The notes under the pieces were generated by a model. The model worked only from the letters and a program-made list of their open reading frames with translations. It made no database searches and had not been told where the DNA came from. A program made the position numbers and the translations under genes. A stretch of DNA of 60,869 nt, filler included, from Hausera hauseri (taxonomy: Eukaryota), in assembly GCA_046269625.1 (NCBI GenBank). It is 12 parts of 12 records of this genome, joined end to end, with 100 filler letters (N's around TTAATTAATTAA, not from the genome) between each part and the next. Parts side by side here need not be neighbours in the genome. Positions count along the whole stretch, not along the records: positions 53,841 to 60,869 come from JBJURY010042777.1; 11 more parts are not named here. One strand, written 5' to 3'. Shown here piece by piece: positions 1 to 60,869 of the stretch (position 1 is the first letter of the stretch; the number at the start of each line of letters is the position of its first letter).

Positions 1-510
1 GTTGCCCACCAAGCATAAAGGGGAACAGTTATTTTTGGTTATTTTGAGGTATATTGTGGTCTGAAAGCCGTGTGTTGCCTTGCTCTTACTCCCTACATAG
101 GCAGTATCTGTAGCATGACCGAATAACCAACCAATATGTTGGTGTTATTATAATCCTCTCTACTATTACATTAGTTTTCGCTTAGTGAGCTAACACAGTA
201 TCATACCATTTAAACCAATAGGATAAGGTGGTACAATGCACTAGCATGTAAACGAACATCTCCCTCTGTTGGTTAACGGTAACTGACAAGCCTGGATTTA
301 CAAATAAATGCACATTCATTGACAGTCACTTATTTTTAAATTCATTACAAAAATGCATTTATATAAATGTACATATATATATATTTTACAAAAATATTGT
401 CGTCAACGGTACTTTAAGATGTTTTGCTTTCATAAATGTTGCAAATCAAACAGTCTGAGATGAGACTAAGTGTTGATAGCGGTTCTCTAATAATATTTCT
501 GTGTTGATAG

Positions 511-652
511 AAAGTGCCCAGAAGGATACACATGTATGAAGGCTGGAAGGAACCCTAACTTTGGCTACACCAGCTATGACTCTTTTGGATGGGCTTTCCT
601 TACTCTGTTCAGGCTCATGACACAAGACTTCTGGGAAAATCTGTACCAGTTG
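511..652 (+). CDS. Voltage-gated sodium channel alpha subunit, single internal exon (domain I extracellular loop / P-loop), vertebrate (fish)-like
   Basis: Translates [49 protein letters not shown] acceptor at 509-510, GT donor at 653-654, 142-bp exon. QDFWE holds the D of the DEKA filter. The SCN paralogue cannot be assigned by eye. Confidence 0.93.
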
Positions 653-829
653 GTACGCATTTATATTTTATTATGTGCTGTAATAACAGTGCTGTCTATC
701 TTATCATTTAGGTCAGTCTCCAGTCATTCAAACAGACTGTCTGCTTCTGTATTCCCCTTTATCTGACAGCCCGCTTCCTTACTCCTTCTCCTTTCTGTCC
801 ATCTCTTTCCTCTATCTGCATTGAAGAGG

Positions 830-2050
830 AAACTAAAATTGTACCTCGTAATAACTGCATGCTAGCAATGGCAAAGCCAATAATATTAGCACAATACGTG
901 AAGAGATGGAACGAGTACACAGTAAAATAAATGATGTACAGCAGTCTTTAATTCTGAAAACCCAGAGGAAATGATGCGATTTAAAGTTGCGGGAGTAGCA
1001 AATAAGTGTGGCGAAGAAATATCTAAAACCAATTACAAAGGTATTTTCTTATCGAGAAAAGAAATACCCGGAGCGAAAACTAAAATAGATAAGAAAGATA
1101 TTAAGTTGACTTAATACTTCGATAATAAGATCGATTTTCTAATTAATTACGTAAGGAAAGAAATTAGGGGTTTATATCGGGAAATAATAATTAATGAATG
1201 TAAGTTGAACTATGAAATAATGCGTAACAAAATGGCATTGGTAATGACAAATCCAGATATGGTAGCACCAGTACTACCCTTTGGCGACGGAGTTATTGGA
1301 AGAGTGATGGGCGAAGTACTAATAACAATAGGATGTAAGAAGGTGGAAGTATAAATTAGACCCACGGAAGAATGTACCATGGAATTACCCGTCGTTTATC
1401 ATTCGGAAGCGAGATATGTGTTACGCCAGTGACTAGGATATTGCTAGATATTAATGTAAAGCCCACTCTACTATACAATTGTACTTTTAATGTTACCGAT
1501 GTTCAAGATTGACAACGAGAAATGGATAAGAATGCCTAAAAGAGAACCAGTGTCCAAACCGGAGACAGAGTTTGATTAAATTACAAAGGAATCAGAAGCT
1601 TGAACCCTTAACAGGAATATCGCAGAGAGGAATTTATACCCAACAAAATTTAGAAGATTATCGACGGTTGTTGTTGTTCCCACAACAAAGACAGCGAGTA
1701 ATTACCAAACTAACACGGAGAGTAATGTGGGACGGGGAAGGATCACCACAATCGGAAAACCTTATGGATAAGGACTATATAAAGAAAGTAACGAGAAACA
1801 TTATGGAAAAGATGTGGGGAAAGTTCCTATATTTCGGACAAGCAGCCTCCGGTTTTCTAGCGATATATTTTATTATTAACGCTATGCGGACAGTATTTAC
1901 GGCCCTAGGCAAAGCATGTGATACACGCAGCAGTAGGATGCTCATGGAAAATCCTAATAGAAGTAATACCGACCGTAGCAAGCTACTTTTTAACAAACCA
2001 TTATGCACGATGGAAGAAAAAGATATTACAAAAGAGAGACGAAAGAATCC
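830..2050 (+). pseudogene. Chuvirus-like (class III fusion) envelope glycoprotein, C-terminal half, of Gypsy family A
   Basis: Manual translation: LYREIIINECKLNYEIMRNKMALVMTNPD, GRVMGEVLITIGCKKVEV, EECTMELPV, GIYTQQNLEDYRRLLLFPQQ, TM WGKFLYFGQAASGFLAIYFII, and GCSWKIL in a shifted frame. Motif order matches chuviral-type G proteins and the copies at 17520-18659 and 57275-59450. Stops and frameshifts present. Confidence 0.78.
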
Positions 2051-2360
2051 CTGTATAGCATACCTGATAACGGTAATACTAACTGGTCAAGTGAAGTCGA
2101 AGACGAAATACGGACGAATACCTGGCATTAAACAAATAGTGTTGAAGACATGAAAGCCTAAATATAGGCATGAGCTCGTGACGGATTTATCTCATCTAGA
2201 TCCCATAGATGAATATCATGGGGAATTATATAACGAGCAACTTGTAGTAAACCCTTCAGCTCCCCGATATGTGGTACATGCAGGAGTATACCCAATTTAT
2301 CAAGTACAACAGATGCGACAAAATTTTGAGAAAGACGTAAGACCTTATAAGCGTGACTAG

Positions 2361-4267
2361 ACGTGCAAAACTGATGATAAAAAAGGAGAACAAACGCCTA
2401 TATGGCGAGAAATAGAAATAGAGGTAAATGGATACCCTATCATGGCTCTATTAGATACTGGATCTACGACAACAATAATGGGAAGAAGTAAATTACCCAA
2501 AGAATTTAAAAGGAAGTTACAAAGACCGACTACTACATTAATAAATGTAGGAGCGTTCGGTACAGAAGAAATTAAGGTGGTTCTTGACGCAAAAATTAAA
2601 ATCGGCGAACAAACTTTGAAACAAACGATAAGAATAGCCGATAATTTGACTAATGAAATCCTGATTGGGTGTGACGTACTAAATCAATTATAAAACGCAT
2701 ATATAGACGTAAGAACCATTCAATTGAAGAAATTGATGAAGATCGATGCAGAGGAAAGGTCTCATTGACAAAAGATATCATGCCCCCACGATCAGAGATA
2801 GTTGTACCCGGAAAAATAGAAAGCCAAGTATTACCAGAAGTCGTTTACTTTGAGCCATTTGCACAAGTTGTGGAAAAATATGAAGTTTTAATCGCCCTCT
2901 TGTAGATAAAGTAAGGGAAGGAAAGATCCACCTGCGAATTTTTAATACGGCAAGTAAGGAAAGACGATTACGAAAGAATACAAGATTGTGAGAAGTAACG
3001 ACCAATGAGGGGATAATAAATCAAGAAACATGCTCGACAACGTCAGACATAGACAAGATAGAAAAGTTAATGATGGAAAAGTTAAAAAAGGAACCAGTCA
3101 AAGATAGAGTGAAAAATAGAATAGGCAATATTAATTGGCATGAGAAGTTACAGAATTGTGAAATCTTAACTGACGAAGAAAAGAGAATGCTAATCGAATT
3201 ATTACAAAAGAATAACGACCGATTCGCACAGAATGATTACGATTTTGGTACAATGAACGTAATACAACACTATTAAATTAAAAGAAGGACAGGATAACCC
3301 AATCAAGAGACCGTATCGATTAGCGTATGACAAAAAAACAAGAAGCACGAAAGATAAGAAATGAGGGAAAGCAAGATCATCCGACCAAGCTTTTCCCCCT
3401 GGACGGCTCCTGTAGTAATGGTTAAGAAGGATGGAACCATGAGATTTTGCATAAATTATCGAGCGTTAAATGAAATAACCGAAACGGATACATGCCCATT
3501 GCTAAGAATTGACGAAATATTAGACAGGCTTCACGGATCGACCATATTCTCAACCATAGATTTACAGAAAGGCTATTGGCAAGTGGAAGTGAAAGAAGAT
3601 AAACCAAAAACAGCCTTTTTAATCGGAGAAGGGTTTTGGGAATTTAATAGGATGCCATTCGGACTAAAGAATGGACCACCAACATTCCAGAGAGGCGCGG
3701 AACTCTTACTGTTAGACGCCCCACACGCCATGGTATATATTGATGATGTAATAATAGCATCACCAAATTTCCAACATCTAAAAGATTTGCAAGACCTCTT
3801 CGATAGATGTGAAATCATGGATCTGAAGATAAACCCGAAGAAATGTTCATTTGCTCAAACGGAAGTATATTTTCTTGGGCATAGAGTAGACAGATACGGC
3901 GTAAATCCTCAAGACAAACTATTGGAAAAAATAAGAGACTTCCCTAAACCAACCACAGTTAAAGAATTACGCCGATTTTTAGGTTTGGCGAATTACTATT
4001 GTAGATTTATAAAGGATTTCAGCAAAATCGCAAAACCTTTATATGAACTATTGCGTGAGGACCTGGATACAGTAGTTTGGACTACCGAGTGTCAAAAAGA
4101 GTTAGAGTATTTGAAAGAAAGATTGCTGACTGCTCCAATATTAATTTACCCCGATATGAATAAACCATTCATATTAGCTACAGATGCAAGCGACTACGGA
4201 GTTGGAGCAGTGTTATAACAAAAGGGTGAAGACGGTAAAGAGCATTCAGTAGCTTATGCTTCACGGA
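2361..4267 (+). mobile_element. pol: Ty3/Gypsy pol (aspartic protease, RT, start of RNase H), decayed, cut by contig end
   Basis: ALLDTGS protease motif (2442). RT motifs SPWTAPVVMVKK, RFCINYRALN, DLQKGYWQV, MPFGLKN, YIDD. RNase H PFILATDASDYGVGAVL and VAYASR. Confidence 0.95.
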
Positions 4268-4367
4268 NNNNNNNNNNNNNNNNNNNNNNNNNNNNNNNNN
4301 NNNNNNNNNNNTTAATTAATTAANNNNNNNNNNNNNNNNNNNNNNNNNNNNNNNNNNNNNNNNNNNN
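4268..4367. other. Artificial contig spacer (44N-TTAATTAATTAA-44N). Identical spacers at 9947-10046, 14273-14372, 18660-18759, 23268-23367, 30037-30136, 34128-34227, 38305-38404, 44351-44450, 48917-49016, 53741-53840
   Basis: Exact 100-bp structure repeated 11 times; the core gives stops in all six frames. Confidence 0.99.
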
Positions 4368-6892
4368 TCAATAAACAGCATTTGATTTCTTTCACCAAAT
4401 CGAAAAAACAAATATTCAGTACCAATATGCCAATAACGACTTTCATGCCAGTTCATATGTGTATTGCACATGTGTAATACACAGCCTTCAGAATTGCCAC
4501 AATGCCATGAGGAGCTATTAAGGACACAAATTCAACAGAATTATTTATTATCTCTGCCCAGGATGTGAGGCTGTATGTGATGGAGAATACATACATTTTT
4601 ATGAAGATCACAAACATCATTTGACTGACTTCGCATCAAAGTCAAAGAAGATAATCTTTAATGAACATAAGCCAGTTGCATAGCCTGCAGTACAGCCAGA
4701 TGCAGGACTAAAATGCGCATCGGGCGCATCAGGCATAGCGGCTCCATCAAATAGTCAAAGACAGCGGCCAGTTGATGCTGCAACATTAAAGAAAAAATGC
4801 CGCAAATATGCCATTGATCAACTGGTCAAACAACCATCAAGGAGTTCCTGGAGTACACAGAGGAAGAAACAAAGGGGATTCTCCAGGACAACATAGCTGA
4901 GCTCAATGACATTAAGGCTAATATTAAACATGAGGCCACATACGTCAATGTTGATGGCGAAAAGTCCAAAGGGGCCTTCAAGACCAGAAATAGACCAATT
5001 TTTGAAGCCACCAATATAGTAGAATGGCTTCATGAAGAGCCTACAAAGCTGATCCGTGAAGCTGATGAGAGTCAGGATAAGAAGAGCAGATGGACTCTGG
5101 CAACCATCAAGAGATTGCTTGTGTATGTTCACAAGTACTCTCCAATGCGGGGCAGTTCCTATATTCAGCTTCCGGAATGGATCGCTAATAAAAAAGCATG
5201 CATCAATGTCCTTAATGATGACAAGTGTTTCATGTATGCCATTTTATGTAAACTCGTACGGGATCAAAAACACGCAGCAGATTGAATTTGTCTGTATAAT
5301 GATCTGAAGCACAACTATGACTTCCAATGTATTAAGTTCCCGCCATCCATAAATGAAGTTAAAAAATTCGGCCGAATCAACGTGTCCATCAATATCTTTG
5401 GGCTGGATGAGGAGGACAAATTCTATACCCTGCAGATATGTGATGGTGAAATGGAAGATCATAGGGATCTGCTCCTACTAGACGATGGAGAAAAGAAACA
5501 TTATGTTTGAATCAAGAACTTTGAGAGTCTAGTCAGGTCCCAAATTACAAAACATCATGGACAAATAGAAATATGTAAACGATGCTTGTCCCATTTCAAT
5601 GGTGATTCAGCAGTGGAGAAGCTTGCAGAGCACAAGATGTACTGCAAGAACAATTACTGTATCATGCCAGAATTTCCCAAGGAGGACTATATTGAATTCA
5701 AGGAGTTCGAGAAGAAGCTCAAGATCCCAATGGTTATCTATTGTGACTTTGAAGCTATTCTGCGTCCAGTTCAGACATTCATTCCCTGTCCTCAACATAG
5801 CAGCACAACGGCATACCAATATCATGAACTTTCATGGTGTTGTATGTATGCCAAAGGACTAGACAGTGAACCATTTCTATGCAGGGGTCCAAGTGCAGCA
5901 GCACATTTCATGAAAAGACTTGAAAACATGGCTCATAAGCTTGAAAACATGCATCAGCAGCATAAGGATACAATGAGCATGTCGTGGAAACAAGAAGATG
6001 AATGGGGCAAGGTAACAATATGTTACTTGTGCGACAAGTCCTTCACTATGGAGAATCATAAAGTCAGGGATCATTGCCATTTTACAGGTGCATATCGAGG
6101 AGTAGCATTCAACAACTGCAATCTTCGCTGCAAAACATGTACATATGTGCCTGTAGTGTTCCATAATCTCAGTAATTATGATTCCCATTTCATAGTCCAA
6201 GAATTAGGCAACATTGTAGGAAACATTGAGATGATCCCAAACAGTGAGGAGAAATACATCACATTTACGAAGCATGTTGGGAAAATCCGACTTTGCTTCA
6301 TAGACAGCTTTTGTTTCATGTCGTCTTCACTGGACAGTTTAGTGAAGAACCTCTCTGCAGAAGAACTCAAGGAGACGAAGCGATTCTTCCCCATTACCTT
6401 TGACCTAATCAAGAGGAAAGGCGTGTTTCCCTATGACTATATAACTTCATGGGAAACACTGGATGAGACCTCATTTCTGGCCAAGAAGGGCTTTTACAAT
6501 ATCATTTGTGATTGCGATATTAGTGATGCTGACTACCAGCATGCTCAGAATGTCTGGCATGCATTCCAATGCCAAACAGTAGGGGAATACAGTGATATTT
6601 ACCTCAAGACGGACGTGCTGCTGCTGACAGATGTCTTTGAGAGTTTCATGGGTGTTACAATGAAGAGCCATGCTTTGGATCCGGCTCATTACTTTACGGC
6701 TCCAGGGATGAGTTGGGCAGCAATCCTGCGCTATACTGGTATTAGGCTACAGATCATTAAGGATTATGATATGATCCTTATGATTGAAAGAGGCATTAGA
6801 GGGGGAATATGCCATGCCATTCACTGGTATATCGAGGCCAATAACAAGTATATGGCCGAGTACGACTCAACAAAGGAATCCTCATATATATA
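4368..6892 (+). pseudogene. polB: Polinton/Maverick protein-primed family B DNA polymerase with embedded endonuclease VII-like domain, broken just before motif A
   Basis: GSSYIQLPEWIANKKACINV..DKCFMYAI. EndoVII-like CYLC..VRDHCHFTGAYRG..NCNL. Exonuclease/pol motifs VVFHNLSNYDSHFI, FIDSF, KGVFPYDY, YLKTDVLLL, HYFTAPG, ERGIRGG, ANNKYM..YDSTKESSYI. Confidence 0.92.
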
Positions 6893-8200
6893 TGTTGTGT
6901 ACGTAGTAAATATGTAAAGTTTACATTTGAATTTTAAAATAAAAGAATCAAAATAGAAAATTTCAAAAATTCAAAGAAAATTTTAGTATTAAGCGCTAAA
7001 TCGTGTTTACTATTTTGAAAGAATTGCTATCAAAAGCAATTACAGAATAAGTTTATTTTTTTTAACAAAAATAATATGATTATTAAATTATGAAACATTT
7101 ATGATTGATGACCTTAAAAATGTACTAGTTACTAAAAAAAGTAACAGAAAGCCCCCAGGTTTAAAATTAACACCCCCAAGTGTCTGATAGACACCCATAT
7201 TAAATTTAAATTTAGTAACAAAGAGCCTACAAATATTAATAACGACCTACCATGTCTGATAAATGCCCACATAGAATAATAATGCTATATAAACTATAGA
7301 TGTAAAATGAAAAAACGAACATTAACTTCAGTCTAGCTAAAGGCTAACAATAAACCCAAAACGTTTCTAAACCTTAGAGTTTATTTGGGTTAAATTCGAT
7401 TTCATTTGAAGCTATTGTTGATTTGCTGTGAAATTGTGTTCAAGTAATACAATTCTATTAAGAAGAGTTCCTGTTTTCATTTGGAATCCAAAGGAAACGT
7501 AAATTTGTTTTTATTTTGTTGTTTCAATTCCATTTGAGTTTATTTATTATCTTGTTATAATTAACTAAACTTTTACCCACTAACTAATTGCGGTCGCAGC
7601 CGAAAGCACAGTAGGCTACGCGAATCACACAAAATTAAATAAAATCATACATTAGTAAGTAAATTTCTTCTTGTGGTATAAATACCCTTCTCTAAAATCC
7701 AATCTGATTAAAATCAAACAAGGGATTTAAAAAATAGGATTCACTAACACTTAATGAATATTAAAAAATCTCTCATAAGATTGAGAAACATAATAGAAAA
7801 CTATATTTGGATCATACAGGAACGACTGGAGTTCTTTATTTCTGTTAACTCACAAAGAGTAAAAACCCGAAAACGAATTCGAAAGTCATTTAATTTTGAT
7901 AAACACGAAAAATATTATTTAATTCCATTTTCAGTTTTAAACGAAACTTGCACAAGCTATTTTGCCTGTAAATCTCAAAGAGATTATAACCTATTACTTG
8001 AAAACGTTTTCGTTGAACCTAAATTTCCAGATTACTGGATATACGAATTCTTAGCCAAAAGCACCCTTGAACAAATCCGTTCATAAACACAATATAGAGT
8101 TATTAACTGTGATATAGACGCGCCTATTTGGATAGATTACGAATAGGCCACAGGGACAATAAACCGAAATTTTAAACTTGTAAAACATTTGAAATTTTGG
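6893..8200 (+). mobile_element. Probable LTR / 5' region of an LTR retrotransposon inserted into polB, containing a 110-aa unknown ORF (7754-8086)
   Basis: Starts TGTTGTG right after a (TA)n run. TATA-like TATATAAA near 7286 followed by TCAGT initiator near 7328. Abrupt switch to AT-rich sequence. Right end not defined. Confidence 0.4.
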
Positions 8201-8215
8201 ACACTGAACCAACAA

Positions 8216-8494
8216 TCAGCTATATATTTACTCCAGGATTGTAGATTCAATATACGTTGGACATACAAAAGTACCATTGCTACGAAAATCTGCTTGGAAA
8301 GTACATACAAACCAGGAGACTTTGTGCAGATCATAATGGACCACCAAATATATGTACCTGTTTTATCAGGATTATTCAATTATATAGAAATAAACATTAC
8401 AGATTATGCTGGAAAATTAATTGACTTTTTATTTGGATTAAAAACTAACTTGGCGTTATATTTCACGAGAACAGATGATATATACGTTTACTGA
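8216..8494 (+). pseudogene. Polinton minor capsid (penton, PX-type), C-terminal part
   Basis: QLYIYSRIVDSIYVGHTKVPLLR (frameshifted) then YVPVLSGLFNYIEINITDYAGKLIDFLFG..LALYF; homologous to 10602-10856. Confidence 0.75.
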
Positions 8495-8555
8495 AACGAA
8501 CATAAACAAAACCAATTATTGGCAGCTGCTGTAAAACTTGTTGAACTATTGTTGC

Positions 8556-8925
8556 TATGTACAGCCTCCCACAAATGGGCAGTGCATTACCGTATTTTGT
8601 TGGTAAACAACAAATGGATAATTGATTAAGGAAAGTTGGTAAATTTTTGGTACCAATGCTAAGAAAATTTGGAGTACCAATTACCAAATCACTTGACAAG
8701 GCGGCAATGGAAACTGCTACAGACGTGATTAGTAAAAAATCAATTAAAATGCCATCAAGCGTAGGGCTCTTGAAGAATTACCGAGTGTTAGAGTACATGC
8801 ATTTGAGGTTTTACGAGAATGTGTTGGTTAAATAATAAACAATGAACAAAAGGTAGTGGCAGAAAGCGAGTTAGACGACGCGGTATAACTAAACAAAAGG
8901 CGAAGATTGACCATATTTAACAAAT
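8556..8925 (+). pseudogene. Small basic Polinton protein between penton and MCP (amphipathic helix)
   Basis: MYSLPQMGSALPYFVGKQQ..LRKVGKFLVPMLRKFG..AAMETATDVI; homologous to 10229-10588. Confidence 0.65.
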
Positions 8926-8929
8926 AATA

Positions 8930-9946
8930 TATGCAGCCAAATCGTAGTTATCCTTGTTTGATCACAATATAACACAGGTTGTCACTGAGAGTTCAACGTT
9001 TGAAGAGATATCCAAAAGATACGATTAGTCTCAAATAGAATTTAGTACTATAGGATCAGACAATGATTATTTGGATTTAAATGGTACTTTAATCATCATT
9101 AAGATTAAAACCGTTAAGCACGATCGTAGTGATATTAGCACTGATTCGGATATATCCATCGAATTATCTACACCATAGCCTGTTTAAAGTGGTTTTACTA
9201 ACATTTAACAATAAAAAGGTTGAAGATACCAATGATACATAAAAGGCAATTTTTGAAACTGCTCTCACTTTTGGAAACGATACAAAAATATTTGAATCAG
9301 TTGGGTACAACAAAGATGATACAAAATGTAAAGCGCGGGTACATAAGTCTGCAAAATTGACACTTAATTTCTTTGATCAACAAAAGTATTTGTTACCAGG
9401 AATCAATGTTAACATTAAACTAACAAGAAACATTGGTTCAGTAGTTTACATGTACAGTAAAGGTAGCGATACAACATAATTGAATCCACAACCATTCATT
9501 ACCGAAGCTACGTTGCTAGTGCGACGCATGAGAGTTGATTAGTTAGTTCTGATTGGACACAGGCAAGGATTAAATAAACAGAAAGCTATATACTAATTTT
9601 AAACATCAAAAGTTGTAAACTTTAAAATTCCAAAAACTTCACATGGTGAATATAAAGACAATTTGTGTAATAATGAGATATTAGCAAAATTAGTGCTTAT
9701 TACATTCCAATCATCTAAATAATCTAGTGGAGATTATGGTTCTTTTTGTCATAAATTTGAAAACTTTGGAGTCAAATCAATAACTAACGAGAAATGTTGA
9801 CTTTCGTGAAATATATAATACAAACTTTACAGGTGACTATACTGAGGCATATGTTCAGTCAATTATTCACAACAAAGGTCTATTAAATCATTAAGGAAAT
9901 AATGATATTACACCTGTTCACTTGACGGAAACTTTTTGCTTCTTTA
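8930..9946 (+). pseudogene. Polinton major capsid protein (PY, double jelly-roll), decayed
   Basis: LSLFDHNITQVVTESSTFEEI, QIEFSTIGSDNDYLDLNGT, HHSLF, FDQQKYLLPGINVNIKLTRN, ITEATLLVRRMRV match the invertebrate Polinton MCP pattern. Many stops. Confidence 0.8.
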
Positions 9947-10046
9947 NNNNNNNNNNNNNNNNNNNNNNNNNNNNNNNNNNNNNNNNNNNNTTAATTAATT
10001 AANNNNNNNNNNNNNNNNNNNNNNNNNNNNNNNNNNNNNNNNNNNN

Positions 10047-10220
10047 TATCGTTCAAATCCAGGTATTCATTGTCCGATGCCATAATGTTGAATTGAATGT
10101 CAATGTTATCGTCCGTTGAAACCCAACCAGCGGAGTAGATTTCTTCAAATGCCACATTGTCAATAACAACTTGTAGTGCGCCTTTGTCAAATATTCACAA
10201 TTCACATTTTGCAGATGATA
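10047..10220 (-). pseudogene. Polinton major capsid protein, N-terminus (second element)
   Basis: AKCEL*IFDKGALQVVIDNVAFEEIY..DIQFNIMASDNEYLDLND; aligns by eye with 8940-9085. Confidence 0.78.
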
Positions 10221-10228
10221 TTTGTCTG

Positions 10229-10588
10229 TCAATCGAAAATCGTACGACTACGACGTTTGTTCATAGTTGATGAACTCGATGATGCTCTACGAAATTTTTT
10301 CAAGCCACTGCCAGCGAATGGCTTTTTGACTGGTTCAATGACTCCCGGTGCAGCGCTTTTTATTTCTGACAAGGTGTGTTACTTCAACGATGGTAAAATC
10401 GATTTGCTTTCATATAGTACGTCCTGTGCTGTTTTTGCTCCCACGGCTCCAATACGCTTCAACACCGGAAATGATAAACGTGCCAATGTACGCAACCATC
10501 CAGAGCCATACTGTTTACCAACAAAATACGGAAGTTCATGGCCCTGCTAGGGTTTACTGTAAATGGAAACGATTTCAGAATCAATCAT
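10229..10588 (-). pseudogene. Small basic Polinton protein upstream of MCP (119 codons, 2 internal stops)
   Basis: MIDSEIVSIYSKP*QGHELPYFVGKQYGSGWLRTLARLSFPVLKRIGAVGAKTAQDVL...AGSGLKKFRR...KRRSRTIFD*. Confidence 0.72.
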
Positions 10589-10601
10589 TTTGTTGTCGGT
10601 T

Positions 10602-11651
10602 TCAACGGTAATTAAGAGTTATACCGGTTGTGGTACGGAACGGAAATACAATAAAGTAGCCCGCGTTACATCTGATATTAAATTCAACATTGTTTATAGA
10701 TGTATATGCCACAGGTAGGTACACTAAATTATCGAGCTTGACAGTAACATTGTCGCCAGCAGTATACTTGCTGTTTTCCGGAAAAATTGCACGGAATAGC
10801 GGTATACGTACTTCACCGACCAAAATCGGTTCGGTGTCGTTAAGGTAAATGTACATTTAACTTAGACCAGTTTTCAGTTTGGGTTTAAGTGTTGCAACAT
10901 GTTCCGCAGCCGTCCATTCCTCAAACCGCTATTTTTCAAAACCAAATACCATGGCCAAAGCTTTGTCCAATGAAATGTCGAAAATATCTTTAGGCAGTTC
11001 AAATTTAATGTACCAATTTGCATCTGACTCGAAAACATAAACTATCTCCTTGTACTTTTGATTTGAAGGAAAGTGTTGACAGAGATGTGCTACAGATTCG
11101 CAATAGACATTGTCTCCAATCGATCCGTATGACGTTGACACACTTTCTGCTGTATAGGTAAATTTCACCGTTGTCTGGTAATATACGGGACTTAATCTTG
11201 GACAAACTACATATTCACTTTTAATATGTTTACCTTTGTACTCTGTATTTTTGAATCCAAATTTCTGTGTCATATCAGAGAACTCAAAAGTAACAGTAAA
11301 TTCAAAATCTGCCATAAAATGTAAGTTTTGATCTAAAATAAAAACGTAGATTTTGCCGTGTGAACCGTAGTTTGCTTCGCTCGTGCAAATGGTCGATTCT
11401 ACAACTGTTATTTTTTTGTTAGTAAGTGTCAGAGGACAAGAATGTATTTTGGTTTCAGTAACAGTCTTGTTATACGATATTTTCATACTACCTGTGCACA
11501 GCGCGTAGGGAAAGTTAAATTCCGTCAGTGCAACCTCCCATTTCCAAGATAAATCCAAAGGATTGCTCAAATCTACAACGTATTCACTGGTTGAATTATT
11601 TGGACCAGTCGTCGGAAAACTATTGTTCGGCAACACCATGTAAATACTCAT
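10602..11651 (-). pseudogene. Polinton minor capsid (penton) copy 1, about 350 codons
   Basis: N-terminus IYMVLPNNS..NSTSEYVVDLSNPLDL..WEVALTEF. C-terminus MYIYLNDTEPILVGEVRIPLFR..YLPV..NVEFNIR..ITLNYR. ORFs 10929-11651 and 10602-10856 are in one frame, separated by point stops. Confidence 0.82.
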
Positions 11652-11693
11652 GATCTCGATGATGATGATGATAGTAATGACACAGTTTGTTTA

Positions 11694-12809
11694 TTATTGA
11701 CGACGCCGAAAATGTAACGTCAAATGTGTTGTTTACCCAAACAGAAATTTAATGGGTTCCCAAAATTCATCAAGCATATACAGGGGAAAACTGTGCACAA
11801 TAATGTTAGGTAATGATAAGTACATGGGTCTGAACATATTAACGTGACAGTTTCACCCGATGTTTTGTACGTGTCAGAATCCAGTTCGGTAGAAGCCAGT
11901 AGTTATTTACGTTCTCCACCAAGGAGTACGGATTCAGTTAAGTCCGTTAAAATGTTGATTTTATGAAATGTTCCATAGAGTTGTGGTTTTGTTCTTGGCA
12001 ACAATAGATCGTCCAACAATGTTTTGATAGAACTCGCGTTTTGAAAAACCCAGATTCTGAGCCAATAATTCATCAAAGGCAAAATATGTAACATTGTCAT
12101 GTAGTATAATCGAAATATGACCATTTGCGTTTATTTCAAATGTCTTTACGGGTAATGTAGCCGTTTTCTTGACGTATTCACACAATTTCAGTTTCCTTTC
12201 CATTAATAAATCATGTGGTATAATATATGAGCAGAAGACTGATTCTGACTTAGTCCACTTTACTATAATATCGGATTCCGCATTAGATGAAAGGTCCAAT
12301 GTTTCACCAATTATAACATGTCCACCTAGCCGTAGAGGTTTTGAGTGTACATTGTTTGATTGAAAACCCCATGCCTGAACATCAGCTATATAATTAAACT
12401 GCATTTCAATGAGATTTCGATGCATTAGCTTCATACGGTAGTTTGAAAAATAAGCATAAACCGAGAAATGTTTTAGCGAATAATTGCGAAGTGTATATCG
12501 GTTATTGTGTCGGATTGTCCGCAAACGACTTAAAATATGGTACGTTTCTTGTCGGGTAAAATAAATACCACTATTCTGACGTATTGTCATTGGTGAACAT
12601 GTAAATGTGAATTCCGTCAAAGCCACTTCCCAGGCTGTCTGGCGTAAATTGGCCGGTTGGTCCGAGTGTATGGTAGACTGTTTAGCGGTATTGTCATTGT
12701 CATCATGTTGTGATAATGATCTGTTACTATCAAGTACCGAGTAAATGCTGCTGCTACACACTGAATCTGTGATGCAAAAATCCAACTCGGTGCAGTGTAT
12801 CCATGCCAC
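11694..12809 (-). pseudogene. Polinton minor capsid (penton) copy 2, divergent tandem paralogue
   Basis: SIYSVLDSNRS..NTAK..WEVALTEFTF at the N-terminus. KINILTDLTESVLLGG, DPMYLSL, MLDEFWEPIKFLFG*TTHLTLHFRRRQ* at the C-terminus. Confidence 0.75.
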
Positions 12810-13069
12810 TTGACGAGATATTATTTATTCGAACCTTTGCCACGTGTGTGAGGATATAATCGACAACCGAAATTCTAAACTTAAATTAGAAACATTTTGA
12901 AATTTTATAAATTCGACCATGAATTTAAACTAAAAATGTAATATTAAAAGTATAATTTAAGTTTGGAATTTTCAAAAAGCTTGTTTCCACATGAGTATTT
13001 TGAAAACAATAAAATTTTCAACAACTGGTGTTACTTTGGAATGAGTAATTACAAACGATCAAATTCTGC

Positions 13070-14272
13070 TTTAGCGGATATGCCAGGCGGAGGGATTTTC
13101 CAACCCTAACCCAGCTGGGCGATGATGTGGACGGCGTGGATGCGCACGCGGCCTACAAGGCGACTTACGCCACAATGGACATTTTCGCGAACTAATTGTT
13201 GCCCAACAAATTCAGGAAAGGCGACGACGTACAGAAGTTCATTAAAGGATGTAAAAAATTCTTTAAATATATGAATACCCCGGCGGCGAAGCGGGAAATA
13301 ATGGTTGAATGCCTCTTGAAGGAAAAAGCACAATAAAGATACGAGGCAGTAGATGCGAAAATAACTGGATATCAAAACCGAATACGGTAGGCTTTCGCTC
13401 GATCCTCAAGGATGTGCGAAGATCTGAAAGATGCTCTAGAGTACAGAATGAATAGAGCAAAACCAGAGGCTTACTTCAAGGCAATAGAGAAACTGCTGGA
13501 TAAAATCATGAAACATGATCCTTCAGGAGAGGGTTTAAAAGAGGAACTATTGTTCCAATGTTGTAACAATAGAGAGATGAAAAGGGAAATATGCCTCAGT
13601 GACAAACGAGACGCACAAATCATAGAGCAGAAAATACGGAAGATACACAAAGTAAAGATTAAAACAGAAGAAGTCAACACGGTCAAGGAGTATCCAGAAA
13701 TCGGTAGAAGAAGCTACCAAGAAGTATCAGCACAAAATATCAGAAAACACTTTCCTAGAATCAAGACAACGCCAACTAGACCACCAAATGGTGGAGTAAA
13801 GTGATTAATACGTCAGAAGGAGGGACATAAGAGCAGAACTTGCACCACACAGGGACCGACAAAATGCGTTGGATGCGGAAAAGAAGGACATATAGACAGG
13901 CAGTGTCCCGAAAGAAAACCAATAAGGTGCTACGGATGTGGTCAGCTACGGCACATCAGACGAAATTGTGTAAACCTTAGCTGTGCAAGATGTCACCATA
14001 GAGGACATATCAAAAGGGAGTGCTACACCAGGCTGGAGGGGACAAGAGATTCAGGATGAGATACGTACAGAGTTCAAAGAAGGTACAGGGATAATATGTA
14101 CAGAAGATGAGGGGAAGTTGCAAACGTAGAGGAAGAAGAAACAGAATCGGGAGAGCAGTCAACTGCCCCAAAAGGAAGAGCCTCGATAGAAGTGAAGCAA
14201 ATCGGGGCACTACAATAGATTCAGGCTCCCAAAATATCGTTATGTATAATACTAGTAGTGAATCAAACAATA
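13070..14272 (+). mobile_element. gag: LTR retrotransposon gag fragment with four CCHC zinc knuckles
   Basis: 13802-14023: (C>*)LI(C>R)QKEGHKSRTC, CVGCGKEGHIDRQC, CYGCGQLRHIRRNC, CARCHHRGHIKREC, preceded by a helical ORF at 13412-13804. Confidence 0.8.
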
Positions 14273-14372
14273 NNNNNNNNNNNNNNNNNNNNNNNNNNNN
14301 NNNNNNNNNNNNNNNNTTAATTAATTAANNNNNNNNNNNNNNNNNNNNNNNNNNNNNNNNNNNNNNNNNNNN

Positions 14373-17300
14373 TTTTATCGAATAGTTCGTTGGTGAAGTT
14401 TCTCCCTCGATCCGTTAGTATCTTATTGGGCGGTCCGTATCTACAAATAATTTTCCTTATCACGGCTTCGGCTAACGTCTCTGCTTTCTGATAATACAGC
14501 TCCACTAACTCCACGAAGTGAGTTAAACGATCGACGCATGTCAGTATATATCTGTTATTTCTGTGCCTCATGGGTAATGGTCCTACGATGTCCATCGACA
14601 TAGCTTGCATAGATCTGTCTGGTAGAGTTATTGACTTTAGCTCTGCTATATAATTCCGCATTTTCCTTTGCTTAGTCGTGAATACTTCGCAAGCGCTTAC
14701 GCAATTTTTCACATCAATATATATACTAGGCCAATAGTATTTGTTCAGCGTCTTATCTAGCATCTTCTTCCAGGACATGTGCCCAACTAAATATAAATCA
14801 TGTTCGGCCATTAAAACCTCGGTTCGTAAGCTTTTGGGTATAGCCACTAATTTCCTTCATTTTCGTTTGTAATACAGTAGTTTTTCATTATTTGGAGACA
14901 CAATATTTATGTCCATATCGTTGTAAATGTTTCTTTAACTGGTGTCCTTTTGGCATTACGTCTGCTTCAGCGTATTCAATGATTTGTTGGGTAACCCGAT
15001 CCTTCTTTTGCTCGCTGGAGATTCTAAGTGCTCCATCTAACGGTAACGTTCATTGTCGGTCTACTAACTCTTCGAGTTGGTTTTTCTTCATCGTCATGAT
15101 CGCACATGTTTTTGTTTTTAGCCTTGACAACGCATCTGCGTCAACATGCTTCGCACCTGGCTTATATTGAAATTCGACATTATACCTCGAGATCTCTTCG
15201 ATTCACCTATTCAACCTACAAGTAAGGTTATTTGCTCGTTCCTTTAAAGTTGTAACGGCCTTGTAATCGGTAACTATTATTACCCTCTGTCCATATACGT
15301 AGACGTTAAAATGCCTCAAGGCTTCTTTTACTGCTAACGTTTCTAATTCCGTCACTGAATAATTTTTCTCCGCTTTCTTCAGGGCGCGTCTTCCGTAAGC
15401 GATTGGGTGTTCTAGTTCTTCGTCCTCGCGTTTCTGTGCCAATTCATATCCGATACCTTCTTTACTTGCGTCTGTTTTAGTAATAAACGGTAAGCTAAAT
15501 TCAGGGTATCTCAGTACTGGTTCGGTAGTTAATATCTTCTTTATTTCGCCGAACGCCTTGTGTTCAATAACGGTCCATCTCCATTTCGTTCCCTTTTTTA
15601 ATAATCGGTATAATGGCACATTGATTTTTGAGTCATCCGGTACGTAAGTAGCATTATATCAACATAGGCCTAACCAATGTCTCAATTCTTTCTGGTCCTG
15701 GGGTTCCATGCAGTCCGAAATCTTGTTCAACAATAATTTGTCCGGCTTTGATACTCCCTATCCAACTATACGGCCAAGGATACGGCGTTCTGGGCCCATT
15801 TGCATTTTTTCGGATTTAGTTTCAACCCAGCCTGTTCTAATCTCATAAGGGTATCCTCAATGTATTTTAGATGATCCTTTTCGTCTTTTGATGCGATCAT
15901 TACGACGTCTAAATACGCAAATGCGTGTTCGAGTCCCATTAGCATTTTATTTATCATCCTGGTAAATATGGCTGGTCCAGTGGTAATTCCAAATGGCATA
16001 ACATTAAATTTGTACACTCCATCATGGGTCTTGAATGCTGTTTTATAACGATCCTCATATTCGATCTCTACTTGCCAATATCCGAATTGTAAGTCCAGAG
16101 TGGTAAACCATTTTGCGCCTGACAGCCTATCTTGAGCCTCTTTCACAGATGGTAGGGGAAAGGAATCCTTTATCATGAGAGTGTTTAATGCACTATAATC
16201 GATACAAAATCGATGTTTTGTGGTACCTTTCTTTTTGACCATAAGAATAGGTGAATACCAAAATCGGAAACTCGGCCTAATTATATCGGCCTTTAACATT
16301 CGTTCCACCTCCTTGATCATCTCAGGTCTTAGAGAATGTGGTGGTGAGTACCATTTTGGTATTTTCTCCTCTTCGAGACCAATCTCGTCATTGGAAACAG
16401 GCTTTTTCTTAAAGTGGTATAGTCAACCTTAATGCTTTTGCTCGGCAAATGTCTTCTTCGTCCTTCGCAATAATTGACATATATCGACATAGTAATTCAT
16501 AAAATTGACAATAGACTTTTGGTGAAAATTTAGTATCGAAGTGTGGTGGAAATTCAGCGTATTTATAAGCTTTTTCTTCAACCGTTATAGCTGATACTTT
16601 GCAAGTATGTCCCATTGTAGTGTTGGCATATACTTTCACTGAAGTTTGAGCATTGTTCACTTTTCTTACCGGTATCCGACCAGATACTACTCTGGTTAAT
16701 ATATTGCTCAATATTATATTCGGATTTAGTGTTTCTTTCGGCTGAAAGTACACTGGTAGATCGTCGTATTGACAGATTTGTGCAAATATTAACAATTCCG
16801 TTTTAGGTGGAATGTTTTCGTCGCCCGGAATCCATACCTCTCCGGTTTCTCTTTCTTTATTAATCTTGGTTCCTTTCATAGATCCTAGTTTGATTAGCGT
16901 CGAGGTGTTTAAGTCAACTGCGACGTTTGGTAGACGTCTTGGTATATCACACCCTAACACTACGTCATCCGTTAAGTGTTTCATTATCGAACATTCGTGT
17001 TGGAATGTTTGTCCCACTATTTTAAGATTACGATTCCATTTAAATTTTAGTCTGGATTCCTGTCCGAAAGCTCCTATACTTCGTGGTCGGTTGCTAATTG
17101 CAATCGTAGTTGTCTTCGTAATGTCTTTGGTATTGATCCGTCCTTAATAAATGATTTCTTTGATCCGGTGCGTATACTTCTCAATCGTCAATACTATTTT
17201 GGGCCAAAGGTCTACCTTCTTTTATCTAAGGTTTTCTAACGACGGAAATCTTGTACCCATTTAAACTAATTTCCGGTATTTTATTTTTGGCTACTTGTCT
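14373..17300 (-). mobile_element. pol: Ty3/Gypsy pol (PR-RT-RH-INT), decayed, same family as 53841-57182
   Basis: RT RFCIDY, LDLQFGYWQV, MPFGIT, YLD. RNase H KTDASKEGIG, PIAYGRR, NYSVTELE. Integrase H..GH..YYWP..C, MDIVGPLP, CVDRLT, TDRGRNFT. Confidence 0.95.
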
Positions 17301-17519
17301 TTATTCCTCACTAGGATATAATCCATTATTTACGCCGTTTTCATCATCTCGTTCCGGTGTATTGATTAGTGGTTCTCGGTTATTTCGATTATATGAAGAT
17401 TGCATTCGTAAATTATCCCAAATTGACGATTTAGTTTCTATATACCGTGACATGCTTGGGGAGTATATCAGCTTGTGGTCCTCTACCGATTGGTGGCATA
17501 ATTCAGAATTTTCCTTACT

Positions 17520-18659
17520 TCAGTACATTTTTCGTAATGCACCGTACTGCTTCGTCCCTTCATAAGGATCTTCATAACTGAAAGGTTTTCGATAGATTTC
17601 CGAGTTGTAAGAGCTAATGGATCTCTTATCGCCGTCCTTGTATTGTGGTGCCAAAGGGGGCGGCATCGGCAAGGGCGGCCTAAGTGCCTTGTGATTGCAT
17701 ATCTTGGAAACCGCGTCTCCTCCCTTAGGCTCATCATCATCTGAATCGTTTCTTTGAAATTTCGTATTTCCTTGTCTTATGAAGAATATAGGTTTTTTCT
17801 TTCGTTTCCGATTATAGTAACCAACGAGTTTCTCAGCGTCGTTTTTCCATTTGTTTTCTTCATAAGCTTTCAAAAATTTCCCAAAAGACGTTTTAATTGC
17901 TGTGAGAATTTTACATAAAAATCCGGTTAGGGTAAATATTTCACAGCCATTTATAACGGATTTAATTACTGCTTTTATGAGCTGTACTAAAAAATAGATA
18001 GCCAAAAAATCCAGATGCAGCTTGTCCGAATATTAAAAATCTTCCCCAGATTTTATATAGTATTTCTGTAGTGACCCTTTGGTAATGATTAACGCCAAGC
18101 AGAGATCCCTTTATAATCATCTCTATTCTTCAAGTAATCTTCTATTCTCACATTTTGTGTTTCCGACGCGAAAGTGGTTATTTCAGCCTCTGCCACTAAG
18201 AACACTTCATAATTAGTGGCGTACATTACCACGTTACATCGGGAAAGCATTTGATTCTTAATAAACTTTAAACCATGATCCTTGGAGATCAGTATCGTGG
18301 GTGTGGATTGTTCGGCCACGTCCTTCCTTGACCTGGCATTATTGTCAGTTGTGTCCACATATCTTTTTCCCGTGGTTTCATTAAAATTTATTTCTTTTAT
18401 TCTAATGAAGTTACAATAGTTCATAAATTGTGGAATCCAAATAACTGTCGAGTTTCGGAAGGTGCAGGCACCATCTTGGATGTGACACTTCCGGTTTTCA
18501 ATATAGGTCTTCGTAACACTATGGAACATCACCTTTTGGTTCCCCATTTCTGTTTTATAGAAATCGACCACTCCTATTCCTCCTTCTTTTCCTTTTCCCG
18601 TATCGTATTCACCCCCGTTATAGTATCCGTTGTGCATATCTAGTTTCACAACTGCTACT
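17520..18659 (-). pseudogene. Chuvirus-like glycoprotein (internally deleted) with TM and cytoplasmic tail, upstream of pol
   Basis: ENRKCHIQDGACTF..VIWIP..CNFI, SRCNVVMYATNY, IWGRFLIFGQAASGF, AIYFLVQLIKAVI; colinear with 57275-59450. Confidence 0.78.
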
Positions 18660-18759
18660 NNNNNNNNNNNNNNNNNNNNNNNNNNNNNNNNNNNNNNNNN
18701 NNNTTAATTAATTAANNNNNNNNNNNNNNNNNNNNNNNNNNNNNNNNNNNNNNNNNNNN

Positions 18760-19852
18760 TTCCTTGGGAATTATTAACAGTTTCTTTAAGGGCTTCTCGA
18801 TCAGAAACTTGACCTGATGCAGTTGGTTGTTGTTGAAGACGATGCTGCTGTTGCTGGATCTGAAAGTGATGATGAGGATGAAAGAAATGATGTATAGGGG
18901 TTGACGGATGCTGTTTTTGTTGTTGGCACTGTTGGTTTTGCTGCTGTTGAAGCTGATGATGCTGATGATGATTACGACGATCTGGTTGCTGTGGTGGAGA
19001 ATTAGATTCTGTTGCAATCGATGATTGAGCATTATTGACAGCTGATTGTTTATCACTTAAAACTTTGCTGACAGCATTATCAATAGCTTTGCTGACCGCA
19101 TGAGCTAATTCCGCTTTCAGAGCTACTGCAATTTTAGTCAGATCCGCTGGCGGAAGTTTTGACTGGTCTTCCGGTGCTGGCGCTGGCTCGCATCGCGCAT
19201 GGGAAGCTTTAGGTATATTTTTCAAAATGGCAGCCATTGGATCCAGACTAGGCCTAACACTAAATGTGTTCTGTGTGAAAAAGTTATCCCTATAAAGCTG
19301 CGGATCAAATCCATTGTGAAATGGTGGAATAAAATCCTTATCCCCAACATTATAATACATGCCATTACGAAACAAAGCATTTGTTCCAAAGAAACCGTTC
19401 ACGTTGTGTATATCGCCTAAAATATCCTCATTATTAACAGCCTCTTCGTCGTTTTTATCATTAAAACTATGGTTGTGCTTGTACTTAATATTGCTGCATT
19501 CATTTCTATGTTCTGTCCTGCTGTTGTCGTGTTGCTGAGGCTGTGTCTGCTTTCTCTTTTGTTTCTTGCTGCCTTCACTGCTTGGCGAGACTCTGTTAAT
19601 CATTTCATACCCGTTGTCAACCTGCAGTGGTGATCTCATGCCGAGAATATGCCCAACCCTGGGTCGTTTGGAAACACCACACAGGGGACTATTTGGTTTA
19701 CTTCCCTCACAGTCAGTCAGATCGTCATCACAACTATCGTCTTCAACAATCCCTCTTCCTTCTTCGTCCTCTACTTCTCTTTATTCCGACTCATCTTCAC
19801 ACGACACAACACCTACATCAAAATCTACCAATTTTTTCCCCAACCTTAATCT
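18760..19852 (-). pseudogene. pros: prospero/Prox-family N-terminal coding exon (one in-frame TAA at 19781-19783), cut by contig end
   Basis: SKRPRVGHILGMRSP resembles the Prox KRARVENI..M motif. KRKQTQPQQHD resembles KRK..PQQH. ALKAELAHAVSKAIDNAVSKV resembles LKQEL..AMSQVVDTVVKV. Q/H-rich tract; candidate acceptor TTTGCAG ending at 19853. Confidence 0.7.
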
Positions 19853-20169
19853 CTGCAAACAAACACATCGCATACAAACACAACATGCAGAATCATATTC
19901 AGCAAGTATAGCAGGGAAAATCAGCGAAGGTTTCAACGTCTTATTCACACTAAGCTCAACTAACACAAACACTTTTCGTTTTGCGATTTTTTCTCTCTAT
20001 CATTTTACCCTTCATAGTTTTAACTTTGCCACGGGGGCTGATGTGCTGCCCGAGTCGACGTCGCCCTCTGGCCCATTAGGTTGGGCACGGCGGGCTTCCG
20101 CTGCCGGCGCTTCGGGCACATAGGCAGGCCCAGATTTTCAGTCTTGAAAACGACAATGGATGCAATTAC

Positions 20170-20690
20170 CATGGACGATGTTCAATCCGAAATCATTAGA
20201 AATGGAATGGCATATTTTGAATCGAAATGTTTCATCAATCGAGACTTAGCAGCACGAAATATCTTAATAAATGAAAACCACGTGTGTAAAATAGCAGATT
20301 TTCGTTTAACACGAATCGCTCGTGGATCAGAAGATACATATAATACTCGGCAACGTGCAAAATTTCCAATTAAACAGACTGCTCGAGAGGCTGAGTTAAT
20401 GGGAAAATTCACAATAAAATCAGACGTTTGGTCGTACGGCATTGTATTGTACAAGATGATAACTCATGGTCAGACCTCGTTCCCTGCAATGAACAACACT
20501 CAGATCCTACACGAGGTAGAGAAAGGCTATAAAATGGCACGACCACAAACCTGTCCGCAGCAACTCTATCAAATCATGTTAGTGTTGGGAACAATTGCCA
20601 GAAAAGCGACCAACATTCAAAAGCCTCAGTCAGTTTTTCGAAGATTCGACCAGTATTAAAGATGGATATAGACCGACTAATCTAACATAA
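20170..20690 (+). pseudogene. Src/Frk-family tyrosine kinase C-lobe, intronless and inactivated
   Basis: GMAYFES..NRDLAARNIL..KIADFRL..AKFPIKQTARE..FTIKSDVWSYG. A frameshifted tail CWEQLPEKRPTF..DGYRPTNLT* carries the C-terminal Tyr. HRD>NRD, DFG>DFR, WTAPE>QTARE. Confidence 0.88.
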
Positions 20691-21113
20691 TTCAGATATC
20701 ATGAGATAAACCTATGGAAGTTATTTTGTGCCTTGGAAAATAACTTATAGATGTGATATATTACAAAAGTGCCTCCGCTGGAGACAACATACTGTTGATA
20801 ATATATATTCGCCTTGGAAAACGTCAGCAAATTGCAACTGTCACAACTTATGGCCATTTTGACAGTTTGCTTCCACAATTCATTGTTCTCTCCTCTCTCT
20901 CAATTCCATAAATGACAGGTTATTGGACAAAAATATCCCAGATAAATTGTTTCGTCATTCGAGTATGAATTTTATTATTTGTCTTACAAGCATGAGTGCA
21001 TTTCTATCGCTTTCTATTGGCACTATATTTTAGTTTTCATACAATTTTTGTATGTATTTCATATTGATATTTAATTGTAATTATCCGTAGGTTTTATATC
21101 TTAATCTGCATCA

Positions 21114-21518
21114 ATGCCATTGAATGACAATAATAGTATCAACGCAGTGGTTGAAGTCAACAAACGTTTAGATTGCTTGAGATCAACATTTCTGTATGAA
21201 GAAATAATGAACGAATTAGACAAAACTCGTTTGAATATTACCAATATTGAAAATGAAATCAAAACATATGAATCCAAATTTCAAATACTGAAAAAAAAAA
21301 ACTTTCGAACCATATTGAAAATTTGTCGACTGAAAGCAAATGATAAAGTACAAAGAAGCTCAACGAAATTTCATTCTGATATTTCTATTGAAAATCTGTC
21401 AGAGAAATCGTACGAGTGTAACGATTTGCGTGATTTTGTGAAATATGTGATGACATGTGATTCAAAGTCCGATTTGTATAAATTGCTTCAATTGGAAAAA
21501 TTTGATGGTGTGCAATAG
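21114..21518 (+). CDS. Hypothetical 134-aa protein, coiled-coil-like
   Basis: Open ATG-started ORF in AT-rich DNA with heptad-like L/I spacing; no recognised family. Confidence 0.3.
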   Translation: MPLNDNNSINAVVEVNKRLDCLRSTFLYEEIMNELDKTRLNITNIENEIKTYESKFQILKKKNFRTILKICRLKANDKVQRSSTKFHSDISIENLSEKSYECNDLRDFVKYVMTCDSKSDLYKLLQLEKFDGVQ

Positions 21519-21554
21519 AAATTATTTGTATTACTTCTATTATTTTTTGCTTAA

Positions 21555-23225
21555 CCCTGGAATTACCAAAACGGTCAATTGACATACAGAATTAGAGCAT
21601 GAACCGCAAACAAAAATTGAGCCGAGTTTACAGAAGTCCATTGTTTATTTCGAATGACATATACGACAAGTTGTACGCTTGTTTTCAGAAAGTTATGGTG
21701 CAACAGGAGTAGTCGATTTCAGGGTTGGAGGAGTTCCTGTAAATATTTCTGCTTGCTTTGACATGATATATACTCATTTAGGGCACATAACGACTTGAAA
21801 ATACAACTTTTGACCATCGGCGAGCAGTACTTTTGCTTGTGAAATGCGGACTGCTTCATTTCCAGTTAGAAAGTTAGAAAAATATAAATCAGATTTCGCC
21901 ATCTCTTCACTAAATTCCTTCGGTATTTCTTTTTGGATGGCTTTCATTGTACCAATAAGAGTAATATTCTGATTTTTCAATTCAATTGCTGTTCATAGAT
22001 TAGTAAAATAATTATCGGCAGCTAAATTTAATCCTCATCAAAAATATGGTTGCATTAATTTCATAACAAAATGATGCGCCGACCCTCTGTCAGGTCTGGG
22101 AATGGGAAATAACACATAATTCGTTTTTCAATAGCAGATTGCCGAAAATTTAATGCCAAATTTACCTGGCTTCATCGGTACATATATTGTAAAAAGCTGC
22201 ACCGACATTTTGTTGAAAACAACTGTTCATCTATGGTTACAAAGCCGTGAGGAAAATAACATTTTTGACAATTGTCCACAGCTTATTCCCACACCTTTAA
22301 CGAATAGCGCAAAACTTGTCATCCTGTTTTCTTGTGGCACGTGAAAATGTATCATCGAATCGCAAATGTTGCTCAATTCTCTGAAATCTAATTTGACACA
22401 TAGTATCAGTAAACATTGGTCTTCTATACTCCTTGTCCCAAAACTTTTACCCTTCAGGACGACCCTTGCAAGCGACAAACCAATATAAGCTTTAAGTCCG
22501 TCAACTGTCAGGCTGAAACTTTTATCATTTTGAACTGTAGATTCTGCTACAGTAAACTTAACGATACTGGAGAGGTTCTTATAATCGAATAACTCAAGAA
22601 ATACGTCTTCAACTTCCTGCACTCTTGCCATAATAAACCTTTGGGACCACCTTTTGGCCGAACTATATTGTACATCGGAACTCTTCCAACAAAATTGCCG
22701 ATTGATGCCTGCTTTGACCATTCAGTTCCATCTTTCCCTCTATGAAACGGATTTGAAATTCTTATTCTTAATATCAAAGGTGGAGCAGTACTTCCATCAC
22801 TGCTTGACTCAGTTTCCCGAATTGCCTCACTGTCCGTTTCACTTTCTGAACTACTAGTAACTTGTGGATAACTTTCATTCGATTAACTATCCACACTGTC
22901 ATTTTCTTTCTCATTTGAATCGGTCTCTGATGGCAAACGGTTAAAAGTTTCAGTCGCACAGAATCGCTTTTTGTAGTTGCTCGTTATAACCTGACAAAAT
23001 ATCACTGAAATGAAATGAAACTCACTATTGTTATGGAACCAAGTACATACACGACATGCTTAGTCATACAGATTTATTAAATAATTGCTAAATTATAACG
23101 TATCTTTACCATAACATGAGATTCTATGTATCTTAGCGCTTTTCAGATTGAAAAACTAATTTCGCTTGGTAATTACTACCAACTACAATTTCATCTTTTG
23201 ATTGACCGGTTTGGTATTTCTAGGT
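21555..23225 (-). mobile_element. piggyBac transposon, both ends present, decayed PGBD4-like transposase
   Basis: TTAA + CCCTGGAATTACCAAAACGGTCAAT (21555-21579) and the inverted copy ATTGACCGGTTTGGTATTTCTAGGT (23201-23225, 21/25 match) + ATAA. Transposase motifs TVDEQ, DNYFTN, ITLIGTMK and a C-terminal Cys cluster. Confidence 0.88.
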
Positions 23226-24239
23226 ATAAATTGATTTTTCTCTTGTGTTGAAGGACAGAAACTAATTNNNNNNNNNNNNNNNNNNNNNNNNNNNNNNNNN
23301 NNNNNNNNNNNTTAATTAATTAANNNNNNNNNNNNNNNNNNNNNNNNNNNNNNNNNNNNNNNNNNNNAAGAGGGGCAAACAGACAACAATGAATAACAGA
23401 AATGCAAACAAGACTATGTAATATTATTCCAACTGCCATTTTACAGACAAACCTGTCTTCAAATAAATGAAAACTTCAACACTCTACCTTATATTTACAC
23501 TACAGCTTACCAAATTAAATCAAGAGGGCAGTAAGCCTGCCACTCAACACTCAACAGCAGAAAGAGAAGTAAGATGGAAAATTTTAAAACACTAAGACAG
23601 AAAAACAGCAGCCACTCAAGGCAAACACGCATTACTGACATTCCTGTGCCTTATTATCGCCATGCCCCTTGGTACTTAAACAACACTGATCACCTTGGGA
23701 GCAAAGCTGCCTTCACTTCACACCTGAGCACATACATTGTTGGAATGCGCATGGCCTAGTCTGTAAGTTAAAAATAAGAGCGCATCAAATCTGCTACATA
23801 ATGATCAGATTTGGACCAAAGAAATTTGTTTACACATTTGCAATGTTACTCGTCGCGGGAGTGAAAGTTAAAATTGTGTAATTTTAGCCCTTCCTACAGC
23901 GTTTAATTTTTTATGATCTGCAATTTGACGATTCTTGCTCTTTCAGAAAGATCCTGAAGAAAGCAGTATCGGTCTTCGATTTATAAATTTTAATTTTATA
24001 TGAGTATGTTGTTAAAAGAAAATTTTACAAATATTGGTTTAATTTAAAATTATTTACACAATATTTGTTAAATAATCGCTGAGAAGCAATTTGAAATTTG
24101 TTTTAAAACAATTTGTTTAAATAATTGCGTTAAGATGACGAATCCAAATATTTTCTAATCAATTTGATAGAAAGATTAGTACGAATTCTAGGAGTTATTA
24201 GGTAAAATATTTAATGATAATTTTTACCTGTAATCAAAT

Positions 24240-26020
24240 TTTCAGACTTCTCGTAGATAAAGTACATTCATTGGCCTCGGTGGACTCCAGAGAGCTTAGA
24301 ACTTCATCATCCACAGATGTAGAAGTTGAGGACGCGGACATAAACATTACTGCCACAATTGTTCCAAAAAGAAGCAAATTGGAGCGTACTAGTCCCCATA
24401 CATTCCTGAGTCCAGAAGTTAATTCAGCTATGGATCGATTTAGTATGTCACACCGCAAAGCCATGGCTGTGATCGGACTTATGGCAAAGGCAACTGGACA
24501 GAGGTGACCCTCTCTACCAGCTCATTTCGACGTGTTGCTCAGCAGCTAGCTACTACTGAAGGCTTATCGCCAGAATTGCCCCTTCTGCCTGACATCGACC
24601 ACACCACCAAAACTGACCGCATTGCATTGATTGTGACAGGCAGTGGAAAGGAATGCTTGATTGGTGTTCCAAAAATCTCAAGTAGCACTGGAACAAATCA
24701 AGCAGAAGCCTGTTGTACAGCACTCAGGGAATGGAGCCTAGATCAGGTAAAGGGGCTAGTGTTCGACACAAAATCATCCAATACAGGTCTTTCTCAATGA
24801 GCCTATGTCAAAATTCAGCAGAGTTTGGGCAGGGATCTATTGTGGATTGCTTACAGTTACCATATGCAAGAAATCATTATTTCAGATGCATTCAAGCGCG
24901 TGTATGGTCCCTCAAAAGGGCCGAACATACTATTCTTCATTAAGTTCAAGATGGCATTAGATTGACCATGATGACCATGATGACTGGTGTTCCCCACTTG
25001 ACGATCCTGTTGTCAGAAAGATTCTCGTAGACAGGGTTCCTTGTGCATCTGAAAGAAAAGGCCGTGTCATACCTCGAGTCGGCAATCAAATCACATTACC
25101 ATACACGTGACGATTACAGAGCTGCTAGTCATTTCATATGCATTTTAGGAGCACAGCAAGAAGGAGGATTGCATATCAGATCGCCCGGCTCATTCCATCA
25201 GGCCAGGTGGATGGCAAAGACAATCTATGTCCTTAAGATCTTCCTTTTCCGAAATCAGATGCAGCTATCTCAAAGTGAAATGAAAGTTATAACAGACCTC
25301 AGACTCTTCGTCAGTCTCCTGTATTCTTTTACTGGAATGAGGCACGAATTGCTTCTCATACTACAAAAAACGATTTATACTTCATAAAGGAGCTGCAAAT
25401 TGGCCTAAGACATCTCTGGTATCTGTCAGAAGAACTGGTAGCATTGGCACTCTTTGACAGTCGCATCTGCCTAGAGAAAGAGCTACAGATGGTCAAGAAC
25501 TTAGACCTTCCAGAGCATAAAGATGACAGAAACTAAAAAGGCTAGACATGTTTTCACAGCAACATGCATTTCTGACTGTTACCAAACGAACAAGAAGTTT
25601 CTTTGACAGCATTCTTTCCGATGGACTACAAAGATTATTAACCTTTTTCGCAACACCACCAGCAACATCAGGAATTTATGGATGCTGTACAGGACATGAA
25701 CGTCGTTAATGATACTGCAAAACGGATAATTGCCCTTGTTACTGAATTTAACAGTTCACTGAAACAGTATCTTCTGAAGGTGGTTGCAAAGCACCGCAAA
25801 GATATGCCTTCAATTTCAAAATCAATTTTCATTTAAATTTATGGACGCTGTGCCATAATATCTACTATATGATATCTCTTATTCTGACAATAGTATTGTA
25901 AATGTTTCTGTTTCTGTACACTTTCTTCTCTGTAATACGCCTAACTACGCAGTAATAAATAATTACATCAAACATTTATTTCAGTTTTCCTACGTTAAAG
26001 TATTTAATTGGAACACCTAA
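24240..26020 (+). mobile_element. hAT-related (hATm-like) DNA transposon, decayed
   Basis: LVFDTKSSNTG, RDDYR, PGSFHQARWMAKTIYVLKIFLF, RHLWYLSEELVALALFD, VVNDTAKR..EFN; candidate right end ..GGAACACCTAA. The subgroup name is from recall. Confidence 0.7.
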
Positions 26021-26099
26021 ACTTTAATCTAGACTGCTGAAATTTCTTACATAAGTAATTCATAGTGAATGACACTAAACTGCGATGTGCCTCATACTA

Positions 26100-26500
26100 T
26101 TTTGAACCACACCTGATTTTCATTGAAGATGGTATAAATCAAGTGGTATATAAACAAATGTTAAATGATTCTGTTCTTCCGTGGGTAAATGCTACATTTA
26201 GTGCTAGTAACTGGATACAAACAAAAGTAATTGGAGTAACACAAAAATGGATTCAAGAACATTTCTCATCTATCATCACTCCTAAAGAATGACCACCTAA
26301 ACCCTATGGACTTTTCCATATGCAACGTTTTGCAGCAGAAAGCATGTTCAAAACGTCACAAAATTTTGAAGTCATTAAAAGAGTCACTTCTAAAACACAT
26401 TGAATGAAATTGACGAAAATACACTAAGAGTTACATCAGAGTTCTCAAAGCGCTCAAATGATTGCATTCAAGCAAACGGCGGTTATATTGAACAATTTTT
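26100..26500 (+). mobile_element. Tc1/mariner (maT/DD37D-like) transposase C-terminal fragment
   Basis: LIFIEDG, INQVVYKQML..VLPW, TQKWIQEHF, E*PP..NPMDFSI pattern. Confidence 0.65.
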
Positions 26501-26605
26501 TCTAAATATATTTGCATAAAATGTTTATCATTTAGCTTATTAAGATGCTATTTTACTTATATTTTTCAAAAGCTATTATTTCCTATTATCCTTTTTCAAA
26601 ACCGC

Positions 26606-27503
26606 TATTGGGTATTTGGATTTTGCTTAGCAAATGTTTTACAGAAAAGTTTATGGAGCTTCAAGTCGACAAAAATCAACATCTTCGACACCGTATTCTT
26701 GTCGAGTTCAATGACGGCTGAAATGACGCAAACGCGCTTCCAAACATTTATGCTGTCTACGGAAAACTTCAAATGACTATCAATAGATGGTATGCCCGCT
26801 TCCGAGATGGCGATTTCGAGCTGAGTGACGCTCCTCGATCTGGACGCCCAGTGAAATTCAACGAAGAGTGCAGAGTTGCCCTTCTCCGAGAAAACAACTG
26901 CCAAACGACTAGAGAATTGGCACAGTAGGTGGGATGTAACCAGAACACAATTGTTCGTCACCTACAATAAATTAGATAAATTCAAAAACACCGCCAAGCT
27001 GCCACTAAACATCGACCATTTCTCAGTTTGATTGTCGCCCGGGAGTTGCTTCCGATGAATAAGGATATCACAGCTGAGGCGTACAGTCAGCAACATAGGC
27101 GCCTGACAGAAAAACCCGTCAAGAAACGTTCGAATTGGCTATCAGATTGTCCTACAACACAGCACCCAACCCCATGTCGCAAACCTCAAAAATGGTCATC
27201 CAGGAGCTCTGCAAGGAGGTTCTTAAGCATCCGCCGTATTCTCCGGGCCCTGCTCCAGACTATTATCTTTTCCGTACTCTTCAGAATGCTCTCCGCGGAA
27301 TTAACTTCAATAATGATGCAGAATTGCAGAACTGAAATGCCGCCTTTTACCGACGTGGAATAGAGAAGCTGCCGAAACGCTGGGCGAAAGTAATCAACAA
27401 TGGAGGGGAATACGTAATTGATTGATTTTAATTGAATATTGTTGAGTAAAAAGAAAAAAATGTGCGTTCAAAACGGTAACAAAACTTATGCATCAACCCA
27501 ATA
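26606..27503 (+). mobile_element. mariner (DD34D) element, internally deleted
   Basis: RWYARFRDGDFELSDAPRSGRP, HPPYSPGPAPDYYLFRTLQN, GIEKLPKRWAKVINNGGEY. Right TIR AACTTATGCATCAACCCAA-TA; left TIR remnant TA-TTGGGT. Confidence 0.9.
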
Positions 27504-27505
27504 TA

Positions 27506-27790
27506 CAGGGTGGCCGAAAAGTATTTGCGCATCATTTGTGCAATCCAACTGTGAACACCAAAAAAATCCGCGGGATCATCAAGAAAAGAATAAGAAATGA
27601 CGGGACCTTAATCAATAAGATGACTAAAAATCTCGGAATCGCCCATTCCTCTGTTCAATCAATTGTTAAGAATGAACTAGGACTTCGGCGATACCACCTA
27701 CTCAAAGAACATTTGTTAACAAATGTGGTAAAAACAAATAGACTGAAGAAATATAAGACATGGCTCTAGATGTTCAAGGTGCGCCGTGTC
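27506..27790 (+). mobile_element. Tc1/mariner (maT-like) left end and N-terminal HTH fragment
   Basis: TA-CAGGGTG terminus; IKKRIRND..KMTKNLGIAHSSVQSIVKNELGLRRY. Confidence 0.65.
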
Positions 27791-28699
27791 GCTAGAAGAA
27801 AAGGTTTACATTACATCATAAGCTGTTGAGTTTAATTGTGAAGTGCGCACCTGTATAAAGAAAAGTAGAGACCAACTGTCGTTTGGGGGAATGTTTCGTT
27901 GCTTCCAATATTACGATTGAGAATTCGCCTCCTTTTGATTCGAAATAAAGCCAAGAACTTATGAATTCGTTATAAATTTCCGTGAAAAAAGATCTGCTCA
28001 AGGTATATTGAAATTTGAGCGACCGAATCGATCTGATAACAAAATATAAACAAAATATGAGCACAATTATGGTTTAAGTCAAACTCTGATCACGAGACAG
28101 GCTAAATTCGTCGAAAAAATTTTGCTGCACTTGTTCATTTTTAGATCTCGTGATTTTCATATTTACAGTTACTCATTACTCATATTTCTCACTAATTACA
28201 GATTTTAATATTTATAAATTATTGAAAGATGGTAATGTGAGCGATGTAGCAGTGTTGAATTCTTGCAACAAAGAGGCAAATTGAATCAATGTACTGTGGA
28301 TTGGTGATAATCGCAATACGGGTAATCTCAGCTGAATGGTGAGTTGAAAATTCTTTGATAATGGAACTGGAATTTTAATGATGAAAGGAATTTGAAAATA
28401 TATTTTCTTGATATTCTGTTTGTGATTCGGTTTTCCGACCGATTCATTTGACCTTCATTTTGAACTACATTGAAATTTTATTATGTTGTCCTGGCCTATA
28501 ACATTTCCCATTGAAATTTGATTACTCAAACGCCAGCCACAAAATATCGGATGACGGAAAAACTCAGTCCGCATCGGCTTGGTGGCTCTTGAACAATTGC
28601 CATTTTGAGGAAAAATTGGGCTGTCAGCGACTGCGACACTACACCCACAATCTCCTAGAACAGTACCTAATTAGAATATGTTGCTCGAAACAAGTGATT

Positions 28700-28890
28700 T
28701 AGTCAAAAACAGACGAAGTGGTAGACCGGTATCTGCAATGAGGATGAAAATAAGCAATTTATTATCGATGCTGTGACTGAAAATCCTTCAACCTCTACGG
28801 AGCTATTATACAATACGTAGGAGTATCTGATTTCACTGTTCAAAAAATCCTGAAATATAACAAATGCCATCCCTATAAACATCTTTAAAA
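28700..28890 (+). mobile_element. Tc1/mariner (rosa/DD41D-like) transposase fragment
   Basis: RSGRPVSA, AVTENPSTS, VGVSDFTVQKILKYNKCHPYK. Confidence 0.55.
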
Positions 28891-30374
28891 CCAATTCATC
28901 CGCGATGGTGAGTAATGGTGAGTAACTGTCAACCAGTAATGTTGAGATTGATTAATTAACGTTAACAGAAAATACATCCTTCTGAAGTAACATTATTAAC
29001 ATTAAACTAATTCGAAACAATTTCGATTTGAATAATTTTGATCCGAATATGATTTTAATTTGTACATTGAACAATTATGATTCGAATATGGTTTTGATTT
29101 GTACACCGAAATAAATTTCTTTTACTTTCTCTTGAAATTTTGTGAAACCCGTTGATGGGTGTCCATATTCCAACTGATAGATGTATATAAAAATGTAACC
29201 CAAGAAAACCCAACTAATAATAAGAGATGATCAGTGTAGAGATTTTTGAATTAAAATGGTGAAACAGCTAATGATAAATTTAAAAAAATAATAAGTCTCG
29301 TAGATCGAATTGTACGGAATTAATACCACAATTATCTAATCCAGAGAGTCAAATATCACTACAGCATCAAGCATAAATCGGCTTAGTATTAAAATCGAAA
29401 GTAATGAGAATTTAATTTCATAATGGCGTCGCTGAATTTAGAAATGCCATTACTGAATTAATGACTACAATTACCAAAAATCAAAATCATTATAATATCA
29501 AATGAAAATCAGATTAGTACTAGGGTAAAGGATTATAAGAGTTAAATTTCAAAATGTTGCCACCAGATTTGGAAATCCCATTATCGAGATTTAGAAATTC
29601 CATTATCGGATTTATGTTAAACCGGTAACTGGCTGGTATAAATACCAGCCCAAATGGCACATTAAACAACAACATTACAACAGAATAATATTTTAACATT
29701 TTAACGTTTCAGCAATTCGACACTTCTAGTTCGAGTAAATTTGAAGACGCGAAATCAAACCAGATATTACTGGTATACACTCAACGTATGTTTAGTTAAT
29801 TTAATATTGTATAGACTATATATACGCAATATATACGAAGGACAATACCAACTGTTGGTTCAATAACTATACACAATTACTACGAGTTCAGAAACAACCT
29901 TTATAAAGAAAAATTGCATTTCGATAATAAAGATTCAAAACAGGATAATGGCTACATCAAGAAATGAAAATCATAGAAACTCCGACGAAGTAGATGGTAA
30001 ATTATTTAGCTGTTTATCCATTATACTGATCATTTCNNNNNNNNNNNNNNNNNNNNNNNNNNNNNNNNNNNNNNNNNNNNTTAATTAATTAANNNNNNNN
30101 NNNNNNNNNNNNNNNNNNNNNNNNNNNNNNNNNNNNGCCTGAGAGTTCAGCTCAGTGTCCGACTGTTGTCAAATAACTTCGAACTTACCAGAAGGAAAAG
30201 TTCACTCAGTTCAAAATACGACCGAGTTATCTATTTTCCCTTTTTTCTTTCTTTTTCCCGTCTCCAACTTCTTTTCCTACCACAAAATATCCTCTGCCCA
30301 GCAGATAAGAGCCTACTGCTTATATAGCTAAAATGACTCGCATTGGACACCATATATCATTACGAAGATTTTAT

Positions 30375-30755
30375 CCATGTTTACACAGAAGGGCCAGCCT
30401 TTAAGGCAAAAGTTAATACAGGATGATGGAGTTGTAATCATTCCATCAGACACATAAGAATTCATTAAATTATTAGGCCCTTGTGGTACATGGTGCACAA
30501 ATTATGAAGCAGATGTGGCCGCCATTCATAAAGCTCTGGCAAAAATCTTCGAGCAGTTTGAATCCAATGGAATGGAACCAATTGATATTGTGGTCTTCTC
30601 AGATCCACAGGCAGCTAAACAGTAATAAAAAAAATTGGCACAAGAAATATGCCACACAATTATAAGCCTCTATGGTGTGGATGTGTGTATGCACTGGATA
30701 CCAGGTCACACAAACATCACCTTTAATGAGAAAGCCGATAGACTTGCAAAGAGAT
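30375..30755 (+). mobile_element. Non-LTR retrotransposon RNase H fragment
   Basis: HVYTEG, TNYEADVAAI, IVVFSD, HWIPGHTNITFNEKADRLAK. Confidence 0.8.
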
Positions 30756-30870
30756 GGTAGTTTATTGTATTGGTTACAGTGTTCTGCCATTCGATATTCT
30801 TTATTCTGCAAAAACACTTGAGATTTAAAGCTACTAAGCCTTTTTTTCCTTGGCCTTATTAATAAAATAT

Positions 30871-31030
30871 GGGATCCTCTGTGGCTCAGTGGATAGGATT
30901 GTCGTATCGTGATCCAAATGTAGATGGGTTCGAAACGACGCAGGATCCAACGCCCGATTGACTGGCCATCAGTAGGTGGCTACTGAAACGTTGGCGGCTA
31001 CTGGTGACACACGACAAGTTTGTACGGGGC
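30871..31030 (+). mobile_element. tRNA-derived SINE 5' region
   Basis: A box TGGCTCAGTGG (30882-30892) and B box GGTTCGAAAC (30927-30936); GGATCCT/AGGATCC closing stem. Confidence 0.6.
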
Positions 31031-31611
31031 AAGTTATTATTAACTTGTATTAATATAATCTACAATGATTTTAGCAGTTTGTGCCTCGGTAATGAAAGTA
31101 TTATAAGCACGGGACCCATTTTAAAGACTCCAACGTTTCATTTGCTATCAATAGAAGCACAGTATATCGCTTGTGTCATAGAATGCGTGCAGTTAGCTAG
31201 TGTTGAAATCATATAGGATACTGAAAACGACTATATTCGAGTTCACATACTAGCGTGCTATTATTCATTTTCTCCGCTAATTTGTATTCGTCGCTGATTA
31301 AGCGATGCGGAATGTGTCATGGACGTGAAATATTTGCTACAACTTATTAAAATAAAATTGCGCAACTATTGTGTGAACTAAATGAAACGGCCTTGGCCAC
31401 GCATCATGCACCAGCTGTCTCCAGTTCAAAATTTTCTTAAGCTTATATATTGATAAAATATATTATCCTTCAGAAGGGCTGTGATGAGGGCGACGTTCTG
31501 CAAACGACCGGCCACATGATGAATGAATTTATATATATATATTGTGTGTGGTTGTGTGTGTGTGTGTTTTTTATAGGTGAATAACAAAGGGTGGTGACGA
31601 GTTATGTCTAA

Positions 31612-32041
31612 ATATTACCAATGTGTGCCGTGCCGTATAATGATTTTATTATTAGAGACTTTAGTGATCAAGACTTTCCGACACTTCATGTTGGCGGGGT
31701 GGGCGTTATGTAACTATTCATAATGGTGGGTATTAATCATCTATTAGTAACGAAGACCTCTCGACACCTCCGTGGCTAGATCTATTGTTTCCCAAGATTT
31801 GAGGGCTAGTCCTTCTTCGGGTTGGTAAGTGTCTTGGTGGTTGCGAACTTAGTGCTTGTGGCGTGTTATGTGTATGTATCATCATCGTATGCCCTGCCAT
31901 GTTTTTGTTAGGGATATTAGATATTACCAACATGTGCCGTGTCGTATAATGGTTTTATTATTAGAGATTTTAGTGATCAGGACCTTCCGACACCTACATG
32001 TAGTCGGGGTGGGCGTTATTTAACTTTTCATAATGATGGGT
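31612..32041. repeat. Diverged direct repeat, about 120-bp core with 309-bp spacing
   Basis: ATATTACCAA..TGTGCCGTG..TTATTATTAGAGA..CGGGGTGGGCGTTAT..TCATAATG begins at 31612 and at 31921. Confidence 0.85.
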
Positions 32042-32341
32042 CTCTCTGATCATCATCAGAATCATCTATGAGTCATGGTGTAGGTATTAATAGTCTATTA
32101 GTGACCATAACCTTCCGATATCTCTATAACTAGGTCGGTTGTGTCCCATGATGGATGGTTGGTAAGTGTCTTGGTGGTTATTCGGGGTGTAGATATAGGG
32201 GGAAGATAACAATTATCATCATGATGTAAGGGGAGGTGGGTTTCATGTGTATAGGTGAGTCTTGCTAGAGGTGGTTATTCAGGATGTTGATATGTCACAC
32301 ATGGGAAGATAGTAGTCATCAGGGGCCGTTTGAGTCTGGTT

Positions 32342-32720
32342 GAGCATTATCATATGTCTTGGTAGAGAAGGTTTAATACTTGTGTTGATATGGAAAATCT
32401 TTAGGTGGAAGATAGCAGTCATCATCATTATGCGCCCTACCTAAGAGTGTTGGCTTGCCATCAGCTTTTGGAAGGGCCACTTTTGGGGCTGCTGTTCTGC
32501 TCGAGGGCCATTTAAGGATTCCAGAGGAGCATCAGCATGTCTTGGTAGAGGTGTTGAATATTCAGTTGTAGATACAGAAAGCATTTACATGGAATATAGC
32601 AGTCATCATCATTAAGTGCCCTGCCTAAGAGTGTTGGGTTGTCATCAGCTGTTGGAGGCCTCGTTTTGGGGCTGCAGCCCTGCTCGAGGGTCGTTTCTGG
32701 TGTCTGGGGGAGCATCATCG
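32342..32720. repeat. Diverged tandem repeat, about 183-bp period, 2+ copies
   Basis: ATGTCTTGGTAGAG at 32354 and 32537, each followed by ATAGCAGTCATCATCATTA..CCTAAGAGTGTTGG..TGCTCGAGGG. Confidence 0.85.
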
Positions 32721-33043
32721 ACTGTGGTTGAGTCTGGGAGCTGAGTGTTAGCAGTGTCGGCAATTTATTTCTTGGCTAGCGGGCAGGTGACCATTGCGGG
32801 TGGGGCGGAAAAGACATCTATATTCGGAAGGGGCAGCCAATTGCCGTGGGTTCTGCTTCAGATGTAGCTATTTGTCATCATCATCACATGACTGCCTAAT
32901 AGTAGGTGATGGGCGTTGTTTCCCAAGATAACAGTAAGATAGGTTCGAGGGCGTCTATTGTCTGATAAAGTATATTTTTTTATTCTTCTTCTGGTATAGG
33001 TATTAGTGACTATCAGCGTGTAACCAGGCAACTTTTTACACTG

Positions 33044-33365
33044 GCAATTTGTCAAATCGACAACTTTTCATTTTTCAACTTTTAATTTCGACAACTTTTT
33101 ATGTTGGCAATATTTCATGTTGGTAACATTTCATGTTGGCAATTTTTCATGTTGGTAACTTTTCATATTGGAAACTATTCATCTTCTCAATTTTTCATGA
33201 TGATAATTTTTCATATCGGCAGCTTTTCATATCGGCAACTTTTCATGTCGGCAACTTTTCACATCGACACCTTTTCATGTTAGCAACTTTTCATGTCAAC
33301 AGCTTGTCATATTGGCAACTTTAGCATGGTGACAAATTTTCACATTGGCAACTTTTCACGTCGAC
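33044..33365. repeat. 16-bp minisatellite (consensus GCAACTTTTCATGTTG), about 20 diverged copies
   Basis: Direct reading of head-to-tail units with no spacers. Confidence 0.92.
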
Positions 33366-33404
33366 ATGTTTATGCAGGTTTTGTTTTATCTAACAGAAGG
33401 CAAA

Positions 33405-33860
33405 GAAATACGTATACTGAGTATGGTCGAATTTTCATAATGGTTGCAAATATGCGTCGCCAAATTGAATCTGCACACGGGAAAATACTGCAACCATATC
33501 AAATTTGTGGCCGAATGTATGGCGATCGGACAAATTGCAGGCACATATGAAAATTGATCATCAAGCCTCTTTCAAGTCGTCTGAAGAGAAACCTGCTAGT
33601 TTGGTTGATGTCGAGAATCAAAAACTAGATAAAGAGGAGAGACCCGGACCCTCAGCTGACTGTAAGCAGCAGAAACATACTGACGAACTTGAAACTCTTA
33701 ATACATTAACAGAAGGAGTATATAAATTGTATAAAAATAACTGGGCATCTATTCAAACATATTCCACTATAAATAAACGCATATCAACATACACTTATTT
33801 TTATCGCCCCGACACTATACATCGATTGAACTGGATTTATCTTTTAGACTTTAAAAGTCA
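33405..33860 (+). pseudogene. C2H2 zinc-finger protein fragment, probably transposon/Polinton-derived
   Basis: Decayed fingers TEYGRIF..NMRRQIESAH and QICGRMY/RSDKLQAHMKIDH, followed by LYKNNWASIQT..YTYFY. Confidence 0.5.
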
Positions 33861-34047
33861 GGTCCAGTTCAAAAACATCACAACCTAACCCTCACCATTC
33901 AAGCATTACACATAGATGCCGTGTATGCTTTGTATACATTTTTTAGCTGCGTTTTCTCGAATGCATACAAGTTGTAATAAAGAATGTAATATTTTTGGTT
34001 GTGCATAATAAAAATGTTCTATTTTCCTAATGACCTATGTTGTGAAT

Positions 34048-34050
<3 letters not shown>

Positions 34051-34114
<64 letters not shown>
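34051..34114. repeat. (CT)n microsatellite
   Basis: Perfect CT run near the contig end. Confidence 0.98.
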
Positions 34115-34118
<4 letters not shown>

Positions 34119-34227
34119 ATATATGTANNNNNNNNNNNNNNNNNNNNNNNNNNNNNNNNNNNNNNNNNNNNTTAATTAATTAANNNNNNNNNNNNNNNNN
34201 NNNNNNNNNNNNNNNNNNNNNNNNNNN

Positions 34228-35371
34228 TTCAAAAGCGGAATGGTTTTCAGTTTTATCGGCATCCAACAATCATCAAAGTCAAATTTGGTAAATACTGCCG
34301 ATACTGATTTGTATGATTTGCATTATGTCTGTCCACTTGGTCACATTTCAATACGGCCAAAATACTGTAAATAAAACAATATTCGTCGTCAGTATTTTGT
34401 ACATTCACTACCGCATAAGAATGCTTTAGAGCAGCAGGTGACGGTATGAATGAACGTCCGGATAAGTAAATTATATCACTCGACTTTGTTACAATAAAGT
34501 CAATAGTGACAATTTTTATAATTCCTCATCCACTATCCTTTTCGGTATAGTTGGTGATTTTTTCGTAGAGCTTTTCGCCTACAGCGGCAATAAAATCCTT
34601 GGAATACTGTACAGTTCGATGTGACAGATACCATTGTTTCTTGTAGCCTTGTACGTTTTTAAATTCTGCAAGTGCATAATACTGCACTTTGCAGTGGTAT
34701 TGTTGGAATTTCTTCACTTCTGATTCCAACCGATTGCGCACATTGGACGGTACATGCTTTAATTGCATTGTTGATTGCTGCGATATGTCGACTTTAATTT
34801 CCATATATGATCTGTTTAGATAGTACTTGACAGTAATATCAGGTTCCTGCTGCTGCTTTGTACGTATGCGTCAAGACTTGTTGATGTTTGACGTTTCCTG
34901 CTTGTTGAAGGAATGTTGCTGCTGTTTTCTGCGTCCATCACTGTTTGCTTTTGGGTGTTCAAGTTGGTCCAAATGGTCCTTGTGTTGGTTATAAAATTGT
35001 TCGTAGTTGACTTGTATCTCCACTATAGAACAACCGAGACAAACACATGCCTGTTTACCACGCAGCGTTATGGTGCCATAGTATTGCTCCATTGCAGTAT
35101 GGCATCAAACAGCATTATGCACTTTACTATTACAGTACCTTGGGTACACGGGGCAATGCACAGTCATCATCTTTTTAGACCGTTCAAACGGACCAAGATG
35201 ATGCTTGTGTATTTCATAAAAGTCGGGGTACAGATACTGTATTGGAATATTACATGCCGGACACAAATATGTGTCCCAGCCCACTGAGTAATATTTCGCC
35301 ATCTCTTGATGGCATTGATTTGCCTCATGTCTGTGCGAAACGCAATATATTGGATATTCATAGCATTTCAT
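34228..35371 (-). pseudogene. polB: Polinton pPolB N-terminal region with two Cys/His repeats
   Basis: YTEKDSG*..GRSFIPSPAALKHSYAVVNVQNTDDEYCFIYSILA matches the GSSYI.LP..INV.N.D..CF block at about 5150-5250. Confidence 0.75.
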
Positions 35372-35456
35372 AATAAATTAACATTTGTTATATATATTAA
35401 ATTTATAAGTAAAATAAATTAAAATACAAATAAATTAACATAACTTATTCCCTTCA

Positions 35457-35705
35457 TTGTTAGACTACGACATGTTTAATTTACGCAGCTATAAACATTT
35501 CAACACTATTAAACATCAAATGAAACAGTACATTGAAAGTGAGATTCAAAGATTTGCCGATGACATAATGACGGGACGTGTTCGATGCTCAGTTTTTTCT
35601 GAGCTCATAGAAACCAGAATATTGAGCAGGCGAGAATATACTGAATTAATAGTCAGATCTCTCTTCTTAAAACGCATCGAGGATGAAATGAGACGAAAAC
35701 GGTAA
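35457..35705 (+). CDS. Hypothetical small protein (possible Polinton accessory gene)
   Basis: Open 82-codon ORF divergent from the polB 5' end across an AT-rich gap. Confidence 0.3.
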   Translation: MLDYDMFNLRSYKHFNTIKHQMKQYIESEIQRFADDIMTGRVRCSVFSELIETRILSRREYTELIVRSLFLKRIEDEMRRKR

Positions 35706-36839
35706 CAACGATGGCGGATTAATTTCCTCATTGGACTTGTATTTTGTGCTTCGTTTTGTATTATAATGACAAAGTTGATTGACCGTATTTAATAACGACA
35801 GATTGTATTGTTATAATACGTTTGTTCATTTAAAATATATATTGTTTTGCTGCATTTGTTTTCATCAATCAATACAATTTATCTCGTGTGTTTGTTACAT
35901 TACAGTATAAATACTTGTGCTTCTTTACTGCATGATATTACGACATGTCTCATTTATCGCAACTCATTCGTTTATATCACTCCTTTGACGGTCTCTGAAA
36001 TCACCTTTACAATATTGATCGGCCTATACAATATGCTTGGTATTCTTCCGAAACGATACTCCTAAGTGCTGAGGAAAATTGGAAGGCACGAGAACCCTAC
36101 ATGCGACATATGAAGCATTTTGTTGATGACATGGATATCTTATTCAGTTTGATTTTTCGACATTATCAGAAATTGACGGATTATTATACGCTGTGATTAT
36201 ACACGTCACATACAGTTTGTAAATGATTTTGTCAAAGGTGATCAGATGGATTACGTCCCAGTGTGGCAGTAGCAGATCAGATTTGCTTCAAGCAACATTT
36301 TAATGTGTCAAATTCCGATGGACTTGTTCATTCTTCCGCAGAATTGGTAAATACGTGTGGCTTGTGTGATCCGAATTTATTAGAGACGATTTAATAAGTA
36401 AATAAAAGTTTGATATAGACTTGATTTTCTACAATGAATCATTCAACATATTGTCTTTCGTGTATAATGTATCACCATTAATGACCATAGGTATAATGTT
36501 CAATGATTATAAACACTGTCCATAAGCATTTTAATATTATTATACATGTATAAACATTACTACATTATCATGAAATCTAACTTTTTGAAATTTTTTTCTT
36601 AATGAATAAAGACGTAAAATACTTAAATTGCAACATTTATTGTTTTGTTTAATTAATTCATTATATTTATTCTTTACTGGATTCATTATATATGTTTAAA
36701 TGTCTTTTTCTACTTTAGGCTTTGCATATTGAAAAAGAATTAAACAAATGGTAAATTACAATTTTCATAAATGTAATTTTTTACCGTAAATTTTCCAGTC
36801 TTTTCCTTACAGCTACTGTCAGAATTCTATTCATTCCGA

Positions 36840-37322
36840 AGATTTTTTCCATGAATCCATGGTGAAATACTACGGAAAAAGATATGTCGGCTCAACGTAT
36901 TACATATGCCAATAACGTGAATCAGACTCGAGTTATCATATTTGGACATCTACAACCAACATAATCACCACCTCCAGTCGTTTACCAAATCGAAAAAAGA
37001 TATATTTTCCATCAAAAGAAATGATATTAATGCACAGAGGAAACCAATATACAATCATGTTGGTGAAAAACGTCGCCAACAGGTGCATAAGGAAGCATTT
37101 AATCGCAAAATGGTTACCCACTTTATTCCTGCAAGTGATCAGAACAGTCTCCCCGATTTGCTGCGATATTCGAAAAATGATGCAACCACAGACTTAAATG
37201 AAAATGTGTCAGAACTCAATGCACTGAAAGTTAACCTTGTTCTGAAGGCCGCGTTTGAAAAGATGGTGAATTGTCGAAAAGGGCTTTCAAAACAAGAAGC
37301 AAACCTATCCTGCAGTCCTTAG
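36840..37322 (+). pseudogene. polB: Polinton pPolB N-terminal fragment with one Cys/His repeat
   Basis: HESMVKYYG..TYYICQ..IYNQHNHHLQSFTKSKKDIF, then ELNALKVNLVLKAAF..AFKTRSKPIL, similar to 4368-5010. Confidence 0.65.
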
Positions 37323-38404
37323 AAATTACCAGTTTGACAAACGATTTCTCTTTATGATTTTTGAAGCTTTTCACAGTTATGACTTCTCGTAAGTAATTGT
37401 ACAGTTTTAATTTTCATATTATTATTTTTTGTGTGCTAATTATATTTATTGTCGTGATTAGTTGTTGACGTACGTAAATATCTAGGTAACATTAAGTTAT
37501 CGTTAAATAAAGTGGTATCTCTCGTCGACCAGGTCAAAACTACCTGAGGACCGCCCAAGTAATATAGAAAAATAAATCGTAGTAGTGGTATAAAAATGCC
37601 AGTTCTGGATCACCCCCGCGCCCCCATGCAGCCAATCTGAAGCGTGCTTTATGCGCACACCCGCACGGTCGGATGGAATCGGCGACGTAGATTTCGAAAA
37701 ACACACGTGCAAAGGTGCACGGTGCACCTCGGAAGAAGGGGAAGTGCACGAAAAAAGCGGATGTTAGAAGGAAGTGGTGCACGGTCATGCGTGACACACA
37801 GAAATGATGCGACACGGAAGACGCATCGAATGGCGAAGGAACAACGTCGATGGGATAGAGCACAGAAAAAAGGCCGAGGGCAATAAAGTGTTCCAGAACC
37901 GGCATATGGTTTCTGGGGAATGGGGACACGCTATCGAGGAGTCGACATCGGTCCCGCAGCAATTGGGCGGCGGGTATCCGAGCGGATCGGGAAGGAAAGT
38001 GCACGATGCACCCATGACATCACAGGCGCCCGTGTGTGTGCACTAATGAAGGAGGCCGACGTCGAGTAGCATATGGAACGAAAGCTCAAGGTGCGGGCTA
38101 TGCGATAACGGTGTCCGAATGGAAATCGGCCAATCCGGAACGGAAGTGCGAAGAGAAACATCGAAAATCGGCGGAAAAAATTTTTCGTCCAGAATTAAAC
38201 ATAATGGGGTTCAATCGATCGGTCATTGGTTACTGATTATGGATATGTGTGTCGCAAAGTTTTTACGCATCTCCATCAACGTACAGAAGAGGAAAAACGA
38301 ATTTNNNNNNNNNNNNNNNNNNNNNNNNNNNNNNNNNNNNNNNNNNNNTTAATTAATTAANNNNNNNNNNNNNNNNNNNNNNNNNNNNNNNNNNNNNNNN
38401 NNNN

Positions 38405-38892
38405 CAACAAAGGAGTCATCATATATAACCTACCTGGATGCCAACAACTTATACGGATGGGCAATGAGCGCCCCATTGCCACATGACAATTTCAAGTGGG
38501 TTGAGCATCCTGATGACATCCCTATTATGGACATGGACACAGCTGGAGATACGTGCTACATACTGGAGGTGGATATGGAATATCGAACTTCCATCCACAC
38601 AAGGCATGAACAGCTGCCTTTCCTCCCTGAATGCTGACCACCACCCAATGGAAAGCAGCGAAAGCTGCTTTGCCATTTGGGTAATAGGGATGGGTATGTA
38701 GTTCACTACATTAATCTCCAAAAGGCAGTTAAACGTGGACTCCGCATTACAAAGATACACAGAGCTCTCCAATTCAGCCAGTCCAAGTGGCTACAGTCCT
38801 ACATTAATCTAAACACCAAGTTGCGGACAAATGCCAAAAACGATTTTGAAGAAGACCAATTTAAACTGTATAATAACAGCGTTTTTGGCAAG
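38405..38892 (+). pseudogene. polB: Polinton pPolB catalytic fragment (motifs A and B)
   Basis: SSYITYLDANNLYGWAMS, YILEVDMEY, LPFLPE, YVVHYINL, FSQSKWLQSYINLNT, FKLYNNSVFGK. Confidence 0.93.
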
Positions 38893-39001
38893 AAAGGGAG
38901 CAGCAAAAATAAATAATAAGCAAATTTATTATTTATTTTTAATGTTTAATTATTGGATAAAAAAAATACTTTTAAAAACTCTTTAGACTTCAATTTAAAC
39001 T

Positions 39002-40075
39002 ATGTCCGACAAGAAACCAAATGAGCGCGAGAATTTCAATCCGCCGACTTTGCCGAGCAAAGTCTTCTTTTCTATGTAAAATGAAGAAACTGTTCTATTA
39101 CCTTCTAATCATATCGCGACTCCGGCGATATTATTATTAAAGTTAATCATCTCACGAATGAATTTGGTTAAGGTATTTTACATCCATGTTACAGCTGTTG
39201 AAACAACGTCATTCATTCGTCTCTGAAACCTATAATCACTTTTTTCTGAGAAAATTCGGTATCTGTGAAGAAAACAACTGATATTCCTCGTATCCTTCTT
39301 TCACATCTCGGTCAGCAGTATCAATTGTTTTAGTCCTGGTTTCCAAAATCGATTTTTGACTTTCCAACGCTGCAAATTAGGTTTTTCGAAACCCCTCAGA
39401 TTCCTGTCAAGTTTAGCGACCTCTTGATCCCTATGAATCAATAAAATACGGGCACTCTCGCTTTTGACATAGCCTCTAGATCGGGAAATACAATTAATAT
39501 TGGTTTCAACCGTAATTAAGGTCCCATCGTTTTTGTAACTCATTCGACTGTCGCTCAATAAGTCTTTCTTGGAGTACCAAAACTTTCTCCGGTCTAATCC
39601 TTAACCAAATCCCTGCGACTGTTTGTTCCTCAATTATCTGTTCGATGGTCGTTTGAAACGTACGAACTCATCTTATGTTAAGTAGATCCTATTCATGCAC
39701 AACAACCTTGCTGTATTTCACATATTCTCGTCGTTAACCCGAATAATAGTGCCCCGATACGCGAACAAATTTTATCTAACAGATTCGTCTACCTTCGTCT
39801 TTCCGTAGAACTTTTATTCAAATTTCTTGCTAGACTGGATCAGGACGAATAACAAGCCGTTGAACAAGAACTTTTGTCTAAGCGAATTCGTGTTGACCAT
39901 TTCATCAGAACTACTCGAAAATGAAAACAATTTCATCATCAAAACTTTCCCTGGAATCCAACTTTCGTATAAAAATTTCAAACTTACATCTGCGATTAAC
40001 AGACAATTTAGGAATTCAAGGATTCGAACTGTCAATACGATATTTTTTCTTAACAACCAAATAAGCATACATTAA
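39002..40075 (+). pseudogene. Decayed unidentified coding region (about 350 codons)
   Basis: Starts ATG TCC GAC AAG; long protein-like frames broken by isolated stops and two apparent frameshifts; no family recognised. Confidence 0.3.
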
Positions 40076-42319
40076 CCTTTAGGAGGGGGGCAGATTTTCC
40101 CATTGTGGAGGTCTCATGATTCATAATTAACGTAACTTTTATTTCTGAGGTGTGTTAGAAAGAACAGATTTTCTCTTGATAAAAATTATTGCTACAAAGG
40201 ATCAAAAAGTTGACCTCGATAAGTTTGTGCGTCAACCCACTCCCAACAAGGGTCTCCAGCATCAGCACCTTTGCAGAAGTCTTTCGTGAGGGGGATTTTA
40301 TTAAATCAAATATCCAAAATTTACGTACTGAAAAAAAAACTGCAATCGATTACAAAATTATGAATTTTTATTCAACAACAAAATGTCCGCAAAGAATTGT
40401 TTTTTTTGAAACCAAACGTTGATTTTTTTATTCACATATTAAAACAAATTGATTTTTTACACACCATAGAATTTTCCACAAGGTCGGGCGAATTCGGCTC
40501 TTGTGTATCTGCTATCCGGCAATTATAGAAATGAAGTTTTTTGTTTTTGGCAAAAATTCCCTTTTTTGTTCGATACGTATTTGGAGAGACTTGATATTCG
40601 AGGAATTTTGTTTTTAATGATTTGAGAACGTCATCAACAACGCTTCTGGCCAAACAAACCCTTTTAACATTGATGTTATTTATATGAAATATTGGATGAT
40701 GAAATTTATATAGAATGTGTTACCATTGGGTTTTAGGACAATGGGAAAATAGATTTGTCTCCTTCAGAACAGATAAACTGAATGTCCAATGATGATTTTC
40801 CAATACTGATTCATTCTTGTACAGGGTGGACAAAAATATGATGTGCTAATGAGGAAAACCCTGTTTAAACCGGGATGATCAATATCATGACATATTGTAT
40901 TGATGAGACTGCAAAATACATAGTTCAATTGATAGCCTGAGTTGCATCTGTGGCATGAATGGCATTGTAATACGGATTTGATTGGTGATAAGGTTTTCAA
41001 TGATAACATGCAATTATTGATCGGTAGATCGGCAAATGTCGTCCGACGGCAAGACTCCACGACGGATAACAAACGGCCACGGCCACCGACACCATCGGGG
41101 CGAGAACACCGCACCCGGTTGTACACAGCCAAATGGGCCACGGGGCAACACAGTAACCCAGGAACCAAGGTCGATATTAGTATCTGTTTTCTCATTTATC
41201 CATAAACGTAAATACTTCCAAAATCATCATCCTTCTGGGGATTACATTATTCCTATTTTGTATTTTCCAGTCAGGAATCGTTAAATAAACTCCGAAATTG
41301 AATTGAAAATCGCGTCAAAAATCTTTATTTGTCAGATTGCACTTCACAATTCTTTTTTTAAAGTTTTATCACACCCCCCCCTCCTCTAACACATTTAAAC
41401 AACAATATATAAAAATGGTGCCTCAGTCAACTATATGTACAGAAACAGAGCATTGTAACAACTGACGAAAGACAAGAAATTAGTGAAAAGATGCTGTAGC
41501 TACTCGGTTTTTGGAAGAGGTCGAACTTGATGCCGAAATTAAAAGGAGTTACATTCGTCACTGGATCTGTCTCAAAGGACTATATGACACTGACGTCTTA
41601 TTCTGGGATAATCCAGGCGTACATGCGTTTGTTGGATAAGAAAAGAACAGAAGTTCTTAAATAGAGAAGTCGATATGAAATCGGTGTGGAAAAATTACAG
41701 AGTACAACTTCAGACAGATCTGTGATGCAAAGAAAACTCCACGATTATCAGCCAAAGCTGGTGCAGGTCAGTAAAGAAGTTTACGCGGTTGTTATTATTA
41801 AAAAGCAACAAAAGTATGTAAATAGTGAAACGAGAAAAAGTTGTTGAAGCCTATGAGGCAGTTATTGGAGACCGAACGAGAGTTGCCGAAACAATCCAAA
41901 ATGAAGGTGACTATAATATAATCAAACGGGAAAATCATATAAAAGTTCCCAGAGTTTTAAACCGATGTTTCAATTAACTGAATCCGACTTTTTAATGAAG
42001 ACTTTGCACAATTCGGGTGTAAATTGCGATTTTTCCAAATAACTGTATGGATTAATTTCAGCTTTGTCCATGAATTTTTTAAAAAGTTACTGGTCGACGC
42101 CAACCGAACAAGAACCAAAAGGTATCGACTGATGGACCAGTTGCCGAAAATGGTGGTGGCGCCTGCAACTACGGCAACACAGTGACAGTGGTCTTGCCGA
42201 AGCTTTTCGAAACTTAGGACCGATTCTAAAAGCTCTGGAAACCTTGACACATGCTGATATTGCCATCGCAAAAACTATGATGTTACAACCAAAGGATGTT
42301 TATGGAAACAGTGTAAATC

Positions 42320-42730
42320 CGACAGATAAATGATCCAGGTAGGTTAAGAAAGAAGGTCGAAGATTTTTGGGGTTCAACGAAGCAACTTAAAAAAACCTTA
42401 TGAAGGAAATAACATCCATATTGATTATGTTAAGCTCATGCATACAAAGTATATTGTGAATGAGGAGTTAACGACAGACAGAGCTGCTGAGAGTCTCCAT
42501 AAATGGGTTTATGCCATTTACAAATATGACGAGGTGGTTAAGGTTGTAGCTCTCAAATGGATCGCTCTGGAAAGGGTTTTGGGAGAATACAACGGGGTCA
42601 CGAACTCCTGGAGTAAAAAGAGTGCTACCCTCAAAGCAGGACATGAGAAACGGAAAATACCCACAAAGGTATTGAAAAATAATAAGCGGGAGAAATTAGA
42701 TTCAGAAGATGAAGTTGATCTGTGCTCGGA
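42320..42730 (+). pseudogene. Axonemal dynein heavy chain stalk/MTBD fragment (DNAH3/7/12-like), decayed
   Basis: INDPGRLRKKVEDFWGSTKQL, AAESLHKWVYAIYKYDEVVKVVALK, EKLDSEDEVDLCS. Confidence 0.75.
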
Positions 42731-45009
42731 ATTTTCGGAATTTAAATGGGTATTTTAAAATGCTACACAGAAATGTGGTCCCAATGTATTAAAATCACAT
42801 CTGATGCGATTAATTCCACGGATTTGATTGTTTATTACGTATTAACCATGTTGATGTGGCTATAATATTTTTGGAAGAAGAAAAAGTTAATCTGTCGAGT
42901 GAAGAAAAGCGTACTTTAGAAGAAGTGACAGTTATTATCAGATCAACCAAAAATCATCAGTTTCAGTCATTAAAAGAATGGGTTCATCTCAATAAAAATA
43001 AATTGTCTGAAAGCCAACTTATTGAATTTTGTTATATTGTATATAAAATGAAACTCCTTAATTATCCGTCGAGAAATCCGAATGAATCTTATAATTGAAT
43101 GGCCTAAAAGAATGGCAGTCCATGCACGATCATTTCAACCGATCTTAGCCTTCATCCGTTATCCACTCTCTTTTCTAATTGAATAAGAAACGAGTGCAGA
43201 AACTATTTCTTTACCCTGGTTTCACAATGAAACTTGTTAAATATCGTTACGACGGAATTGTTGCCAGTTTACTTAACCAAATTGAAAAAAAATATCCAAA
43301 ATTGCTCAGAGACTACATTATTAAATGGAGCTGCATACGGGAGGGTTGGTGCATAATCACCGAATTTGCCCGACATTGTAAATATATTTACAGTTTATTT
43401 TTTGTTTAAAAAATACAAAAAAATCGGAATGAAAAAATTGAATTTGAATTTACTGTCCGACTTTTTTATGCTGATTGACATTATCGATTAAAAGTAGTAT
43501 TTTGTGGTCGTCGTTGCAAAAACTTCTACAAATACAAATTTTGAATTGATTCAGCTACTTTTGGTTTTTACGTTATTCTGCGTGCCATTCCTTTTGGTAT
43601 CATGAATGACGGTCATAATTTCGATAGATTATTTTCAAATTCTTATTGATGAACTACGTTAATAAAGAAATTGTATATTTAGTTTTGCATATTGAGAAAC
43701 TCTGGGTTGTTTGAATTAATTAAATGAAAAAAGTAGTTGGCAGAAATTTGAAAAAAAAACCACAGTGTTTGAATTTGAATTTTGAAAAATTTTTGAAAGG
43801 CTTAATTGACATTTCTGTAAATAACGAAAATACCAACTTTATGACAAAAGTATCGGTTTGGTTGTTAAACAGGAGTTAACGTATGATCAATGTTATATCC
43901 TGATCGAAATTATTTGTGTGAATGAGGTATCGAATATAAGTCGGACGTACAAACATATCCTCATTCTAGATGTACGAAGAATTCTAGACACACTTGTTGA
44001 TGAACAAAAAAGTTTTACAGATTGTCCCAACGGAATGTTATATCGTTTCAGTATTGTTAAAGAAATGCTCCTGCAGCAACGGGAAAAATAAGATACGAGA
44101 AATATCAGATGTTATTTCTATAGAAAAAGTGTATGAAATATTAAAACCGCCGAATAATTTCGAATTATGTAATATCCTCAAATTAGCGATTAAATATCGA
44201 TCAAGGGTACCGTTTAATATTTACTGATGGTAATAGACTCAAAGTCGACGTTTCGACTTTAGAATTCCTCAGTCTATGTATAGATGGAATAAACGAAACG
44301 CTGATTACGTCACAGATCGAAGGAACATTATAAAAGGCTATCGTGACATTNNNNNNNNNNNNNNNNNNNNNNNNNNNNNNNNNNNNNNNNNNNNTTAATT
44401 AATTAANNNNNNNNNNNNNNNNNNNNNNNNNNNNNNNNNNNNNNNNNNNNCAAGTCCCTCTTAAAGAGCGACGGAAAAACTATAAGAAATTTTACAACAA
44501 AATATATTAACAACAAGAAAATATACCACAAATTAATATCAGAATCGTTCAGCAATATATGAAGTTCACAAATCAGTTCACGAATATTGTCAATACTAAT
44601 CGTCGAATACTGGAATTGTTCTGATCCGTTTCTAACTTGGTAAATTTGCAACTCTCAATTGTTCAATTCTCATTCTACTCTCTGCTATATATATATCATT
44701 GCACCATCTGTTTATTTCTTTTCCCATGTTTTATCATATTATTTACATAGATTATTTTCTCATATAACCACTATTTATAATTATTTTCCCATCTGTTGAC
44801 AATATATACAGTCCTTTTTCTGCTAAATCAATACCAGGTGTGAATAATTCAATATTAAAAAATGGCAATTTACATTCCTTTTTCTCACAAAAATCAATAT
44901 CAACAATGGTAAATTCACACAAAATCAACATAAATTTTCACACTGTTTTTATGGGAATTTTGATCAATTCACTCACACTATACTACATAAGTAAGCTTCT
45001 GGTTAGCAG

Positions 45010-45997
45010 CCTTCATAACATTATATTCTCCAGTCAATAACTTGATAATGCTGCGACTGATTGATCAATACGCTGACGTTGATAAGAAAACTGCAGCAGT
45101 TACTGACCGCAAAATGCGGTTACATTTATGGTATATCAGTGAAGATATTGCTGCACTATCATAGTTCAGTGATAATGCCAGTGAAGACACCAAGGAGGAA
45201 ATCGTTAATGTCTTGAAGAAAGAACCATTTGCTGATGATCTTCGTCGTATTGCACCAAACAAAGTAGCTGAGTTTCAGAAAACGTGTCTTGCAGATTTTG
45301 TCATACAACGTTCACTCAACCTCTTCCAAGCTTTGCATCTACCTTAAGGTTTTTTGACCGTTCCTTTAAGTACGTGGTGAGACCAAGTTGACTACAACTC
45401 TGCCTGCAAGATTGTACGGGCCGTTGAAGGAGTCAACGATTGTTCTGAAAGAGCGGAAAATTGACAACTGACTTCAATAAAGTCCTGACCAAGAATACAG
45501 AGCAACGTGATTTGCTCTACCGAGTCGTAGAGTACCATCGCAAGATCCTTCCAACTAATTCAACCAAAAGACAGACAGTGTGCCTCGATTTACAAACTGT
45601 GCACCAAGCATAGCAAGGCATAGTGCAGCACTGTTGAGCTCGGCTTAATGCCATTTGACAGTGCTACGAAGATGTATACTTTTATGTTGTTAATGTACTT
45701 ACAAATTGGTATTCAACTTGTGACAATGCTTTTTTCTTTATTTAACTATTTGCATTAAATAAAGTCAACCTCAGTAGTTAGCAATATAATGTTATGGACT
45801 GGTGGTACTGGTTACACGAAACGTCGCGAAAATGGCAGAAAACGGCGAAAATTCCACATTTTTTTAATTTTCATTTTCTTTGGGGGACCAGTCATCATAT
45901 TATCATAATTTATTTTCTGTGGTATAATTACGTCAAATCTCCTCAAATTACAGAGTGCGCGATACTAAAATTGAAAAATTTTTTTAGGTTACTCTAA
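45010..45997 (+). mobile_element. hATm-like transposon 3' part
   Basis: LHLWYISEDIAALS, VNDCSERA, TDFNKVLTKN..LYRVVEYHRK; same motif series as 25410-25800; candidate end ..GGTTACTCTAA. Confidence 0.7.
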
Positions 45998-47624
45998 TCC
46001 CCATCTTTACATTATTCGTCGGCCAATCCGTTACCGTTCGGCTATTCATAGGCCAATTATTACTGAACTGTAATCCGTTATGCGCTGACGGTCATAAACC
46101 ATATGACTATTCTGGATCACTTTTCCCCATCCCCCTTGCAACTGCATTTCATCCAATTAACCCGATTCCTTCATCATTCAATGCGCCTTCCGCTGCCGAT
46201 CATTTCTACGCGTCATACATGGTGATTCATCATCTCCCTCTAACATCCTCATTTTTTCCATCCTTCTTCAGCCTCTGGAATTAATCGTACTAACTATTAC
46301 TCATCACTTTTGAACTCTCCGTGCTCAAATTGGCCAAACCCCGATTGTTCAATTTCCCATATCTCCGTACCCTCTGCGCACGGGGGTGGCGCAGGACCGG
46401 AATTTTTATATTACTTTCGTCGTGCCCTGGACGAAGGTACATTTGTTTGAGAATAGAAATAAATGATCGACAAAATATATAATCTATTCCTAAGTCTCGT
46501 TTTCCCGTAATATGAATTTGCTTCAGAAAAGCTTGAAATTAGCATAGATTCTGTAATGATATTTAGACGGTTATTAGTTGAATCAACGTTGACATCTGAC
46601 TGTACACAAACGACTGGTAGTTTGATTTGTCGATTTTGACGGGGTGGAGCAGGACCGGTATTTGTATACTACTAACGAAATAATCAACATTGTTCCGATG
46701 ATTTCCTTTAAACATTTCCAGAATAGAGATGATTTATTGTCGAATCCAAACCATCTTCTAACTAACGATATTGCCCATATGCATGTAAAAATTGTAGGAG
46801 TGCTATCACAGAACAGATCCATACAGGTGAAGATCAAGTTTTCCAATGAATTAAAAATATTACGGAGTAAAGAAATGAATTTTTTATATCTCAGAGCATT
46901 ATTTCTCTTCTGATGGAAAGGAAAAATTTTCGTGTGAAAACGTATCCGATCGAAGACTTTTTCGACTGTTTTAATTTTCTGACGGATTTGGAGAATTACT
47001 TCTGTGAAACGGTAGATAAAAATCAAACGCGACTTTATCCGGTTTGTTGGTCGAAGTTCGGTTGCAGGTTACTGTCGTTGTAAGAAACGAAGTTAACATT
47101 CGCGTGTTGAAAAGTTTTGTCTATCTGCTGTACAATACGTGTTTTGATGATTTCAAGAAATACTTTATTGCACTTTCTTCTCCTGTTATACGTTTACTGT
47201 CCGTGTCTCAAAAGCATTTTTTCATGAACAATTGGCCACATTTTATGATGATATATTTATAATAAACAAGTGTGGAGTTTGTTACACGGTTACCTCATCC
47301 GACCTTATTGCAAAATTATTGTATAATGTAATTTTGTTTCAGTATTACACAAGATGGTTTGAAATTTAATTTTTATTCTGAAAGAGGACATATTTATTCC
47401 ATTGATTAATTGATTGATAAATACAGTTGAGCAATTTTACTTTTTGTTCATTTTGTAATTACGCAGTCCAGTTTATACGAAATAAAAGATTTTTCAGGAC
47501 GTTTACTTTTGTTTCAGCATTCTCTTTTGGGACAAGTTCATGTGACTAGTGCTCAAAACAGAATTATTTTCTAACAGGCTCAAATCTTCAAGACTTTGTT
47601 TAAGGTTGAAAGCAACCTTTTGTA

Positions 47625-48886
47625 TTAATAATTTCTCAGTTTGATCCAAATTTGTCTTTTCTGTTGTCTCAAGACTATTCTGTGTACCACACAGTAAGCT
47701 ACATCAAGGTCACCTTCATTGCACTTTAAACTACACTGCACTAAACTACATTCTTCTGGTGACCTCACTGACAAGTCTGAAGAATGACCATGGGCTTTAC
47801 ACAATGCTTCAAATCTTTCTTCATCACCACAACTAATCAGTGTTTCTTCTTGCAGTCTTGCTATCTCTTCAGCTTCTGATGCAGCATTCTGAAATAAGAC
47901 TACAGAGAAATCGTCTGTTTTTAACAAATGTGATGTTCTGTTCTCAAGTGTTGCTTCAGTATCCATTAGGTTCCAGTTTTCAGAATTGCCTCTAAATGTG
48001 TGACCAGCAAACGCATATTGCATGCAGTAGATATCATCTAATGACTTTGAAAGCCTGCCAGGAAATCTTCTTTTCTGCTTTCTTCTATGTGGAGATGCAG
48101 ACTCACTAACTGCCAAAATAGCATCTATATGTCTTTCAGGGAATCGACCACGTGGACGAGATAAAAGCAAAGGAAATGGATAAATATTGTTGTCTGAAAC
48201 TCTTTGTTCTCTTGCAGGTTTCTGGTAATGTACAATATTTTCCTTTCTGTCTATGGCACTGAGAATGATTTCCTTTTCACCATCTAAGTCCTCAGTCTCC
48301 AGAGTTGATAGGCTATCATCATTGAATGGTGAATCTTTTGCATTACTTGTTGACTTTGCAGTCTGTTGATTAGTGTCTAGCAATAGCTTTTTCTTGTCCA
48401 TTCTGTTTGAATATGAATATGGTAACATTGTGTTGTCCAATGTTCTTCCTACACGACCTGAAGTGACATGATGTGGCAATCCACTGTGAGACGTATGCAT
48501 CAAAATGTGGCTAACTCTTGGAGAAAGGTTTGGAGATTCAGGTTCTGTGCAGTAGTCAGAACTGATGGCAGAGTCACTTAAACTTCTGACTCTGTGCTGA
48601 AACTCATGTATTCTCAGTTTCTTTGTGCCAGATTTATTAACCATTTCTTCTGCACTGTCACCAATATCTGATGTTTCCATTTCATCTAGAATATCCACTT
48701 TAACTGTCAAATCATCTCTAACTTGACCAGTTTTCTGAGACGCTTGCAGAGAGGGATTTTCTGAATATTTCACCTGTGAATTAAATACATTATCTGATCC
48801 AGGTGATACAATGTTTTCACTTGAGTCACTTTGTCTTGGGGACTGTTGAGGTGTTGTATACATTGAAGTGTCAGATCCACTGGATC
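47625..48886 (-). CDS. Intact large (probably terminal) exon of an unidentified host gene, Ser/Asp/Glu-rich
   Basis: 412+ codons without a stop; acceptor TTTTGAATTTACAG ending at 48887; CpG-poor coding composition; RVRSLSD and LSKSLDD phospho-like motifs. Confidence 0.7.
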
Positions 48887-49329
48887 CTGTAAATTCAAAA
48901 GTGTACAGACCACAAGNNNNNNNNNNNNNNNNNNNNNNNNNNNNNNNNNNNNNNNNNNNNTTAATTAATTAANNNNNNNNNNNNNNNNNNNNNNNNNNNN
49001 NNNNNNNNNNNNNNNNTGGAGAGTCATTTATTATATGACAAGAGGTGTTGTGACTTGAGTATAATTTGCTGTATGATATGGCTGTGGAGTGTTGGCTACT
49101 GTAATATAAAAGTAGATACAATTGAATATTACCTCCAGCAAAATTGGGTTGTCGTGGATGTCGCGGAGGATACTCTTTGGCCAGAGAGATTCCCATCTAT
49201 CAGTGTGGTATCACCAGTGGGTAGTATAGTGACACAAAAATTATCTCGATTGAGAATCCTACCATACATTTGATAGGTGACAACTGTCACTCATCATTTG
49301 TTTGATGAACTGTTCGTTTGGTGGGAAAA

Positions 49330-49570
49330 AGGCTGCGTTGTCTGTATATACAAGCAGTTTTTGTTCACCTTTCGCTTGTATGAACATGCTTTGATATTTT
49401 CGACCTGTCTAATTTTCGCTAGAAGGGGTTCGAGGGCCAGGCCATAGAGTAGAGGTGATAGGGGACAACCCTGTCTGATAGATCTGGTTTATCTGAAAGT
49501 CCATTAATTGAATGATTTACTAAGACGTTGCTCTCGATTTCCGTCTAGAGGATCTTACTCCATTCACCAT
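49330..49570 (-). mobile_element. L1/Tx1-clade non-LTR reverse transcriptase fragment
   Basis: TRSIRQGCPLSPLLYGLALEPLL. Confidence 0.8.
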
Positions 49571-49599
49571 AAAACTTAATACAAGAAAAGAGACAAGGA

Positions 49600-49830
49600 G
49601 GAATAGCTCTCCAGGGCATAAAAACCAAAATCCAAGCACTCACTTGACACTAAGGAAAGCATTTGACAAAGTTTGGACAATGTGCAAAACCAAGCACTCC
49701 GAATCATCACAGGTGCAATTAAATCCGCACCTATTACAAAAAAAAATGGAAGAAGCAACTGGTATAATGCCATTTAAAGAACAAAGAGATATAAAGGTAA
49801 TGAATGATTCAAGGAGTAAAATACAATAGC
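49600..49830 (+). mobile_element. I-group non-LTR fragment (RT-to-RNase H linker)
   Basis: VQNQALRIITGAIKSAPI..MEEATGIMP. Confidence 0.65.
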
Positions 49831-50689
49831 ATGATCAACCGTTCAATGAAAGAAAAATTTCACGATGTCACAGTAAGGCGACTAGTGTGTTACCATGTAT
49901 TCTGTAAGTAAGTTTAGTGTCAACCTGAACTACTAGGTAAGTAGGGTTGCTTTCTTTTGCCAAGATTTTGCCATCTTATGTTAGTGGTAAATCTTCCCAG
50001 GCTATTTGACTGCCTTTTGTTGAATCCAAGGTCTGGTGCAATGGTTGGTGTTCACTGTTGGCCACCCTTTGCCACTCGGTGACACACCTCGGTGACAACA
50101 CCTAAAAAAACCTCATGGCTATTAACCGAGGTCATATTCTTTCATCCGTTCATCATCATCACGCTATTCCTGGTATTCCAATTCCTCTCTTTTCATTGAT
50201 TGTCTTCCGAGTGATTTTCGCAAACCGTCCAGACATTTCATTCTCTGTTGGCCACTACTTATATTTCATGGTTTTTTCTGTAGTGACCACGTTCTCCAGA
50301 TCTCGTGTTAAAAAATGCCAGTCATAAATGGTTACTTCGTGGTAATTTGCAAGATGTATGTCGATGTTGTTGCAGGAAACTTCTGGAACTGAGAGTGTTA
50401 AGTCCTGTCACGTGAAGCGACTTATTTTTCTGATCTCTGCCCGTGAGTCATCATGTCAAATCGAAGTGGGATATAATGGTTTCAATACCAGCACTTATAA
50501 ACGACAAGTTCCAACTCGGCTGACGATGCTAGTTATAGGCAAGGGACTTTTGAAAAGAATGCAGGTCCCATTTTTCACTGTTCATTAGTATTTCTTCACT
50601 AAGGGTCGCTCCTTTACCCGTTTAAACGGGATTAATAAGGAATCTGACTCACACCTTTAGGCGTATAAGGGAATGAAGATTGAATGTCC

Positions 50690-50880
50690 ACATTTTGTAT
50701 TGACCAACTGCACATAATAGCGTATATGGTCAGCGTGAAACAGACTAAATCTGTCTTCACAGACACTTTCTCAGGTAACCATTTTTAGACTGGGTGGACC
50801 CCTAGAGCCGTTTTGGTCGACAAAATTAAACCCATCAGTTAGGATCGAAAGCGAGTAAACTAACCACTACGTTATCGTGG
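50690..50880 (-). mobile_element. tRNA-derived SINE
   Basis: On the minus strand: A-like TAACGTAGTGG, B-like TTCGATCC, then central box GGGTCCACCCAG..AAATGGTTACCTG. Confidence 0.5.
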
Positions 50881-50918
50881 TTCCCTAATATGGAATTAGG
50901 TTCCCTGAATATAGAAAC

Positions 50919-51105
50919 TCATCATCATCATCAGGTGCCGTGCTGCGAAGCACAGGCTGTCATGGATCTCCACCTCTTGCGATTACTGGTGTCTCCAATC
51001 ATCTCTGCTGTTGACCTACTTCCGAGCCATTCTTTCAAACCATCCAGACACTTTGTTCTTTGCTGACCACAGCTTCTACTTCCTGGTATTTTGCCTGCGG
51101 TGAAT
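50919..51105 (-). mobile_element. RTE-clade non-LTR 3' end with (TGA)n tail
   Basis: GKIPGSRSCGQQRTKCLDGLKEW..NRKRWRSM..HGT* followed by TGATGATGATGA. Confidence 0.8.
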
Positions 51106-51445
51106 GTAGAAACTAACACCAACATATTCCCCTTTCCCCGGCACAATTCTATCTCCCAGTGACATTTCGTTGCCGACAGCTGAGGCACAGAAAGTATTAA
51201 CACGTGGACGATTAGCACACACTGAATATCTACTCTGTATTTAATTATTTTTTGTTAGTCTCGCGCCCCTATAAATGTTCCGTCAGGGGAGACAACCATT
51301 ACAGAGCTGCCTTATATAAAACAGCACTACAGTACGCCACTGCTGAGTCCCACCATCACGGAGATTGTTTGGAGATTTAAAAACATTTTTATGTAAACCA
51401 TAATCAATCCTATAAGAGCATGTTATTTTTAAGCTGGGAAGACAT

Positions 51446-52080
51446 TAGTGCTGGGCATAAAGGGAATCCATATCCAGAAAATCCGAATCTACTCACACAA
51501 CCGAGTAACTCGGTTCTTAGAGGAACGTTTAGAGACCGAGTCAGTAACTCAGTTTTACTCGGCTTGGATTCAGTTGTAAAAGTGAGTGAGAGAACTGATT
51601 TCAGAAACCGAGTAGAAACATCCGAGTCCCTGGTCGGCTCCCTTGATCTTCCGTCAGCCAGCGTCGGTTCTTGTTAAGAGGGGAAACAATCGGTTATAAT
51701 TAAAAGCCGTGTGTTAAAATTCTCGAAAGCTTTAGCAGCATTGAAGCCATACGAACAAATGACTAAGGAAATTACACAACTTTATCTAAAGTTCGGCCAA
51801 TTATTCATTCACTGGTCGATTATTTTTCAAATTCTTCATAGCTTGGCACAAATCTATTGGCAGCAGAGCTACTAGCCCAGCTGAAACGTCGCTTCCCATC
51901 CCTTGAGGAACGATTTCCTCTTGCAGCAAGCACATACCTAGATCCTAGGTTCAAGAAGTTTGCTTTTTCTAAACCCTGATGCTGTTAGGCACACAGAAGA
52001 CAGGATTATTAAGATAAAGCAGAAGATGGACGAAAGCCACTATTCAGACCAGCCAACAGTTGAAGAGGTTCACATACCTA
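51446..52080 (+). mobile_element. hAT (Ac/ZBED-like) transposon remnant
   Basis: TAGTGCTGGGC terminus-like start, subterminal CCGAGT repeats, LKPYEQMTKE and ASTYLDPRFKKFAF. Confidence 0.7.
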
Positions 52081-53561
52081 GTCTACCGTCATGGGACAGA
52101 TCGGCCACAGGTCGCTAGCGAACTCTAGTTGGAGTTAGATCTAATTGGTGACTGGTGCGGGGAATCTGGGGCTCTTGTCAGCCCGACAAAAGCGTCGGTG
52201 ACTTGGTTCTCACTTAACAATTGTATGGTTAATATAATCACTCCATGTGTCAGTGTGTGTGGAATGGCTGCGGCAAGAACTAACTCCATGAAATATCTTG
52301 GCGTGCGGTTTACCCGTAGCTTGGTCTTCGAAGAGCATATAGACCACACCATAATGAAAGCTAGGAAAGGTCTAACAGCATTGAGAGTGATGGCCCCGGA
52401 GCATATCGAACAGCGCCTTCTGTTTCTTCTTTACCAGGGCATTGTCATTTCCGTAATAGAATATGGCCGACCATTTCTAACCCTGAGCCACACTCAGAGA
52501 GACTGGCAGGATTCAAAATGAGTCTATGCGCATCAGGGCCGTGTGTTTCTTGTTGGACCTTCCAACCATAGACTTTCGGACATAGCTGTGTCCGGCACAG
52601 GCATACCTCCGCATTAGGCCAATGCAAACCACCCACTGCATTGTGAAATACAGAAAAACAAAGGCAGCAGACTAAAAAGGGGAAAGACATGAATGGGTCG
52701 GGCAGCAGATGTGCTTCAACATGTGTGTGACCTTGAAGATATTGAACCTGGCGAAGAGTGGGTATCAGTTCCTTCAAACCTGAATACCTCGTTTCGAGTC
52801 ATCATCAAACTCAACAGAAAAATGAAATAGACCAGTCTGTTGGTTGTCGACTCAGAGGTTGAGGCGTTGGTTGCTGAGAACTCGTCTGAAGGTGACATTG
52901 TCATCTACACTGATGGCTCAGTTATTCGTCACGTACACGGTTCATGAGTCTTCACGGCTCGTCAGGCGGGAATCATCGTTAAGGAGGACAGTGGACCTTT
53001 TGGTGTTACTACAAGTAGTATGACAATAGAGATAATGGCAGTCACAAAGGCGTTCTGTTGGCTGGAGACGCAGAGTGTAAATGATGTGTGTATTTTTAGC
53101 GACTCGATGAGCATGCTTCGAAAATTTGAAACAGCCCGCGTTCGTAGGCAATGGTTGGAGCCTGTTAGAGAGACAGTGCTGGAAAGAGTCACCTTCATTT
53201 ATGTTTCCGGCCATGCTGGAGTAAAAGGGAATGAACGAGCAGAAAAACTGGCGAGTACTGCTACTGTTATGCGTAGCAGAGCCATGGACCGAGCTGACAT
53301 CTTGAATGCCATTCGCAAGATCGCCCGGAAGGAGGAGTTTACAGAGATTCACAATCTGTGTCCCTTTCTAGAATGCACGAACTTGGGGTGATGCGAGGCG
53401 CGGCCAAATATGAGCGTCACGCTTTAGGTACCCGATGTTTGGTCAATCAACACCGAAGTGGAACTGTTAGTCGTCGTTTGCTTCAGGGGCTACTAAGGAG
53501 GAAGTCGGAGCACTTATTGAATTGTTCCGCATGCAATGGTGACGATCTGTCGACTGACTGA
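52080..53561 (+). mobile_element. I-group (Ingi-like) non-LTR retrotransposon, 3' part: RT C-terminus + RNase H
   Basis: MKYLGVRF, LYQGIVISVIEYG, VIYTDGS, TTSSMTIEIMAV, IFSDSMS, YVSGHAGVKGNERAEKLA. Confidence 0.88.
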
Positions 53562-53569
53562 CCAACTAG

Positions 53570-53619
<50 letters not shown>

Positions 53620-53740
53620 GACTGACTGACTGACTAACTAACTAACTAACTGACTGACTGACTAACTAACTAACTAACTGACTGACTGACTAACTCACTG
53701 ACTACCTAACTGGCTGACTGACTGGCTAACTAACTAACTG
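53552..53740. repeat. (ACTA)n/(ACTG)n tetranucleotide microsatellite forming the non-LTR tail
   Basis: Begins at the element's stop codon and runs to the contig end. Confidence 0.95.
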
Positions 53741-53840
53741 NNNNNNNNNNNNNNNNNNNNNNNNNNNNNNNNNNNNNNNNNNNNTTAATTAATTAANNNN
53801 NNNNNNNNNNNNNNNNNNNNNNNNNNNNNNNNNNNNNNNN

Positions 53841-56800
53841 ATCTTCTGGATTTGCGTAACACGGAGTCATTCCTAAGTCCGTAGGTAATATTGCTTCGCG
53901 TCCATACATCATAAAAATGACGTAAGTCCTGTGGCGGAATGTGGAATTGTATTGATAGTAAATTGTGTTCTTTCTAAAAATTCGTCCCAATCCTTCTGAT
54001 CCTTCGCGACTCCGGTACATAAGACCCATAGAACTGTTGCGTTCATACGTTTGACCATTCCGTTACACTAACGGTGATATGCGGTAGTAGTTAATCGTTC
54101 CATTTCGAAAATCTTAGTAATTTTATCAAATAACTCGCTCGTAAAGTTCCTTCCTCTATCGATTAAGAGTTGATCGGGAGGGTCCGTATCTGCAAATAAC
54201 TTTCCTTATTACCGCATCTGCTAAAGTTTCGGCCTTTTGATCGATTAGTGCTATTAATTCGACGAAATGCGTTAGGCGATCCACGCATGTCAAAATATAT
54301 TTGTTGTTTTTATGAGTTGTAGGTAAGGGCCGTACTATATCCATAGACATAGCTTACATAGGTTTATCTGGTACATTGATCGGTTTTAATTCTGTTTTAT
54401 GGTTTTTCACCTTCTTTTGGTGCACAGACTTCGCAAGCGTTCACCCAGTTTTTCGCGTCGATATAGACGCTTGGCCAGTAATACTTATTCAATTTTCTTT
54501 CTAATGTTTTCTTCCTAGACATATGCCCAGCTAAATGTGAATCGTGTTCGGCCATCAACACTTCTGTTGATAAACCCTTTGGAATATCTACCAGTTTACG
54601 TCCCTTTCGTTCGTAATATAAAATATTGCCTGGGTTCTATGCATAGTATTTTTGCCCGTGTCTTTGTAAGTGTTTCTTTAGCTGGTGTCCTTTCGGTATT
54701 TCATCTCGCTCGGAAAATCTGATTATTTGCTGAGTAACTTTATCCTTGGCTTCTTCTGAAGAAATCTTGATTGTTTTATTCAGTGTTAAGGTCCATTGTC
54801 GTTCCATTAATTCTTCGAGTTGGGCTTTCTTCATAGTCGTAATAGTACTTGTCTTTGTCTTAAGTATTGATAACGCATCTGCGTCAATATTTTTACTTCC
54901 GGGTTTATATTGAAATTCGATATTGTATCGGGAGATTTCTTCGATCCACCTATTTAGTCTACATGTTGGGTTACTGGCTCGTCCATTTAACGTCGTAACA
55001 GCCTTGTGATCGGTAACTATAATAATTTTCTGCCCGTAGACATAGACATTAAAATGCCTTAAAGTTTCTTACACAACTAATGTCTCTAGTTCCGTAACTG
55101 AATAGTTTTTCTCGGCTTTCTTGAACGATTGTCTTCCATATGCGATTGAATGTTCCAATTCTTCGTCTTCTCGTTTCTGAACCAATTCGTAGCCAATCCC
55201 TTCTATACTTGCGTCTGCTTTAATTATAACTGGTAAATTAAAATCAGGATATCTTAGCATTGGTTCACATGTTAAAATTTTCTTCATTTCAGCGAACGTC
55301 TTTTGTTCAATATCGGTCCATTTCCATTTGATTCCCTTTTTTAATAAACGATATAATGGTGCATTAATTTTCGAATTGTCTGGCACATAAGTGGCGTATT
55401 ATCCACATAAGCCTAAGCAATGTATTAGTTCCTTCTGATTTTGATGGCCCATACAATCGAATATGTTGCTCAGTAAGGATTTATCTGGTTTCGATCCTCC
55501 TTCTCCCACTATATGTACGAGATAAGATACAGCATTCTGTGTCCATTTACATTTCTTGGGGTTTAGTTTCAATCCTGCCTGTTCTAACCGCATAAGAGTC
55601 TTTTAGGTGTTCTTCTATTTTCAATGCTATTATTATATCGTCTAAATAGGCGAACGTGTGATCGAGTCCCATTAACATTTTATTCATCATTCTGTTGAAG
55701 ATAGCTGGGTCGGTTGTGATACCGAACGGCATGACGTTAAATTCGTAAACTCCGTTATGTGTCTTAAACACTGTTTTGTAACGATAGTCTTCTTCACTTT
55801 CTACTTGCCAGTATCCGGATTGTAAGTCCAGTGTGGTATACCATTTTGCTCCTAATAATATATCTAATGCTTCTTTTACTGACGGTAATGGGAATGAATC
55901 CTTTATCATAAGAGTGTTCAGAGCTCTATAATCTATACAGAATCGATGTTTAGTAATGCCTTTCTTTTTAACCATAAGTATTGGTGAGTACCAAGATCAG
56001 TAACTTGGTCATATTATGTCGGCCTTTAACATGCGTTCTACATCTTTAGTTATTTCTGGCCTCAATGAATGAGGCGGAGGGTACCACTAAGGCATCTTTT
56101 GCTTTTCCAAATCAGTTTCATCGTTGGAGCCAGGTTTCATTTTTAATGGGATTGTTAACCTTAGAGCCTTTGCTCTACCTATATCTTCTTCATTTTGGGC
56201 GATGATCGACTTGTATTTGCATAGTAGTTCATAAAACTGACAATAGACTTCTGGTGAAAATTTAGTTTCAATATGAGGTGCAAATTTGGCACATGTATGG
56301 TTTTTCTTCGATTGTTATTGCCGATACCTTATAAGAATGGTCCAATGTAGTATTGTCATATAACCTTACTGGGGTTGGCGCGTTATTCACTAATCTGATT
56401 AGTATTAGACCTGTTACCACTCTTGTAAAAATGTTACTAAGTATGATATTTGGATTAACTTCTTCTTGTGGCTCAAAGTATATTGGTTGGTCGTCCTCCT
56501 CCCGGATTTGAGAATAAATTAACATTTAGGTTCTGGGCGGAATATTTTCATCGACGGGAATCCATACTTCTCCTAGTTTCCTTTCTTTCATTGTTTTAAT
56601 CCCTTTTACTGGTCCGAGTTCAAGTAGTTTTCCAGTATGCAAATTTAATGCAATATTTGGCAACTGTTTCAATATATCGCAATCTAATACTACATCATCG
56701 GTTGACTGATCCATTATGGCAGATTCATGTTAAAGGATTTGACCCATTAGATGAACTAGTGGATTCCACTTAAATTTGGGCTTAGATTCTTGCCCGAAGG

Positions 56801-57182
56801 CTTCTATGCTACTCGGATCTGATGACGATGCTGGCTGTAATTGTTTTTGTAGAGTCGGTGGTATTGATTCTAACTTAATAAATGATTTTTTCGATACTGT
56901 GTCGATTAAAGCATAAACTTTCCAATCATGAATGGCAACTTTTGTAAAGGGTGTTCCTTCCATAACTGTTCCATAACAACTTGATACGTCCTTCAGTCGT
57001 TTACTTGACAAAATATTATGTCCGTTTATTGTTATCTCTGGTGGTGAAATGATATTTTTGGTCAAATGTTTCAATTGCTCGTTTGGATATAAATTGTTGC
57101 CTACTATGCTATTCTCATTGTTTTTAATTACTGATTCTTTTGTTATCGGATTTTGTAGCAATTTCACTCCTGGTATTTCCAA
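53841..57182 (-). mobile_element. pol: Ty3/Gypsy pol (PR-RT-RH-INT), decayed
   Basis: PR VYALIDTVS. RT RFCIDYRALN, LDLQSGYWQV, YLDDII. RNase H KADASIEGIG, NYSVTELE. INT HDSHLAGH..YYWP..CEVC, MDIVRPLP, TTAYH..NGMV. Confidence 0.95.
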
Positions 57183-57274
57183 ACTGTCGATCTTGACTCT
57201 ATATTACAAGCGATTCTTGGTGAATACAATATTCTATGGTCATCTTCCGTTCGTTTTTGATTAGTGATCTGCAT

Positions 57275-59450
57275 TTACTTTAATACTCCGTATTGTTTTG
57301 TTCCTTCATAAGAGTCCTCATAGCTAAAGGCTTTTCTATGGTTTTCCGATTTGTATGATATTATCCATGGCCTGTCGCAGTCTTCATATATTGGACCTGT
57401 CGGTGGGATAATGGGCAATGGCGACTTGATTACTGAATACAGTTTGTGTCTATTTTGTCTGAGGATCACTTCTCCTCCATTAGGCTCATCATCATCAAAG
57501 TTATTTCTTCGTGTTGTTGATTTCCTCTTTGCATTTTGATAGAAATGTGGATCTTGTTTGTCGCTTATAACTATGGTAGCCAACATGGCGTTCAACGTCA
57601 TTTTTCCATCGATTTTCTTCATAGGCTTTGAGCATTTTTCCGAAAGGTGTAATAATTGCTGTTAAAATCTTTCAACAAAATCCTGTTAGCGTGAATATTT
57701 CATCCGTTTATAATCACTTGGATTACTGCCTTCACTAATTGTATCAAGAAATAAATTGCCAAAAATCCGGATGCGGCTTGTCCAAAAATTAAAAATCTTC
57801 CCCAAATTTGTAGAGTATTTCCGTGGTTACTCGTTGATAATGGTTTACATCGAGCAAGGATTCGCACTTAGCCTGATAACGGGTATCGTCCACTACTGAA
57901 GCCATGGCTTGGTTTAATTTGTGTGTTCACTGCTGCGGAAAAGCGAGAAATTGCATACAGGCTTCGATCTCTTTTGGTCTGTGTATGCCCTTTTGAGATG
58001 TATCTTGGAACTTGTCGTCAGTAATCACTTTTGCTAAATTGGTTACGGTTAGCTTTTTAGGAACGGCAGTGACACCTCCATTCGGCAAACTAACCCAATC
58101 CGTTTCGCTACGTCTAAACATTGTTTTGCCTAAACTTGCTTTGCAATCCTTTAGGATTATAGGCTGTGTTACATTATCCAGCAACATCTTAGTGAGGGGC
58201 ATGGCTAATCGTGGAGTATTTCGATAGATTACAGGAAGTTCTTGTATACATCGTTTTTCGTCAACATTAATTGGTACATCTCTTTTTTCACACCCATATG
58301 TCAATAGAACTTCACCAGAGACTCGATCAAAGATTCCTTCTCTCATGGGAATAATTGGTGAGGCTAACTCAGGGTTTGCGTAAATAAGAGCTAATTTTGT
58401 CTTCATAATTTTCATGTCCAATTTGTAATCGTTTGTTATCATTTAGTGGTATAGTTCGGCTATCCCGACTTGTGATTTGTAATAGAAATAATCATCTCGG
58501 TTTTTCAGATAGTCTTCAATCCGAATGTCCTGCGTTTCTAGATTGTAGGCTTTCACATTTATCTCTGTTTCTGCAACGAAAAACGCTTCATAATTAGTGG
58601 TGAACATCACTACCTAACAACGTGAAATCATTTCTTTTTTAATAAATTTCAGTCCATGTTGGTCAGAGATTAGTATCGTAGGTGTATGATGTTCTAATAC
58701 GTCTTCACGTATCCTTGAACTGACGTCATATTTATTTATGTATCGTTTCCCCGTAGTTTCATTAAATTTCAGTTACTTAATTTTAATAAAATTACAGCCT
58801 CTTCCAGAGGGTGGTCCCCATATTACAACGGAACTTTTGAATGCACAGGTTCCATCCTGTATATGACATTTTCGATTCTCGGTATATAGCTTAGTGACGC
58901 TATAGAACATCACTTTCTGTACTCGCATTTCCGATTCGTAAAAGTCTACGACTACTACGTTTGCTTCTAATCCTTTTCCGGTGTCGTATTTTGCTTCACT
59001 ACATTGCCCATTACGCATGTCTAGCCTTCCGACTACTACCTTACATGCAGTAATTATCTTTTCGGGATGCATCTCTAATTCCAGATTATCCCATTTTAAT
59101 CTTCCGGTTTCTCGGGCCTGCTTACAGTGTTGTCTTTCCAAGTTCATTGGAATTGGAGGGGTCGTTGGTTTGATTATGGAAGAATATTCGTGCATTAGTC
59201 CACAGTGGAAAATGCTACGAGATCATCTCAGCATATACTTCGTGCCTTCCAAAGATATCAATTCTTGTTGTTAATATAGGAAATAACTCTTCTCCTTCGT
59301 TTCCAATTTGTGCGGTCGGGCATCTTCACATGCCACTAAGTCCATTAGTGAATATTTTTGTCCAAGCTTAAATTTATCTCATTCGTATACAGTAACCGCA
59401 CCTATCTGTTCTATTAGCACCATTATAGTGAGTAAGCTCATTAACCAATT
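57275..59450 (-). pseudogene. Full-length chuvirus-like envelope glycoprotein (signal peptide, Cys-rich ectodomain, TM, Pro-rich tail) upstream of pol
   Basis: Signal WLMSLLTIMVLIEQIGA|VTVYE*D..YSLMDLVAC, then FFHCGLMHEYSSI, HCKQARETG, NGQCSEAKYDTG..NVVV, KCHIQDGTC..VIWG..CNF, LALIYANPE, RVSGEVLLTYGC, CIQELPV, KGI..LAFPQQ, WGRFLIFGQAASGFLAIYFLI. Confidence 0.8.
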
Positions 59451-60869
59451 GGATTCATTCTTTCGGTTGTTATTATCCGTTGTCGAAAAGTTCCATAAGA
59501 TATCTTCGAGTCTATTGTTGCTACTGGTCCTTTTGTCTTCTTCCTTATCAAATAATCTTGGCCAATTTACTTCACAAGGAAGCTTCCTAGCCGCTTTCCG
59601 CACCAGGCTTGTAGCTCAATTGAATTCACTATCTCGATTTGGATTTGTTTTAATTGCTAAGTACAGTAATACTTTCCTTAGCTCTTCCGTCGTATTCTCC
59701 ATCATGATTTTCTCAACTATTGCGTCGTCAGTTAGGTTACTTTTTGATAGCTTAAAACGTGAACTTCTTATTGTCCTAGCTGCGTTAAATATCGCCTTCT
59801 CGTTATCATCTAATGTGTCTCCTCGAAGGCTCAAATAATTCACGATTCGTATTAAATTTTTCATTAATTCATTTAATTCTTCATTATCCGTACTGAAGTT
59901 GGGAATTGACATTTGTCTCAATTCTCTAATCAGCTCCCCGTTGTAGTCGATGTCTTCTCGGATTTTCCTGAGCCTACCTACCGGCCGTCTTTGTTTCGGG
60001 GCAGTTGACAATGTCATGCTCAATGGTACTAAATTTTTTTCGCATTGTTCCTTGTCTTTGTCTGTTTGCAAATACTCGAAATACATTGCGGCGTCTCGAA
60101 CTCCCATGATTTGTCCTACACATTGTTCTGTATTTGCTTTACGTGTGGCTTCTTCTTTAGTCTGTTCGTTGGTTATCGTTACCACTATTCTGTTTGTTTC
60201 GTCGGGTATAATTCCGGCGTCTATTAACTGTGCTAAATCATCTAGCATTCTATCTCTGAAACAGAATCTATAATTTGACTCGTTCGTTCCACCATTATTC
60301 CTTAACCATTCTTTCACGTCCCTTGCGTAGGAATATGTGGTCAACTCACATTTTTTTTCGTCCATCCATTCAGATGATATTTTTATTTTCATTGTTGTTT
60401 CAGGTTTAGCCCTTAAGATTTTAGCATACTTCTTTATCAAAAGTAAATTGTGTTCTCACTAGCTAATTTAATCAAGGTCGGAATAAGCTGTCTTAGTTTA
60501 TTTTTAGTAATGTTTACGTTAATTAGCTCAATTAAATCCTTTTCGGTTAGCGCTGAATCCAGGAGCATCTCCACATTAAACTTCTTGTTCTGCGGGTACG
60601 CTTCTATTTCATTTAGGTGTACTGGAGTTATAGGATTTTCGGCCGTTATCGCCTGTAAATATGCATCCCATTCCGATTCGTTCCCAATATCTGGAAGTCT
60701 ATAGTCTACTAAGGTTGCGTTTGTTCTTTGCACATTTTCTCGAATTTCTTTCAATCTTGGTTGTATTTCTTTCATCTGCGTAGTTCGGAAACCTATTCCG
60801 TTTCCACAGGCATACTGAATCATTTTCAGTAATTCGCCTAATTCATTAGAATTGATAAATCCCTTTTGG
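59451..60869 (-). pseudogene. Unknown N-terminal region (gag position) of the G-carrying Gypsy element, more than 450 codons
   Basis: ORFs 60437-60823 and 59616-60440 overlap by 4 nt (likely one frameshift). 59616-60440 continues in frame past a single TGA into 59379-59603. No CCHC seen. Confidence 0.6.

What the first reader, a model, noticed from the sequence alone, without database searches (positions are those of the whole stretch)
830..4267. A second, clearly diverged family keeps the same G-then-pol order
Seen: this copy's G and pol differ strongly from the 14-18 kb and 54-61 kb family (YIDD vs YLDD, TDASDYGVG vs DASxEGIG). It still shares the TM-proximal string FGQAASGFLAIYF, FPQQ and the same G-to-protease adjacency. 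Inference: the arrangement is inherited and old rather than a one-off insertion of a viral gene or an assembly chimera.
Basis: partly seen in the sequence, partly recalled or inferred. Interest (0 to 1): 0.75.

Follow-up and report, generated by a model that had tools for sequence, protein, structure and literature searches.

The report
Decayed retroelement, envelope gene before polymerase
This is a broken copy of a retrovirus-like jumping gene whose membrane-fusion envelope gene lies in front of, and in one reading frame with, its protease and reverse transcriptase; that layout is already described in flatworms, and the vertebrate gene beside it is likely an assembly join rather than its host site.

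Summary
Window 872-4267 (+) is a decayed Ty3/gypsy copy: a chuvirus/herpes-gB-type fusion glycoprotein (G), a membrane anchor, a linker in one frame with the protease, then RT and RNase H. It is 35% (G) and 43-45% (RT-RNase H) identical to the copies at 14-18 kb and 54-61 kb, which are themselves two lineages. G shows purifying selection between lineages. The copy is colinear with intact single-ORF G-protease-RT proteins from other public assemblies. G and pol trees put all window copies in one clade with them (pol 94/94, G 100/99), with one old conflict outside the window. So the order is inherited, not a chimera or a one-off capture. It is already published: planarian Burro (env in frame between gag and pol) and GAG-ENV-POL elements of nematodes, bryozoans and flatworms. 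The contig's vertebrate sodium-channel exon is likely joined to the element through a shared 23-nt word, so a vertebrate host is not shown. One new detail: a Tyr-Pro motif just ahead of the protease (10 of 11 relatives, 3 of 3 copies), a likely processing or budding signal.

The parts
801..823 (.). 23-nt word shared by the vertebrate-type flank and the element side; likely false assembly join
   Evidence: an X1 contig matches 801-920 with 0 differences but has other letters before 801; X2 and X3 contigs match 687-823 with 0 differences and run on into other sequence
872..1910 (+). C-terminal 60% of a class III (chuvirus / herpes gB type) fusion glycoprotein with its membrane anchor, broken by stops and frameshifts; N-terminal part, gag and LTR absent from the contig
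   Evidence: profile positions 219-563 of 584
1833..1900 (+). membrane-anchor region starting FGQAASGFLAIYF, the string shared exactly with copy 3
   Evidence: anchor role inferred from the hydrophobic peak at this place in intact relatives, the copy's own segment stayed under the threshold
1983..2408 (+). linker in the same frame as the G C-terminus and the protease; carries PSAP and the conserved Tyr-Pro at 2289
2409..2730 (+). aspartic protease, DTG at 2454
2730..3301 (+). protease-RT linker, 37% identical to P0007; Burro has a dUTPase-like domain here (not tested)
   Evidence: PMC6431247 section 7
3302..4267 (+). reverse transcriptase (YIDD at 3736) and start of RNase H, cut by the contig end
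14373..18659 (-). copy 2: internally deleted G, protease, RT, RNase H, integrase (Ty3/gypsy order)
53841..60869 (-). copy 3: unassigned coding region (about 59500-60869), predicted signal peptide, near-complete G (59399-57691), protease, RT, RNase H, integrase

Best explanation
Window 872-4267 is a dead copy of a Ty3/gypsy retroelement whose fusion-glycoprotein gene lies upstream of, and in frame with, protease and RT, and it likely belongs with the planarian Burro-type elements that make gag, envelope and pol as one polyprotein. Shown: the domain order, the shared frame, colinearity with intact single-ORF relatives, the class III fold of the sister copy's G, purifying selection on G, and one clade in G and pol trees. 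Inferred mechanism: the polyprotein would start in the cytosol. An internal signal peptide would send G into the ER lumen, the anchor would return the chain to the cytosol, and protease-RT-RNase H-integrase would hang on the tail of G until the protease cuts them free, likely at the conserved Tyr-Pro 29-60 residues before the active site. That ties the enzymes to the membrane that wraps the particle and would allow cell-to-cell spread. The host is likely an invertebrate whose DNA was sequenced together with a vertebrate's.
For: Domains. Shared frame: 2 stops in 236 codons, 17.8 expected, P 3e-6. Colinearity with P0007 over 888-4266. Single-ORF relatives: 4 of 15 proteins scanned hold G+protease+RT+RNase H+integrase and 5 more of the 15 hold G+protease; also P0007, P0123 and P0272, 4844 aa with ankyrin repeats; P0126 has a weak Bcl-2 match before G (E 1e-3, under the cutoff). 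Burro is described with in-frame env, BCL2 and ankyrin. Fold of copy 3 G: pLDDT 86.7, best PDB matches herpesvirus gB (E 2e-12), best viral matches chu-like G (E 1e-30). Trees: G, copies 1+3 sister (94/87) inside a 100/99 clade of mostly pol-fused Gs; pol, 9 G-carrying rows one clade at 94/94 of 32 rows and 97/98 of 15 rows; copy 1 with two non-G neighbours rejected, AU p 0.002; G and pol distances correlate, r 0.81. Selection on G: pN 0.42 / pS 0.80 (copy 1 vs 3), 0.26 / 0.84 (2 vs 3). Run X1 covers every bin from 859 to 4267 at summed depth 1,775-43,574 against 0-3 in the flank; contigs span 2132-2420 and 2313-2519. Tyr-Pro: 10 of 11 non-redundant relatives (shuffle mean 2.4), 5 of 33 other gypsy proteins, 3 of 3 window copies.
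Against: RT alone is weak: the 50-row tree left copy 1 unresolved, and two placements among non-G elements were not rejected. The 32-row pol tree omits the long-insert group of P0009, and its bootstrap had not settled. G and pol disagree on P0007 (AU p 0.03 and 0.02). No named Burro or nematode sequence was in any tree; the link to planarian elements rests on architecture and on a by-eye likeness to supplement rows. No gag or LTR was found in the window, and the region upstream of G in copy 3 matched no Pfam family and no relative's N-terminus. No listed contig bridges 1970-2130 (the table was cut). The Tyr-Pro motif was noticed after the fact and its carriers are related. Particle formation and spread are untested.
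Confidence: 0.85

Rival explanations
1. The element lives in a vertebrate (fish-like) genome and sits in the intron after a sodium-channel exon, which would extend these elements to vertebrates.
For: The contig carries a 142-nt AG/GT-bounded exon that scores 85 bits against human Nav1.2/1.1/1.6 and 66 against the cockroach channel. Run X1 holds both the flank (depth 3.0) and this copy (depth 4.3). Runs X2 and X3 hold the flank and element-like pieces.
Against: The only X1 contig listed across 823/824 leaves the window at 801; X2 and X3 contigs leave it at 823; they overlap by 23 nt. In X2 and X3 the main flank contigs are 0.7-2.5 kb at depth 15-22, while the 12 element-like pieces listed are 156-270 nt at depth 2-6 with 11-35 differences, and only 69 and 50 records were laid against 10,450 in X1. 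A copy with about 18-19 breaks should be shared by organisms that show no listed intron difference from it. A chance 23-mer match is expected about 1,300 times under assumed sizes of 10 Mb and 1 Gb. Caveat: the tool drops human-like records and cuts its tables.
Confidence: 0.15
2. The two families are unrelated gypsy lineages that captured a similar G independently, or exchanged it recently.
For: RT-only AU tests do not reject placing copy 1 among non-G elements. Copies 2+3 have a long pol branch. One supported G/pol conflict exists in the wider clade. The eLife survey says GAG-ENV-POL elements are not monophyletic overall.
Against: Longer pol alignments give one G-carrying clade. Copies 1 and 3 are sisters in G (95/94) and, weakly, in pol (78/84 and 87/74). 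Synonymous sites are saturated in G as in RT, which speaks against a recent swap. The Tyr-Pro linker motif is shared.
Confidence: 0.08
3. The G-pol adjacency is an assembly artefact or a viral fragment inserted next to an ordinary gypsy element.
For: The same contig looks chimeric at its left end. No listed piece spans the whole stretch.
Against: Three separate contigs show the same order. The linker is open in one frame. Intact one-ORF relatives exist in other assemblies. Depth in X1 does not drop across 2003-2574.
Confidence: 0.02
4. Same ancestry, other mechanism: G is kept not for free infectious particles but to anchor pol on a membrane, or to fuse neighbouring cells; the Tyr-Pro motif is a budding (ALIX-type) or endocytosis signal rather than a cleavage site.
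For: 8 of 13 tails read YP-x(1-3)-L/I, and PSAP occurs in P0123 and in copy 1; such motifs are recalled as late-domain and sorting signals. The eLife discussion calls the entry mechanism of gB-type elements unknown.
Against: The motif mostly sits 29-60 residues before the protease active site, where an aromatic-Pro autoprocessing site is expected (recalled from HIV). Several members lack the final L/I. The whole ectodomain with its cysteines is conserved.
Confidence: 0.3

Closest known systems
Burro / GYPSM1 giant gypsy elements of planarians (Arkhipova and Yushenova 2019, PMC6431247; section 7 and passages read)
   Same: Mononegavirus-like env in frame between gag and pol; thousands of copies; decayed copies with stops and frameshifts. 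Relatives of the window G include a 4844-aa ankyrin-bearing ORF and a G with a weak Bcl-2 match before it.
   Different: The window copies have a compact G-to-RT region (one protease; G anchor to protease 207-294 codons). Gag, LTRs and the accessory domains were not seen. The region upstream of G in copy 3 is unassigned.
GAG-ENV-POL HSV/gB-type 'errantiviruses' of Nematoda, Bryozoa and Platyhelminthes (Chary and Hayashi 2026, PMC13524379; abstract, sections 5 part 1, 6, 9 part 1, 13, passages, and searched rows of supplement files 2, 3, 5, 7)
   Same: gB-type env before pol in a Ty3/gypsy element; env diverging with pol. Domain I-II rows of the six Schmidtea elements resemble copy 3 G and its relatives by eye.
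   Different: That survey lists intact copies and had no vertebrate genomes. The words fused, single ORF and polyprotein do not occur in its main text. The host here is not known.
Nematode endogenous retroviruses, NERV (Sacco et al. 2022; paper not held, seen only as cited in PMC13524379; continuous gag-env-pro-pol ORF recalled)
   Same: env and pol order flipped in a metavirus.
   Different: No sequence comparison was possible; the nematode group is reported as a distinct clade.
Chuvirus glycoproteins and Anakin-type BEL/Pao elements (search listing and mention in PMC12440569 part 1)
   Same: Same fusion-protein family (PF24664; fold matches).
   Different: Stand-alone Gs of about 650 aa fall outside the window's clade. 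The pol here has the gypsy order and groups with gypsy proteins.

Membership tests
Ty3/gypsy (Metaviridae) | pol order protease-RT-RNase H-integrase | tested here: met
   Copy 1 to RNase H (contig ends); integrase after RNase H in copies 2 and 3
Ty3/gypsy (Metaviridae) | RT groups with gypsy RTs | tested here: met
   Best hits are gypsy-type pols at 45-53%; trees. No BEL, copia or retrovirus references were in the trees.
Ty3/gypsy (Metaviridae) | LTRs, primer-binding site, gag | tested here: inconclusive
   None found in the window; contigs are 4-7 kb and end inside the elements. Gag is present in relatives.
GAG-ENV-POL gB-type errantiviruses | env of HSV gB / chuvirus type | tested here: met
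   PF24664 in copies 1 and 3; fold of copy 3 G; copy 1 by homology
GAG-ENV-POL gB-type errantiviruses | env upstream of pol | tested here: met
   3 of 3 copies
Burro-type elements | env in frame with pol in one polyprotein | tested here: met
   Copy 1 linker open in the shared frame; intact relatives are single ORFs
Burro-type elements | giant size with accessory domains (BCL2, BIR, MATH, ankyrin) | tested here: not met
   None seen in the window copies, whose 5' parts are missing or unassigned; seen only in relatives. Filed as Burro-like, not as Burro.
Burro-type elements | phylogenetic grouping with named Burro sequences | not testable with these tools
   No named sequence could be loaded; by-eye likeness only
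Chuvirus-derived single-gene EVE | stand-alone viral gene without retroelement frame | tested here: not met
   G is in frame with protease and groups with pol-fused Gs

The most novel reading that the evidence does not exclude
These are enveloped, single-polyprotein Burro-like proviruses that entered a vertebrate genome, split there into at least three lineages under selection on the fusion protein, and reached thousands of copies: a gypsy lineage with a class III envelope in a vertebrate, processed at a conserved Tyr-Pro site that frees pol from the envelope anchor.
Probability: 0.15. Interest if true: 0.75.

Novelty: new member of a known kind. Interest (0 to 1): 0.35.

Why it matters
It adds three diverged lineages to a small published group in which envelope and polymerase are one protein, and gives direct evidence that the envelope was under purifying selection and travelled with pol. 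The conserved Tyr-Pro motif makes the open question of how such a polyprotein is processed testable. The case is also a warning: a vertebrate exon on the same contig suggested a new host group, but the read data point to a false join.

Tried and rejected
No whole genome is held, so no copy census or LTR search was possible. Scans for loci of relatives found none: metagenome contigs with P0007 and P0140, genome contigs with P0127; the alignment query had no usable conserved stretch. The word-index search with copy 3 G found 0 of 4648 candidates; the full HMMER search found 248. No RNA holder was listed. dN/dS between copy 1 and the others is undefined because synonymous sites are saturated; pN and pS are given instead. 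A G profile did not assign 640-975 to G. The ORF upstream of G in copy 3 gave no Pfam family, no match among the session's proteins beyond two weak hits in another frame, no atlas answer and a fold of pLDDT 35. Atlas searches on two other ORFs did not tell the host group. No tRNA or Rfam match in the window. A sequence profile of G found no solved relative; only weak protease hits came back. Sacco et al. 2022 is not held. Paper searches for a vertebrate example, for gag-env-pol and for late domains in such elements showed no such report in their listings; of those listings only PMC11089739 and PMC10175614 were opened, as passages, besides the papers cited under Closest known systems. Earlier findings: none by place or sequence.

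Full report
Layout. The window is 12 contigs of about 4-7 kb joined by N-spacers, so neighbouring contigs are not neighbours in a genome. Three contigs carry a glycoprotein-then-pol element: copy 1 (the finding, + strand), copy 2 (14373-18659, -) and copy 3 (53841-60869, -).

Observation. Copy 1 holds two pieces matching the Monjiviricetes fusion glycoprotein family PF24664, a retroviral protease, RT and the start of RNase H, in that order. Amino-acid identity to copy 3 is 35% over 279 G codons and 43% over 298 RT-RNase H codons. Copy 2 reads YLDV, lacks FPQQ through a deletion of about 200 G residues, and is only 72% identical in DNA to copy 3, with pS 0.74-0.91. The window therefore holds three lineages. 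Copy 1 is dead: 12 frameshifts and 7 stops against one guide, 10 and 8 against another. It begins in the middle of G.

One polyprotein. The G C-terminus and the protease lie in one frame. Over 1983-2690 that frame has 2 stops in 236 codons; the other two frames have 28 and 22, and 17.8 are expected. Among the RT hits, P0007 (53% identity) is a single ORF of G, anchor, protease, RT and RNase H, and copy 1 aligns along it from 888 to 4266. A full HMMER search with copy 3 G returned 248 proteins, the best 150 listed. Of 15 chosen for a domain scan, 4 hold G, protease, RT, RNase H and integrase in one ORF, and 5 more hold G and protease; two of these also carry a gag or zinc-knuckle match before G. 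P0123 reads as gag, signal peptide, G and protease, and P0272 is a 4844-aa ORF with ankyrin repeats. A 203-aa fragment, P0140, is 77% identical to copy 1 and so of its family. Nearly all are unnamed; one is filed under a bacterial bin.

The envelope. Copy 3 G, read with X at its stops and folded with 39 relatives, gave mean pLDDT 86.7. Its best solved matches are herpesvirus gB (E 2e-12, TM about 0.4) and its best viral models chu-like glycoproteins (E 1e-30, TM 0.63-0.77). G differs more at synonymous than at replacement sites: pS 0.80 / pN 0.42 for copies 1 and 3, and 0.84 / 0.26 for copies 2 and 3. So G was kept under selection while the lineages split; dS is saturated and gives no ratio or date.

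Trees. In a 48-row G tree, copies 1 and 3 are sisters (94/87) inside a 100/99 clade of 11 rows, mostly pol-fused, apart from stand-alone Gs (32 unlabelled rows were taken as the best blastp hits). RT alone is weak: unresolved with 50 of 124 rows, 86/98 for the nine G-carrying rows with 30 rows, and two alternative placements of copy 1 not rejected. Protease-to-RNase H (580 columns, 32 rows; four near-duplicates dropped, long-insert group absent) gives the nine rows 94/94 and the window trio 87/74. With 15 rows the clade is 97/98, grouping copy 1 with two non-G neighbours is rejected (p 0.002), and G and pol distances among 8 taxa correlate (r 0.81, p 0.0004). One conflict is supported both ways: P0007 lies outside the window's group in G but inside the group that excludes the window in pol (AU p 0.03 and 0.02). 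That is an old env exchange or a long-branch effect; it does not part the window families.

Reads. Three runs hold the stretch (shares 0.22, 0.05, 0.05; all contigs; none on record as RNA). In X1 summed depth is 0-3 over 1-858 and 1,775-43,574 in every bin from 859 to 4267, with contigs spanning 2132-2420 and 2313-2519. The family is high-copy there, and cover does not drop at the G-pol junction.

Host. 511-652 is a 142-nt exon of a vertebrate-type sodium channel, which first suggested a vertebrate host; the published survey covered no vertebrates. The second read laying undercuts this. The X1 contig that matches 801-920 exactly has other letters before 801. The X2 and X3 contigs that match 687-823 exactly run on into other sequence. 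The two sides share 23 nt, a match expected by chance about 1,300 times under assumed sizes. In X2 and X3 the main flank contigs are at depth 15-22, while the 12 listed element-like pieces are short, at depth 2-6 and diverged, as trace DNA of a second organism would be. I infer a mixed sample and an invertebrate host, and leave 0.15 for a vertebrate. The tool filters human-like records and cuts its tables, so this is not proof.

Mechanism. Shown: order, frame, fold, selection, clade. Inferred from the hydrophobic segments of intact relatives: cytosolic start, internal signal peptide, lumenal ectodomain, anchor, then cytosolic pol. Such a chain must release its enzymes. A Tyr-Pro lies 20-100 residues before the first protease motif in 10 of 11 non-redundant relatives (shuffle mean 2.4), in 5 of 33 other gypsy proteins, and in all three window copies. 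I favour a protease cleavage site (aromatic-Pro sites recalled from HIV); a budding or sorting signal is the rival, since many read YPxL and copy 1 and P0123 also carry PSAP. The motif was found after the fact and is untested.

Known systems. Planarian Burro elements carry a mononegavirus-like env in frame between gag and pol, with BCL2 and ankyrin motifs, in thousands of copies (PMC6431247). GAG-ENV-POL elements with gB-type env are reported from nematodes, bryozoans and flatworms (PMC13524379). The Schmidtea rows in its supplement resemble copy 3 G by eye. An earlier report of this scan describes the same layout in another genome.

Verdict. Real, inherited, and a new member of a known kind; interest 0.35.

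Noticed in passing
window 511-652 (+): 142-nt exon of a vertebrate-type voltage-gated sodium channel (domain I pore loop), AG/GT bounded. X2 and X3 contigs show no listed difference over 408-531 but 14 listed differences over 532-604, and X1 shares the first five, so this flank may itself be a mosaic of paralogs.
   Followed up: partly
window 801-823: Likely false join through a shared 23-nt word; other contigs of this assembly may carry such joins.
   Followed up: yes
window 59500-60869 (-): About 450 codons of unassigned coding sequence upstream of G in copy 3, its last part in frame with the signal peptide; no Pfam family, no match to relatives' N-termini, no usable fold.
   Followed up: partly
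window 4800-6917 (+): Decayed ORFs with an endonuclease VII match; by eye a Polinton-like DNA polymerase. Similar remains appear near 10-13 kb, 34-37 kb and 38.4-38.8 kb (read by eye).
   Followed up: no
window 20204-20656 (+): Intronless, decayed tyrosine-kinase domain (atlas score 0.98), likely a retrocopy; by eye a piggyBac-like transposase remnant lies on the other strand near 22.2-22.9 kb.
   Followed up: partly
window 18704-19780 (-) and 47625-48914 (-): Two long open frames (358 and about 430 aa) without a Pfam family; the first is Gln/His-rich, the second looks like a long host exon.
   Followed up: partly
window 52129-53391 (+): By eye, remains of a non-LTR retrotransposon with an RNase H domain, followed by a four-base microsatellite at the contig end.
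   Followed up: no
P0127: A eukaryotic-type G-pol polyprotein filed under a Flavobacteriaceae metagenome bin; likely a mis-binned contig.
   Followed up: no
P0124, P0128, P0129, P0133, P0136, P0272: Several relatives carry two or three protease-like domains in tandem after G.
   Followed up: no
window 33016-33371: Tandem array of a 16-nt unit, about 18 listed copies.
   Followed up: no

Follow-up and report, generated by a model that had tools for sequence, protein, structure and literature searches.

A 60,869-nt stretch of DNA (the window) ends in a contig on which a gene for a viral-type fusion glycoprotein (G) lies upstream of a Gypsy-type pol on the same strand. The locus raises the question of whether G and pol are parts of one retroelement, to what kind of element they belong, and what an envelope protein (Env) in that position might do.

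Organization of the window copy

The window consists of 12 short contigs with artificial N-TTAATTAATTAA-N spacers between them, and the element makes up the entire last contig (copy A, Table 1). A Pfam scan of copy A, run with stops read as X, together with a protease profile, bore out the minus-strand order X-G-PR-RT-RH-INT that the earlier note had proposed. No LTR, primer site or gag was found in the window. On the contig of copy A, the Pfam scan gave no gag, neither capsid nor CCHC knuckle; the stretch from G to PR held no zinc knuckle, and there were no direct repeats of 30 nt or more. Copy A starts and ends within the coding region and is an internal fragment, with gag beyond the contig end. 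With approximately 18 stops and approximately 9 frame changes, it is also dead.

Table 1. Features of the three element copies, in positions of the whole window.
Feature	Position	Strand	Basis
Copy A: X, G, protease, RT, RNase H, integrase in order	53841-60869	-	Pfam and profiles
Upstream X: linker, then the first part of a short helical domain; runs off contig end	60440..60868	-	Position
Ubiquitin-like domain, without C-terminal Gly-Gly	60177..60440	-	Profile from 7 relatives
Helical domain at the Bcl-2-like position of relatives; one in-frame stop	59529..59912	-	Position, motif
G: signal segment, Cys-rich ectodomain, membrane helix (57765-57721)	57703..59438	-	PF24664, Foldseek
G cytoplasmic tail and linker to protease; coding, no LTR	56964..57702	-	Copies A and B colinear
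Aspartic protease, then domain called dUTPase-like in Burro	56316..56963	-	Profile from relatives
Reverse transcriptase, Ty3/Gypsy type, broken	55400..56314	-	RVT_1 E 6.5e-25
RNase H	54925..55320	-	PF17919 (RT_RNaseH_2) E 1.7e-27, PF17917 (RT_RNaseH) E 5.4e-26
Integrase (H2C2 zinc finger, core), truncated at the contig end	53841..54585	-	PF17921, rve
Copy B: partial G with an internal deletion, then tail, PR, RT, RH, IN	14373..18659	-	DNA identity
Copy C: 5'-truncated G, tail, PR, RT, start of RH; more distant family	830..4267	+	Pfam

Classification of pol

The PR-RT-RH-IN order and an RT nearest to Ty3 by structure match place pol in Ty3/Gypsy (Metaviridae), in agreement with the Gypsy assignment made earlier. 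The best solved structure for the RT was Ty3 RT (E 5e-28), the next being the enzymatic polyprotein 8r0s (4e-19), and HIV RT scored 2e-8. The integrase matched Integrase_H2C2 (PF17921, E 5.3e-15) and rve (E 3.2e-6) and was colinear with that of intact relatives. Pfam missed the protease on copy A; a protease-region profile from nine relatives matched it (E 8.6e-23, best of 500 shuffles 0.025), and it aligned to the Pfam-called protease of relative P0001. No dUTPase was matched by Pfam after the protease in copy A or in the relatives scanned, the dUTPase-like label being taken from the description of Burro in the accessible part of PMC6431247.

Mosquito BEL/Pao elements are known to carry a chuvirus-type G (PMC13524379; also the accessible part of PMC12440569), which would suit a BEL/Pao (Anakin-like) element with a chuvirus G. 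That reading has next to no probability here, with an RT whose best match is Ty3 and with RNase H and H2C2 integrase families of the Gypsy type. Among the Pfam matches of copy A there was also no BEL/Pao-type family, going by the families that we take to mark that group.

The glycoprotein and its linker to the protease

The Pfam scan showed a Monjiviricetes_fusion match across G (PF24664, 59435-57804, E 4.7e-29) and a match of its membrane piece to the same family (57813-57703, E 4.2e-8). G holds 14 Cys. A structure model of G (pLDDT 70.5) returned a chu-like virus G as the best viral match in Foldseek (E 2e-28) and HSV gB as the best PDB match (E 2e-12), with TM-scores of only 0.2-0.4; a sequence profile of G gave 0 matches in the PDB. 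By the Pfam and model results, G is a class III (gB-type, chuvirus-like) fusion glycoprotein with a C-terminal membrane helix. This is the fusogen that the earlier note had called, and its suggested structure check, which expected Jingchuvirales G or a gB-like fold, came out as expected.

Other parts of that description stood less well. G is full length as claimed and is not intact, with a frame change before the membrane helix and 8 in-frame stops across the X and G frame. Among the signal peptide, Cys-rich and membrane parts described, the membrane helix alone passed the hydropathy cut-off; the signal segment did not pass it and was recognised via alignment to relatives. Protease was said to follow G directly; instead, the two lie approximately 240 codons apart, with the cytoplasmic tail and a linker in between.

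The tail and linker were colinear between copies A and B, with stops at differing places, and a 421-nt contig of run X1 spans the linker portion 57083-57496. The stretch from G to PR gave no ankyrin match. We discarded a programmed stop behind the Env tail, since the linker stops of copies A and B lie at different places. A late-domain motif in the linker was also dropped: 14 relatives were tried and the linker could be measured in 11, of which 4 held a loose motif, and its position was not conserved.

The region upstream of G

The earlier note described X as an unknown region of more than 450 codons. The size was right (approximately 475 codons), whereas the content could be assigned in part, to a ubiquitin-like (Ubl) domain and a helical domain. 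The Ubl domain was matched by a profile from seven relatives (E 2.5e-5 in a set of 1362 targets; the best shuffle reached 0.035). Matches to ubiquitin in the PDB were weak, and Atlas ubiquitin clusters at 0.80 serve as a lead only; relative L002 matched Pfam ubiquitin (E 0.0047). X as a capsid was rejected, as it holds these two domains.

The helical domain of copy A may be Bcl-2-like, judging from its position, at which relatives have a Bcl-2-like domain. Of 6 relatives, 5 matched Pfam Bcl-2 there (best 2e-5), and PDB Bcl-xL was matched at E 2.8e-4. The stretch in copy A carries an LxxxGD motif, read off the sequence, which we take to be BH3-like. The stretch itself did not match the Bcl-2-like profile of the relatives (2.1 bits, with shuffles up to 9.0), so its Bcl-2 identity is inferred.

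Further upstream is a 143-codon open piece with no Pfam match. Relatives have a short helical domain before the Ubl domain, and the piece is assigned to it by position, its end scoring a non-significant 3.4 bits against their helical and Ubl profile. Pairwise comparison of X with 166 proteins gave nothing significant, only the profile search matching, and a single-sequence fold of X (pLDDT 35) was not used.

Copies and coding constraint

The three copies that the earlier note counted were real. Copy B was 72% identical to copy A in DNA over 2.8 kb and represents a sister family with the same domain order; their G proteins were 63% identical and grouped with a support of 100. Copy C, of a different family, matched PF24664 (E 8e-24 and 3e-23), a protease (E 3e-10) and RVT_1 (E 9e-26), and was nearer to relatives L002 and L001 than to copy A in quick trees. 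"Potentially infectious", as the earlier note put it, cannot apply to any of the window copies because they are full of stops.

Differences between copies A and B at first, second and third codon positions numbered 41/37/93 in G, 16/14/30 in the tail (over 56 codons), 48/35/97 in the PR region, 21/20/91 in RT and 48/38/138 in RH. This third-position excess indicates a coding constraint common to G, tail, PR, RT and RH. In one sequencing run, possibly the source of the window itself, 17,012 of 15.5 million contigs mapped to copy A at 85% identity or more and covered all 30 bins, and the family of copy A is highly repeated in that run.

Intact relatives

A full protein scan with G gave 247 matches, and 20 relatives, mostly long ones, were picked among 150 of these for a domain scan. 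Among the matches listed, a protease followed G in the same chain in 10 of 20, RT and RNase H were also present in 5 and integrase as well in 4, and a gag signature preceded G in 3. Four further relatives (P0151, P0168, L001 and L003) were single ORFs of 2693-4844 aa with G-PR-RT-RH-IN. L002 read from gag through CCHC, Ubl and Bcl-2-like domain into G in a single frame broken by one stop, and P0006, P0015, P0016, L002 and L003 all had gag ahead of this cassette. The intact relatives were single ORFs, at least eight of which run from G into PR-RT-RH-IN without a stop. No LTR pair was found in L001 or L003. Locus search with a tighter G alignment gave three loci from 160 matches, the wider alignment A1 being too loose. 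A word-based search with G among longer proteins returned nothing among 2036 candidates, and a viral-contig scan with a piece of G gave 19 pattern matches and no relative. Of 20 G relatives looked up, one bore the label of a bacterial MAG protein and probably stems from animal contamination; another was called hypothetical.

As the earlier note held, G is part of the element, because gag, G and pol share a reading frame in intact relatives and the three window copies have the order in common. A chuvirus-like glycoprotein of an endogenous viral element, or an env from an upstream element, might have come to lie beside an unrelated Gypsy pol when elements nested or contigs were misassembled; this is largely refuted by the single-ORF relatives, and we consider it very improbable. 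Copy A is indeed a short-read contig without flanks or LTRs, and no single record spans the whole stretch; however, the same junction occurs in three copies of two families and coding constraint runs through the linker. Moreover, G of copy A was approximately 30% identical to its nearest database relatives (28-30%, element-borne, among the matches listed), but only 14-19% to free virus G.

The same element and order might also have yielded Env as a separate product, by splicing or by a stop with readthrough before pol. Copies A and B both have stops in the tail or linker, and L002 has its stop between the Bcl-2-like domain and the signal segment. Against this, the stops of A and B do not coincide and the intact relatives read through, and we regard a separate Env as improbable.

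In a quick tree of G, the window G fell within a 24-row branch (SH-aLRT 98) that held all 17 polyprotein-embedded relatives, and 22 more distant G proteins fell outside it. Copies A and B were on long branches in the quick trees of G, RT and RH, and their place among the relatives in these trees is tentative. Copy A comes from a divergent family.

Comparison with known elements

Copy A is very probably a dead fragment of an invertebrate Ty3/Gypsy LTR retroelement of the Burro type (GAG-ENV-POL), a reading that draws on the domain identities, their order, the shared coding constraint and the single-ORF organisation of intact relatives. Copy A has a Ubl domain upstream of env, as in Burro-type elements, and a class III env before pol on the same strand with no LTR between; its gag side is known via the relatives.

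The planarian Burro has env in frame between gag and pol, matching mononegavirus fusion glycoproteins, in the order Gag, Ubl, BCL2-like, env, PR, RT, RH and IN (Arkhipova and Yushenova 2019, accessible part of PMC6431247). That text also cites Grohme 2018 and Jurka 2007 for the giant Gypsy elements Burro and GYPSM1. Likeness to the Burro described there extends to the position of the BCL2-like domain, a homologous domain in relatives and copy A at the place of the dUTPase-like one between PR and RT, the class III env, high copy number and decayed copies, the latter in D. japonica. In contrast, the MATH, BIR, ankyrin and RING domains and giant size (25-30 kb) given for Burro were unseen in copy A, whose contig ends before them. 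The host of copy A is probably not a planarian, and the comparison with Burro is by description. Burro1 is described as planarian-specific in the accessible part of PMC13465017. Copy A is not filed as Burro proper, a planarian family, although its layout is Burro-type.

Nematode ERVs reportedly have a continuous gag-env-pro-pol ORF, and we know of no Ubl/Bcl-2 cassette in them. The non-canonical ones of Sacco et al. 2022 (J Gen Virol, PMID 35550022, as far as its accessible text goes) share a metavirus-type pol, flipped env and pol and an RNA-virus glycoprotein, and differ in their nematode hosts. Chary and Hayashi 2026 (PMC13524379), who cite Sacco et al. 2022 for nematodes, listed Ty3/gypsy elements of GAG-ENV-POL order whose env is of the gB type, from Nematoda, Bryozoa and Platyhelminthes, and reported chuvirus-like glycoprotein adjoining gypsy pol in arthropods. 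Their "ancient errantiviruses" (HSV/gB-type env) resemble copy A in the Ty3/gypsy pol and the gB-type env before pol, but are intact and annotated only in three phyla; the words Bcl and ubiquitin are absent from the main text and seven supplements. Anakin (Dezordi 2020, accessible part of PMC7642597) has the same glycoprotein family with a BEL/Pao pol and mosquito hosts, in contrast to the Gypsy pol here.

The possible novelty raised in the earlier note did not hold, the layout being in print for Burro (PMC6431247) and for GAG-ENV-POL elements (PMC13524379). Only the host, possibly a snail or slug, might be new because elements of flatworms, roundworms and bryozoans with this layout have been published, and what copy A contributes is chiefly a divergent family in decay.

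Proposed mechanism

An active element would have made one polyprotein of Gag, a helical, Ubl and Bcl-2-like cassette, class III Env, PR, RT, RH and IN. The internal signal segment is predicted to thread the Env ectodomain into the ER lumen, with the membrane helix stopping transfer. The Gag-Ubl-Bcl-2 part would then be cytosolic and held at the membrane by the cleaved signal segment, much as a tail-anchored Bcl-2 protein is; Pol would also be cytosolic, tethered to the Env tail until freed by the protease. Pol would thus be recruited to budding particles via Env and not by a Gag-Pol frameshift, and the Bcl-2-like domain may have kept the producing cell alive. Particles would most likely have passed from cell to cell within a single host, from the soma to germ or stem cells, and the family would have expanded and then decayed.

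Env may instead have been kept for a role other than entry, as a membrane anchor for Pol and the Bcl-2-like domain or in cell-cell fusion, no particle having left the cell. In the Discussion of PMC13524379, gB-type elements come with data on neither particles nor infection, and the fixed 1:1:1 output of Gag, Env and Pol would be unusual for a budding virus. However, the whole ectodomain and cysteine pattern are kept under constraint, beyond the needs of an anchor, and we judge this reading unlikely. The proposed polyprotein is of interest because capsid, envelope and enzymes would come from one membrane-spanning chain, for which natural intact relatives are suitable for study; whether the Bcl-2-like domain blocks cell death is a mechanism question that could be studied on the same relatives.

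Host range

One neighbouring contig in the window was gastropod, and another carried a vertebrate-type exon. A 429-codon ORF in the window (47628-48914) had no relative among 5583 candidates.

It is possible, though on balance doubtful, that the Burro layout, treated until now as specific to planarians, marks a widespread animal lineage that also expanded in a heterobranch gastropod and perhaps persists as a remnant, copy C, within an intron of a vertebrate sodium-channel gene. In this lineage the Env signal segment would double as the membrane anchor of a Bcl-2 encoded by the element, and Pol would enter particles on the Env tail. A mollusc host, if true, would extend the range beyond the three phyla with annotated GAG-ENV-POL elements; such a host, or metagenome relatives that share the Ubl and Bcl-2-like cassette, would point to a broader lineage.

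With the heterobranch gastropod reading, Mollusca would be a phylum without an annotated GAG-ENV-POL element. On the contig of copy C, a vertebrate-type sodium-channel exon precedes the element.

Domain order and decay of copy A

A Pfam search of the element on the last contig (copy A; minus strand, frames read singly, stops as X) placed a fusion glycoprotein, G, with its membrane part upstream of RVT_1, two RNase H families, Integrase_H2C2 and rve. The protease was too decayed to match Pfam; a profile from nine relatives matched it together with the next domain (E 8.6e-23, best shuffle 0.025). The order given in the earlier note, X-G-PR-RT-RH-INT on one strand (X, the region preceding G), was thus correctly read, and its Ty3/Gypsy assignment of pol held, the top solved structure for the RT being Ty3 RT (E 5e-28). 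Copy A is dead, with 18 in-frame stops across seven aligned, slightly overlapping segments and about nine frame changes.

The window is 12 contigs of 4-7 kb with N-TTAATTAATTAA-N spacers, not one genome stretch. Because both ends of the copy A contig lie inside coding sequence and it contains no direct repeat of at least 30 nt, neither LTR is present on it.

A model of G was built on a 15-sequence alignment (pLDDT 70.5, pTM 0.49). Structure search returned chu-like virus glycoproteins first (E 2e-28, top matches 14-19% identical) and, in the PDB, herpes gB (E 2e-12), as the earlier note had expected. The TM-scores of these matches were low (0.2-0.4); assignment to a fold class is therefore based on E-values and Pfam rather than on global superposition.

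Coordinates of features in the window and in relatives' loci
Feature	Position	Strand	Evidence
Copy A contig	53841-60869	-	
Monjiviricetes_fusion (G)	59435-57804	-	Pfam E 4.7e-29, profile positions 9-540 of 653
Monjiviricetes_fusion, membrane part	57813-57703	-	Pfam E 4.2e-8
Linker part covered by run contig	57083-57496		421-nt contig
Helical and ubiquitin-like match in X	60440-60177		E 2.5e-5
Copy B	14373-18659	-	
Copy C	~830-4267	+	
Sodium-channel exon	512-652	+	GT donor
Prospero-like exon	18761-19780	-	
Src-like tyrosine-kinase fragment	20042-20656	+	E 1e-41
Degenerate repeat array	33016-33371		~18 units of 16 nt
Polinton/adintovirus-like pieces	4818-6914, 34256-34870, 36921-37319, 38638-38913; 8147-8491, 10932-12824		
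Open frame, 429 codons	47628-48914	-	
LINE-like element	52129-53740	+	C-terminal RNase H, E 2.6e-8
L001 polyprotein	2-10279		
L001 accessory ORF	10617-12104	+	RNase_T-type exonuclease, E 1.4e-5
L002 in-frame stop	3058-3060		

G and pol in one element

G is part of the same element as pol, as the earlier note had claimed. The same domain order was found in copy B (72% DNA identity to copy A) and in copy C, which is of another family. Differences between copies A and B at first, second and third codon positions were 41/37/93 in G (164 codons), 16/14/30 in the tail (56), 48/35/97 in the protease region (179), 21/20/91 in RT (178) and 48/38/138 in RNase H and beyond (292), concentrating at third positions in all five regions. 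When 1.84 billion proteins were scanned, 247 matched G at E <=0.001 (15 at <=1e-30), the closest being 28-30% identical. Among 20 of the 150 listed matches, mostly long ones, that were scanned for domains, a protease followed G on the same chain in 10, with RT and RNase H as well in five and integrase too in four; a gag signature lay upstream of G in three. Four more relatives (P0151, P0168, L001 and L003) carry G-PR-RT-RH-IN in single ORFs. The linker from G to PR is colinear in A and B, whose stops there are not shared.

A quick tree was built from 46 G sequences. All three window copies fell in a 24-row branch (support 98) that included all 17 rows labelled polyprotein-embedded and left 22 more distant G proteins outside, with A and B on a long branch. 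RT and RH trees agreed in setting A and B far from every relative and gave them no firm place.

One public run contains the stretch (share 0.36). At least 85% identity to copy A was found for 17,012 of its 15.5 million contigs, covering all 30 bins, one of them lying in the linker (Table) and none spanning the whole stretch. This indicates that copy A belongs to a repeated family, in a single run that is possibly the window's own source and where depth is not copy number.

Several intact relatives (L001, P0001, P0006, P0151 and P0168) carry more than one protease-like domain, from two up to seven, between Env (G) and RT; in some, ankyrin or C2H2 finger inserts lie among these. Extra membrane-spanning regions follow past integrase in the same ORF. 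L001 has an accessory ORF downstream of its polyprotein. P0004 (HBK71150.1) is a complete G-PR-RT-RH-IN polyprotein whose record assigns it to a Flavobacteriaceae MAG; animal DNA binned with bacterial sequence is the probable explanation.

The X region and a proposed topology

X is not a capsid. Part of it matched a helical and ubiquitin-like (Ubl) profile from seven relatives (Table; 1362 targets, best shuffle 0.035), and ubiquitin was among its weak leads in Atlas and PDB. Six relatives carry a Bcl-2-matching domain directly before the Env signal segment (Pfam in 5/6, best 2e-5; Bcl-xL in the PDB, E 2.8e-4). At this position copy A has a helical stretch with a BH3-like motif, which scored 2.1 bits with the relatives' Bcl-2 profile where shuffles reached 9.0, and so did not match it; a Bcl-2-like identity is suggested by its position. 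In the relative L002, gag with a CCHC knuckle lies ~250-500 residues upstream of the Ubl/Bcl-2-like cassette; the gag of copy A is thus placed beyond the contig end, which accounts for the absence, seen earlier, of a knuckle between G and PR. L002 also has a lone in-frame stop exactly at the boundary of its Bcl-2-like domain with the Env signal segment, preceded by 999 open codons and followed by 402. The stop is due to decay, or else it is a site of readthrough, through which the ratio of Gag to Env-Pol would be fixed.

Beyond the observed order, domain classes, constraint and single ORF of relatives, a topology can be proposed from the hydrophobic segments flanking G and general membrane-protein biology. 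Six of eight relatives had a hydrophobic segment at the start of G under a 17-residue cut-off that misses some membrane helices. The polyprotein would pass through the ER membrane two times: Gag-Ubl-Bcl-2 would remain cytosolic, attached to the signal segment, Env would lie in the lumen, and PR-RT-RH-IN would again be cytosolic, attached to the Env tail. The element's own protease would release the parts, Env would carry Pol to particles, and the Bcl-2-like domain may be tail-anchored, as cellular Bcl-2 is. By analogy with Drosophila errantiviruses (PMC13524379), spread from cell to cell within a host would be likelier than between hosts.

Host

As no flanking sequence lies on its contig, the host of copy A is unproven. 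Among clues to the host of the window the strongest, from sequence similarity, is the prospero-like exon: all eight named matches among its 13 are heterobranch gastropods (best, Lymnaea, 56%). Although heavily decayed, copy A shows no CpG depletion (o/e 1.07), a pattern more in keeping with an invertebrate host than with a vertebrate one. In the portion of PMC13524379 consulted, ENV-POL prefilter counts appear for 6 of 43 gastropods in the genome table (Arion 6/0, Achatina 4/0, Oreohelix 4/1, Haliotis rufescens 3/1, Patella vulgata 2/0, Lottia 1/0), and that portion names no mollusc with GAG-ENV-POL order. We give a gastropod host about an even chance.

The sodium-channel exon on contig 1 scored 86.6 bits against vertebrate channels and 66.6 against cockroach, in a library without a mollusc channel, so the window may mix organisms. 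This vertebrate-type, voltage-gated exon has CpG-poor surroundings (o/e 0.14-0.53), and copy C (o/e 1.08) begins 180 nt past it. The pair is a chimeric contig, or else the remnant of an env-before-pol Gypsy element lies within a vertebrate intron; intact elements of this kind were not found in vertebrates according to the same portion of PMC13524379.

Relation to published elements

Copy A is real and correctly read, a new but decayed member of an already published kind. The novelty suggested earlier did not stand: within the sections of PMC13524379 consulted, GAG-ENV-POL gB-type elements are reported in Nematoda, Bryozoa and Platyhelminthes (master-table term counts imply ~36, 10 and 9 rows) and 114 arthropod elements have gypsy pol adjacent to a chuvirus-like glycoprotein. 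The words 'env', 'envelope' and 'glycoprotein' are absent from a mollusc LTR-element paper (PMC6238403). No report of a mollusc element like Burro, planarian giant Gypsy elements with env in frame between gag and pol (PMC6431247), was found, a weak negative in literature that excludes most subscription journals and Repbase. Should a broader host range and the proposed Bcl-2 anchoring both hold, the finding would be of more interest.

Other features of the window

The 429-codon open frame had no Pfam match and no relative among 5583 candidates. Polinton/adintovirus-like pieces on several contigs include regions of a protein-primed DNA polymerase B (Endonuclease_7, E 3e-5; DNA_pol_B_2, E 3e-8), and Pfam-less ORFs among them may, at a guess, be virion proteins. 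The decayed LINE-like element, which resembles gastropod LINEs, ends in a TAAC/TGAC microsatellite. The Src-like fragment, free of introns, is probably a processed pseudogene.

What the first reader, a model, noticed from the sequence alone, without database searches (positions are those of the whole stretch)
59379..60823. Glycoprotein appears fused in frame to the upstream ORF (internal signal peptide)
Seen: ORF 60440-59616 ends NRDSEFN-TGA and the same frame continues ATSLVRKAARK... straight into the hydrophobic signal WLMSLLTIMVLIEQIGA and VTVYE-TGA-DKFKLGQKYSL. The second TGA sits where a conserved Cys is expected, and there is no intergenic gap. Inference: G was translated inside a polyprotein and released by signal peptidase, as in flavi- or alphavirus structural polyproteins, rather than from a spliced env mRNA.
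Basis: partly seen in the sequence, partly recalled or inferred. Interest (0 to 1): 0.7.

Follow-up and report, generated by a model that had tools for sequence, protein, structure and literature searches.

The report
Envelope inside one retroelement polyprotein
This is a broken copy of a multi-copy, retrovirus-like jumping gene whose membrane-fusion protein is encoded in the middle of one very long reading frame, between capsid and enzymes, and is likely cut out by the cell's signal peptidase, a layout already described for the Burro elements of flatworms.

Summary
Observation confirmed, inference right, layout already published. The stop at 59616-18 is decay: 26 of 29 other copies have a sense codon there, and it is one of 20 in-frame stops in this copy. 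Across 32 aligned copy pieces one phase carries no shared stop from the gag start to beyond integrase, with dN/dS 0.10-0.24 throughout, 0.16 in the linker. Unbroken natural frames in other copies cross every junction. G has no conserved ATG or splice acceptor ahead of its signal. The element is a roughly 16-kb Ty3/gypsy unit with a polyprotein of about 4,050 aa: Gag, cargo with a ubiquitin-like domain, signal, gB-type fusion protein, TM, PR-RT-RH-IN, a second signal, a second membrane protein; then a separate RING-like ORF. Env in frame between gag and pol is described for planarian Burro (PMC6431247), the gene order more widely (PMC13524379). I did not find the second membrane protein in print, but this scan reported both features before in other genomes. 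Signal-peptidase release and lack of splicing remain inferred; no RNA data.

The parts
60437..60869 (-). Piece of the cargo region of the polyprotein (between Gag and the ubiquitin-like domain); the window and its contig end here. Its stop at 60439-60437 results from a 16-base deletion near 60444 private to this copy
   Evidence: natural frames crossing this point in L189, L190, L192, L199
60195..60392 (-). Ubiquitin-like domain (weak but consistent)
   Evidence: all 12 PDB sequence hits at E<=10 are ubiquitin-like domains on profile positions 17-89, best E 0.012; Pfam ubiquitin E 0.01 in 3 of 30 rows; collinear with the sister family, z 4.9, 0 of 1000 shuffles
59964..59990 (-). AT-hook-like basic motif
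   Evidence: PF02178 in 10 of 30 rows, best E 0.11; weak
59556..59948 (-). Helical domain that spans the first TGA; sits where the sister family and Burro have a Bcl-2-like domain; homology not established
   Evidence: hhalign 204 columns, 27% identity, E 0.019, probability 2%; domain alone z 1.9, 59 of 1000 shuffles; no Bcl-2 Pfam hit in 30 rows
59616..59618 (-). First TGA: decay stop, not a gene end
   Evidence: sense in 26 of 29 other copies, stop in 3
59448..59615 (-). Coding linker between the stop and the signal, under purifying selection in this frame
   Evidence: dN/dS 0.16 over 55 codons, 1.3 and 1.0 in the shifted frames
59397..59447 (-). Internal signal sequence 1 (about 12 hydrophobic residues, basic residues before, small residue last); cleavage predicted between 59397 and 59396
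   Evidence: highest 11-codon hydropathy of the whole frame averaged over copies, 2.77; small residue at -1 in 91% of 23 copies; cleavage itself inferred
59379..59381 (-). Second TGA: decay stop
   Evidence: sense in 25 of 29 other copies, stop in 3, gap in 1
57792..59396 (-). gB/chuvirus-type (class III by family) fusion glycoprotein ectodomain, broken by 7 stops in this copy
   Evidence: PF24664 E 1.4e-29; E 2.4e-68 in a natural frame of another copy; stop list
57735..57777 (-). Transmembrane anchor of G; a weaker hydrophobic stretch follows near 57698-57683
   Evidence: 19-codon hydropathy 2.10 and 1.49
56600..57730 (-). Cytosolic tail of G running in frame into the aspartic protease (approximate limits; frameshifted in this copy)
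   Evidence: natural frames L191, L194, L197, L189 hold PF24664 and RVP in one frame, RVP best E 2.8e-7; no protease Pfam hit in the window copy
55550..55996 (-). Reverse transcriptase
   Evidence: PF00078 E 6.5e-25
54925..55398 (-). RNase H
   Evidence: PF17919 E 2.7e-22, PF17917
53841..54636 (-). Integrase (zinc finger and core); the contig ends at 53841, before the second signal
   Evidence: PF17921 E 4.4e-16, PF00665 E 3.2e-6; contig limits

Best explanation
This is a decayed copy of a Ty3/gypsy LTR element whose gag, cargo, envelope and pol genes form one reading frame, and whose gB-type envelope protein was likely threaded into the ER by an internal signal and cut free at its N-terminus by host signal peptidase. 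Shown: one continuous frame of about 4,050 codons in the order Gag (capsid, CCHC) - cargo (ubiquitin-like, AT-hook-like, helical) - signal 1 - gB ectodomain - TM - PR-RT-RH-IN - signal 2 - second luminal domain - TM - short tail, followed by a separate RING-like ORF. Inferred: the four hydrophobic segments alternate, so Gag-cargo and Pol stay in the cytosol while both ectodomains face the lumen; signal peptidase makes both luminal N-termini; the element's own protease, tethered behind G, would release Gag, cargo and the enzymes on the cytosolic side; Gag and Pol start out membrane-anchored next to G, which would favour budding of an enveloped particle and cell-to-cell spread.
For: Stop not shared. 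Zero majority stops in one phase across about 3,620 aligned codons versus roughly 1-10 per 50 codons in the other phases; capsid-to-knuckle spacing a multiple of three in 9 of 11 and 8 of 8 copies, so no programmed frameshift. dN/dS 0.10-0.24 in all 13 regions, 0.8-2.5 in shifted frames. Natural stop-free frames: 1,340, 1,264 and 912 aa across cargo-linker-G, 1,386 aa across capsid-cargo, 935 and 860 aa across G-TM-protease, 1,192 aa across RT-IN-second protein. No conserved start or acceptor for G. The three strongest hydrophobic windows of the aligned frame are signal 1, signal 2 and the G anchor; the second anchor is seen in natural frames. Distant natural proteins P0126 (2,627 aa) and P0125 (2,226 aa) have the same signal-gB-TM-PR-RT-IN-signal-domain-TM layout without a break. 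A sister family in this genome reads capsid-CCHC-Bcl-2-like-signal-gB in one 1,385-aa natural frame.
Against: No cleavage-site predictor, RNA or protein data: cleavage and topology rest on hydropathy and pattern only. Signal 1 has a short hydrophobic core about 1,600 residues into the chain, and whether such a signal is recognised was not tested. A weaker second hydrophobic stretch follows the G anchor; if it crossed the membrane the topology of Pol would fail. One frame implies equal amounts of Gag, Env and Pol, which most retroviruses avoid (general knowledge), so extra spliced messages may exist; acceptor-like sites shared by most copies occur at 60257 and 59894 among 31 such sites in 9,037 positions. 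No single contig spans the whole unit, so continuity is assembled from overlapping evidence.
Confidence: 0.8

Rival explanations
1. The frame is continuous, but most G is made from a spliced subgenomic message that skips gag and cargo, the full-length polyprotein serving mainly to make Gag and Pol.
For: Solves the stoichiometry problem; spliced env messages are the rule in retroviruses and Drosophila gypsy (recalled). Shared acceptor-like sites exist 450-800 bases upstream of the signal. An earlier scan note on another genome reports a spliced message in a related element (e1-8573470, unchecked).
Against: No shared acceptor-like site in 59800-59440; synonymous divergence in the linker is high (dS 0.83), showing no extra nucleotide constraint; a splice at the upstream sites would still leave the signal internal.
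Confidence: 0.12
2. The hydrophobic segment is an uncleaved signal-anchor, so G stays attached at both ends (two membrane anchors) and is freed from the cargo by the element's protease on the cytosolic side.
For: PMC13524379 (passage read) says some gB-type ectodomains are flanked by two transmembrane domains instead of signal plus TM.
Against: The hydrophobic core is about 12 residues followed by polar residues and a conserved small residue, the pattern of a cleaved signal; the sister family, P0125 and P0126 show the same pattern three to five residues before a conserved aromatic-Asp-Cys motif.
Confidence: 0.06
3. The TGA is a real, leaky stop (programmed readthrough) or a true gene end, with G as a separate gene.
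For: Three other copies carry a stop at the same codon.
Against: 26 of 29 do not; the three are not the window's nearest relatives (78-81% identity, while copies at 86-89% are sense); the codon lies inside a conserved coding stretch and 19 other stops litter this copy.
Confidence: 0.01

Closest known systems
Burro / GYPSM1 giant gypsy-like LTR elements of planarians (as described in PMC6431247, section 7 read in full; the primary papers by Grohme et al. 2018 and Jurka 2007 were not seen)
   Same: One huge ORF with Gag first, a ubiquitin/SUMO-like domain, then env resembling mononegavirus fusion glycoproteins in frame between gag and pol, PR-RT-RH-IN after it, accessory ORFs.
   Different: Unit about 16 kb, not over 30 kb; polyprotein about 4,050 aa, not 4,873-5,140; one CCHC knuckle seen, not two or three; Bcl-2 likeness not established here; no MATH, BIR or ankyrin hits; a second signal plus membrane protein after integrase, which that section does not mention.
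GAG-ENV-POL errantiviruses with HSV/gB-type ENV of Platyhelminthes, Bryozoa and Nematoda (PMC13524379: abstract, section 14 whole, first part of section 5, searched passages, parts of supplements 1 and 2 seen)
   Same: Ty3/gypsy Pol, gB/chuvirus-type env, env ahead of pol. By eye the G sequence resembles the six Schmidtea class C1a rows of supplement 2 more than the bryozoan rows (no alignment was run).
   Different: The passages read speak of gene order and do not state a single polyprotein, a cargo region or a second membrane protein. Their elements are intact; this family is decayed (72-90% identity between copies).
Nematode endogenous retroviruses (NERV, Sacco et al. 2022)
   Same: Recalled from memory as a continuous gag-env-pro-pol ORF with an RNA-virus glycoprotein; only the reference entry and a one-line mention in PMC13524379 were seen (paper not held).
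   Different: Recalled as nematode-restricted and shorter; kinship not tested.
Atlas virus and related nematode belpaoviruses (PMC9094657, searched passages seen)
   Same: Envelope proteins inside a single 2,828-residue polyprotein, bounded by predicted TM helices and cleavage sites.
   Different: Bel/Pao, not Ty3/gypsy; order Gag-Pol-Env; phlebovirus-like class II fusion protein.

Membership tests
Ty3/gypsy LTR element (Metaviridae) | Pol order PR-RT-RH-IN with gypsy-type domains | tested here: met
Ty3/gypsy LTR element (Metaviridae) | Gag with capsid and CCHC knuckle | tested here: met
   Retrotrans_gag E 0.0034 and zf-CCHC E 7.1e-6 in natural frame L199; outside the window
Ty3/gypsy LTR element (Metaviridae) | Long terminal repeats, primer-binding site, target duplication | tested here: inconclusive
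   The same TATA-plus-palindrome segment lies 270-450 bases after the 3' ORF in 10 contigs and 740-840 bases before the capsid in 7 contigs, and two contigs show head-to-tail units sharing it; no contig holds both ends of one copy; PBS and target duplication not examined
GAG-ENV-POL errantivirus with HSV/gB-type ENV | gB/chuvirus-type envelope | tested here: met
   PF24664; no PDB sequence hit; fold of G not predicted
GAG-ENV-POL errantivirus with HSV/gB-type ENV | Order gag, env, pol | tested here: met
GAG-ENV-POL errantivirus with HSV/gB-type ENV | Placement of RT within one of the published GAG-ENV-POL clades | not testable with these tools
Burro / GYPSM1 | Env in frame between gag and pol in one polyprotein | tested here: met
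Burro / GYPSM1 | Ubiquitin/SUMO-like domain upstream of env | tested here: met
   weak individually, consistent across 12 of 12 PDB hits and the sister family
Burro / GYPSM1 | BCL2-like domain just before env | tested here: inconclusive
   no Pfam Bcl-2 hit in 30 rows; collinear with the sister family's Bcl-2-like domain but not significant alone; AlphaFold model unusable (pLDDT 38)
Burro / GYPSM1 | dUTPase-like domain between PR and RT | tested here: inconclusive
   a spacer of about 230 aa is present in L174, no dUTPase Pfam hit at E<=0.5; the published call used HHpred
Burro / GYPSM1 | Giant size (over 30 kb) and MATH, BIR, ankyrin cargo | tested here: not met
   unit about 16 kb by overlap of copies; no such Pfam hits in the frames scanned. 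Not filed as Burro; called Burro-like
Burro / GYPSM1 | Planarian host and sequence kinship to Burro RT | not testable with these tools
   host unnamed; no Burro sequence held

The most novel reading that the evidence does not exclude
These elements are a clade of enveloped gypsy viruses with two surface proteins made from one four-pass polyprotein: a gB-type fusogen ahead of Pol and, behind integrase, a fast-changing fibronectin-III/Ig-type membrane protein captured from host receptors that serves as the attachment or receptor-mimic partner of the fusogen, like the gB-plus-attachment-protein pairs of herpesviruses; in this family its tail ends in a conserved Tyr-Asp-x-Ile/Leu-Thr sorting-type motif instead of the Thr-x-Val ends seen in relatives.
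Probability: 0.3. Interest if true: 0.65.

Novelty: new member of a known kind. Interest (0 to 1): 0.3.

Why it matters
For the finding as posed, little: env in frame between gag and pol was reported in 2019 for planarian Burro elements and the gene order in 2022-2026 for several phyla. What it adds is a clean demonstration, from copy comparison, that the in-frame signal is under selection and has no start of its own, and a compact (about 16 kb) member with a different cargo. The more interesting part lies just outside the window: a second signal and membrane protein behind integrase, present in this family and in at least eight database proteins, which would make these retroelements two-glycoprotein viruses and give a testable idea of how they move between cells of invertebrates.

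Tried and rejected
Read at first as a real gene boundary: the stop at 60439-60437 looked conserved, but it is in frame only because of this copy's 16-base deletion. An apparent phase switch inside gag is an alignment artefact at a length-variable stretch. Homologue searches for the cargo found almost nothing: 0 of 2,798 candidates among longer proteins and one 150-aa fragment among 1.84 billion representatives. AlphaFold models of the cargo-linker (pLDDT 38) and of the second membrane protein (pLDDT 40) are unusable; Foldseek gave no match at E<=0.001, though the weak rows for the second protein are mostly fibronectin-III and cytokine-receptor chains, as are the sub-threshold ESM Atlas hits (0.79); the Atlas gave nothing for the helical domain. 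No Pfam family for the second protein and no alignment of it to P0126. Related-locus scans of metagenome and prokaryote-genome contigs found none. No RNA holder listed; the one run laid is contigs of unknown kind, possibly the source, and says nothing on splicing. First blast of 5' against 3' ends found no repeat because the 3' pieces were cut too early. The 3'-region stop-phase table was too poorly aligned to use; natural frames were used instead. The RT tree is the quick one only, 53 of 127 rows kept (family, env-bearing rows and the 45 best-scoring others), with a long-branch warning. Paper searches found no description of the second membrane protein; subscription papers, figures and unseen supplements may hold one.

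Full report
What is there. The window is a chain of contigs joined by N runs; positions 53841-60869 are one contig of an 869-Mb, very fragmented genome. On its minus strand lie, in order, two frames without a Pfam family, a gB/chuvirus-type fusion glycoprotein (PF24664), reverse transcriptase, RNase H and integrase. Read with X at stops it matches PF24664 from the hydrophobic stretch onwards, E 1.4e-29.

Are the stops real? A DNA search of the own genome gave 41 matches at 77-89% identity (40 of 2,290 candidates scored); the 30 best were returned as loci. At the first TGA, 26 of the 29 other copies have a sense codon and 3 a stop; at the second, 25 are sense, 3 stop, 1 gapped. The three sharing the first stop are 78-81% identical to the window, while the closer copies (86-89%) are sense, so the match is more likely recurrence than common descent. 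This copy has 20 in-frame stops in 2,335 aligned codons and 11 indels, 10 of them frameshifting; the other pieces carry 3-27 stops each. The stop is ordinary decay.

How long is the frame? I aligned 32 natural pieces of copies and counted, per aligned codon, the share of copies with a stop. One phase has no majority stop from the gag start to beyond integrase, about 3,620 codons, while the other two usually have 1-10 per 50 codons. A seeming phase change within gag is an artefact: the spacing across it is a multiple of three in 9 of 11 and 8 of 8 copies. Pooled pairwise dN/dS is 0.10-0.24 in all 13 regions, 0.16 both in the upstream ORF and in the linker behind the stop, against 0.8-2.5 in the shifted frames. 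Independently of any alignment, other copies hold unbroken frames across each junction: 1,340, 1,264 and 912 aa from cargo through linker into G; 1,386 aa from capsid through cargo; 935 and 860 aa from G through its anchor into the protease; 430 aa from protease to RT; 1,192 aa from RT through integrase into a further protein (32 contigs examined, chosen for long frames or for distant matches). A protein search with the ORF-plus-linker piece matched 115 of 115 scored places, most over the full 352 residues in one frame.

Does G have its own start? The ATG inside the signal at 59441 occurs in 1 of 23 copies; shared in-frame Met codons lie at 59705, upstream of the stop, and at 59423-59420, too late to leave a signal. 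No acceptor-like site is shared in 59800-59440 (at most 1 of 24 copies), whereas 31 such sites occur among 9,037 positions elsewhere, the nearest at 59894. This argues against a G-only gene but cannot exclude splicing; no RNA run was listed.

Anatomy beyond the window. Upstream lie a capsid and one CCHC knuckle, then about 1,200 residues of cargo with almost no public relatives. Within it, a ubiquitin-like domain is supported by 12 of 12 weak PDB hits. Behind integrase the frame continues through a second signal-like segment into a 400-aa domain with 10 cysteines, a transmembrane segment and a tail of about 30 residues; a stop follows, then a separate ORF of about 775 aa ending in a RING-like finger, E 0.002. 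A TATA-plus-palindrome segment stands at both ends of the unit. Summed from overlaps, the polyprotein is about 4,050 aa and the unit about 16 kb; no contig spans it whole. The second protein has only sub-threshold hints of a fibronectin-III or cytokine-receptor fold from a poor model.

Relatives. A sister family in this genome reads capsid, CCHC, Bcl-2-like domain (E 1.6e-5), signal and gB in one natural 1,385-aa frame; its pre-signal region is collinear with ours (z 5.4 overall, 0 of 1000 shuffles; helical domain alone z 1.9, 59 of 1000). Database proteins P0126 (2,627 aa) and P0125 (2,226 aa, with an Ig domain at E 9e-5 after integrase) show signal-gB-TM-PR-RT-RH-IN-signal-domain-TM unbroken. 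In a quick RT tree of 53 rows, all 8 env-in-frame rows fall in a 14-row branch (SH-aLRT 99, long-branch warning); five of the six other rows there, and P0033, also carry two hydrophobic segments after integrase. Several end in Thr-x-Val or similar; five natural frames of this element's wider family end in Tyr-Asp-x-Ile/Leu-Thr instead.

Mechanism. Shown: a single frame, selection on the linker, no own start, four hydrophobic segments in alternating positions. Inferred: signal 1 opens translocation about 1,600 residues into the chain, signal peptidase cuts after the small residue (present in 91% of copies), the G anchor returns the chain to the cytosol so that Pol folds there, signal 2 repeats this for the second protein, and the element's protease trims the cytosolic parts. 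This resembles flavivirus polyprotein processing (general knowledge). Against it: a weaker hydrophobic stretch after the G anchor, equal stoichiometry of all products, and no direct data.

What is known. [quoted passage not shown] PMC13524379 (parts listed under Closest known systems) reports GAG-ENV-POL elements with gB-type env in nematodes, bryozoans and flatworms; by eye our G resembles its Schmidtea rows. The element fails the size and cargo features of Burro and is therefore Burro-like, not Burro. Searches and the sections read gave no account of the second membrane protein; figures, subscription papers and unseen supplements may. This scan's earlier notes on other genomes report both the internal envelope and the second membrane protein; I had reached both readings before that call, and those notes are not independent support.

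Verdict. Real, correctly read, and a new but decayed member of a known kind: interest 0.3. The open and more interesting question is the role of the second membrane protein.

Noticed in passing
L109:1720-2754 (-), L113:894-2090 (-), L174:1641-5216 (-); just beyond window position 53841: Second signal and about 400-aa membrane protein in frame behind integrase; tail ends in a conserved Tyr-Asp-x-Ile/Leu-Thr in five natural frames, across families only 35-45% identical to the query copy.
   Followed up: partly
L148:196-2565 (+): Separate 3' ORF of about 775 aa after the polyprotein stop, ending in a RING-like finger (E 0.002); the rest has no Pfam family.
   Followed up: partly
L218:264-4418 (+), L219; window 951-4263 (+): Sister family with the Burro domain order (capsid, CCHC, ubiquitin-like, Bcl-2-like, signal, gB, protease); a piece of it lies at the start of this window at 71-76% DNA identity.
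   Followed up: partly
window 14373-18609 (-): A further decayed piece related to the element of the finding (66-74% DNA identity), G followed by Pol.
   Followed up: partly
L080 and L138: Head-to-tail units sharing one terminal segment with a TATA box and a short palindrome, sometimes doubled; the sequence upstream of the TATA box varies strongly between copies.
   Followed up: partly
P0019: A relative with a signal-like segment at 48 and a TM at 204 ahead of the protease, i.e. only a short luminal piece where gB would stand.
   Followed up: no
P0126: This polyprotein is labelled as from a Flavobacteriaceae bin by its source; it is almost certainly animal DNA in that bin (inference).
   Followed up: no
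L206:1-540: A strong Bcl-2 family hit (E 2.9e-31) that by eye looks like a vertebrate Bcl-xL-type gene; the assembly may include DNA of a host or prey.
   Followed up: no
window 5511-6917 (+): 468-aa frame with an endonuclease VII hit (E 2.8e-5), possibly part of another mobile element.
   Followed up: no
window 20042-20659 (+): Degenerate-looking tyrosine-kinase fragment (PF07714 E 1e-41) without introns over 205 codons, possibly a retrocopy or element cargo.
   Followed up: no
window 47625-48968 (-) and 18704-19780 (-): Frames of 447 and 358 aa without any Pfam family.
   Followed up: no
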